DNA of 64,000 nucleotides from Eledone cirrhosa (lineage: Eukaryota): assembly GCA_964016885.1 (NCBI GenBank), contig OZ024744.1, positions 50,964,001-51,028,000 on the forward strand, given 5' to 3'. The position numbers and the translations under genes are program-made. Every line of letters starts with the position of its first letter. The stretch's first letter is position 1. Of the stretch, positions 1 through 64,000 are shown piece after piece. Under the pieces are notes generated by a model. The model made no database searches and was not told the origin of the DNA. It saw only the letters and a program-made list of their open reading frames with translations.

Positions 1-725
1 CAGCGGGTGGCTCAGGGTGCTTGAGTCGCAGGTTAGCCAGGACCTCCTCGGTGGGTTGGAGGACAGTGTCCTCTGAGGCAACCACTCTGACTGCGGCCGA
101 GACATCACCCATAATTAATTTAGCATTTACGCGGTCGCGCAAATGCTTGGCGCTGGTCTCAGGGGTGGAGGTGTGTGGTGTCCCTAGGCACACTTGGAAT
201 GGGCGCTTGCCCAAAGGACTAAACATTGGCCTTGACGAAGGCTGCTGTCGACCGGCCGCCCCGGTCAGCGCCAGAGCTGGGGAGGCCGAGGGCGAGTGGG
301 GCGAAATAAAAGAGTCGCTCCCAGTCGATGGCTCGATAGGATTCCAGGGCGCTCTCAATCGAGGAGGCGAGGGCATCGGCTACCGGCACCCGGGCCGCTC
401 TCGGGATCCTGAGTGGGATCTTTCGGAGCCGTCTGAGCCGAGCGATGTTGACCAGCGAGGCTTAGGCGTCAGGAAAGCTCGCTGTCTCATCTGGTGGTGT
501 GCCAGACGGCCGTGGCTGGACAAACGAGGGGAAGAGGCAGTTCCTGCATCTCCACGCTGCGAGGGTACTGGAAGCTCGACGTGTCAAGCCAACACAGGTG
601 AGGTGGTGGAAGCAGCCGCACCCCGAACAGTTCCGGCCCCTCTTCCGTCTGTTAGTGGTGCTGCAGGTGCTGCAGATGTCGGCTTGGGGGGGATGGGGGA
701 TGGGGCGTGGGGCACTGAGCGGCAT
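1..725 (-). mobile_element. 5' part of a CRE-clade (RLE-type) non-LTR retrotransposon ORF with N-terminal PHD finger; degenerate, runs off the window edge
   Basis: ORF 462-725(-) has C4HC3 PHD spacing (CSTC..CSGC..HLTC..WRCRNC). Reading past the stop gives RIPRAARVPVADAL..WERLFYFA, then after a frameshift RVNAKLIMGDVSAAVRVVASEDTVL..LRLKHP, which resembles the pre-RT blocks of CRE elements. Confidence 0.7.
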
Positions 726-1057
726 CAGGGGTGAGTGGCTGCGTGTGTGGGTGGAAATGAAAGTGCTGGTAAGAGGGCCTCATAGCTCACCTACATCAGA
801 TATAGAGGCGTCAGAAGACAAGAGAGAAAAGAAGGAGGTGCATGGAGGGGGACACACAACAAGGTAGAATGTTAGCAAATGAATGAGTGAATGGATGAAT
901 GTACAACAACAAAAAAAACAACAAAAAACCCAAAAGGGAGTGGGGGTGGGGGGAGAGAAAACAGGAGGGGTTCAACTGTTGACTTTCGAAAGAGTTCGTA
1001 TAAAGAGTTCGTATAATTGAAGCCGTGTGTTACTGTTTAGTATTATTATAATTGTTT

Positions 1058-1210
1058 TACAGCATAAAGCTACGGCCCTCCACGCTCCGGGCCCAAATCC
1101 CGCCGAGGTCAACTCTGCTCTTTATCCCCACGGGGCCGACAAAACAAGGCACCAGCCATGCGCTGGGACAATCGCTGCCCCGTGCCAAGAACAGAATAAT
1201 AATAATTATT
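1058..1210 (+). mobile_element. 5'-truncated tRNA-derived SINE (Nin/Deu-like core), T>C-biased copy
   Basis: Colinear with the SINE copies at 18240-18423, 25471-25658 and 27038-27135; ends in an AAT/ATT tail. Confidence 0.8.
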
Positions 1211-1242
1211 ATAGTTGTTGTTTTCTTAAGGCCCGATCGCTG

Positions 1243-1297
1243 GTGATGGTGATGGTGATGGTGGTAGCGGTGGATGGTGGTAGTGATGGTGGTGGCA

Positions 1298-1336
<39 letters not shown>

Positions 1337-1404
1337 CCTCTTGATGTTCATTTCATTCTATGCTGCTGCTGCTGCAGACAATGGTGTTGTTGCTGTCGTT
1401 GTTG
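1243..1404. repeat. (GGT/GAT)n and (GTT)n simple repeats
   Basis: Directly visible. Confidence 0.9.
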
Positions 1405-2150
<746 letters not shown>

Positions 2151-2203
2151 ATTTCTTAGCATTTTCCCCGTTCCTTTCTATTTATCTTCTATTTCTAACT
2201 CTA

Positions 2204-2239
2204 TCTTCTGATGAAGGACTAGTGCCCGAAACGTTAAGA
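2204..2239 (+). ncRNA. Minimal type I hammerhead ribozyme motif
   Basis: tctt-CTGATGA-a-Ggac(tagt)gccC-GAAA-CG-TT-aaga. Core intact, stem I tctt/aaga, stem II with one mismatch, and a loopless palindromic stem III as in PLE minimal hammerheads. Confidence 0.7.
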
Positions 2240-2337
2240 CCCTCTTCCTGCTATTTCAAGCGTTAAACTAATATATTTCTTCCATGTACTGTGCCGTTTG
2301 ATTTGTTATTCTTGTTATTGCTGTTTACCTTTTACTC

Positions 2338-2530
<193 letters not shown>

Positions 2531-2544
2531 CATACATTGAGAGT

Positions 2545-3006
2545 AGCTCTAACATTTCAAACAGAAGCGTATATGAAGACCAAAATGATATGTATAGATA
2601 TATAAGTCCTGCTATGGGTATTTTAAGCTGTGATCATGTCATCACTATCTCAATAACCCTGTGAGAACGCCAGACACTCGTGGTTCAGGGTCCCTCAAAA
2701 ATGACGTTTTCTCACTCGGTACTGAGATTAGAAAAACAAAAACGTTATAGCTTCTTTATATACATTTTACGTATAAAACGTTTGCTGGAGATGTGCATTT
2801 GTTTATTCTTATTCAGCACCGAATGAATAAATGTTACTGATGACGAATAACTACCCTGAAACTCGTGTCTGGCATTCTCTCCGGCTATTGTGATAGCTTT
2901 GACATGATCACAGTTTAAAACTTTCATAACGTGACTCATGTTTGTTTATTAAACATAAACATATCATATATGTTCTTCATATATTCCTCACGCCATGTTA
3001 GTGCTC
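2545..3006. mobile_element. Old palindromic MITE-like element with long imperfect inverted arms
   Basis: 2626-2690 (ctgtgatcatgtca..gccagacac..ttcagggt) is the imperfect reverse complement of 2853-2918. Similarity extends out to about 2545/3006 (tatatgaagac / ttcttcatata). Confidence 0.7.
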
Positions 3007-3034
3007 CTGTTAATATATATTAGTGTGGTCCCGA

Positions 3035-3246
3035 CAGTGCGTTGTGTCCTTGAGCAATCAATTAATTTCACGTTACTCCAGTCCACTCACCTGACATAAA
3101 TGAGTTGATGAGTTGTACCTGTAATTCGAAGTGCCAGCCTTGTCACATTCTGTGTCATGCTGAATCTCCCTGAGAACTAAATTAAGGGTACGTATATTTG
3201 TGGAATACTCAGCCACTCGCACGTTAATTTCACGAGCAAGCTGTTT
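3035..3246 (+). mobile_element. SINE family 2 (CORE-like central domain), 5'-truncated and interrupted by a MITE at its 3' end
   Basis: gtgtccttgagcaa..tttcacgtt.ctccagtccactca.ctg..aaatgagt domain; colinear with 5485-5765. Confidence 0.75.
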
Positions 3247-3556
3247 CATTTATTATAATGCTCGGTGTGTTTGTAAACAAACATCCCGTATTAAGCCGTA
3301 GTGTCCAGCGTAGTGACCCGGCCGATTAACCCACTCGATATGCAAATTGGGCTACTCAGCCGTTAATATGCATAAGGTAAGTATATCCGTTCAACAATCT
3401 GGCAGGAAGGTATACGTTGCTGACGATAGCTAATAAGCTTGAAACTAGTACAGCGTTCCTTTGTCAGTGTTGAACAAATGAGCAACGATGGTTGCTGGAC
3501 ACTACGGCTTAATACGGGATGTTTGTTTACAAACACACCGAGCATTATAATAAATG
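3247..3556. mobile_element. Young 310-bp MITE with perfect 63-bp terminal inverted repeats
   Basis: 3247-3309 (catttattataatgctcgg...gtgtccagc) is the exact reverse complement of 3494-3556. Confidence 0.9.
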
Positions 3557-3899
3557 TTCGGTGAATTCATACGTACATATATATATGTGTGCATGTATGT
3601 ATATATATACATACTACTGTACGTCTGTATACATATATGTATGTACGTGTACATACTTATACTTTTATTTATGTTTATCATTTTACATTTATATATTTTT
3701 AGATTTAGAGTGTTTGCCGTTTTTCCCATCTCGGTTTTCACCACATCTCTGTAATCTTGCTGAATATATCAGCCTGCAGAAGTAGCTCGTACGTTGTTGT
3801 ACGATCTATGGTAGAAATAGTAGCTACAACTCCCTCAATTCACACCCTACTGTGTTTGGAAGAGGCAGGAATTACCAAGTTCACTTCATGAAAACTCTA

Positions 3900-4960
<1,061 letters not shown>

Positions 4961-5225
4961 TAATTAGAAAAGACTAAGAAAGATCACAACTCCCGGTATT
5001 ATCTGTCTACAGCTATTAACAACAGTGTCATTCATATGTACTCGAAATGTAGTCGCCTCCACGTAAATGACTATAACAATAATAGCTAATCACAATAAAT
5101 AACAGATGAGTAAATCGAGTAAAATACAACCATCGATGAGGGAAAAAATGGACAGAGGCATCTTCGAAGAATCCAACCGCGCATCTCTCGGATGCTGGAC
5201 GGGTACGTTAATCATTACATTAAGG

Positions 5226-5355
5226 CAGGGCTTCAAGAAGTGGGTTCCGCAAAGGAGTGTCTGGTGTTCCGTGAAAAAAGGTAGAGAAGTATATTACGAC
5301 CATATAACAGTATTAGACTTTGGGTTCCACGTTTGAAAAAGTTTCGGAAACCCCG
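5226..5355. mobile_element. hAT-superfamily MITE (130 bp)
   Basis: Begins CAGGGCTTC and ends GAAACCCCG (imperfect TIR). Flanked by an exact 8-bp duplication CATTAAGG at 5218-5225 and 5356-5363. Internal gggttcc motifs and an aaaaagtt subterminal motif are typical of hAT MITEs. Confidence 0.85.
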
Positions 5356-5484
5356 CATTAAGGAGAACCTTCCTACTATTTGCCGTCTTTTAGAAGAGAT
5401 TAAGCTAGTAGCTAGAAGTGTGAACATACTTCAATCTTTATCAACTTTTAACTGTTCAAAGCTTAGGGAAAACCTAGAATCTGT

Positions 5485-5765
5485 GACGGTTTAGTGGTTA
5501 GTATGTTCAGCTGAAGGTCGTAAGGCCTTGAGTTCGATTCTCTTTGAGCAAGATATTTCATTTCACACCGTTCCAGTCCACTCAGCTAAAAAAAAAAAAA
5601 AAAGATTTGTACCTGTAATTCAAAGGGCCAGCCTCATCACATATTGTGCTACACTGAATATCTCTGAGAATAAAGTTAAGGATACACGTGTCTATGGAAT
5701 GAATGGTCAGCCACTTTTAAGTTAACTGCACGAGCAAGCTGCTCCGTTGATCGAACAACTGGAAC
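5485..5765 (+). mobile_element. SINE family 2 with tRNA-derived head
   Basis: A-box-like TAGTGGTTAG and B-box GAGTTCGATTC, followed by the same core and tail as 3035-3246. Confidence 0.8.
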
Positions 5766-6027
5766 ATACTCTGCTTTCTTCCATTTTCTTTTCTTTAATA
5801 TATTGTACGTTGTATTCTAGTTTTCTTGGCTTCCTCATCAATTAACAAATGATTCCTCTGGCCTTTTAACACATATTTTCATATTCTGTTGTACTATTGT
5901 ACTGTTGTACTGTTGTCAGCGTCTGTTCCATGTATTTAGTCACCGACTAAAGACATGGAACTGCCCCATTACTAACTACTGGTACGACACACTGGTCAAA
6001 CACTTTGCTCTCTCTCTCTCTCTCTCT

Positions 6028-6111
<84 letters not shown>

Positions 6112-8469
6112 CTGATAGCTGGACGCACACAATTTTGGTGGTAAGTTTCTGTCAATTTATTTACAAAAAACAGAAATTCTTGTTTAAAAAACACACATTG
6201 TTTTGTAGATTAACCCCCAGGCCGAATTGTCAGCTGGGTGGCAATCTCATTTTTCGCCCCCATAGGGGCGAACATTTAATTTGAGGAACTGTCCAAAACT
6301 TTTTAACATTTTGTCATCAACAATGGCTAGCGTACAAGGAACGCTAGCGAACGTTGAGAAAGAAAGAGGAAAGAAAGAAATAGACTTTAACGTTGCTACA
6401 AGCTCTGCCTGCATCAATGTAGCTACGAATAATGACAACAAAGTTTTGTTTCACGAAAGTATACAATAAAAACAAAATTGAACCACACAGTGTACAACAG
6501 ACACCAAAAACAACAGAAAATAAAACAATTGACACAACTACAAACGGAAAAACTGACAACCACAACAACATCACAAAAAAAAAAAACTTTTGCAGAAAGT
6601 CATAAACAAACAAGACTTCAAGGATATAGATATCACTAATGCAAGACAAATGTTGTCTGAGGGGAAGAAATTCATCATTTTCGAATAAGGTGGATTTAAA
6701 ATAAACTCATCCCCGGAAATCAGAATTGAAACATTTAGAAGGACAGTAACCTTCAGAACTGTTTCAAATGAAACAAAAAGACCAGCATTCCTCAGTCAAG
6801 GGGAAATTGAAGCAACCTTGAAGGAAATATTGTCAAACAGACTTTATGCAGAGGGCCAAACAGTATGGGAGTATTTCGGTGCTCCTCAAAGCGAGGCCCT
6901 CACACAAAAATATTCCGTGACACCAATCCTGTCAAAAAAAATACAGCCTTTTCCCTACAAACCTCGGAAAAAGGACTAAAAAAATTAAATTACCAACATA
7001 CCACCAAATATTAACATTTGGTGGATCCTGGTAGGATTCTTGGAACAAGGAGAGGATAACATCCTCTTCCTGTCCATCAAGAAGTCAACCAGACACACGT
7101 GGTCTGGTACAAATTTGGAGATTCTGGTTCAAATGAGGCCGGAGAGAATCCTCAAAATACCCGAAAGAGCGCTGGTCGACAACAACAGCCACATCAACAT
7201 TTCGACCGAAGTAAGAAGACCACACTGCTCCCGATGTAAAAGTACATCGCATCTAAAGGCATCTAATCGCCATTTACAGACACACTTTAAAAAAACAATC
7301 CCCCCCAAAATACTGTTGCCAACACCAACACCAACGCAGTGTGTTAGAGTGCTAGCAACGAGAACGGCACTGGACCAGTTCTTCGACGCGAAACACGAAG
7401 GCTGCGTGGTCAGAAGTAAATCACGTGCTCTAGGAAACGAGGGAGCAAAAGCTGTTAGCTGGGCCCGAGTGGCAAAGGCGAAAAGTGGCAACAAGTCCAC
7501 GATTCGGTCTTTGAAAGACCAAAACGGACGTGTGCTACTTGACTCCAAGCAAATGTGCGCGGCCTTTCAGCAGCACTTTGCGCAACTGTTCGAACAGAGT
7601 GGCGGTGCGTCGAACGGGGCAATGGACTTCGGTTCATACTTCGATGGCCTGCCGCGTCTAAGCATGGACGCCGAGTTCTGCGAAAGACCGAACACAGCCA
7701 CTGAGATACGGGATGCTCTGGGCCGCTGCGAGTAATGCAAATCACCCGGTCTAGATGATCTACCCTATGAGTTTTACATAGGCATGCCGGACTTGTTCTC
7801 TGGCGTCCTCGAAACCGTCTACTGCAATTGGTAGCAGAACGGGAGAATTGCCAGTTCTGCAGGCAGGGGCGTAGTAACGCTGAACAGGAAAGACGAGAAC
7901 AAGGGGGACGGACTAAGCAACTTTAACCCAGAGTTTAAGATTTTGGCCAAGGTGTTGGCAACGAGGTTGGCGCTTGTCGTTGAGAACCTGGTAGGGAAAG
8001 CACAAACGTGTGCAATCCCAACCAGGTCCATACACGACAACCTCCACATCATGCGATACATCATAGAGAGGGTGGGGTGTAAACCCGACTTTTGTGGGAC
8101 TCTGATCAATTTAGATCAGTCTAAGTTGTTCGATAGGGTCGACCATCGATACTTGGAAGCAAATTTACTGAAAGGTGGGTCAATGTGGCAAAAATGGACC
8201 GAGTGATTGGGCCTTCTCTGTATATAAACCTGTAGGTTGAAGAAGAGAGCACAAGGAAGAAAGGAGCACTTGCACAACACACTCCTGAAGTTGAGGGTTG
8301 TTCTATTGACGGGGCATTAAACAACACATTTGTGACGCCTCCTCCATATTGGGGATTCCGATTGTTAAATTTGTTTGTTTCAATATTTTTACACGATTGT
8401 ATGTAAAATCCCCGGCATGTGTCTTTGCTTTGTCCCCTTTTCTTGTGCGCCCTTGTGGCTAATAAAGAA

Positions 8470-8470
<1 letters not shown>
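6112..8470 (+). mobile_element. Tx1-clade LINE, 5'-intact but internally deleted; ends at AATAAAGAAA(TCTA)n
   Basis: 5'UTR homologous to 8561+. Decayed ORF1 from about 6323 with knuckle CSRCKSTSHL. Jumps into ORF2 at about 7340 (AKHEGCVVRS, NLDQSK.FDRVDH), then to the ORF2 end at about 8160 and the 3'UTR. Confidence 0.9.

Positions 8471-8560
<90 letters not shown>
8471..8560. repeat. (TATC)n spacer between tandem Tx1 copies
   Basis: Pure tetranucleotide run joining a 3' end to the next 5' end. Confidence 0.98.
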
Positions 8561-8561
<1 letters not shown>

Positions 8562-11500
8562 GCCTGACGCGTGGAACATCGCTGGTAAGCTTTTTTGTAA
8601 ATTTCTATACAAAAAAACTGAACTAATTGTTTGAAAAACATATCATTTTGTAGATTAACCCCCAAGCTGAATTATCAGCTGGGTGGAAATCCCATTTTTC
8701 GCCCCTTTAGGAGCGAAAATTTAATTTAAAAATTGTTTAAAAAAAATCAAATTTGCCGACTATAAAACATGAATAACTCGAAAAGAATGCCGGAGAACGT
8801 TGACAGAGAGACGAGAGGTAAAGAGGCAGATATTAACGTTATATCTGCTTCTGTCACTATAGACGTCGTCATAGATACGACTGTCAACAAAGAAAAAATA
8901 AGATTGCCACTTGAACATTTAAAAATTTCTACCGTCGAAGCGGAGAAAAATAACACACAACATACACAGGAAAACACAGAAATTAAACCTATTTATATAC
9001 ATACACATGAAAAATCCAACAACTCCATAGATACATCTACAGATAAGATTTCCCCTTGTCAAGAAATTGCGATTTCTAACACCGAGGCTGACAACGACGA
9101 CAACGACAACAACAAAAACAACAAAAACACCACAAAAAAAATGGATTTCGCTGAAACAGTGAACAAAAAACAAGATTTTATAATTCTTGACATCTCTAAT
9201 GCAAGGGATATGCTCCAGCAAGGGAGAAAATCTGTAACTTTCGAAGACAAGGGTGAGTTTAGAATCAACTTACCCCTCGAAATAAAAGAAGAGACGGTTC
9301 GAAGGACAGTGACCTTCAGGACTGTCTAAAAAAATACGAGAAAGCCAATATTTGTGAGTCAAGTAGACATAGAAGCCAACTTGAAGGAGACTCTAGAAAA
9401 TATTGACTTTCTTCAACGAAGAAGACAGTACGGAAGTATTTCCGTACTGTTTAAAAGCGAGGCACTCGCCCAAAAACATTCTGAGACACCAATGGTGTCA
9501 AAAGCATTCACCTTTTTCCCTACGTACATGGGAAAAAGGACACAAAAAATAAACATAAAAAATATACCACCAAACATTAACATCTGGTGGATCTTGGCTG
9601 GCTTCGTAGAGCCAGAGACTGATATGATTCTTTCGATACGAAAGTCTATTAGACAAAGGTGGGCGGGTACTGATTTGGAGATTCTGATGCAGATGAGGCC
9701 GGAGAGAATCTCCAAAATACCCGAAAAAGTCGTCATCGACGACAACAACAAAATAAATATTTCGGTGGAGGGGTGTAAACCTCATTGCTTTCGTTGTGGT
9801 AACATAACACACCTCAGCGAGGAGGTGGAGGGGGAGTGGCTGTCATGTTTCGGAAGAACCTGGACGTCGAAGTACAGCAAGTACACTTGGACCCGGAGAG
9901 TAGACTGGTAGTCCTAGACGTGAACAGTATTGGAGGTGGAGCCTTCAGACTCGTGGCCGTTTATGCCCCGACCGGGCAATCGCAATCACGGCCAGACTTC
10001 TTTAAGCGTCTAGAGTCTTTTCTGGGAACGTCTCGCTCCTTACTTTTAGTGGGGGACTTGAATGGTATCCTAGATACACGATGGGACTATGTGGGAGCAT
10101 GTCCCAGTAGAGGGGGGGGGGGGGGGGGTGCAACAGCCTCAAAACTTTAATCAGCCAATTCCAACTGGCTGATAGGTATCGACTGGATTTCCCGACTGCA
10201 CCACAGTGGACGTGGGCAAACCATAGCGGGACATCTAGATCGTATTTAGATAGGTTCTTCATTAGAGAAAGGGCCAAGGAGATGTTAAGCTGTCCACGAA
10301 TGCACATGCTTGCTTATTCAGATCACAAATTAGTCGTCTGCATAGTCAACCGTGACAGAACACATAGACAGGGTCCCGGATACTGGAAGCTGAACGTGTC
10401 GTTGCTGGCGCGTAAAGCTGACAGTGAACGAGTAAGTAGACTAGTCAAGCAACAGTTAACGGGAGCCATCGTCAACAATAGATGGTGGACTCTCTCAAGA
10501 AAGCAATTAGAGTAGAATCGATAGGGTTTAGCAGAGAGTTAGCCTTAGAGAAAAACAAAATAGAAAGAGAACTAGTAGCCAGGGTAGAGGAGGCACTTAG
10601 AAGTGGCAACGCGGCTAGAGTGTTAGCATCGAGAACGGCACTGGACCAGTTCTTCCATACGAAACACGAAGGCTGCGTGGTCAGAAGCAAAACACATGCT
10701 CTAGGAAACGAGGGAGAAAAAGGACTTAACTGGGCCCGAGCGGCGGAGGCAAAAAGTGGCAACAAGTCCACGATTCGGTCTTTGAAAGTCCAAAACGAAC
10801 GCGTGCTACTTGACTCCAAGCAAATGTGCGCGGCCTTTCAGCAGCACTTTGCGCGACTGTTTGAGCAGAACGACGGTGAGCCGAACGAGGCAATGGACTT
10901 TAGTTCATACCTCGACGGCCTGCCGCGTCTCTCGAACACGGACGCCGAGTTCTGCGAAAGACCGATCACGGACACTGAGATACGGGACTCTGGGCCGCTG
11001 CGGGAAACGCAAGTCACCCGGTTTAGATGGTCTACCCTATGAGTTTTACATAGGCATGCCGGATTGTTCTCTGGCGTCCTCGAAGCCGTCTACTGCAATT
11101 GGCAACAGAACGGGAGAATTCCCAGTTCTGCAGGCAAGGGCGTAGTAACGCTGATCAGGAAAGACGAGAACAAGGGGGACGAAATTAACAACTTCAGGCC
11201 CATAACTCTGCTCAAAACAGAGTTAAAGATTTAGGTGCTAGCAACGAAGTTGGTACTTGTCGTCGAAAATCTGGTAGGAAAAGCGCAAACGTGTGCAATC
11301 CCAACCAGGTCCATACACGACAACCTCCACCTCATGCGATACATCATAGAGAGGGTGGGTAGTAAACCCGGCTTCAGTGGGGCTCTGATCAATTTGGATC
11401 AGTATAAGGCATTCGATAGGGTCGACCATCGATACTTGGAAGCGGTTCTCAAGGCGGCCGGTTTCGGCCCCGATTTCAGTGGCTGGATCCAGGCGATGCA

Positions 11501-12477
11501 CACCAGCATCTGCTCGAGGGTCAAGGTGAACGGCTACCTATCGGAGCCCTTCGCAATCACGCGTTCCATTCGACAGGGATGCCCTCTCTCCTCCATTCTG
11601 TATGTATTGACTCTAGAGTTACTACTGCGGAAATTGGAGCTGTTGAAGGGCATCTCTCTAGAACCGGAACTGCGCAAAGCGGCGTCGGCTTATGCCGACG
11701 ACGTGACGGTAATGATGTCGGCACCTCGGAAATCGGGGTGATCGGCAACTTGCTGAAAGAATACGAAACGCTGACGGGAGCAAAACTAAACCCGGACAAG
11801 TCTGTCGGTTTGCAACTCGGTACGTGGAGAGGCAAATCGATGACGTCCGACAGCGTCGTTGGACGCTGGACGGACGGACCGGTGAAATGCTCGGGGTCTG
11901 GTTCGGTCCAGACCTCCAGGCGGAGAAAAACTGGCACGAGGTCACGGCCAAGGTATTTGCGCTCACCCAGAAGTGGGCAGAGTGCAAACTGTCCTTGAAA
12001 GGTCGAGCAGAGGTGGCGAACACTTTCATAGCGTCCGTCATCCACTACCGCTTGACTGTCGTGCCTTGTCCCCGTGAATACCTCGCCAAGATGGAACGCA
12101 TGCTCTTCCAGTTTCTGTGGAAGAAGCAGGCTCCGCTGGTGAGGAGATCCGTCTGCTGTCAGCACCCTTCCGACGGAGGGCTGGGAATGCCGTGGCTGAT
12201 GATGCGCAAACATGCACTGAGGCTGCGGCATCTCCAGGTATTCCTCACCGACCCCCCAACCGGTGTGGGAACCGTTTGTGAGACAGGCTTTCCCGCAGCA
12301 AAAGGAAGAAAGGAGCACTTGCACAATACACTCCTGAAGTTGAGGGTTGTTCTATCGACGGGGATTTCGATTGTTATAATTGTTTGTTTTATATTTTTTT
12401 ACACGATTGTATGTAAAATTCCCGGAATGTCTTTGTTTTGTCCCCTTTTCTGGTGCGCCCTTGTGGATAATAAAGAA
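8561..12477 (+). mobile_element. Tx1-clade LINE (family A), near full length, with frameshifts and deletions
   Basis: ORF1 remnants 8769-9815 (CFRCGNITHL knuckle). APE motifs VAVYAPT, GDLNG, SRSYLDRFF, YSDH. RT motifs PGLDG, FRPITLL, DQ.KAFDRVDH, RQGCPLS, AYADD. 3'UTR ends AATAAAGAAA then (TCTA)n. Confidence 0.93.
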
Positions 12478-12559
<82 letters not shown>

Positions 12560-12596
12560 TATCTATCTATCTATATATGTGTGTCAGCTCATCGAG

Positions 12597-12677
12597 TTTT
12601 ACACGACTGTATGTAAAATCCCCGGCATGTCTTTGTATTGTCCCCTTTCTTGTTGCGCCCTTGTGGCTAATAAAGAA

Positions 12678-12678
<1 letters not shown>
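12597..12678 (+). mobile_element. About 80-bp Tx1 3'UTR-only insertion flanked by a direct duplication of at least 40 bp
   Basis: Matches the family A 3'UTR. 12557-12596 is repeated at 12729-12768. Confidence 0.8.
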
Positions 12679-12731
<53 letters not shown>

Positions 12732-12758
12732 TATCTATCTATCTATATATGTGTGTCA

Positions 12759-13756
12759 GCTCATCGAGCTGCAGTCCTGAGTCAAGCAAAGATCCTGAGT
12801 CAAGCAAAGATCCTGAAAACTGGGCGACTGGCACACTGAGTGTGCCCAGGCGCTCAGGGCTCTCTGGCAAGCGGACCCGGCCATCGGTGGAGAATCCACC
12901 TCGTCATTATATAGAGGGCTAGTGGCTAGCAGGGGCGATGACACCCTTGGAGAGTCGCTGGACATGGAAGAGGAACTGGCCAGCCTGTTCGGTAGGACTT
13001 TCGGCCCGGGACCAATGGACAACTTCCAGAAGTCACTGGCCTGGCAGTGCTACCGGGGGGCTCTACCCGTTCGAGAAAAGATCTACAGACACGGGCGCCC
13101 GGGCAGGGATCCCTCGAAAAAGATTTGCCCTAGATGCGTGCGTCACGAAGAAACCGTTGCGCACGCATTGGTGCACTGTCCGGACGTGGTTGATCTGTGG
13201 GGCTACGCCGAACGACTGCTGTCGCGGGTGGCGCCGATTCGATTGACCGCCGAGTCCGTGGTAACAATCAAGCCGCCTCCCCTCTTCACAAAGGAAGCAA
13301 AGGCGGTTTTTCTATGCGTAATAGCCATGTTGAAAGAGGTTGTTTGGTGAACACGATTGAAAGGTCTGAGGTCAGGCAACTTCCTCTCTGGCCATAGTCT
13401 GGTCTACTTCTTCCGATATCACTTCGGAAGAAGGATAAGAATGGAGAGAGGTGCTTGGCCACAGGCAGTTTTATGAAAGGTGGGTGATAGTGGCGAGAAT
13501 GGCTCGTGTAAATGGGCCTTCTCTGTATACCATCCTGTAGGTAAAGAAGTGAAGGAGAGGGGAGCACCTTCTCCATGTGCTCCCCGGGCAAAGGATTGCA
13601 CACTTTTTCGGGGGTGTGTGCAACCCCCATCACGTCCCCTCCCTTTTGAGGTTGTTTTTGATTATTTTCATTTTATACCCTTTTTACTCGGTTTTATGTA
13701 ACCCCCCCCTTTGTATTTGTCCCCTCTTTTTATACCTTTATGGTAATTAAAGAAAT
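12759..13756 (+). mobile_element. 5'-truncated Tx1 LINE (family C), ORF2 C-terminus plus 3'UTR
   Basis: AWQCYRGALP and the CPRC..ETVAHALVHC zinc finger; distinct 3'UTR; followed by (TATC)n. Confidence 0.9.
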
Positions 13757-13757
13757 A

Positions 13758-13813
<56 letters not shown>

Positions 13814-13814
<1 letters not shown>

Positions 13815-15034
13815 CTTTGGAAGAGGCGGGCTCCTATGGTGAGGAGATCCATCTGCTGTCAACACCCTTCGAAAGGAGGGCTGGGGATGCCGTGGCTAAT
13901 GATGCGTAAACACGCATTAAGGCTACGGCACCTCTACGTATTCCTCACCGGTCAACCGGTGTGGGCCTCGTTTGTGAGACGAACCTTTCCCAGACTCGTC
14001 TCACTCACCGAGCTGCAATCCTGGGTCAAGCAAAGACCGAGAAAACTGGGCGCCTGGCACACTGAGTGTGCCCAGGCGCTCACCGCCCTCTGGCAGGCGG
14101 ATCCGGTTATCAGTGGAGACTCCACCGCAACATTCTATAGAGGGCTGGTACGCAGCAGGTGCGACGACGCCCTCGGAGAAGCCCTAGACATGGAGGAGGA
14201 CGAACTGGCCAGCCTGTTCGGTAGGACATTCAGCCCGGGACCTATGGACAACTTCCAGAAGTCCCTGGCCTGGCAGTGCTACCGAGGGGCTTTACCCGTT
14301 CGAGAAAGGCTCTACAGACACGGGCGTCCGGGTAGGGACCCCGCCAAAAAGATCTGTCCCAGATGCGTGTGCGACGAGGAAACCGTTGCACACACATTGG
14401 TACACTGCTCGGGCGTAGCCGATCTGTGGGGCTATGTCGAACAACTGCTGTCAAGGGTGGGACCAATCCGGTTGACCACCGAGTCTATTGTAATGATCAA
14501 GCCGCCTCCCCCCTTCAAAGATGAAGCAGAGGCGGTGTTTCTGTGCGTAATAGCCATGGCGAAAGAGGTTGTATGGTGGACGCGTCTGAAAGGACTGAGG
14601 TCAGGCACCTTTCTCTCTGGCCAACAACTGGTCCGTTTCTTCCGATATCATTTCGGAAGAAGGATCAGGATGGAGAGAGAGGTGCTCCACCCCAGTCGTT
14701 TTTATGAAAGGTGGGTGAAAGTGGCGAGAATGGCCCGTGTGAATGGGCCTTCTCTTTACATAAGCCTGTAGGCGGAAAAGAGGAAGGAACGAGGGAGCAC
14801 CCTCTCTCTGTGCTCCTGAGGAAAAGGGTTGCACACTTTTTTCGGGGGTGTGTGCGACCCCCCAAGGCGCCTCCTCTCTATTGAGGATTTTGTTATAAAT
14901 TTTATTTTTTGTTATATTTTATTTTATTTTTATATTTTGTTATTGCCTCCTCCTTATTGAGGACGCCTTTTTGTGTAAACTCCCCCCTTTGTACTTGTCC
15001 CACTTTTGATGCCCTGGTGGCAAATAAAAGAAAC
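13814..15034 (+). mobile_element. 5'-truncated Tx1 LINE (family D), ORF2 C-terminus open to 14771
   Basis: Starts immediately after (TATC)n and ends in (TATC)n; GGLGMP and zinc finger present. Confidence 0.93.
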
Positions 15035-15035
15035 A

Positions 15036-15086
<51 letters not shown>

Positions 15087-15087
<1 letters not shown>

Positions 15088-16865
15088 GCGCGGTCCATCC
15101 GACAGGGGTGCCCTCTCTCCTCCCTTCTGTATGTAATGACTCTAGAGCCACTGCTGCGGAAGTTGGAGTTGTTGCAGGGCATCCCGTTGGAACCGGGATT
15201 GCGGAAAGCGGTGTCAGCCTACGCCGATGACGTAACAGTAATGGTGTCGACGGCCTCGGAAATCAGGGCGATCGGCACCTTACTGGAGGAGTACGAAAGG
15301 TTTACAGGGGCTAAGCTGAACCGGGACAAGTCGATCGGTCTGCAACTCGGCACGTGGAGGGGCAGATCGATGCCCTCCGATGGCGTCGTCGGGCGCTGGA
15401 CGGAGGGCCCGGTGAAGTTGCTGGGGGTCTGGTTCGGACCAGACCTCCAGGTGGAGAAGAACTGGGGTGAGGTGACGAACAGGGTGTTTGCACTGACCCA
15501 GAAGTGGGCCGAGTGCAAACTGTCCCTGAAAGGACGGGCGGAGGTGGCGAACACTTATATAGCGTCCGTCATCTACTACCGCCTGACCGTTGTGCCTTGC
15601 CCAAGGGAAACGCTCGCCAAAATGGAGCGCGCACTCTTCCAATTCCTTTGGAAGAAGCGGGCTCCTATGGTGAGGAGATCCATCTGCTGTCAACACCCTT
15701 CGAAAGGAGGGCTGGGGATGCCGTGGCTAATGATACGTAAACACGCATTAAGGCTACGGCACCTTCAGGTATTCCTCTCCGGTCAACCGGTGTGGGCCCC
15801 GTTTCTGAGGCGAGCCTTTCCCAGACTCGTCTCACTCACCGAGCTGCAATCCTGGGTCAAGCAAAGACCGAGAAAACTGGGCGCCTGGAACACCGAGTGT
15901 GCCCAGGCACTCACGGCTCTCTGGCAGGCGGACCCGGCTGTCAGTGGAGAATCCACCTCGTCATTCTATAGAGGGCTGGTGGTTAGCAGGTGCGACGACG
16001 CCCTCGGAGAAGCCCTAGGCATGGAGGAAGACGAACTGGCCAACCTGTTCGGTAGGACATTCAGCCCGGGACCCATGGATAACTTCCAGAGGTCCCTGGC
16101 CTGGCAATGCTACAGAAGGGCTCTGCCCGTTCGAGAAAGGCTCTACAGACACGGGCGCCCGGGTAGGGACCCATCGAAAAAGATCTGTCCCAGATGCGTG
16201 TGCGACGAGGAAACCGTTGCACACGCATTGGTACACTGCTCGGGCATTGCCGATCTGTGGGGTTATGTCGAACAACTGCTGTCAAGGGTGGGACCAATCC
16301 GGTTGACCACCGAGTCTATTGTAACGATCAAGCCGCCTCCCCTCTTCAAAAACGAAGGAGAGGCGGTGTTTCTGTGCGTAATAGCCATGGCGAAAGAGGT
16401 TGTATGGTGGACGCGTCTGAAAGGACTGAGGTCAGACACCTTTCTCTCTGGCCAACAACTGGTCCGTTTCTTCCGATATCATTTCGGAAGAAGGATCAGG
16501 ATGGAGAGAGAGGTGCTGCACCCCAGCCGTTTCTATGAAAGATGGGTGAAAGTGGCGAGAATGGCCCGTGTGAATGGGCCTTCACTCTACATCAGACTAT
16601 AGGTGAGGAAGATGAAAGACCAAGGGAGCACCCCTTCTCTGTGCTCCTGAGGAGAAGGGTTGCACACTTTTTTCGGGGGTGTGTGCGACCCCCCAAGGCG
16701 CCTCCTCTCTATTGAGGACTTTGTTATAAATTTTATTTTTTGTTATATTTTATTTCATTTTTATATATTGTTATTGCCTCCTCCTTATTGAGGACGCCTT
16801 GTTTTGTAAACTCCCCCCATTGTACTTGTCCCACTTTTGATGCCCTGGTGGAAAATAAAAGAAAC
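15087..16865 (+). mobile_element. 5'-truncated Tx1 LINE (family D)
   Basis: Flanked by (TATC)n on both sides; near-identical 3' half to 13814-15034. Confidence 0.93.
15136..16602 (+). CDS. Tx1 ORF2 C-terminal part (RT YADD, thumb, zinc finger); truncated, not a full gene
   Basis: 488-aa open frame with AYADDVT, KLLGVWF, GGLGMP and CPRC..H..C. Confidence 0.85.
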   Translation: MTLEPLLRKLELLQGIPLEPGLRKAVSAYADDVTVMVSTASEIRAIGTLLEEYERFTGAKLNRDKSIGLQLGTWRGRSMPSDGVVGRWTEGPVKLLGVWFGPDLQVEKNWGEVTNRVFALTQKWAECKLSLKGRAEVANTYIASVIYYRLTVVPCPRETLAKMERALFQFLWKKRAPMVRRSICCQHPSKGGLGMPWLMIRKHALRLRHLQVFLSGQPVWAPFLRRAFPRLVSLTELQSWVKQRPRKLGAWNTECAQALTALWQADPAVSGESTSSFYRGLVVSRCDDALGEALGMEEDELANLFGRTFSPGPMDNFQRSLAWQCYRRALPVRERLYRHGRPGRDPSKKICPRCVCDEETVAHALVHCSGIADLWGYVEQLLSRVGPIRLTTESIVTIKPPPLFKNEGEAVFLCVIAMAKEVVWWTRLKGLRSDTFLSGQQLVRFFRYHFGRRIRMEREVLHPSRFYERWVKVARMARVNGPSLYIRL

Positions 16866-16866
16866 A

Positions 16867-16936
<70 letters not shown>

Positions 16937-16937
16937 A

Positions 16938-16971
<34 letters not shown>

Positions 16972-16984
16972 GTCTGTCTGTCTG

Positions 16985-17069
16985 TTTTTATGAGTAGACG
17001 TGTGACGGCTCGATGGTGAGTTTTTTAATTTTCTACGAAGTTCTGATAGGAAATTCTGATATTTGTAAA
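16985..17069 (+). mobile_element. 5' stub of a further Tx1 element, cut off at an (ATT)n/Dong junction
   Basis: AGACGTGTG..GGTGAGT has the same GACG-N15-GTRAG spacing as the Tx1 5' ends at 6122, 8566 and 48642. Confidence 0.55.
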
Positions 17070-17086
17070 TTATTATTATTATTATT

Positions 17087-19665
17087 ATTGTTCTTTGAGT
17101 CTCAGTCATTGATGTTAGTTAACTGGAAAGTTTGTTGAAATGAATATCAAGCCACTACCTGCACCCTCAGATATTCAGGACGTATCGGAGGGTTCTTGCT
17201 GTTCCCAGCAAGCATGCCTTTAGAAGTGTTCCAAAAATCGGGGCGGGGCCAATTTTCTTTAACCATCCTTGGAAGCTCTTTGAGATAGTACCTAGTGCGC
17301 CTATGACAATCGGGATCACTTTGACTTCATGGCAATTCCAAATCCTTTTTTCCTCCCACTTTAAGTCCTGGTATCGGTTAATTTTCTCCCTCTCCTTCTC
17401 TTGCACTCTCGTGTCGAATGGGCAGGCCACATCCACAATCAGGCACGATTTTTTTCCTTGTCCAAAACCACCAGGTCAGGTCTATTGTGTTCCAGTTTCT
17501 TGTCCGTCTGTATCCTAAAATCCCACAGCACCTTCACCTGATCGTTATCTATCACCGCCTCTGGCTTCTGCTCATACCACTTCTCAGAATGTGGTAAATT
17601 GTTTACTTTGCATAGGTGCCAGTGGATCACCCTGCCCATCACATCATGTCTCCAGCCCTTATAGTGAGTCTGGGCTAGGTGTTTACACTCGGATACAATG
17701 TGAGCCACAGTCTCCTCTCTCTCTCCACAGATCCTGCACAGTGGGCTAGCCTCCTCCTTGTAAATATGGTGTTTCAGCCACTTCGTTTTGAGGTCCTGTT
17801 CTTGCGCAGCCATTAGCTTTCCTTCTGTAGCCTTTTTAATGTCTCCTCTTCTCAACCAGTTCCATGTCTGTGGATCTCTGAATTCCGTTTTCTCAAAGAA
17901 GGTACTATGAAGGGATTTTTCATAAAGGTTGCTCTTTCTCCTTGATGTTATTTCCTCCTTGGACATCCCCTGGCCTATTGTCTCCTCCTTCAGTACAATT
18001 CTGAGCATTGGCTCCTTACTATCAGTCACGTATTTGTTTAGGTTGTTTTTCTCCATCTGAACACAGTCCTCTATGCTGATAAGACCTCTTCCACCCTCAG
18101 ATCTCCTTAGGTAGAGTCTATCGACATCACTCCTCTTGTGGAACATGTTGTAGATAGTCAATAGCTTCCTAGTCTTCCTATCCATTTCTTTTTGTTCAGC
18201 AACATTCCATCTCAGAATTCCCGCACTGTACCTAATAATTGTTTCTAGTTTAGGCACAAGGCCAGCAATTACTCAGTGCATTACTGGTACTTTATTTTAT
18301 CGACCCCGTAAGGATGAAAGGCAAAGTCAACCTCGGCAGGATTTGAACTCAGATCGTAAAGGGACGTAACTATGCTGGAAAGCATGGCGTCCGACCCTCT
18401 ACCGATACTGCCAATTCAACGCCCTGTACCTAATAATAGACACAGCTCGGGAATTTACTCCACTTATGGCATTCCTACTGTTCAAACGTGACTTTAATAC
18501 GCTCCTTACTCTCCGAATGTATTCAGATCTTATCAATTCCTTCATTTTTTTTGTTCTTGATGTCATCTGCCTCCAGAACACCTAAATACTTGTATCCTTC
18601 TTCAGTGTCAATTTCCTTTATCATCTCACCTGTTGGTACCTGGATTCCGTTGCTTCTGCTCAATTTACCCCTTTTCATCACAATGACTCCACACTTACTA
18701 ATACCAAATTGCATACATATATCATTGCTGAAAATACGGACAGTGTCAACAAGCACATCCAACTCCTTCTCACTCTTCCCGAAGAGCTTAAGATCGTCCA
18801 TGAAGAGGAGGTGATTGATGGTAATCTCTCCCTTTCCCAACTTGTATCCTGCTCTCACTTTTCGCAGTATAATGGTCAGGGGCATCTGGGCAAGGACAAA
18901 CAACAGAGGGGACAGACTATCTCCCTGGAAGATACCTCTCTTGATCTTCACGCCTCCCAAGGATTCTCCAGCTGATGTTAACTCTGTTTCCCAGGACTTC
19001 ATACTTTTGCCCAACAACTGCCTGATGTTATCTGCCACCTTGAAGATTTCTAGGCTTTTGGTGAACCAAGAATGAGGCACCATGTCAAATGCCTTTTTGT
19101 AGTCTATCCATCCCATGGCAAGACCAGAGTGTCTCCTCTTGCAATTCCTCATTACCATCTTATCAATAAGTAACTGGTCCTTTGTACCACGGGACTTCTT
19201 TCGGCATCCTTTCTGTTCGTCCGGTAACAAGTTGTTTGTGTGGAGGTGATGGTAGATTTCCTCAGACACAATGCTTGTCAACAGTTTCCACATTACGGAC
19301 AGACATGTGATAGGTCTATAGTTGGTAACATCATTACCCTTGGTTCGGTCTTTCATTACCAGAACTGTGGTACCTTTTGTCAACCACTCTGGTACCTCAC
19401 CTGACATCAAGCAGTCATTGAACATGGTTGTCAGTTTCGGGTGGAGGGATGTTATATTTTTAATCCAATACCCCTGCACACCATCTGGGCCTGGTGATTT
19501 CCAGTTGGTTAGTTTTTTGGCCTGCCCCTTAAGAGTTTCAACTGTGATACTCAAATCAGTTTGTTGGTGTGCCTGTTCACTAATCTCCTTTTGTACTGTC
19601 TCAATCCACACTGCCTGATCATTATGTTTAACATCCTGCTCCCATATTCCTCTCCAGAATGTCTT
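17087..19665 (-). mobile_element. R4/Dong-clade RLE non-LTR retrotransposon, 5'-truncated, interrupted by a SINE
   Basis: KSPGPDG, YRPITCL, DYKKAFD, FQGDSLSP, LFMDDLKL, YKYLG, CRIC..HIVSEC, RHD, NRPDL, DVACP, KYQ-like RYQDL; 3' end abuts (TAA)n. Confidence 0.93.
18240..18423 (-). mobile_element. Full-length tRNA-derived SINE (Nin/Deu-like core) with 14-bp target-site duplication
   Basis: A box TGGCAGTATCGG, B box GAGTTCAAATCC, core gcctttcatcctt.cggggtcgataaa..agtaccag. TSD ctgtacctaataat at 18226-18239 and 18424-18437. Confidence 0.92.
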
Positions 19666-19674
19666 TATTATTAT

Positions 19675-19930
19675 TATGTCTGTAAATTAAAGGTGGAAAA
19701 CTGGGAGAGGGCACTTGCCCTGGTGGTCAGGGCCACTGTGGTCTTTTAATGGGCTTTCTCCACAAATGTCCCTTGGAAGTCTCCCCCCTATTGGGGAATT
19801 TTTTCTTTGTTATTTTATTTCAACCTCTGTTTTTTTACACGCAGAAATGCCCATTTGTACCGTCCTGTATTGTCCTGTACTGTCCTTAATGTCTACTTTA
19901 TGTGAACCCTTGTGGTTAATAAAGAAAACA
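19675..19930 (+). mobile_element. 3'UTR-only copy of the (ATT)n-tailed Tx1 family B2
   Basis: Matches 42905-43170; flanked by short and long (ATT)n runs. Confidence 0.88.
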
Positions 19931-19965
19931 TTATTATTATTATTATTATTATTATTGTTATTGTT

Positions 19966-22158
19966 ATTCCTTGAATCTCAGTCATTGATGTTGGTTAACT
20001 GGAAAGTCCGTTGGATTGAATATCAAGCCACTACCTGCAGCCTCAGATATTCAGGAGGTATCGGAGGGTTCTTGCCGTTCCAAGCAAGCATGCCTTTTGA
20101 AGCGTTCCAAAAAGCGTGAAGGGGCCGATTTTCTTTAACCATCCCTGGAAACCTTTGGAGATAGTCCCCAGTGCGCCTATGACAATCGGGATCACTTTGA
20201 CTTCATGGCAGTTCCAAATCCTTTTCACCTCCCACTTTAGGTCCTGGTATCGGTTAATTTTCTCCCTCTCCTTCTCTTGCACTCTCGTGTCGAACGGGCA
20301 GGCCACATCCACAATCAGGCACGATCTTTTTTCTTTGTCCACAACCACCAGGTCAGGTCTATTGTGTTCCAGTTTTTTGTCCGTCTGTATCCTAAAATCC
20401 CACAGCACCTTCACCTGACTGTTCTCCATCACCGCCTCTGGCCTATGCTCATACCATTTCTCAGAATGTGGTAGATTGTTTACTTTGCACAGGTGCCAGT
20501 GGATCACCCTGCCCATCACATCGTGTCTCCAGCCCTTATAGTGGGTCTGGGCTAGGTGTTTACACTCGGACACAATGTGAGCCACAGTCTCCTCTCTCTC
20601 TCCAAAGATCCTGCACAGTGGGCTAGCCTCCTCCTTGTAGATATGGTGCTTCAACCACTTCGTTTTGAGGGCCTGCTCCTGCGCAGCCATTAGCATTCCT
20701 TCTGTAGCCTTTTTGAGGTCTCCTCTTCTCAACCAGTTCCTTGTCTGTGGATCTCTAAATTCAGTTTTCTCAAAGAAGGTACTATGAAGGGATTTTCCCT
20801 TAAGGCTGCTCTTCCTCCTTGATGTTATTTCCTCCTTGGGTATCCCCTGGCCTACTGTCCCCTCCTTCAGTACAGCTCTGAGCATTGGCTCCTTACTATA
20901 GGTCACGTATTTGTATAGGTTGTTTTTCTCCATCTGAACACATTCCTCTATGCTGATAAGACCTCTTCCACCCTCAGATCTCCTTAGGTAGAGTCTATCG
21001 ACATCACTCCTCTTGTGGAACATGTTGTAGATAGTCAATAGCTTCCTAGTCTTCCTATCCATTTCTTTTTGTTCAGCAACATTCCATCTCAGAATTCCCG
21101 CACTGTACCTAATAATAGACACAGCTCGGGAATTTACTGCGCTTATGGCATTTTTGCTGTTCAGATGTGACTTCAATACGCTCCTTACTCTCCGAATGTA
21201 TTCAGTTCTTAACAATTCCTTCATTTTTTTGTTCTTTATGCCATCAGCCTCCAGAACGCCCAAATACTTGTATCCTTCCTCAGAGTCAATTTCCTTTATC
21301 ATCTCACCTGTTGGTATCTGGATCCCGTTACTTCTGCTCAACCTACCCCTCCTCATCACAATGACTCCACATTTACCAATACCAAACTGCATACATATAT
21401 CACTGCTGAAAATACGGACAGTGTCAACAAGCACATCCAACTCCTTCTCACTTTTCCCGAAGAGCTTAAGATCGTCCATGAAGAGGAGGTGATTGATGGT
21501 AAGCTCTCCCCTTCCCAACTTGTATCCTGCTCTCACTTTTCGCAGCATAATGGTCAAGGGCATCAGGGCAAGGACAAACAACAGAGGGGACAGGCTATCT
21601 CCCTGGAAGATACCTCTCTTGATCTTCACGCTTCCCAAGGATACTCCAGTTGATGTCAACTCTGTCTCCCAGGACCCCATACTCCTGCCCAGCAACTGTC
21701 TGATGTTATCTGCCACCCTGAAGATCTCCAGGCTTTTGGTGATCCAGGAATGAGGCACCATGTCAAATGCCTTTCTGTAGTCTATCCATCCCATGGCAAG
21801 ATCAGTGTGTCTCCTCCTGCAATTCCCCATTACCATCTTATCAATAAGCAACTGGTCCTTTGTACCACGTGACTTCTTTCGGCATCCTTTCTGTTCGTCC
21901 GGCAACAAGTTGTTTGTGTGGAGGTGATGGTAGATTTCCTCAGACACAATGCTCGTCAACAGTTTCCACATTACGGGCAGACATGTGATAGGTCTATAGT
22001 TGGTAACATCATTACCCTTGATTCGGTCTTTCATTATCAGAACTGTGGTACCTTTTGTCAACCACTCTGGCACCTCACCCGACACCAAGCAGTCATTGAA
22101 CATGGCCGTCAGCTTCGGGTGGAGGGATGTTAAATGTTTAATCCAATACCCCTGCACA
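19966..22158 (-). mobile_element. R4/Dong-clade LINE, 5'-truncated, (TAA)n on both sides
   Basis: Same motifs as 17087-19665; (ATT)n at 19930-19965 and 22160-22247. Confidence 0.95.
20043..22157 (-). CDS. R4/Dong ORF: RT, zinc knuckle region and PD-(D/E)xK restriction-like endonuclease (N-terminally truncated)
   Basis: 704-aa uninterrupted frame; FMDD active site, RHD and RPD motifs; second Cys of the knuckle mutated (CRIF). Confidence 0.88.
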   Translation of the reverse strand: MQGYWIKHLTSLHPKLTAMFNDCLVSGEVPEWLTKGTTVLIMKDRIKGNDVTNYRPITCLPVMWKLLTSIVSEEIYHHLHTNNLLPDEQKGCRKKSRGTKDQLLIDKMVMGNCRRRHTDLAMGWIDYRKAFDMVPHSWITKSLEIFRVADNIRQLLGRSMGSWETELTSTGVSLGSVKIKRGIFQGDSLSPLLFVLALMPLTIMLRKVRAGYKLGRGELTINHLLFMDDLKLFGKSEKELDVLVDTVRIFSSDICMQFGIGKCGVIVMRRGRLSRSNGIQIPTGEMIKEIDSEEGYKYLGVLEADGIKNKKMKELLRTEYIRRVRSVLKSHLNSKNAISAVNSRAVSIIRYSAGILRWNVAEQKEMDRKTRKLLTIYNMFHKRSDVDRLYLRRSEGGRGLISIEECVQMEKNNLYKYVTYSKEPMLRAVLKEGTVGQGIPKEEITSRRKSSLKGKSLHSTFFEKTEFRDPQTRNWLRRGDLKKATEGMLMAAQEQALKTKWLKHHIYKEEASPLCRIFGEREETVAHIVSECKHLAQTHYKGWRHDVMGRVIHWHLCKVNNLPHSEKWYEHRPEAVMENSQVKVLWDFRIQTDKKLEHNRPDLVVVDKEKRSCLIVDVACPFDTRVQEKEREKINRYQDLKWEVKRIWNCHEVKVIPIVIGALGTISKGFQGWLKKIGPFTLFGTLQKACLLGTARTLRYLLNI

Positions 22159-22159
22159 A

Positions 22160-22245
<86 letters not shown>

Positions 22246-22248
<3 letters not shown>

Positions 22249-22505
22249 TTTGAGTCTCAGTCATTGATGTTTGTTAACTGGAAAGTTTGTTGAAATGAAT
22301 ATCAAGCCACTACCTGCAGCCTCAGATATTCAGGACGTATCGGAGGGTTCTTGCTGTTCCCAGCAAGCATGCCTTTTGAAGCGTTCCAAAAAGCGTGAAG
22401 GGGCCAATTTTCTTTAACCATCCCTGGAAACTTTTTGAGATAGTACCTAGTGCGCCTATGACAATCGGGATCACTTTGACTTCATGGCAGTTCCAAATCC
22501 TTTCT
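22246..22505 (-). mobile_element. Short 3' fragment of an R4/Dong element between two (ATT)n tracts
   Basis: RIWNCHEVKVIPIVIGALG..LQKACLLGTA plus the 3'UTR. Confidence 0.92.
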
Positions 22506-22510
22506 CCCGC

Positions 22511-22569
<59 letters not shown>

Positions 22570-23056
22570 TTATTATTATTATTATCATTATTATTATGAA
22601 AAAGTGTACTCAATTACTCAATACCGAAGTAGAGTTTAAAGATTCATTTATTATGACTAAGTAGTGAGCCTTGTTATCTTGGAATTGAACCTGCGCATTC
22701 ACAGGATCATCAGACTTAGCAATTAAGAAGTTTTTTTATTCTGTCCTTTTTAGTGATTGTGTTGTTCTAAACTATGGTTCCATGTATTTAGTCAGTAACC
22801 CCGTCTCTGTTTCATCAGTAATCTCTGGTATGAAACATATCATAAGCCAAACACACAGCAGTTCAGGCATTATGACATCATACTTTTCATGATGTCATTT
22901 TATGTACTAAAGTCACACCATCCATCTTAGTTCTATCGTTTTACTTCCACCTTATAGCTGTCCTCCATGTTTACCAGCTGTCCCAGAGAAATATATTTGT
23001 CATAGTCACCTGTTATCATAATATCATGGATGACCTTACTTGTTGCTTGGCTGTTC

Positions 23057-23802
<746 letters not shown>

Positions 23803-23812
23803 AAATATATAT

Positions 23813-24115
23813 AATGATTTCTTTATTAGCCACACAGGGCTCACATTAAAGAAACATTAAATACAGTACAGGACGATACAGTGTCGGTTTTTCTTTGTGT
23901 AAAATAAAATTACAACAGAGACTAAGAAAAATAAACATTTAAAACAAACATAACTTCTCCAAAGGTGACGTGACTCTAAGGGTCACTCGTGTAGAAATCC
24001 TACAAAAGCCACGGTAACCCTGTCCGCTAGGGCAAAGTGCCTTCTCCCAGTTGGCCTCCTACGATACAACAAGCACACGCTCAGGGCAGGCCCATTTACA
24101 CGGGCCATTCTTTCA
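23813..24115 (-). mobile_element. Diverged Tx1 3' end (last ORF2 codons plus 3'UTR)
   Basis: Reverse complement reads gaatggcccgtgtaaatgggcc...ccctgtgtggctaataaagaaatcatt. Confidence 0.8.
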
Positions 24116-24954
24116 AAGGCATTAAAATGTCTTTATGTAATGTATATTTAACATACACATACGCATATTTGTAGTTACAGGCGAAAGTTTTCTTAGAAGT
24201 TATAGTTTATTTATTTTGAAAAAAATATGATTTCTCCGTCGCTATTCGAAGTTTCTCGGTACGTGCAACAAAAAGATAAATGGAGGCTAACGGAACATCG
24301 TGTAGTGTGATTTTTATGGGTTAATAGCGGTCAGGTGGGAGACTGGAACATCCTTTAGTAGGAACAGTTTGTTCTAGTGGATAATTTCTTGTGACTTTGC
24401 AGTGGGTTACTACTATGATGGCGTGGAGGGAGCTATAACGGAACAAGGTTACCGTGTTTAGATTTGAAAATTACACTTATGGGTATGACAGTCAAATAAA
24501 CATTTTAGATTTCATATTCAACCATCCTGGTCGTTGAGTCAGAATATGCAATTTCTCGGATAGACGTAGAGATTATATTCTTCCAGAGGTTTAAGCGAGT
24601 GCTCTGTTCACGTTATTTCAAGTTATAAATCCGTTTTCAGTTCCACTGTACATTAATTTCCAGACAACTCAAGATATAGAGGTGAACTAGCTTTACCTTT
24701 GGTCTTAAATGAATGCTGGTTGTAGTTGATTTTAAATGTATTTTCAGTAAGTCCCGTATAGGTCCTCACAATATCACTGGTCAAGATAATTTCATATAAT
24801 TTCACTCTAGTGAGGCAAGATCATTCAAGTGGTCAATTATGGGCAGTTACGAAATTGCAAAGTAGCTGTTGATGTATGGAAGTCTGTGTGTGTATCTTAG
24901 ATTGTACATTCAACTCAGAGTAGTGATGTTATATTATACAGAAATAACATCCAT

Positions 24955-25330
24955 TATTCAATGTTATTACTATGTTATTACTGTATATTGTTACTGTGTT
25001 ATTACAGTATGTTATTACTGTGTTATTACTGTGTCATTACTGTATGTTATTACTGTGTTATTACTGTATGTTATTACTCTATGTTATTACTGTGTTATTA
25101 TTGTATATTGTTACTGTATGTTATTACTGTATGTTATTGCTGTGTTATTACTGTGTTATTACCGTATGTTATTACTGTCTTATTACTGTATTTTATTACT
25201 GTATGTTATTATTGTATGTTATTACTGTATTATTACTGTGTTATTACTGTATGTTATTACTGTGTTATTACTGTGTTGTTACTGTGTTGTTACTGTGTTG
25301 TTACTGTATGTTATTATTGTATGTTATTAA
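24955..25330. repeat. Minisatellite with 11-13-bp unit TGTTATTACTG(TA)
   Basis: Directly visible tandem array. Confidence 0.95.
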
Positions 25331-25470
25331 TCGATAATATTTCCGTATGTTACTGTTGCTGTCTATTGATTGAGTAAGGCTTAAATGACATAAGTAAACT
25401 CCCCTCTAGAAGCTTCCTTTAGCTGTGGTTTCGGTGTAGGTCTAACATTACTACTTTTTATTATTATTAT

Positions 25471-25658
25471 GGATTGGCAGTATCGGTAGAGGGTCGGACG
25501 CCATGATTTGCAGCATAGAGTTACGGCCCTTTATGATCTGAGTTCAAATCCCGCCGAGGTTAACTTTGCCTTTCATCCTTACGAGGTCGATAAAATAAAG
25601 TACCAGTAATACACTGGGTAATTGCTGGCCTTGTGCCAAAAGTAGAAACAATTATTAT
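25471..25658 (+). mobile_element. tRNA-derived SINE (same family as 18240-18423), flanked by ATT repeats
   Basis: A and B boxes, core and tail match; ttattattat upstream and attattat downstream. Confidence 0.9.
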
Positions 25659-26212
25659 GGTTGTTACATCACATAAAGTCCAACTATCTCTCACATTACT
25701 GACAGGAGCCTCTACAATTTCCGTTTCAGGTGGGATAATGAGAGGTGCCAACTGACGCGATTGATTGAAAAGTGTAAAGAAATCCCCGACCCCCACCAAA
25801 AAAATAGTTGGTATCAGAATGTTCCATAAACTGTAATTGTAAATTAACAGAAGATATATAAAAAAGAGTTTGGTTTATTAATTCAAATGGTTATAGTGTC
25901 ATTACTTGTGGAAATTTTACTTTGAACATTTTTAGTATTAAAGTAAAGACTTTAGTACTCAATGTAATGCAGTCATAGTGCTATTTTATACTGTTCAAGA
26001 ATACCTTGCTAATGTGGTTTAATGTGGTACAAGGTATAAATCTTTGCGTCAACACTAAATAATTCACTTTCATGTCATATGCTCAGAGACAAATGGTCAT
26101 TCTAGTAAAGCCATTCCATCTACAGTATTCATATCTGGTCTTCCATTTTTCCTGTCAGTTGTTTTGGATGACTTCCTTCTCCGAAGAAGTGTGCTAGCAG
26201 CCAAAGTGTATG

Positions 26213-26600
26213 ATAAAGTTATATCTGTATACATACAGAACGGGTATAAATATACTATACCAATGTGTATATAAATATACACATATTTAATATGTAGGTA
26301 TGTAAACATGCCAGAAAATACGAATTTCCTTGTAAATTGAAAAGAAATGATAAACACCTTTAACCGATTTTCGGACCTAATTGGGCCCTCTTCAGAAAGG
26401 TGTGTATATCGTCCAAACAATCACAAAGAAACATGTATTTGATGGGTTTACATAACCATTCGCTATTAGTATTATTCTGAAACCCATCAAATTCATATTT
26501 TCTGGCATGTTTACATTCATTTATATGAAATATATGTATATTTATATACACATTGATGCAGTCACGGTTACGCACTGTATTTATACAGAAGTAACTTCAT
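26213..26600. repeat. Imperfect inverted repeat (about 110-bp arms) enclosing a hammerhead motif
   Basis: caatgtgtatataaatatac..atgtaaacatgccagaaaatacgaattt (26261-26327) is mirrored at 26490-26555. Confidence 0.75.
26354..26403 (-). ncRNA. Minimal type I hammerhead ribozyme motif
   Basis: Reverse complement: acaccttt-CTGAAGA-gggcc(caatta)ggtcc-GAAA-atcgg-TT-aaaggtgt. Perfect 8-bp stem I, 5-bp stem II, weak stem III. Confidence 0.75.
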
Positions 26601-26638
26601 ATATATATATATATATGTGTGCGCGTGCGCGCACGCGC

Positions 26639-26721
<83 letters not shown>

Positions 26722-26998
26722 TGTGTGTGTGTGTGTGTATTCGTGACTACTATTACATTTGTGTCCGTGTCATCGTTGTTGTTCCTTAATTTAGTAATTC
26801 GACAAAAAAAAAAAAAAAAAAAAAAATATGGTGAATATGATTGACTAAATCAAGATGGTGCCCCTGCATGGCCGTTGTCCATTGACTGAAACCAAAATGC
26901 ATAGATACATATATATATATATACACATTTACATATACATATATATATACACACACTCACTCACACACACTTATATATACACACACACATATGTTATA

Positions 26999-27037
<39 letters not shown>

Positions 27038-27135
27038 TAACTTTGCCTTTCATCCTTACGGGGTCGATAAAATAAAGTACCAGTAATGTACTGGTTAATT
27101 GCTGGCCTTGTGCCTAAAGTAGAAACAATTACTAT
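27038..27135 (+). mobile_element. 3' half of the Nin/Deu-like SINE
   Basis: aactttgcctttcatccttacggggtcgataaaataaagtaccag...gtagaaacaatt. Confidence 0.88.
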
Positions 27136-28074
27136 TATATATATATATACATACAATTAAGTCAAAGATTCGTTATTTGTTTTTATATATACATATTTAT
27201 ATATATATACATATTTATATATATATACATATATATATATACATATATATATATATACATAGACATATATTATATTATATATATATATGTATATATATGT
27301 GTGTGTGTATGAGTTTGTGTGTGTGTGTGCGCGGGCGCGCGCACGTGTGTGTGTAATTGAAAGGAAGTGTAGTTGTGATTCGAACTAACATCAAATTGTG
27401 AGTCCACTACCACCATTCGGCGGCTTTTGTCAAAGAAATAAATCATTGTTGATGAATGAATAAATAGGTTTTACGTGTGAACAATAACAAGCTGAGCAGG
27501 TAGAAAGCAGCATGGTTGCTATTGTTATGTTACATGGGGGCCTTTATATATATTTTCTTCATATGCCCTCCTTGCCGGCAGAAAAAAAGGAAAATACATT
27601 ATTTTTTGGGACGGGAAGCAAAGCTTCTTTCTACTTCTGAAAAAGGGGGACCCACTGATTTATATTAGAGTTATTGTTATCCTCACTGACAACTCGTTTC
27701 AATTTATCTCTTTTAAAATAGACGTTTAAATTTTTCTTTTCTCTTAAAGCTTTCAAGCGGCTGTCAGAGGTTAACCAGCAACCTTTCTAAATGGTTGATT
27801 AATTTAGATATAAGACGAAGCTATGGTTGGTTTTATGTCGTAGAAACTGCCTAAGATCTTTCTTTAAACAATCTCCAATTATTAAAATCTATGTGTTTTA
27901 GTAAGAACAGGTTTTATGCTGTCGCAGAAGTAGCGGCCTGGTGGAAAATATTTATAAACAACATGGCGATCCTTCATTTTTGCATACACATCTAATGTAG
28001 AACAAAGAAGCGTTTTACTTAATTAATCTATTAAACATTATAGTTTTAATTATTATTATTATTATTATTATTAT

Positions 28075-31000
28075 TGTTCTTTGAGTCTCAGTCATTGATG
28101 TTAGTTAACTGGAAAGTTTGTTGAAATGAATATCAATGCCACTACCTGCAGCCTCAGATATTTAGGACGTATCGGAGGGTTTTTGCTGTTCACAGCAAAC
28201 ATGCCATTTGAAGTGTTCCAAAAAGCGGGGCGGGACCAATTTTCTTTAACCATCCCTGGAAACTTTTTGAGATAGTACCTAGTGCGCCTATGACAATCGG
28301 GACCACTTTGACTTCATGGCAGTTCCAAATCCTTTTTACTTCCCACTTTAAGTCCTGGTATCGGTTAATTTTCTTCCTCTCCTTCTCTTGCACTCTCGTG
28401 TCGAATGGACAGGCCACATCCACAATCAGGCACGATCTTTTTTCTTTGTCCAAAACCACCAGGTCAGGTCTATTGTGTTCCAGTTTCTTGTCCGTCTGTA
28501 TCCTAAAATCCCACAGCACCTTCACCTGATCGTTTTCTATCACCAACTCTGGCTTATGCTCATACCACTTCTCAGAATGTGGTAAATTGTTTACTTTGCA
28601 TAGGTGCCAGTGGATCACCCTGCCCATCACATCATCTCTCCAGCCTTTATAGAGAGTCTGGGCTAGGTGTTTACACTCGGATACAATGTGAGCCACAGTC
28701 TCCTCTCTCTCTCCACAGATTCTGCACAGTGGGCTAGCCTCCTCCTTGTAAATATGGTGTTTCAGCCACTTCGTTTTGAGGTCCTGCTCTTGCGCAGCCA
28801 TTAACTTTCCTTCTGTAGCCTTTTTAAGGTCTCCTCTTCTCAACCAGTCCCATGTCTGTGGATCTCTGAATTCCGTTTTCTCAAAGAAGGTACTATGAAG
28901 GGATTTTTCATAAAGGTTGCTCTTTCTCCTTGTTATTTCCTCCTTGGACATCCCCTGGTATATTGTCCTCTCCTTCATTACAATTCTGAGCATTTGCTCC
29001 TTACTATCGGTCACGTATTTGTGTAGGTTGTTTTTCTCCATCTGAACACAGTCCTCTATGCTAAGACCTCTTCCACCTTCAGATCTCCTTAAGTAGAGTC
29101 TATCGACATCACTCCTCTTGTGGAACATGTTGTAGGTAGTCAATAGCTTCCTAGTCTTCCTATCAATTTCTTTTTGTTCAGCAACATTCCATCTCAGAAT
29201 TCCCGCCCTGTACCTAATAATAGACACAGCTCGGGAATTTACTGCACTTATGGCATTTCTACTGTTCAGATGTGACTTTAATACGCTCCTTACTCTCCGA
29301 ATGTATTCAGATCTTATCAATTCTTTCATTTTTTTGTTCTTGATGTCGTCAGCCTCCAGAATACCCAAATACTTGTATCCTTCTTCAGTGTTAATTTCCT
29401 TTATCATCTCACCTGTTGGTACCTGGATTCCGTTGCTTCTGCTCAATTTACCCCTCTTCATCACAATGACTCCACACTTACTAATACCAAATTGCATACA
29501 TATATCATTGCTGAAAATACGGACAGTGTCAACAAGCACATCCAACTCCTTATCGCTCTTCCCGAAGAGCTTAAGATCGTCCATGAAGAGGAGGTGATTG
29601 ATGGTAATCTCTTCCTTTCCCAACTTGTATCCTGCTCTCACTTTTCGCAGTATAATGGTCAGGGGCATCTGGGCAAGGACAAACAACAGAGGGGACAGAC
29701 TATCTCCCTGGAACTTCATACTTTTGCCCAACAACTGTCTGATGTTATCTGCCACCTTGAAGATCTCTAGGCTTTTGGTGATCCAAGAATGAGGCACCAT
29801 GTCAAATGCCTTTTTGTAGTCTATCCATCCCATGGCAAGACCAGTGAGTCTCCTCTTGCAATTCCTCATTACCATCTTATCAATAAGTAACTGGTCCTTT
29901 GTACCACGGGACTTCTTTCGGCATCCTTTCTGTTCGTCCGGTAACAAGTTGTTTGTGTGGAGGTGATGGTAGATTTCCTCAGACACAATGCTTGTCAACA
30001 GTTTCCACATTACGGACAGACATGTGATAGGTCTATAGTTGGTAACATCATTACCCTTGGTTCGGTCTTTCATTACCAGAACTGTGGTACCTTTTGTCAA
30101 CCACTCTGGTACCTCACCTGACATCAAGCAGTCAGTGAACATGGTTGTCAGTTTCGGGTGGAGGGATGTTATATTTTTAATCCAATACCCCTGCACACCA
30201 TCTGGGCCTGGTGATTTCCAGTTGGTTAGTTTTTTGGCCTGCCCCTTAAGAGTTTCAACTGTGATACTCAAATCAGTTTGTTGGTGTGCCCGTTCACTAA
30301 TCTCCTTTTGTACTGTCTCAATCCACACTGCCTGGTCATTATGTTTAATATCCTGCTCCCATATTCCTCTCCAGAATGTCTTAGTTTGTTCCGCCTCAGG
30401 GATCAAGTCGTTGCATCTTTCTTTCCCTTCAAGCTGTCCAAACAACATCTTCTGGTTGTTGTCAAACATGCGGTTCTGTCTATACTGACTGACTCTGTTC
30501 TCGTATCGCCTGATTTTTGCACTCTTTGCTACAATGCGTTGCTTCCGTTCCTCTATGATAATATTTAGCCCTTTCCTCCTTGTTTTGTACTTTATTTCCA
30601 GTCTATTTTTAGTGTCTATGTTTTTTAGTGTCCCATTCAGTAGGGACTCAAGCTTTCCAATGTCATTTCTCATTTCCCTGATTTGACCATTCAGTCGTTT
30701 CTTCCACCAAGCTGCTGATCTTTCTTGTTTGTTGTTTCCTCTCGCTTTTATGCCAAGTAATTTCCTCATCGCATTTGCTGTTGCTTTGAGGATATTGTTG
30801 CACTGGTGAAGGCTCCTCGCCTCAAGGTATGGGATGACTTTGTTTACCTTGGCTGTTGTTTCTTTTAACTTTTTCCTGTCTACAAATCTTAGGTTCATAG
30901 GTTTCTCACTATCATTGTTCATTTCATCTACCACTAAGTTTAGGATATCAACCAAATCTTGTCCTAGCCCGTCAGCATTCATCTCCTCAATGGCCGTATC

Positions 31001-31590
31001 TTTGTTCTAGGTATTATTTATTTCAGCATTCAGATCATTGTCTGCTTCGAATGGTTCCTCCGTTCTCTCAACCTCTTCACCTTCATTTACCACTGGCTCG
31101 TTTGCCTGGCATACTCCACTCTCCATTTCCAACCTAATCTCTCTGCCCAGTTCCTCCAGTTCCAGCTCGCTTATCCACCTATTAGTTCTTATTACCCGAG
31201 CCTGCCCGGCCAATTTTTGTTCATCTAATGTAAATAGACCAATCTCGTTCCAGATGTTATGCATCCGTTTCCTATAGCCTTTTTCCTTGGGGTTACTCTT
31301 CAGGTAACATTGCATAACAGTTCTGTTCAATTCTTTCGTCCAGTTGGTTCTGGTCCCTTTCCTTCTTCTTCCACCGACACCAACAGTATTTGGTTGACAC
31401 CCAGGACCCTGCTCGGTGAGAGTCTGTCACATGACATTCCAGTCTCCACTTCACCGTTATTCGAACTGTTTAGGTTCGACATTGAAACACTCTTATCGAG
31501 GATTGGTGAATGTATGGTTACATAACCACCGGTGATTTCATCACCCTCGGTGATTTTAGCGTGGCACTATCACGCTGTAGACGAACATAA
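28075..31590 (-). mobile_element. Near full-length R4/Dong-clade LINE
   Basis: Putative ATG at 31482. N-terminal W..ELNRTVMQCY..S.P..GYRKRM..IW block, RT and RLE. One frameshift, one in-frame stop (31007-31009) and a 22-aa deletion in RT. 3' end abuts (TAA)n at 28050-28075. Confidence 0.93.
28190..30982 (-). pseudogene. R4/Dong single ORF (RT, CCHC, RLE), disrupted
   Basis: 930-aa frame in phase with 31007-31330; lacks SWETELT..KIKRGI before FQGDS; premature stop near the C-terminus. Confidence 0.88.
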
Positions 31591-31850
31591 ATAAACAAAC
31601 AAACAAATAGGTAAAAACCCAAACAAATAAGCATAAGTTTCATTGTAATGTAATGTTTGAATGTCTGACTTAGTTTTTTTGCTTATCTGTCTGTCTGTTT
31701 GCTTTTCTTTTCTTTTCTTTACGTTTTTCGTTGCTGCTCTGCTGTTTTGATTTTGATTTTTGACTTTTTGATTTTTTGACCGGGTCATCAAATCAGTCTA
31801 TTTATATCTTTTGATGCCTTCCTCTTTTAGTGGGAATACTATGATGCCTG

Positions 31851-32000
31851 TCTTAGCAGGAGGTAGTGGGAGAGAATAGCGGCGGTAGCGATAATGAGGC
31901 AGTGGTGGTGGTGGTGATGTGCTAGTACTACTTAGCAGGAGGTAGTGGGAGAGAATAGCGGCGGTAGCGATAATGAGGCAGTGGTGGTGGTGATGTGATC
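31851..32000. repeat. Tandem duplication of about 79 bp
   Basis: cttagcaggaggtagtgggagagaatagcggcggtagcgataatgaggcagtggtgg occurs twice. Confidence 0.9.
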
Positions 32001-32119
32001 GTAATACTGTAGTGATGGTGTTAAAGTTGAAGTAGAAATAGAAGTTGAGGTAACTTGACTAGAGTTTTTGGCGTGGTAGTGGTGATGGTGGTGGTGTTGG
32101 TGGTGAAATTATTTGCCTA

Positions 32120-35100
32120 TCTGTCCACTTAGCCATTTTCTCTTTTTCGACTATAACATTTCTGATCCAAAATTAAATATTAAATATTGGGGCCCAATGC
32201 CGTAATGTGATGCGTTGTCGCCTGCTGAGGGCCAAAATGGTAATCTTATATTTCATTTGTAATAAGAGTTATTCTATAACAGTTGTTTTAAATAAGTAAA
32301 AATCAAAAACTTACGGGAGCGATTCCATAACGATATATATCCACCATGTGCGTTTCCTTCCCTTTAGCGGTAAAGTCGAGAACGACAATAACAAAAATAA
32401 CAGCGGTAAAGTCGAGAACGACAATAACAAAAATAACAGCGGTAAGGTCGAGAACGACAATAACAATGACAATAACAACAGCCACAACAACAATAATAGT
32501 AGGAACAGTATCAACAAAAACAACAATAATAACAATAGCCACAATAACAGTATCAACAGCAACAGTATCAACGAAAACAACAACAACAGCAACACCAACA
32601 ACTGTACCGACGAAAACATCAACAATGACACCGATACCTGTAGCAGCGATCTCAGCACCACCAGCAAAACCAGTAGCGGCAGCAATAGTGGTGCTGCTGA
32701 AAAAGGGACCACTTCTTTTGCAGGTGTCGCCCGAAATATCGAGACAGTGTTAGTCACAGAGGAGGAGATGGCAGTCGCAAGCGCTATGGTGACAAGAAGC
32801 GCAAATAGAGTTTCCCTGAAACCTCCACCCGAGAATCGAGAACAGGGCGACCATGCTGCAAGTAGAGAAAATAGGGAGAGAGAACTGGTCAGGTATACGC
32901 ATGCAAATGCTTATACAAACTGACCAGGAATGTATCGACGCTATCCCCTATAAGTGTAGAAGGAACATGGCCAAAATGTTATCTCTGTGGGTCGAAGGGT
33001 CACCTCAGGGCCTTTTGCCATCAGAAGACAGCGAAGAAGGCCCCTCTCCTTCCAATACCTGGTCCGCGGCTACCAAGAGCAGGGCAGACAACAAACGAAG
33101 AAGCCCCTTCCACGGTGTGTAGGAGGGCAACGTCCGTAGCACCCGTACCAAGGCCACGGACAACTAAAGCATCATCATCAGTAACGGCAACACCAATAGA
33201 TCCATTTGAAGTAGCTACACCAGCAACAAAATTGCCGAAGAGGGCTCCACTACTACCACCAACAACCGTGGAGCACATACCCCTCCCAGATGCCACAGAA
33301 TCCGACATGGAGTTTGAGGCGGGAGTAACGTGGCAAACAGTCTGCCACAAAAAAGAAAAAAGAAAAAAACCCTTAGATTCACCCTCCAAAAGCGAAGGCA
33401 TACAAAGAGGGGTAAAGGCAGCAAGGAAACTTGCAGCAACACCACCACCATCACCACCACAAACACCAACAACGCAAACACAACAAGACACACACACCGA
33501 ACAGCAACAAGAAGAAAACAGCAACAAAATCACCCCTCCCCCCAAAAAGTACACAGCCATAAACATGGCAAAAAAAGAACTCATACATTATATAAAGCAG
33601 CACACAGACACCACAGAAAAAAACTACTACACCCCACCAACACCAAGAACTCTCCCGACAAACATAAGCGTCATCGAAATCTCAATAGAACAGTACAAAC
33701 CTTTAAAACAAAAATTCCCCAACGCAGTTGGAGACTTCAGATGGTTGGTTACCAAGAGGATATACACTGACATCCTCTTGGAAACACCCATGATCAGCGA
33801 AAGGGACGGTTCTACTGTCCCTTCACCACACGAACAAGGTAAGTGACCCTTTCTCACTTGCCCCGTTTCTCATCCAGCATGGCTGTACTCAGAATAGGCA
33901 GTATAAATGCACGTGGCCTGGGGTCATCTTGGAAGCAGGGTCACCTGCTCAATGACCTCAGGTCACTAAACATAGATGTGGTGGCCATCAGTGAAACCAG
34001 AATCTCCGAAGCACAAGCCTTCGCACCGATCTTTGGCGGCTACGATGTATACGCATCTCCCAGCGGTCCAGGATCGGGGGGAGGGGTTGCCGTCCTTTTT
34101 CGGAGAGGCTTGGATCTCGCGATACGGGCCATCTTCCTAGACCCAGAAGGTAAGTCGGTGGTGCTAGACGTGACCGGCAGCGAAGGCAATGCTTTCAGGC
34201 TAGTAGCCGTCTACGCCCCAACAGGGGCAGAACGGCCAGATTTCTTCAGACGTCTAGAGTCCTTTCTTGGAACGTCCCGCTCTTTAGTGTTAGTGGGCGA
34301 CTGGAACGGTATCTTGGATGCACGCTGGGATCGTGTGGGGCTAGTGGATAGGGGAGGAGGGTGCAAGAGCCTCACCAACCTGCTCAGACGTTTTGAACTG
34401 TCTGACAGGTATCGACTGGATCACCCGAATGTGCCAATGTGGACATGGACAAACCGCATCGGGTCATCCAGATCGTATCTCGATAGGGTATTCTGCAGAG
34501 AACTAGATAAGGCTAGTATAAGTTGTCCACAATTTAAAATAGTCGACTACACAGACCACAAATTTGTGATCTGTGAGATCGACATAGACAGACTTCATAG
34601 ACAAGGGCCTGGTTACTGGAAGCTGAACGCGTCTTTCCCGGCGCGCAAAGCCTACAGAGACCGGATTAGCGTATTAGTTAAGCGGGCGTTGACGAGAGCG
34701 GTTGTCAACAACAGGTGGTGGTTCGCCCTGAAAAGGGCAATTAAAGTAGAGTCGATTATGTTTAGCAAAGGAGTAGTGATAGATGAAAATAGAGTAGAGG
34801 GAGAGCTAGTCAGAAAGCTAGAAGAGGCGTTTAGGACAGGCATCGCAACCGACGTGCTTGCGGCGAGATTGGCACTCGACCAATTCTTCAACGCAAAACA
34901 CGAAGGCTACGTTGTCAGAGCTAGAGCGCGTGCTCTGAAACACGAGGGGACAAAAGCCGTCCAATGAGCCCGGGTGGCAGAGGCGTGACGTGGCAACAAA
35001 GCCACAATTCGGTCTTTGTCTGATCAAAACGGGTGCGTCATGCTCGAACCCGAGCGGATATGTGAAGCTTTTCAGCAGCACTTTGCTGAACTGTTCGGGA

Positions 35101-37411
35101 GCGGCGGCCGCCCGGATCGGGGCATGGACTTCAGTGCATACTTCGACGGACTGCCTCGGCTCTCGACGACCGAAGCACAGTGTTGCGAAAAGCCAATAAC
35201 AGCCGGTGAAATACGGGAAGCGATGACTAACTGCATGAGGGGTAAATCGCCAGGTTTAGATGGTCTGCCCTACGAGCTTTATGCATTTATGCCAGACTTG
35301 TTCGGTGACCTCTTGACAGGCGTCTACTGCAACTGGCAGCAGAACGGGATCATTCCCAGTTTTGTGAGCCGGAAAGCAGTGGCGCTGCTGAGAAAAGACC
35401 CGAACAAGGGGGATGTTATCGATAATTTCAGGCCCATAACTCTGCTAAACGCAGAGTTCAAGATTTTGGCCAAGGTGTTAGCAACGAGGTTGGCGCTGTC
35501 GTCAAGGGTCTGGTGGGAGAGGTGCAGACATCCGCCATTCCGGACAGGTCCATACACGACAACCTCCACCTCATGTGATACATCATAGAGAGGGTGGTTA
35601 AGGAACCTGGCAAGGGTGGGGCCCTGATCAACTTGGATCAATCCAAAGCATTCGATAGGGTCGACCATCGGTACCTGGCGGCGGTCCTCGAGGCAGCCGG
35701 TTTCGGGCCCGTTTTCAGGAGTTGGATCGCAGCAATGTACAGCGACATCTGCTCAGTTGTGAGGGTGAACGGTCACCTGTCGCAGCCGTTCAGCATCATG
35801 CGCTCAGTCCGCCAGGGTTGTCCCCTCTCATGCCTCTTGTACGTATTGCCTCTCGAGCCGTTACTGCACAAACTGGGGACGATGAGGGGCGTCCCACGCG
35901 AACTAGGATGCGGGAAATCCGAGTCGGCTTACGCTGACGACGTCACCGTGGTGGTGTCGAGCACCAGACACGTCCAGATGCTCGGCACCGCTCTCAAGGA
36001 ATACGAAGCGGTGACAGGAGCAAAGATAAACCAGGAAAAGTCGGTAGGCTTGCAGCTCGGCACCTGGAGAGGCAAGTCCATGTCGTCCGACAGAGTCGTG
36101 GGGCGTTGGACGGACGGACCGGTTAAATTGCTCGGGGTCTGGTTCGGACCGGACCTCCAGGTGGAGAAAAACTGGAACGAGGTGACGAGCAGGGTGGCCT
36201 CCCTCACCCAGAAATGGGCTGAGAGGAAGCTGTCCCTGAAAGGCCGGGCGGATGTGGCGAATGCATACATCGCATCCGTCATCTGCTACCGCCTCACCGT
36301 TGTCCCTTGCTCCAGCCCAACTCTCACCAAAATGGAGCGCATCCCCTTCCGCTTTTTGTGGAAGGGACGCGCTCCCATGGTCAGACGATCCATCTGCTGT
36401 CAACACCCATTGCGTGGAGGACTGGGCATGCCATAGCTGATGATGCGCAAACATGCGCTGAGGCTGCGACATCTCTTGTGCTTCCTTGACGGTGAACAGG
36501 TGTGGTCGCCGTTCGCCAGGCACGCTTTCCCACAGCTCGTCTCCTTGACGGAGCTGCAGTCCTGGGTCAGAAAAAGACCGAGGGATAGCGCTTGGAAACT
36601 GGAATGTCTCCAGGCGCTCACTGCCCTCTCCCAGCTGGACACCAGTATCGGTGGAACATCCACCTCGACGTTCTATAGAGGACTAGTGGAGGGGAAGAGC
36701 GACGACATTCTCGGAGATATCCTGGGCGTCGAAGAAGATCAGCTGTTTGCTCTCTTCCGGAGAACTTTCAGCCCGGGGCCTATGGATAACTTCCAAAAAT
36801 CCCTGGCCTGGCAGTGTTACCGGGGAGCGCTGCCGGTTCGAGATAAGCTCTACAAGCACGGAAGTGCCGTCAGCCGAGCCTGTCCGAGATGCGCGCAGAG
36901 CGACGAAACCGTTGTGGACAAGGTTAAAAGGGTTAAAGACAGACACTTTCCTCTTCGGCGAATCCCTAATTAACTTTTTCAAGTTTCACTTGAAGAGGAA
37001 AATCAGGGTGGAGAGGCAAGTGCTGCTTTCTAACAAGTTTGTTGAAAGGTGGGTGAATGTAGCGAGAATGGTCCGAGTGAACGGGACCGCTCTGAATATA
37101 CGTCTGTAGTTTGAGAGATGGAAAAATTGAGAGAGGGCGCTTGCCCTGGTGGTCAGGGTGGACGTGGCCTTTTGTGTGGTTTTCGCCACGAGTAACCCTC
37201 GGAGGTTTCCCCCCTATTGGGGTATTTTTCATTGTTTCAATTTTCATTTTTATTGTTTATATATATATGTTTCTATGTCCTTTTTTTTTCTTCTTTTCTT
37301 ATATAAATAATAAAAATATTTACACGCACAAAACCCACATCGTACCGCCCTGTACCGTCCTGTGCCGTCTGTAATGTTTTTCTTGATGTCAGCCCTTTCT
37401 TGATGTCAGCC
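32120..37411 (+). mobile_element. Near full-length Tx1-clade LINE (family B1) followed by (ATT)n; 5' boundary uncertain
   Basis: ORF1 remnants 32346-33846 (three 36-bp repeats, low-complexity N-terminus). ORF2 from ATG 33879 (GSINARGL, ISET, YAPT, GDWN, LDR, TDH) through RT (AYADD) to the stop at 37109, with stops and frameshifts. Confidence 0.92.
33879..37109 (+). pseudogene. Tx1 ORF2 (APE endonuclease, RT, zinc finger), disrupted
   Basis: ORF pieces 33843-34967, 35016-35588, 35594-36436, 36440-36973 and 36747-37109 tile one polyprotein. Confidence 0.9.
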
Positions 37412-37438
37412 ATTATTATTATTATTATTATTATTATT

Positions 37439-40400
37439 GGTCTAAGCGGACGTATTTTGCTCGCTCACAGTAAGTCGCTTTATTTGCCTGTTAAAATTAT
37501 TTGTTGTTAAATATTTCTTGTTGTGTAAGGGATATAAGCCCTTAGACTTTGCCCCGTGAAGGGGAAAGTATAATATTTGGGCCTTTTGGCCCAAATATTT
37601 GAGCTTTTTTTTACATGTTAAAAAATTTACGAAGAAAAAAAAACATGGCTGAGCCACGCCCCCCAGCAATATGTCTGCTGTCGTGCGACAACGACGTAGA
37701 AGTTGAGAGGAGCGCTACAGCGAAATTAACACACATTGATAACACAAACACCACCACAAACAAGGTAAACAAAGACACCAATGATACCAATAAGAACACT
37801 AATTTTGAAAAAAATGACAGTAACAGCGACAACGAAAATACAGATAACAAAAAAAAAATAACAAATACAACAACAATATCAACACCACTAACATGAAAAG
37901 AAATAGCGACAACACCAACAACAACAATACCAATGCACCGAGAACAACGGTGGCAACAAAGACAACATTGATAACAGCGACAGTGCTCACAACAACACCA
38001 ACAAGAACAACGACAACAAAACCACCTACGAAAACAAGAAGAACACTGGCTGCGGCAGCAGCAAAAAAGAGGCCATGCTTCAACATGGACCTCTCAAATA
38101 TAAATGAAAAGTTGGCCCAGGCATGGAAGCGCATCAAGCAAGAGCAAACCTGGGCCAACTTAACTGTTCCGGTAGAAGCTATTGAGGCAGTGGGGCGCAG
38201 AACGGTGCATTATAGATGCATCTCAGCACAAACCAAAATGGCAGCTTTAATCCCACAAGAAGATGTCGAAGTCGCGCTGAGGTGCATCAGAGAAGACACC
38301 CAGTACATAGAGAGGGGCAGACAGTACGGCACCATTTTGGTGTTGTTCAAGTCAGAAGCCCTCGCTATGAAACACGCTATGACTCCTTGCAAAACCAGCA
38401 AGGTCATAATGTACTGCTCCCACATGGGAAAAAGAACGGTCCGTCTCCGCATTCCCAGAATCCCACCAGGACTTGACACGTGGTGGCTTCTGGGATGTGT
38501 GATTGTGGAAGGGACGGATACAGTCCCTATATAAGTGACCAGAACGGCCAGAGAGGACTGGTCCGGGGTTGACCTGGAGATCCTTCTCCAGATCAGGCCC
38601 GAGAATGTGAAGACAATCCCGGACCACATCCGCCTTCAAAATGGGACGGTCATTCACATTATGACTGAAGGCAAAAGGCCGCAGTGTTTTGTTTGTGGGG
38701 AAAAAACCCCATTTGTGAGCCTGCTGCCCTCAACTGCTGAAAGAGGCAAGGGGTCTGCCGACGCCGGGGCGAGGACCACAAACAACACCACCACCGCCAA
38801 AACCAACACCAACAACACCACCACCAACATTGACTACCCAGGGGGGAAACGAGGAAAACTGTCAACCCCCCCCCCCCAAATACACACACCAATAAAGCCA
38901 TAAACATACATACAGATACACTTACAGACACAGACCCCTCATCTACCAGTAGTGAAAATGAGGGAAATCCCAAATCCCCCAAAATACAAAAAAGGAAACA
39001 CAAAAAGAAAAAAAAACTCAACAAAGCACAAAAGTACCCACAATAAAAAACGCAGACACCACCCACGCAAACATCTCTCAAATAACACCACCATCAACAC
39101 CACCATCACCATCATCAGAATCCCCCAAACGCAAACAACCGAAACAGACGCAAGAACAAATATACACACAAACATCTGAAACCACGGACACCGCACTCAC
39201 AACAAACACAGATACAACCGAAACAACACCACCAAAACCATCACCACCACAGCCACGCAAACAAATAAAATCACACCAACAAAACATACAAAACTTCGTG
39301 CTCGTTAGGAGGGCCAACAAGGAACTGATGGCCCTCGTAGCACGAAGTGAAAATATACAAAAAGAGGGGGACACTTTTAAATCGAGCACATTTCGCGTGC
39401 CGGACGATTTGGTTCTGGTGCGAATGTCGCTCGACATATTCAAAGAAATACGAGACAGCTTTCCTCGGGACGTGGGAACCCCGAACGTAAAACCCACTTC
39501 AAGACTTTTAAAGGGGTTCCCAAAAGAAACCCCACTAACTATGGAGGTCGAACAACCCGGCCTTCACAAGAGCCCGGAAGGTAAGTAAACCTTCCTCTCT
39601 CTCTGTTTAACCTGCCAACATGGCCGTATTGAGAGTAGGATGTTTAAATGTTCGAGGCCTGGGATCGTCCTGGAAGCAGCGTCACCTGCTCAACGACCTC
39701 AGGTCTATAGAAATGAATGTAATTGCAGTCTGCGAGACCAGGATTTCCGACACGCGCGCACTAGCCCCCATTTTCGACGATTATCAGATTTTTGCATCTG
39801 TTAGCCGGCCGGGAATGGGAGGCGGGTGGCAGTGCTGTTTAGGAAAGGCCTGGATCTCGAGGTAAGGTCGATCTTTCGGGACCCAGACGGGAAGTTGGTG
39901 GTCCTGGACGTGAACAATAATGAAGGTGGTGCCTTTAGACTGGTGGCCGTCTATGCTCCTACTGGGGCAGGTCGGCCGGACTTCTTTAGACGCCTGGAAG
40001 CCTTTCTGGGTACGTCTCGCCCTTTACTGTTAGCGGGGGACTGGAACAGCATCTTAGACGCACGCTGGGACTGTGTGGGAGTATCCGATAGGAGCGAGGG
40101 GGTGCAAAAGCCTCAAGAACCTGATCAGCCAGTTCCAACTGTCTGACAGGTACCGACTAGATTTCCCTAATGCGCCAGTGTGGACCTGGGCTAACCGCAT
40201 AGGGTCATCTAGATCGTATATAGACAGGATATTCATTAGGAAAATAGACAGAAATAGTGTAAGCTGTCCACGTTTTGAAACGGTCGCCTATTCAGATCAC
40301 AAGTTTGTGATCTGTATGGTCTTACAGGGACCAGGTCAACAATTTAGTTAAGAAAAAGTTGACAGGGGGAATCGTCAACAATAGATGGTGGGGGGCTCTC

Positions 40401-43169
40401 AAAAGAGAGATTAGAGTAGTGTCGATAGAGTTTAGCAAAGAAGTGGCATTAGAGAAAAATAGAAAGGAGGGGGAGTTGGTAGATAAGTTAGACGAGGCTA
40501 TTGGTAGTGGCATTGCAACTGACGTGCTAGCGGCGAGAATGGCATTAGACCATTTCTTCAATGCGAAACACGAAGGTTGCATTGTCAGAGCTAAGGCGCG
40601 TGCTCTGAGAAACGAGGGAACCAAAGCTGTTCAATGGGTCCGCGTGGCAGAGGCGCAGCGTGGTAATAAAACCACGATTCGGTCTTTGATGGACCGAGAT
40701 GGACACGAGCTGAACGATTCCAAGCGGATGTGTGAGGCCTTTCGCCAACATTTTGCTCGGTTGTTCGGGGGAAGTGGCGGGTCAGAGATGGCGGACTTCA
40801 GTCCCTACCTCGATGGCTTGCCGCAACTATCGACGGCTGACGCTGGGCGCTGTGAAAGGCCAATTACTTCAGCCGAGATTCAGGATGCCCTTGTCGGCTG
40901 CATGAGGCGCAAGTCACCCGGTTTGGATGGTCTGCCCTACGAGCTTTACGTAAATATGCCAGAGTTGTTCTCCAATCTCCTCGAAGCCCTCTACTGTAAC
41001 TGGCAGCAAAACGGGAGTATTCCCAGTTCTGTGAGCCGGGGCGTAGTGTCGCTGATAAGGAAAGACGAGAACAAGAGGGGCACATTAGACAATTTCAGGC
41101 CCATAACTCTGCTCAACACAGAGTTTAAGATTTTGGCCAGGGTGTTAGCGAAGAGGTTGGCGCTTCTCGTCGGGGATTTGGTTGAGGAGGCGCAAACTTG
41201 CGCAATCCGAACCAAGTCCATACACGACAACCTCCACCTAATGCGATACATCATAGAGAGGGTAGGGTGTAAACCTGGCTTCGGTGGGGCTCTAATCTAT
41301 TTAGATCAATCGAAAGCATTCGATAGGGTCGACCATCGGTACATGGAGGCTGTCCTCAAGGCGGCTGGCTTCGGCCTCGTCTTCAGAAGCTGGATCGCTG
41401 CAATGCACAGCGGCACTTGCTCGATGGTCAAAATTAATGGCCACCTCTCGGAACCGTTTCAGGTCTCCCGATCGGTCCGTCAAGGGTGCCCTCTCTCCTC
41501 CCTTCTGTACGTATTGACTCTCGAGCCTTTACTGCGGAAGCTGGAGCTGTTGCAGGGCTTCCCGTTCGAACCGGGACGCGGAAAGGCTGTGTCGGCTTAT
41601 GTGGACGACATCACCGTGATGGTGTCGGACACCTCAGAAATCGAGGTGGTCTCAGAAACGAGGGGACAAAAGCCTTCGATGGGCCCGAGTGCGGAGGCGC
41701 GTCGTGGCAACAAAGCCATGATCCGGTCTTTGGAGGACCATGACGGACGCATGTTACACGGACCCGAGCAAATGTGTCCGGCTTTTCAACGGCACTTCGC
41801 ACTGCTGTTCGGGGGCAGCAGTGGGTCGGATCGCAGGATGGACTTTAGCGCCTACCACGACGGACTGCCGCGCCTCTCGGCCACTGAAGTGGAGTGTTGC
41901 GAAAGGCCCATAACAACCGCTGAAATACGAGTAGCAATGACTGACTGCACGATGGGTAAATCGCCAGGTTTGGATGGTCTGCCCTACGAACTTTACGTAC
42001 AAATGCCAGACTTGTTCAGCGACCTCTTGGCGGATGTCTACTGCAACTGGCAGAACGGGAGAATTCCCAGCTCTGTGAGCCGAGGAGCAGTAGCGCTCTT
42101 GAGAAAGGACCCAAACAAGGAGGATAAGATAGATAATTTTAGACTAAAAGCAGAGTTCAAGATTTTGGCCAAGGTGGTAGCTAACAAGTTGGCGCTTCTC
42201 GTCGGTGGTCTAGCGGGAGAGGCGCAGACATGCGCCATTCCAGACCAGTCGGGCAATACGATCGGTGGAAACTCCACCTTGAGGTTCTATAGAGGGTTAG
42301 TGGAGGGAAAGAGCGACGACGTCCTTGGGCAGACTCTGGACGTCGACGAAATTCAACTAGCCAATCTTTTCGGGAGAACATTCGGGCCGGGGTCCATGGA
42401 CAACTTCCAGAAATCCCTGGCCTGGCAGTGCCACCGAGGAGCTTTGCCAGCTCGGGATAAACTCTACAGGCTTGGAAGTGCCGTCAGCCGGGTCTGTTCA
42501 AGATGCGCGCTGGGTGACGAAACCATCCTGCACGCATTCGTCCAGTGTCCGAGCATTGCTGACTTGTAGTTTTATGTCGAACACCTGCTGCCGCGTGTAG
42601 GACGGATCCGGCTATCAACTGAGTCCATCGTGAGGATTGCCACGCCCTCTTCCTTTAGCCAGGAAGGGCAGGCAGTTTTTATCTGCCTGGTGGCCATGGC
42701 GAAAGAGATAGTGTGGTGGACACGTTTGAAAGTGCTGAAGACGAGCACTTACCTCTTCGGTGATGCCCTGATTAACTTTTTCAAATTTCATTTGAAAAGG
42801 AAAATCAGGGTAGAGAGGGAAGTGCTCTCTTCCCAGCATTTTGTTGAAAGATGGGTGAGAGAGGCAAGAATGGCCCGAGTGAATGGGCCTACTCTGAGTA
42901 TGTATCTGTAAATTAAAGGTGGAAAACTGGTAGAGGGCATTTGTCCTGGTGGTCAGGGTCACTGTGGTCTTTTAATGGCCTTTCTCCACAAATGTCCCTC
43001 GGAAGTCTCCCCCCCCTATTGAGGAATTTTCCTTTGTTTCTTTTTTTTGTCATTTTCTTTGTTTTTGTTTTTTCTTTACACGAGAAATGCCCATTTGTAC
43101 CGTCCCGTACCGTCTTGTGATGTCCTTAATGTTATACTTTATGTCAACCCTCGTGGTTAATAAAGAAAA

Positions 43170-43170
<1 letters not shown>
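37439..43170 (+). mobile_element. Full-length-sized Tx1-clade LINE (family B2), bounded by (ATT)n at both ends, internally chimeric
   Basis: ORF1 remnants 37645-39588 (CFVCGEKT knuckle). ORF2 from ATG 39620 to 42911. 3'UTR ends AATAAAGAAAAC(ATT)n. Confidence 0.92.
40359..42569 (+). pseudogene. Chimeric Tx1 ORF2 with a duplicated linker/RT N-terminal block
   Basis: KSPGLDGLPYELY and NFR..EFKILA each occur twice in one 736-aa frame; junctions at about 41653 and 42247. Confidence 0.85.
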
Positions 43171-43210
<40 letters not shown>

Positions 43211-43213
<3 letters not shown>

Positions 43214-43665
43214 TTTGAGTCTCAGTCATTGGTGTTATTTAACTGGAAAGTTTGTCGAAATGAATATCAAGCCACTACCTGCAGCCTCAGATATTCAGGA
43301 CGTATCTGAGGGTTCTTGCTCCTCCCAGCAAGCATGCCATTTGAAGTGTTCCAAAAAAAGGGGGCTGGACTAATGTTCTTTAACCATCTTTGAAAACTCT
43401 TTGAGATAGTACCTAGTGTTCCTATGACAATCGGGACGACCTTGATCTCATGACAATCCCAAATCCTTTTTAATTCCCTCTTTAAATCCTGGTATCGGTT
43501 AATTTGCTCCTTCTCCTTTTCTTGCACTCTCGTGTCAAATGGGTAGGCTGCATCTACAATCAGCGCGATCTGTTTTCCTTGTAAAAAACCACCAGGTCAG
43601 GCCTATTGTGTTCTAATTTCTTTTCTGATTGTGTCCTGAAATCTCACAGCACCTTCACTTGATCT
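43211..43665 (-). mobile_element. 5'-truncated, diverged R4/Dong LINE, tail-to-tail with Tx1-B2 across (ATT)n
   Basis: RYQDLKRELKRIW..VVPIVIG.LGTISK plus the Dong 3'UTR. Confidence 0.9.
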
Positions 43666-44529
43666 ATTTATTTATTTTAATATGAGCGACTAAAATAACA
43701 GCAGACATAACTGTATAGTTAAGAAGCCGGCTTCACAATATTGTTATAGTTCCGAATATTTAAACAAGTGTTTCTCTTTAAGTTGATCAAATATATTATG
43801 AAGGGAACTGTGAAGTTTAGTAGGCGAAAACTGTTCTGAAGTCTATCATGCGCCCCCCCCCCTCCCTCACACACACACATTAAGAATCGTAACGCTATCG
43901 TAAATTGCAGCGCTACCTTAGGTTTCATGGCAAGACTTAGATTGCATGATCGCAATCTGTAATAAGTGAACTTTCCATCAGGCATCATATTTTAAAATAT
44001 CTGAACGAGACATCGAGATCAGATGTCGTAGGAAGAGAAGACGTAAAAAAGAGACTTGTTTTATTTTTAAATGCGAAGGTAGACAACTCTGGTAAAACTA
44101 CTGACTTAACTAGTGCCCCTCCCCCAATCATAACTATCGGGGTTCTTTGATGAAGAGAGAATTGATACATTTTTGTGAAAGTCTGTGTTGTGTGAGTGAG
44201 TCTGTACATGTGTGCTATTGTTCATGAGTGTGTCCATCACTTAATAATATGACACTATGATGGCAGAGAAAGAAACAGAAAGCTGTAATAAAAAAAAGAA
44301 TAGTATTAGCATTTAGTGTCAAATCTAAGGTGGGTTTAGTACTTTTGGCTGTGAAGGCTGTATGTTGGGGAACTAATGTTTCCGCGAGGAAAGTAAATAG
44401 ATTTTGAGAGATATAAACAGCAAACGAAAATCTCATGTTTTGAGTTTAGATAATTATTTGATGAATTCAAGCTCTGGAAGATTTTGAACTTTTCGCTCTT
44501 TTGAACTTAGATACTAACCTCTGTAAAGC

Positions 44530-44753
44530 CTTGGATGTAAACCTCGACCTGACTACAGGTTCCTACAAACGCTTCATGAATCTAATAAAGAAACCTAAAT
44601 ATATTAATAATGATTCCTGTCACCACCACCATTCCCTGAAATTTAAAAAAATCTAGTCCATATTAGTAATATTTCTAACATCTAAGAAGATATTTGATAA
44701 GGCAGCTCCGCTACTACAACAGAGCCCTTCTAGAAAGGGGCTTCAAAGATAAC

Positions 44754-44757
<4 letters not shown>
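44530..44757 (+). mobile_element. Decayed Penelope-like RT thumb fragment (Naiad/Chlamys-like)
   Basis: LDVNLDLTTGSYKRFM..KPKYINNDSCH..IFDKAAP.YYNRALLERGFKDNI across frameshifts; ends at (TA)n. Confidence 0.65.
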
Positions 44758-44830
<73 letters not shown>

Positions 44831-45054
44831 TTCAAGAGTAACCAATCTTAAAGAGAGAGATGGAGATAGTCATCATGATATATAGTCATCTGATCCAGAA
44901 ATATTATATGGAGTAGCGAAACAATTGTAAACGGACATTATTATTATTAATATTATTATTATTCTCTACATTCCTTACATCAAACTAAAATATGTTGACA
45001 ATCTTTTAATAATGTTTTCCTTGTGAAATTTGTGGTCTTGTTTTGCTTAACTAA

Positions 45055-45129
<75 letters not shown>

Positions 45130-45323
45130 CAAAATTTAGTACAGCATCAACGAAGCCATGGTTGCAGCCAAGCAAACGAATGCAGTTTCGGTGTGCAGCT
45201 AAGCACTCTATAGGGTATATAACCCTAGAGTTATAACATTACGTTTAGACACCTTTGCAAAATGAAGACAACGACCGATAGAAGGACCGCAGTGACCATA
45301 GCGACGAAAACGACTGAACTCAG

Positions 45324-45387
<64 letters not shown>

Positions 45388-46605
45388 GCTTTATAAATTT
45401 ACGAAGATCTGGGAGAGTTAGAAATTGGAAAATGTGATCGCCTCAAACACAAAAAAATGTCTGTAATGACAGACGATCACTATAGACAATAGTTGAGACA
45501 ACACACTTCATATTTAACAATCTGAGATAGATTGACTGTAGATATAACTACAATTTATAAACTTTGCTGTGAAATTCTAAACGAATATCAAAAATATTCT
45601 TATGTATACAGAATTATTTGAAACAGCTTTTGTATATTTCACAACTGAAGATAAACACTTGTATTTATTCATTCTCAAAGAGAGTTATATTTAAACGCTA
45701 TTAATATCAAGCAAAAATCAAGAATTTAACTAAGATAGCTTGTCTAATTTGCATAATATGCATTTATTGGTGATGCAAATACTTAAGTAATAGGTATTAA
45801 TGTAGCATATATTAGAAAATCTACAATACATTTTATATAGACATAACTATCCTCTCCCTATCTATATATATGTATGCATATGTATGTAGATTACCAATGG
45901 AATTTCAATTTTGACCATTTCCTTTATATAACACTCATCCATAAACATACATACACATACTCTCTCACACATCTCTCTCTCTCTCTCTATATATATATAT
46001 AGCTACGTAATACGACCGCACACTTACACATAACATACATACTCAAACATATTTTCTTTTTTTTTTGCTTCTTTCAAACAATAATAACAGGAGCTCATAA
46101 ATACACTTAATTAATGTATATCGTTGGAAATATTTCCTTCTAATTATCTTATCGACTTGCAAGAGTTCGGTCATTTTGATATAATTATGAAGAGAAGTAA
46201 TTTAATGTCCGCCATTGCTAAAACCATGAACGCTGCAAATTCAACGAATGTTTTTGCTAATTTGGTTCTCGTGTAGTCCAGGGAGTGTCTAATCTTTTCT
46301 TCTCTTTTTAGTTTTTTTTTACATGTATACACAGTTGTTTTTTAGGTTGTTCTTATTAAACTTTAACAAGAGTTAAGTTTGTGTTAATATGTTTAATACA
46401 AACTAGAATTAATTACGTGATGAGTTAGACAGAAAGATATATATATATAGAAAGAGAGACAGATAGATACATTGATAGATAAATAGGGAAACAGATAGAC
46501 AGACAGACAAACATACATACAGACACACACAGAAATATAAATATATATACCTATATATATAGACACACTCCCATATATGCATATTTCTATCTATCTATCT
46601 ATCTA

Positions 46606-48489
46606 TCATCGATACTTGGAAGCGGTTCTCAAGGCGGCCGGTTTCGGTCCCGTGTTCAGAGGATGGATCGAGGCGATGCATACCAGCATCTGCTCGAGGG
46701 TCAAGGTGAACGGCTACCTATCGGAGCCGTTCGCAATCACGCGTTCCATTCGACAGGGATGCCCTCTCTCCTCCATTCTGTATGTATTGACTCTAGAGCC
46801 ACTACTGCGGAAATTGGAGCTGTTGCAAGGAATCCCCCTAGAACCGGGACTGCGCAAAGCGGCGTCGGCTTATGCCGACGACGTGACAGTAATGGTGTCG
46901 AGCACCTCGGAAATCGGGGTGATCGGCAACATACTGAAAGAATACGAAACGCTGACGGGAGCAAAACTAAACCCAGACAAGTCTGTCGGTTTGCAACTCG
47001 GTACGTGGAGAGGCAAACCGATGACATCCGACAGCGTCGTTGGACGCTGGACGGACGGACCGGTGAAATGCTCGGGGTCTGGTTCGGTCCAGACCTCCAG
47101 GCGGAGAAAAACTGGCACGAGGTCACGGCCAAGGTATTTGCGCTCACCCAGAAGTGGGCAGAGTGCAAACTGTCCTTGAAAGGTCGAGCAGAGGTGGCGA
47201 ACACTTTCATAGCGTCCGTCATCCACTACCGCTTGACTGTCGTGCCTTGTCCCCGTGAATACCTCGCCAAGATGGAACGCATGCTCTTCCAGTTTCTGTG
47301 GAAGAAGCAGGCTCCGCTGGTGAGGAGATCCGTCTGCTGTCAGCACCCTTCCGACGGAGGGCTGGGAATGCCGTGGCTGATGATGCGCAAACATGCACTG
47401 AGGCTGCGGCATCTCCAGGTATTCCTCACCGACCCCCCAACCGGTGTGGGCACCGTTTGTGAGACAGGCTTTCCCACAGCTCGTCTCGCTAACGGAGCTG
47501 CAGTCCTGGGTGAAGAAAAGACCGAAAACGATGGGCGCCTGGCACATTGAATGCGCTCAGGCGCTCACAGTCCTCTGGCAAGCGGGCGCAGCAATCAGTG
47601 GAGACTCCACTTCGACATTCTATAGAGGGATTGTACGTTACAAGGGCGACGACGTGCTCGGAGAGACTCTGGGCGTCGAAGACGATGAGCTCACCAGTCT
47701 GTTTGGTAGGACTTTCCGCCCGGGACGTATGGACAACTTCCAGAGGTCCCTGGCCTGGCAGTGCTACCGAGGAGCTCTACCGGTTCATGACAAGATCTAC
47801 AGGCACGGACGCCCTGGCAGGGATCCTTCCAAGAGGACGTGTCCAAGATGTGCGCAGGACATTGAAACAGTTCTGCACGCAATTGTACACTGCCCGGGCG
47901 TAAGCGACCTGTGGAACTATGCAGAACCACTGCTGTCGCGTATGGGACAAATACAGTTGACTGCCGAGTCCATAGTAAGGATCAAACCGCCAGACTCTTT
48001 CAAAAACGAAAGAGAGGCGGTTTTCCTCTGTACGGTGGCTATGGTGAAAGAAGTTATATGGTGGACGAGGTTGAGAGGACTGAGGACAGATGCCTTTCTC
48101 TCCAGACAACAATTGATTCCATTCTTTAAGTATCACTTTAGAAGGAGAATCAGGGTGGAGAGAGAGGCACTGCACCCCAGTAAATTTACTGAAAGGTGGG
48201 TGAATGAAGCGAAAATGGCCCGAGTGATTGGGCCTTCTCTGTTTATAAGCCTGTAGGTTGAGGAAGAGAGCAAAAGGAAGAAAGGAGCACTTGCACAACA
48301 CGCTCCTTGAGTTGAGGGTTGTTCTATCGACGGGGTATTAAACAACCCATTTGTGGCGCCTCCCCCCTATTGGGGATTTCGATTGTTGAAATTGTTTGTT
48401 TTTATATTTTTTACACGACTGTATGTAAAATCCCCGGCATGTCTTTGTATTGTCCCCTTTCTTGTTGCGCCCTTGTGGCTAATAAAGAA

Positions 48490-48490
<1 letters not shown>
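46606..48490 (+). mobile_element. 5'-truncated Tx1 family A copy flanked by (TATC)n
   Basis: RT to C-terminus (46577-47179, 46663-47550, 47444-48256); 3'UTR then (TCTA)n. Confidence 0.93.
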
Positions 48491-52920
<4,430 letters not shown>

Positions 52921-52933
52921 TCTATCTATCTAT

Positions 52934-53460
52934 CGAAACCGGTCTGCACGCAATTGTTCAGTGCCCAGGGGTGGCCGACCTGTGGAATTATGTCGAACAG
53001 CTACTGTCACGTGTAGGGCGCATCCAGTTGTCAGCCGAGTCCATCGTGAGGATCACCCCGCCGCCTTCATTTAAGAATGAAGGAGAGGCGGTTTTCCTCT
53101 GTCTTGTGGCTATGACGAAAGAGGAAATATGGTGGACGAGGTTAAAAGGACTGACGGCAAGCACCTTTCTCTCCGGACAACAACTTATCCCCTTCTTTAA
53201 GTACCACTGCAGGTGAGAGTGGAGAGAGAGGTGCTACACCCCAGTAAATTCGCTGAAAGGTGGGTGAATGTGGCGAAAATGGCCCAAGTGAATGGGCCTT
53301 CTCTGTATATAAACCTGTAGGTTGAGGAAGATAAACAGCGGGAAGACAGGAACACCTACAAAACGTGTTCCTGGTGTTGAGGGTTGTTCTATCCACGGGT
53401 GTAAAACAACCCTGCAGTAACGTTCCCCCTATTGGGGATTTCAATTGTTATTTTATTATA
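52934..53460 (+). mobile_element. 5'-truncated Tx1 (related family); 3' end interrupted
   Basis: LHAIVQCPGVADLW..WWTRLKGL; starts right after (TCTA)3. Confidence 0.85.
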
Positions 53461-53477
53461 TACTAGCAGAATGGCCC

Positions 53478-53527
<50 letters not shown>

Positions 53528-53600
53528 GTAAACAGAAACAACACAATCGGTACAGTATATGGAAGGAATATATTAGGTTAACGTATAGATAGATAGATAG

Positions 53601-54662
53601 ATTTCTGTATTAGCCACAAGGGCGCAACAAAAAAAAGGGACAATACAAAGACATGCCGGGGATTTTACATACAGTCGTGTAAAAAATATAAAAACAAACA
53701 ATTTCAACAATCGAAATCCCCAATAGGGGGTAGGCGCCACAAATGGGTTGTTTAATACCCTGTCGATAGAACAACCCTCAACTCCAGGAGCGTGTTGTGC
53801 AAGTGCTCCTTTCTTCCTTTTGCTCTCTCCCTCAACCTACAGGCTTATAAACAGAGAAGGCCCAATCACTCGGGCCATGTTCGCTTCATTCACCCACCTT
53901 TTAGTAAATTTACTGGGGTGCAGTGCCTCTCTCTCCACTCTGATTCTCCTTCTAAAGTGATACTTAAAGAAGGGAATCAATTGTTGTCCGGAGAGAAAGG
54001 CATCTGTCCTCAGTCCTCTCAACCTCGTCCACCATATAACTTCTTTCACCATAGCCACCGTACAGAGGAAAACCGCCTCTCTTTCGTTTTTGAAAGAGTC
54101 TGGCGGTTTGATCCTTACTATGGACTCGGCAGTCAACTGGATTTGTCCCATACGCGACAGCAGTTGTTCTGCATAGTTCCACAGGTCGCTTACGCCCGGG
54201 TAGTGTACAATTGCGTGCAGAACTGTTTCACTGTCCAGCGCACATCTTGGACACGTCCTCTTGGAAGGATCCCTGCCAGGGCGTCCGTGCCTGTAGATCT
54301 TGTCACGAACCGGTAGAGCTCCTCGGTAGCACTGCCAGGCCAGGGACCTCTGGAAGTTGTCCATAGGTCCAGGGCGGAAAGTCCTACCAAACAGACTGGT
54401 GAGCTCATCGTCTTCGACGCCCAGAGTCTCTCCGAGCACGTCGTCGCCCTTGTAACGTACAATCCCTCTATAGAATGTCGAAGTGGAGTCTCCACTGATT
54501 GCTGCGCCCGCTTACCAGAGGACTGTGAGCGCCTGAGCGCATTCAATGTGCCAGGCGCCCATCGTTTTCGGTCTTTTCTTCACCCAGGACTGCAGCTCCG
54601 TTAGCGAGACGAGCTGTGGGAAAGCCTGTCTCACAAACGGTGCCCACACCGGTTGGGGGTCG
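53601..54662 (-). mobile_element. 5'-truncated Tx1 family A copy on the minus strand, flanked by (GATA)n on the plus strand
   Basis: ORF 53837-54439(-) and its upstream frame; (TAGA)n at 53586-53601 and 54664-54741. Confidence 0.93.
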
Positions 54663-54663
54663 T

Positions 54664-54702
<39 letters not shown>

Positions 54703-54741
54703 TGAGTATAGATATAACGTATAGATAGATAGATAGATAGA

Positions 54742-54835
54742 TATCTTTATTTGTCCCAGAGGCGTACAAAAATGGAACATTACAAGACGTGATGGCGGGG
54801 GTTTTACATAAAAATCATAAAACTTTAACATTAAT
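54742..54835 (-). mobile_element. Diverged Tx1-like 3' terminus ending in (TATC)n
   Basis: Reverse complement: atgtaaaacccccgcc..gtcttgtaatgttcc..acgcctctgggacaaataaagatatctatc. Confidence 0.6.
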
Positions 54836-54847
54836 AAATAACAATAA

Positions 54848-54990
54848 ACTAGAGAATGTCAGTCTGTCTGTCTGTCTAACTCCCTAAAACTTGAGAACCA
54901 CCCAACCGATTTTGTTCAAACTTTTTTTGTAATACTTATGGTCTGTAAGTGTTTTGAGAATGCCCTAGGGACCGCATTAGGCGATTGAGC
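54848..54990 (+). mobile_element. Possible non-autonomous Helitron/HINE-like fragment
   Basis: (GTCT)n followed by aaaacttgagaac..caaccgatttt.ttcaaa resembles microsatellite-bearing Helitron-like repeats; recalled pattern only. Confidence 0.35.
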
Positions 54991-55514
54991 GATCTCTCTC
55001 TATAATTCTTAGTCTTTCTTTTTAGATAGATACATAGATATAACCTTGCGCCCTTATAATATCTGTATGTATGTCTGGCTGTCTGCATTACGACATTATG
55101 ATGCTATATGTGTGTGTGTGTATATATGAATATATAGTGTGTGTATATATATATATATAGTGTGTAACGTTTTTCGAAATATTTACTTCTGCGTTCACAG
55201 ATTGATTTTTTTAGTTTCAGAAGAGCCCGTTAAGGGTGAAAGCAGCGATTCTTTGCTTAAACTTTAATCTGTTATTTTAATATATATATATATATATATA
55301 TTTCGTTTCTGAATTTGTTTAGCAAGATTCTTTATCTGAAATCGTGTGTTGAAACCGATATTGTTATACTTTGCGAGGGTCATGTTGCCAATAAGAAACA
55401 CACGCACCAGTTGCTTTCACTTCAATTTATTATAATAAATTTATAATAAATTTATAAATTTATAAATTTCTGGTTGGTTGGTTGGTTCCACAACCAGATA
55501 GTTGTTTATATATT

Positions 55515-55557
55515 GTCATAGTTCTTTCGTCACACACTCTGTGACCTCTTCAGTGAC
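55515..55557 (-). ncRNA. Hammerhead ribozyme in the inverted pLTR
   Basis: Reverse complement: gtca-CTGAAGA-g-gtcaca(gagtg)tgtgac-GAAA-gaac-TA-tgac. Confidence 0.85.
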
Positions 55558-56420
55558 TGGGATTCTTTTCTTTGTTTCTGTGCCTCTCCTTTGTTCTGTC
55601 CTACACCATTTTGTTTCTGTGTGTGTGTTGTGTGTTCAGTCTGCGCATGCGCCACATCCGGGTGTCTGTGTGTGTTTATGTTCATTTATTTATTTGTTTA
55701 TTTACATGTTACTGGTTGGTTGTTTGTTCTATGTGTGTGTGTGTTTTCATTTTGTCCTTAATTGTAAGTTGTGATGTTACCAGAGTGTAATGTTCATCGA
55801 TACAACCCCTAGAGGGGAATTAGCTTACAAATTTAGAAGGGCCCTAAACAAACATAAACTCAATATTAAGATAGTAGAAAGACCAGGTACCTCCATAAAA
55901 ACACTTATTAGCAAGACATACCCTTTTCAAAGACCCCCATGTATAGATAAGAAATGTATAACCTGTAAAATAAGCCCCCATATTAACTGCAAAACTAGAA
56001 ATGTAGTGTATAGCATAAGATGTACTGAAGGACAATGTAGAGACAAAAATATAGTGTACATAGGTGAGACAGCTCGTAGTGTAGGAGAACGGATAAATGA
56101 ACACTGGCGAGACCTTCAAGATAGTAAAGAATCATCTGTACTCTACCAACATGCTAAAATAGGACACAAGGGTAAATTAGAGAACATAGAAATAAAAATA
56201 GAATCTACACACAGAAAAGACGCAATGTTTAGACAAATTACAGAGGCAATAAACATAAAAGAATTACAACCAAAATTAAATAGAAAATATGAGTGGAACA
56301 GCAACATCGCAACTTACAATTAAGGACAAAATGAAAAAACACACACACACATAGAACAAACAACCAACCAGTAACATGTAAATAAACAAATAAATAAATG
56401 AACATAAACACACACAGACA

Positions 56421-56480
56421 CCCGGATGTGGCGCATGCGCAGACTGAACACACAACACACACACAGAAATAAAATGGCGT
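56421..56480 (+). promoter_or_regulatory. Putative pLTR promoter: ETS-like, NRF1-like and YY1-like motifs
   Basis: CCGGATGT, GCGCATGCGC and AAAATGGCG clustered just upstream of the hammerhead; repeated at 59591-59650. Confidence 0.45.
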
Positions 56481-56526
56481 AGGACAGAACAAAGGAGAGG
56501 CACAGAAACAAAGAAAGGAATCCCCA

Positions 56527-56569
56527 GTCACTGAAGAGGTCACAGAATGTGTGACGAAAGAACTATGAC
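56527..56569 (+). ncRNA. Hammerhead ribozyme in the pLTR
   Basis: gtca-CTGAAGA-g-gtcaca(gaatg)tgtgac-GAAA-gaac-TA-tgac. Confidence 0.85.
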
Positions 56570-56717
56570 AATATATAAACAACTATCTGGTTGTGGAACC
56601 ATCCAACCAACCAGAAATTTATAAATTTATAAATTTATAAATTTATTATAATAAATTGAAGTGAAAGCAACTGGTGCGTGTGTTTCTTATTGGCAACATG
56701 ACCCTCCCTAAGTATAA

Positions 56718-56828
<111 letters not shown>

Positions 56829-56961
56829 TTATTATTATTAACACTCTGTTTGTAACGGATACCAAAACCATGAATTCAGCATTAACAACTGGAGCTATGA
56901 ACAGTACTAAGTGCTCCAACTGGACGCCAACACTAATAACTGAACGTTGAACGCAAAACAG

Positions 56962-57121
<160 letters not shown>

Positions 57122-57796
57122 CGTTTCTGAATTTGTTTAGCAAGATTCTTTATCTGAAATCGTGTGTTGAAACCGATATTGTTATACTTTGGGAGGGTCA
57201 TGTTGCCAACAAGAAACACACGCACCAGTTGCTTTCACTTCAATTTATTATATATTTATAAATTTATAAATTTACGAATCTACAAACTTATAAATTTCTG
57301 GTTGGTTGGTTGGTTCCACAGAGAAAAATCTGCAAATGGCTTGCGTAAGCTCATGCAGCGCTCACGTAATGGAGAGATAGCATGCTTTCCAACAGACAAG
57401 TCTGGCAGAATGTCGGTTGACAGCCTGCCAAACTACATCCAGGCAATGCAACCCCACATCACTAACACAAGAGAGGTAACACCACAGGGGCATGAGGATA
57501 GAGAAAAAGCCCTCAATGCCCATATGGTGATGTGGACGAATATAATGCAGCCCAACAAAAGGACTGCCAACAACTTCCAGGCCTGGAACAATGACGTGCC
57601 GGCGTTGTATGGGCTTCGAAAAGACCATAAAACGGGCTGTGACCCTGTCGCGGGACCACCAACACGGCCAGTCTGTGGAGCTAACATTGCTAGTAACTAC
57701 AGACTGTCCTACTTCCTCTCCCTGATCATACGCCCCATCATTGAGATGTCCCCAGATGTATGTGACAGCACATAGGACCTCCTCAGCAGAATCGGC

Positions 57797-59479
57797 GTGA
57801 GTAACCGATCTGGGGACCTAACAAACTGCATAATAGGCAGTATGGATGTTGTGTCCCTGTATCCATCTATTGACGTGGATTTTGCTGTGGAGAAATGCGT
57901 AGAAATGATCAGCGAGAGCAAGGTTGAGTTCCGTGGGATTGATACCAGCGAGCTGGGACTTCTACTTAAGCTTACCCATAGTAATAGTTACCTAGACACT
58001 TATGACCTTAGCAACCTGTGCCCTACAAGACCAGCAAGAGGCAGACCACATACCATTACCTCAATGGCCAAGAAAACCCACACAGATAGATGGAACGGGG
58101 GGACCAGAGCCATACGGACACCCGAAAACCACGATGAACTGAAGAAAATGATTGCACATGCGGTAGGGGCCAGCATAAAATTAACCCTTAAGGAACATAT
58201 GTTCAAATTTAATGGTAAAACATATGCCCAAGAGGAAGGAGCAGCCATTGGTGTTAGCATTGCAGGCGACATAGCTAACTTATTCATGGTATGGTGGGAC
58301 AGTAGACTTAAACAAAAACTTAAAGAACAATTAGAAGACAGCTTAACCCTGATAATGTACTCCCGCTACGTAGATGATATAAACATCGTAGTTAAGACAC
58401 CCCCACTAAAGAACAGTCAGGAACTAGAGAAAAACACAATGGAAAGCATCCAGCAAATAGCAAACTCCATCCACCAGAGCATTAGAGTTACTATAGACTA
58501 CCCAAGTAGACACCCCAACCATCGATTACCTGTACTAGACACCATTAACAACCAAAAACAAATCCTCCATTCCCATTATGCCAAACCCATGACTTCCAAA
58601 CATCTGATCCACCGAAACTCGGCCAGTTCGGACCATACCAAAATCAACATACTGATTGCGGATTTGGTTCGGGTGATGAGAAATGTGTCCCGCATGTGCA
58701 ACCCCGAAGAACTAGAGAGACACATACAACACTTCATCCACCGTATGCAGTTCTCTGGCTACAATCAGAGAGATAGAATCAGAGTGTATAGAGGAGCCAG
58801 AACCAAATGGGAAAAAATGGTAAATAATGACATAAATGGGACCTGCCCCTTGTATAGGAGCAAATTTTGGAATAGAATAGAAAGAACTAGGAACAAAGCC
58901 AATAGAATAAACTCATGGTATGATAGCAATAAATACCAGAGTGTAATGTTCATCAATACAACCCCTAGAGGCGAACTAGCCTACAAATTTAGAAGGGCCC
59001 TAAATAAACATAAACTCAATATTAAGATAGTAGAAAGACCAGGTACCTCCGTAAAAACACTTATTAGCAAGATATACCCGTTCCAAAGACCCTCATGTAT
59101 AGATAAGAAATGTATAACCTGTAAAATAAGCCCCCATATTAACTGTAAAACTAGAAATGTAGTGTATAGCATAAGATGTACTGAAGGACAATGTAGAAAC
59201 AAAAATATAGTGTACATAGGTGAGACAGCTCGTAGTATAGGGGAACGAATAAATGAACACTGGCGAGACCTTCAAGATAGTAAAGAATCATCTGTGCTCT
59301 ACCAACATGCTAAGATAGAACACAAGGGTAAATTAGAGAACATAGAAATAAAAATAGAATCCACACACAGAAAAGATGCAATGTTTAGGCAAATTGCAGA
59401 GGCAGTAAGCATAAAAGAATTACAACCAAAATTAAATAGAAAATATGAGTGGAACAGCAACATCACAACTTACAATTAA
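57797..59479 (+). CDS. PLE reverse transcriptase plus GIY-YIG endonuclease (N-terminally interrupted)
   Basis: SMDVVSLYPSI, QEEGAAIG, YSRYVDD, VVYSIRC..YIGET..RINEH..E..LN; same frame as upstream 57164-57775. Confidence 0.88.
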   Translation: MSNRSGDLTNCIIGSMDVVSLYPSIDVDFAVEKCVEMISESKVEFRGIDTSELGLLLKLTHSNSYLDTYDLSNLCPTRPARGRPHTITSMAKKTHTDRWNGGTRAIRTPENHDELKKMIAHAVGASIKLTLKEHMFKFNGKTYAQEEGAAIGVSIAGDIANLFMVWWDSRLKQKLKEQLEDSLTLIMYSRYVDDINIVVKTPPLKNSQELEKNTMESIQQIANSIHQSIRVTIDYPSRHPNHRLPVLDTINNQKQILHSHYAKPMTSKHLIHRNSASSDHTKINILIADLVRVMRNVSRMCNPEELERHIQHFIHRMQFSGYNQRDRIRVYRGARTKWEKMVNNDINGTCPLYRSKFWNRIERTRNKANRINSWYDSNKYQSVMFINTTPRGELAYKFRRALNKHKLNIKIVERPGTSVKTLISKIYPFQRPSCIDKKCITCKISPHINCKTRNVVYSIRCTEGQCRNKNIVYIGETARSIGERINEHWRDLQDSKESSVLYQHAKIEHKGKLENIEIKIESTHRKDAMFRQIAEAVSIKELQPKLNRKYEWNSNITTYN

Positions 59480-59695
59480 GGACAAAATGAAAACACACAC
59501 ACACATAGAACAAACAACCAACCAACAACATGTAAATAAATAAATAAATAAATAAACAAATAGATAAATGAACACAAACACACACAGACACCCGGATGTG
59601 GCGCATGCGCAAACTGAGCACACAACACACACACAGAAACAAAATGGCGTAGGACAGAAGAAAGGAAAGGCACAGAAACAAAGAAAGGAATCCCC

Positions 59696-59740
59696 AGTCA
59701 CTGAAGAGGTCACAGAGTATGTGACGAAAGGACTATGACT
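59696..59740 (+). ncRNA. Hammerhead ribozyme in the pLTR
   Basis: agtca-CTGAAGA-g-gtcaca(gagta)tgtgac-GAAA-ggac-TA-tgact. Confidence 0.87.
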
Positions 59741-59898
59741 ATATATAAACAACTATCTGGTTGTGGAACCAACCAACCAACCAGAAATTTATAAGTTTGT
59801 AGATTTGTAAATTTATAAATTTATAAATATATAATAAATTGAAGTGAAAGCAACTGGTGCGTGTGTTTCTTATTGGCAACATGACCCTCCCAAAGTAT

Positions 59899-60083
<185 letters not shown>

Positions 60084-60391
60084 GCGAAACGTGTTTGGGT
60101 TTCGAGGTTCAAATTCGTCTACGGAACAGGTTTGGATTTTGAAATTTTAATATGTCCAGGAACCATGGCCATTGCCAATATAAGCTTGTCTTTATTGACT
60201 TATATCGAGGCAGACAAATTGTATTCATTTTAATTAGTTTATTTCATTAATAGCTAACTTTGTCTGTTGCAATGCAAACACGTTTTGTGTTTATCATATA
60301 TTTTAATGTATTTAACTGCTCGGAAATATCCCTTTTCTTGGAGCTGGATTATTGTAAACGACTGAGAGTTTATTCTCAAAATATAATATAG

Positions 60392-60444
<53 letters not shown>

Positions 60445-60533
60445 TTGTGATTTTTTTCTTTTTCTGATATAGATTGAGTGAGAGCGGGATATCGATAGGT
60501 AGAGAGGTAGATAGATAGATAGATAGACATATA

Positions 60534-60565
<32 letters not shown>

Positions 60566-61110
60566 TTAAAAGAATAGAGGTGTAACACACAAGTTATGAT
60601 ATATTGGTAAACGGAATAGAAAATGCTGACAAATTGTTCACAGTGAAAAATAGTTTAATTCGGAATAAGTAAAAATTAGTAATAGTATTGGTTAGTATTC
60701 AGTTTTGGTTTTAAGTTTTTACCGGTTGCACATTTCTAATGCTTTCCAAAAATTATTTTGAGATAGAGCGTCCGTGATGTTAGCTCTAATCTGATTAGTT
60801 TTGGGAATTCTACTTGTTTTTATGTTAAAAAAGTGGCTCCAGCGGTATTAAAATAAGTTTTGCGCCAATTCGTGTTGCAAAAATTCTTGTGGTCAAAACA
60901 ATTTTGATTGGTCGGTAGAGGTCATGTGAATGTAAAAAATTGATTTTGTGCCAAATGTAGGTTTGTGTCGGCTGACTGAGAAATAAGTCTTTCACAACAA
61001 ATATGTGTGTGTGTGTGTAGTAGTAGTAGTAAAGAGGTTCGTTGTGATAATGGTCAGCAGGGATGTGTGTGCGAACCGCAGCCTGTTGACAGTTCAAATG
61101 CCTATTAAGA

Positions 61111-61167
<57 letters not shown>

Positions 61168-61274
61168 CAGAGTAATTCGTGGTAGAGGGATGGTCAGTAG
61201 GAATGTGTCTGTAAGTGTGTGGGGGATATTTTAACATGTTAAAAGATATTTTTCAGCTCTTGTCTTATACGGAG

Positions 61275-61361
<87 letters not shown>

Positions 61362-61599
61362 TCTTTGTATGTTAATGTACGCGTGTGTATGTGTGTGTGT
61401 ATATATATATGTGTGTGTGTGTGTGTGTGAGAACGTGTGTGTGTGGGTGGACCAGTATTTTTTTCTGGTAGAATGGTGTACATTATTCGATATTTTCAGT
61501 AAAATCGATTATCTCAATAGAACATCAAAAACCTTAATAATAAAAGGTGTGAAATGATATATAGTATTGGCACAATACCAAGGTGTGTGTGAGTGTGTG

Positions 61600-61870
61600 T
61601 GTGTGTCCAGATTGTACGTACTGCAAGGGGGATCCATTAGGCCTTGCCGTATTGGAATACCTGTGCACAAATAAGTATCTGGAGTGTGTCCAGAAATTGT
61701 AAACCTATGCACAAATTGTATACTTGTGCACAAATTGTACACATGTATCTGGAGTGTGTCCAGAAATTGTATACCTGTGTACAAATATGTATCTGGAGTG
61801 TGTCCAGATTGTATGTACTGCAAGGGGAATTCATTAGGCTTTGCCGTATTGGAATACCTGTGCACATCAG
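61600..61870. repeat. Nested tandem/direct repeats
   Basis: About 65-bp block at 61602-61668 and 61800-61866; gtatctggagtgtgtccaga occurs three times. Confidence 0.85.
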
Positions 61871-62071
61871 TGTGCAATGCATGTGTGCGTTTATGTATGT
61901 GTGTGTGTCGGCACGTTTATATCTATAGACATCAAAATGTATGCAAATTTGTGTATATTTGTGTTGCACCATAGAACATGTGTGTTTACGTATGTCATTG
62001 TGTTTATATGTGGGTAGAGATGTGTGCTGAGGTAGGTATGTATGTTGACGTGTGTATGTTGTGGGTTCGTC

Positions 62072-63460
62072 TTAGGGAGAAGTGTTTAGACGGGGTCCGT
62101 ATTTGTTAATAAAGTAAGATTCCTTGCTGATGCGCTGGGTGTGGGTGGCATTATCTTTAAATTTATAGAGGGGAAAGATTCTGAAGTTGGGATGATTTTG
62201 GGCGGCACAGGTATCAATGTGTTCACTCAGTGGTATTTTCCTGTATTCCCGTATTTTAATTTGGGATCTATGGACAGTCATGCGTTGGCGGAGGCTGCTT
62301 TTGGTCTGGCCTATGTATTGTTCTCGACAGCCTGAGCAAGTTAATACATATATTAGATTTTCTGATGCGCATGTGAAATTGTGTTTTACTATAAAACGTT
62401 GTCCTTCTTTGAAATAGAATTCCGAACTCTCTATTAGGTTGATGCAAATGCCACAGTTGGGTCTATCGCATTTTTTTTACTGTGGGTTTCGTTGTTATGG
62501 TTGGCAGTACTTTGGCATGTGTTAGGATGTTTTTCATTGACTTAGATTGTCTTTTGCTCTTTATGATATCGTGTGTTCGTCGGATTTGGTTCATTCTATG
62601 GTCCTTTTTCAACACAGGGATGTTCTGGAGGATGGTGTCAAAGGCCTCATTGTTGAGGGGGTTGTGTGTGGAGATGTATGGAAGAGCTTTTAGTTTCCGT
62701 TGATTTACTTTAGGGTGTCTAATGTCCTGGGTACTGAGTTTTAGGGCACGTTGGATTCCATTGTCAATTAGTGATGCAGGATAGTCCCTGCCTATGAGTG
62801 TGTCCTTTAGTTCTTGTAGCCGTAAGTAGCAGGTGTTTTTATTGGAGACTATAGTACAGATTCTCTTGGCTAAGTTGTAGGGAATATTAATTTTAACGTG
62901 TCTAGGGTGGCAAGAGTTGAAAGGAAGATATTGCTTGGAGTCTGTGGGCTTGTAGTATATGTCTGTTTCTATTTTTTTGTTATGGATCTTAATGAGGATG
63001 TCGAGGAAGGGGAGTTGTTGATGGCTGTATTCCATCGTGAAGTTAATATTCGTGTTGAGCCCATTTATGAGGGTGTGAAATTCTTTAAGTTTCTCGATGT
63101 TTTCGTGCCAAAGGATGAAGCAGTCATCTAGATATCGCTTCCAGTTCCTTTCTATGTGTAAGTGGAGAATGTCTCCAAATTTGTTTAGGACTTTAGTGTA
63201 GAGGGTGATTTCCAGGTATCCCATGACTAGGTTGGCATAAGTGGGCTGTTTTCGTTCCCATAGCGGTCCCAGATTTCTGCCTGTAGGGTTTGTTATTGAA
63301 AACGAAGTAATTGTTCTCAAAGATAAATTTGAGTCCCTCTATCACGAATTCTTTTTTGATGCGTTGTGGGAGTTCATTGTGGTAATTATCCAGCCAGAAT
63401 TGGATAGCTTCTATTCCTAGGTTGTGGGGGATGTTGGAGTATAGGTTGACTACATCGAGC
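62072..63460 (-). mobile_element. Second Penelope-like family, 5'-truncated and frameshifted RT plus GIY-YIG
   Basis: DVVNLYSNIP, YANLVMG, WKRYLDD, LPFLDI, YYKPTD, CGIC, LIYVLTC..YIGQT..RMTVH..KESYFI..LN. Confidence 0.9.
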
Positions 63461-63503
63461 TATATATAGGTTGACTACATTGACTACATCGAACTATATA
63501 TAT

Positions 63504-63609
63504 ATAGGAAAAAGTATGACCCCGACGGCAGAGCTCAAGCCGTTTCGACGGCTATTTCTGGACGTCGAAACGGCTTGAGCTCTGCCGTCGGGGTCATACT
63601 TTTTCCTAT
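63504..63609. repeat. Perfect 47-bp inverted repeat with a 12-nt loop
   Basis: 63504-63550 is the exact reverse complement of 63563-63609. Confidence 0.95.
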
Positions 63610-63683
63610 TTCCCACTCTACTACCCTAAGTATTGAGTACTCTGGTGCGTTATGGTTCACCTGGTTCCTTACCACAATTCCTT

Positions 63684-63751
<68 letters not shown>

Positions 63752-63774
63752 GGTGTGTGTTAGATAGATAGATA

Positions 63775-63905
63775 TATTTCTTTATTTGCCACAAGGACGC
63801 ACGAGAAAAGAAGACAATACAAAGACACATGTCGGGGATATTACATACAGTCCTGTAAAAATATTAAAACAAACAAATTTAACAATCCCCAATAGGAGGG
63901 GAGGG
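63775..63905 (-). mobile_element. Tx1 3'UTR fragment ending in (TATC)n
   Basis: Reverse complement: cctattgggg..gtccttgtggcaaataaagaaatatatctatctatc. Confidence 0.82.
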
Positions 63906-64000
63906 GTTAGATAGAGGGGGAGTATGAATACGGAAGATACAAATAGAGTGAGTGAGAGACAAAGAGAGTGAAAAAAAGAAAAAGAGAAAAGCAAAGTCAG

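What the first reader, a model, noticed from the sequence alone, without database searches (positions are those of the whole stretch)
6112..17069. (TATC/GATA)n-specific Tx1 retrotransposons forming self-extending head-to-tail arrays
Seen: about seven Tx1 copies from at least three families, all on the plus strand. Six end AATAAAGAAA-like plus (TATC)n, and the next copy starts within or right after that tract whether full-length or 5'-truncated. Known: Tx1-clade elements can be sequence-specific (Kibi in (TC)n, Koshi in (TTC)n, Keno in U2 snRNA). Inference: an APE endonuclease specific for the GATA tetranucleotide, where each insertion leaves target on both sides and so seeds further insertions. 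I do not know of a described GATA-targeting Tx1 lineage in this group, but cannot check databases.
Basis: partly seen in the sequence, partly recalled or inferred. Interest (0 to 1): 0.85.

Follow-up and report, generated by a model that had tools for sequence, protein, structure and literature searches.

The report
GATA-targeting LINEs that switch targets
Several related jumping-gene (LINE) families in this animal genome insert into TATC/GATA repeats and pile up nose to tail, but one very young branch with the same DNA-cutting domain inserts at AATAT instead, so the landing site is likely chosen partly by a few bases of neighbouring DNA read into the element's RNA rather than by the cutting enzyme alone.

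Summary
Window 6112-17068 holds seven same-strand pieces of L1-group (Tx1-like) LINEs from three families plus one 5' stub. Targeting is real genome-wide: 1338 of 1628 family-A ends are followed by TATC, and 33 of 40 young 5'-truncated TATC-type copies have TATCTAT upstream (background 0.3%). 21 of 75 TATC-type ends are followed directly by another member. Three corrections follow. The target is a short motif (TATCTAT), not necessarily an array. The tract begins where the target-site duplication begins, so it is mostly target, not tail. Full-length heads carry their own TATC remnant. The main surprise lies outside the window: 122 ends are followed by AATA. These copies are marked by a SNP (48 of 54 allele carriers, against 7.5% background), have an endonuclease domain indistinguishable from TATC copies, and share no ORF2 change. 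I infer (about 0.6) that read-through RNA pairs with the nicked DNA and selects the site. No RNA or biochemical test was possible. Tx1 membership is likely but was not tested against named references. Earlier scan notes describe analogous microsatellite or nose-to-tail LINEs in other genomes; I did not check them.

The parts
6112..8472 (+). c1: family-A-like LINE, 5' head kept, ORF1 and ORF2 remnants with large internal deletions; preceded by (CT)n(TA)n
   Evidence: (68-90% to young family A)
8473..8560 (+). (TATC)22 between c1 and c2
8561..12480 (+). c2: family A, 5' head kept, two internal deletions, frameshifts; RT domain
   Evidence: 95% over the ORF2 part
12481..12575 (+). (TATC)n tract after c2, part of a 91-bp duplication
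12597..12680 (+). c3: 84-bp 3' tip, 100% identical to young family A; late insertion inside a 91-bp duplication
12681..12747 (+). (TATC)n tract after c3
12750..13757 (+). c4: 5'-truncated family C copy (zf-RVT); start approximate
   Evidence: 94.7% to L121
13758..13813 (+). (TATC)14
13814..15035 (+). c5: 5'-truncated family B copy starting directly after the tract
   Evidence: 93%
15036..15087 (+). (TATC)13
15088..16866 (+). c6: 5'-truncated young family B copy starting directly after the tract
   Evidence: 98.5%
16867..16985 (+). (TATC)n then (TGTC)3
16993..17068 (+). c7: 5' head stub of a further family, interrupted by an opposite-strand RTE-like LINE; assigned by its head motif only
46588..53449 (+). 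second array: (TATC)5, young 5'-truncated A copy 46608-48492, tract, 5'-complete deleted A copy 48637-52922, (TATC)3, truncated copy 52935-53449
53585..54810 (-). minus-strand young A copy (53600-54662) with GATA tracts on both sides, preceded by another member's 3' end
33437..43212 (+). sister (ATT)n-associated family: two copies joined by (ATT)9 at 37412 and ending in (ATT)14 at 43171; the left edge is where the alignment starts, not the element's end
19677..19956 (+). 3' tip of the ATT family followed by (ATT)9, in the tail of an opposite-strand RTE-like LINE

Best explanation
These are L1-group (likely Tx1-clade) LINE families that insert at TATCTAT with short target-site duplications and so build same-strand arrays, and the site is likely chosen in two steps: a loosely specific endonuclease nick, then pairing of the nicked DNA end with a few flank-derived bases at the 3' end of the element's RNA. 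Shown: a fixed element end (AATAAAGAAATC in family A) with no poly(A); duplications of 8-19 bp that begin at that end; TATC targets for most copies; AATAT(T) targets for a SNP-marked young branch whose EN has no shared difference. Inferred: the AATAAA signal lies only 6 nt from the end, so cleavage 10-30 nt downstream (general knowledge) would leave flank sequence on the RNA. A source copy in (TATC)n would then favour TATC sites and a source copy followed by AATATT would favour AATAT sites. Each TATC insertion duplicates a few units and leaves target on both sides, which seeds the arrays; the AATAT branch does not form them.
For:: of 1628 ends, 1338 are followed by TATC and 122 by AATA; 33 of 40 young truncated TATC-type copies have TATCTAT at the 5' junction, against 0 of 10 AAT-type and 0.3% background; 21 of 75 TATC-type and 0 of 13 AAT-type ends are followed by another member; exact duplications >=8 bp in 33 of 57 AAT-type and 27 of 42 TAT-type copies, 11 of the latter running into non-repeat DNA; the base before the AAT duplications is C or T in 33 of 33 (background 53%); 48 of 54 carriers of the -525A allele are AAT-type, and 34 of 34 of those that also carry -890T; target type needs 5 changes on the tree against 19.3 when shuffled (0 of 500 shuffles as low), and 29 of 34 AAT copies group together. 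EN has only private differences in 7 AAT and 7 young TATC copies. AAT copies L093, L235 and L238 lack D932Y, and L238 also lacks the ORF1 change; no 3'-UTR variant is shared by AAT copies; target match falls off with distance from the junction (AAT 57/57 by definition of the class, 4th base A 56/57, 5th T 51/57, 6th T 30 of 51 against 34% background, p=3e-4). This matches the flank of the full-length copy L107 (AATATTAACC). Precedent for primer-template pairing: L1 (PMC3649969) and SART1/R1Bm (PMC7265360).
Against: No RNA data: neither read-through nor the RNA 3' end was seen. Family B shows no linked switch: 142 of 1494 ends are followed by ATAT plus a base other than C, and no SNP separates 28 TATA-type from 30 TATC-type copies, so the switch was seen in one family only. 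D932Y tracks the AAT target very closely (33 AAT against 1 TAT), and the AAT copies that lack it could be recombinants or could have been mobilised in trans by a D932Y protein. Tree support is weak: the 29-copy group has 82/72 and is drawn open, and a single AAT origin is neither shown nor rejected (p-AU 0.137). Six -525A carriers are TATC-type, 24 of 57 AAT copies have no clear duplication, and 7 of 40 truncated TATC copies lack upstream TATCTAT. Between families the EN does differ with target (ATT family about 60% identical, different hairpin), so protein-coded preference certainly contributes. No fully intact AAT-type source (both ORFs) was found.
Confidence: 0.6

Rival explanations
1. One reading: the endonuclease alone recognises GATA/TATC, and the AATAT copies are off-target events of the same enzyme.
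For: 82% of family-A ends and 28 of 30 family-B ends sit on TATC. TATC families share the hairpin NRSG.SRSY while the ATT family has NRIGSSRSY. Endonuclease is described as the main determinant of target choice (PMC4494074, passage).
Against: Off-target events should be scattered over lineages, as the TATA class of family B is. AATAT copies are instead lineage-linked (48 of 54 against 7.5%) and have the same EN.
Confidence: 0.12
2. A protein change outside the endonuclease (ORF2 D932Y, C-terminal to the RT, or an ORF1 Q-to-R change in the low-complexity region) switched the young branch to AATAT.
For: -890T (D932Y) is in 33 AAT copies and 1 TAT copy; -4172G is in 4 AAT and 0 of 8 TAT copies.
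Against: AAT copies L093, L235, L238, L040 and L212 lack D932Y, L238 lacks both changes, and TATC-type L092 carries D932Y. Linkage is expected anyway if one source copy produced the burst.
Confidence: 0.17
3. RNA of the AAT branch is inserted in trans by a different LINE's ORF2, or ends differently (for example polyadenylated just after ...GAAAUCAAU), and that sets the AATAT target.
For: The genome holds many active LINE families, including ones tied to (ATT)n and (AAT)n.
Against: The junction is the same base as in TATC copies, with no A-run in any of 99 ends. The ATT family's target is ATTAT in 30 of 30, not AATAT. Nothing inside the element distinguishes the 3' UTRs.
Confidence: 0.08
4. (TATC)n is only a tail made during reverse transcription, and arrays are chance or tandem duplication.
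For: Full-length heads carry their own TATC remnant. A few copies have a 3' tract and no 5' TATC (for example L052 and L083). Some neighbouring copies are duplicates (L040/L041, L074/L075).
Against: 33 of 40 truncated copies have upstream TATCTAT, duplications run into unique DNA, and neighbours in the window belong to different families and ages.
Confidence: 0.03

Closest known systems
Microsatellite-targeting Tx1 families: Kibi (TC)n, Koshi (TTC)n, crocodilian Tx1 in (TTCC)n/(TTTC)n (PMC4494074, passages and section 15; PMC3812793, passages)
   Same: APE-type EN plus RT in ORF2, preference for a simple repeat, several related families with different repeats.
   Different: Target is TATC (ATT for a sister family), which is not among the targets in the passages read. 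It is a short motif that also works in unique DNA. A within-family target switch without EN change is not described there.
R1Bm, SART1Bm, R7Ag (R1 clade; PMC7265360, passages)
   Same: Target-like sequence at the RNA 3' end can anneal to the nicked strand; R1Bm is said there to need downstream target sequence for accurate reverse transcription.
   Different: There the pairing affects accuracy at an EN-defined site. Here it appears to move a natural lineage to a different motif. SART1Bm and R7Ag depend on a poly(A) tail; these copies show none.
Human L1 (snap-velcro priming, PMC3649969, abstract and passages; best PDB match 8sxt, E 1.8e-55)
   Same: ORF2 layout (EN, RT, C-terminal zinc motif), duplications of similar length, graded importance of the first 4-10 primer bases.
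   Different: L1 pairs its poly(A) with T-tracts, so the pairing sequence is fixed. Here there is no poly(A) at junctions, and the pairing sequence would come from the donor's flank and can change.
Waldo (ACAY), Mino (AC), Dong (TAA) (PMC3812793, passage)
   Same: LINEs inserted in microsatellites.
   Different: Other clades (recalled: R1 for Waldo and Mino, R4 for Dong). The ATT sister family here uses the same repeat class as Dong but is 65-68% identical in ORF2 to the TATC families.

Membership tests
L1 group (APE non-LTR retrotransposons) | ORF2 with N-terminal APE endonuclease, RT and C-terminal zinc motif | tested here: met
   PF03372, PF00078; PF13966 below its cut-off; L1 ORF2p E 1.8e-55 against R2 E 1.6e-22
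L1 group (APE non-LTR retrotransposons) | Two ORFs, 5' truncation, target-site duplications | tested here: met
   (596-aa ORF1 from ATG, 1148-aa ORF2, about 5.8-kb element)
Tx1 clade | RT phylogeny grouping with named Tx1 elements (Tx1L, Keno, Kibi, Koshi) | not testable with these tools
   no named Tx1 sequence was returned; Repbase not available
Tx1 clade | ORF1 of RRM / CCHC zinc-knuckle type rather than the mammalian L1 type (PMC5203782, passage) | tested here: inconclusive
   a CX2CX4HX4C knuckle is visible in ORF1 of L107 (degenerate in L095); atlas hits 0.90-0.92 to zf-CCHC, RRM and ZCCHC3-like clusters; Pfam found nothing
Tx1 clade | EN hairpin loop like Tx1L | tested here: inconclusive
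   2v0r 'LTX' is the top EN hit (30.3 bits against 28.0 for L1 EN), too small a margin; that LTX is L1 EN with the Tx1L loop is recalled
Microsatellite-specific LINE (criterion in PMC4494074: one sequence type in >20% of flanks) | Target type in more than 20% of flanks | tested here: met
   82% of 1628 family-A ends; 28 of 30 family B and 30 of 30 ATT family
Endonuclease-determined site-specific LINE | Different targets go with different EN sequences | tested here: not met
   within family A, AATAT and TATC copies share the EN; met only between families (ATT against TATC)
Kibi / Koshi | (TC)n or (TTC)n target | tested here: not met
   only 44 of 1628 ends are followed by T[not A]T, with mixed ages and several at TATC-to-(TC)n borders

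The most novel reading that the evidence does not exclude
A LINE whose target site is inherited from its landing place: read-through of a few flanking bases acts as a short RNA guide, so one misplaced source copy reprogrammed an otherwise identical element from (TATC)n to AATAT and released it from microsatellite arrays, possibly twice. This would be a natural route by which site-specific LINEs change target before the endonuclease changes.
Probability: 0.5. Interest if true: 0.85.

Novelty: new variant of a known kind. Interest (0 to 1): 0.66.

Why it matters
A TATC target alone is a modest addition to the list of microsatellite-specific LINEs. The within-family switch matters more. Target choice in APE-type site-specific LINEs is usually credited to the endonuclease, and how such elements change target is open. 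Here near-identical young copies (98-99.7%) with the same EN split into two target classes, and intact ORF2s of both classes exist (L094, L098, L156; L106, L107, L239), so the question can be tested directly by swapping a few RNA bases. If it holds, it gives a simple evolutionary mechanism and a short RNA-side handle on LINE-based insertion tools. It also means many GATA and ATT microsatellites in this genome are element junctions, which matters for marker design.

Tried and rejected
A DNA search with a family-B stretch returned nothing although the family is abundant (the tool skips very common words). The allele-by-flank table could not be had from one genome-wide pattern, so it was built from an allele-only search and fetched loci. 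Sequencing runs: no RNA holder listed, which says nothing about expression. Laying contigs on two young insertions showed no joint across the element; flanking repeats swamped the first, and the covering runs may be the assembly's own sample, so empty sites remain untested. The metagenome scan for relatives found none. Homolog searches gave no Tx1-named protein. A parallel switch in family B was looked for and not found. The (TC)n-flanked class (44 ends) was of mixed ages by eye and was not SNP-tested. Supplements of PMC4494074, which hold junction figures for named Tx1 families, could not be read, and its Fig. 3 target labels are not in the text; a described GATA-targeting Tx1 could be there or in Repbase. 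No structure was predicted, because identical EN sequences make a model uninformative.
Full report
Observation. The stretch 6112-17068 holds seven same-strand LINE pieces: c1 6112-8472, c2 8561-12480, c3 12597-12680, c4 about 12750-13757, c5 13814-15035, c6 15088-16866, and a 5' stub c7 at about 16993-17068. Six end in an AATAAA-containing terminus followed by 12-22 perfect TATC units. They fall into families A (c1-c3), C (c4) and B (c5, c6), whose ORF2 proteins are 72-83% identical. Identity to the young genomic copy used as reference ranges from about 89% to 100%, so the array grew by separate events. A second array lies at 46588-53449. All 12 perfect TATC or GATA tracts of five or more units in the window abut an element. 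c1 is preceded by (CT)n(TA)n, and c3 sits in a 91-bp duplication.

What the elements are. Intact copies elsewhere in G000 are about 5.8 kb, with an ORF1 of about 600 aa and a 1148-aa ORF2. ORF2 has APE endonuclease and RT domains and a weak zf-RVT match. Its best PDB match is human L1 ORF2p (E 1.8e-55). ORF1 has a CCHC knuckle and resembles RRM/zf-CCHC clusters. This fits Tx1, but no named Tx1 sequence was available, so clade membership is untested. The two named homologs seen among the close hits are from cephalopods (Argonauta hians, 72% over part of the RT region; Acanthosepion pharaonis, 52%), so the host is likely a cephalopod (inference).

Is TATC a target or a tail? A 23-base family-A terminus occurs 1628 times; 1338 are followed by TATC, 122 by AATA and 44 by T[not A]T. 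I examined 99 of the first 100 listed sites (all on contig C1, taken by position, duplicates not removed): 75 TATC, 13 AAT, 3 ATT-family and 8 other. None has a poly(A) run. Of 40 young (>=97%) 5'-truncated TATC-type copies whose 5' junction lay inside the fetched DNA, 33 have TATCTAT at that junction, against 0.3% of random 36-base windows and 0 of 10 AAT-type copies. Some of the 7 misses are internal deletions rather than true junctions. Exact duplications of 8 bp or more were found in 27 of 42 TAT-type copies; 11 run into non-repeat DNA and start right after the element's last base. 27 of 75 ends have only one or two perfect units. So the target pre-exists and is a short motif. 21 of 75 TATC-type ends are followed directly by another same-strand member. 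Family B (1494 ends) has TATC in 28 of 30 and a sister family (2798 ends) has ATTAT in 30 of 30.

A caution on full-length copies. 28 of 30 top-scoring 5' heads have TATCTATC just upstream, and 10 of 30 follow another element's 3' end. But 10 of 30 share an interrupted variant at the same offset, and full-length copies in non-TATC sites (L107, L217) still begin with CTATCTATCTCTCTTTC after their duplication. The head therefore carries about two units itself. Only truncated copies test targeting.

The unexpected result. Among the 30 closest relatives of window 48060-48260, 11 ended on AATA instead of TATC and one on AATC. A SNP 525 bases from the end (synonymous) marks them: 48 of its 54 exact genomic carriers are AAT-type, against 7.5% overall, and 34 of 34 that also carry -890T. 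On a tree of 59 copies (57 young copies of 1 kb or more plus two older ones; L041, L108 and L172 left out as duplicates; sample enriched for AAT by design), target type needs 5 changes against 19.3 for shuffled labels. 29 of 34 AAT copies group together, with weak support. AAT copies have duplications of 8-19 bp in 33 of 57, always preceded by C or T (background 53%). They did not seed arrays in the sample (0 of 13). The EN domains of seven AAT copies (L106, L107, L108, L109, L217, L223, L239; L108 and L109 are likely duplicates of the L107 insertion) differ from those of seven young TATC copies only by private changes. The main AAT group shares D932Y in ORF2 and a Q-to-R change in ORF1, but L093, L235 and L238 are AATATT-flanked, lack D932Y and share a different haplotype (G480S, M858I, A1052S). 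L238, the only one long enough to check, lacks the ORF1 change too. No 3'-UTR variant is common to AAT copies.

Mechanism. Shown: fixed end, no poly(A), duplication starting at the end, two target classes, same EN. Inferred: the AATAAA lies 6 bases from the end, so normal cleavage 10-30 nt downstream (general knowledge) would leave flank on the RNA. After a loosely specific nick next to a pyrimidine, the DNA end would pair with these bases and only matching sites would be extended. The match to AATATT fades with distance (57, 57, 57, 56 and 51 of 57, the first three by definition of the class; then T in 30 of 51 against 34% background), as primer pairing would give, and it fits the flank of full-length L107. 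The exact nick cannot be placed, because RNA and target match across it. EN preference still matters: the ATT family's EN is about 60% identical and has a different hairpin. Against the model: no RNA evidence; tight linkage of D932Y; possible recombination or trans-mobilisation; and no comparable switch in family B, where TATA-type ends (142 of 1494 are followed by ATAT plus a base other than C) are unlinked to any SNP. I put the guide model at 0.6 and TATC targeting itself above 0.95.

Known systems. Passages read: PMC4494074 (also section 15; supplements unavailable) and PMC3812793 list Kibi (TC), Koshi (TTC), crocodilian (TTCC)/(TTTC), Waldo, Mino and Dong, but no GATA target. PMC7265360 reports annealing of target-like RNA in SART1Bm and cites R1Bm as needing downstream target sequence. 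PMC3649969 shows 4-10-base primer pairing for L1. PMC4640811, PMC5753468, PMC5203782, PMC10294476 and PMC11203168 (passages) added context only. Nine searches showed no paper on a TATC-targeting Tx1 or on a flank-inherited target switch. The library lacks most subscription papers and Repbase, so this is weak evidence of novelty. Earlier scan notes had nothing on this genome.

Verdict. Real. The TATC-targeting families are new members of a known kind; the lineage-linked switch with an unchanged EN makes the system a new variant. Interest 0.66.

Noticed in passing
window 6120-6150, 8565-8592, 16995-17022; heads in L350, L351: Heads of otherwise dissimilar families share GACG or CACG followed about 20 bases later by a 5'-splice-donor-like GT[A/G]AGT or a close variant; possibly an internal promoter or U1-binding element (inference).
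   Followed up: no
window 19930-19956 and 43171-43212; L271, L272, L285, L290, L297: The ATT sister family often lands in the (AAT)n tail of an opposite-strand RTE-like LINE, giving tail-to-tail pairs; it also forms its own head-to-tail arrays (L333-L338).
   Followed up: partly
window 12506-12768: An 84-bp young 3' tip sits inside a 91-bp perfect duplication, far longer than the usual 8-19 bp.
   Followed up: partly
L217, 5' junction: One non-target G lies between the duplication and the element head; possibly a copied cap (inference; in L107 the G could come from the target).
   Followed up: no
L107, L108, L109 (C1, 35.25 and 36.18 Mb); L225; L039-L041: AAT-type copies sit in satellite arrays and have been amplified with the satellite unit; the full-length one is a candidate source locus.
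   Followed up: partly
heads downstream of TATC tracts in L346, L347, L350, L351, L081: At least four further 5' head types follow TATC tracts, so more TATC-associated families exist than the three in the window.
   Followed up: no
window 55775-59479: Penelope-like RT plus GIY-YIG elements with repeated ends, bounded by (TA)n and (CA)n.
   Followed up: no
window 17069-31006 (minus strand): Several 92-98% identical RTE-like LINE copies with (AAT)n tails, nested in each other; clade assigned by look only.
   Followed up: no
window 23054-23805: Region matches its own reverse complement (83% over 764 bases) around a long (AT)/(AC) tract.
   Followed up: no
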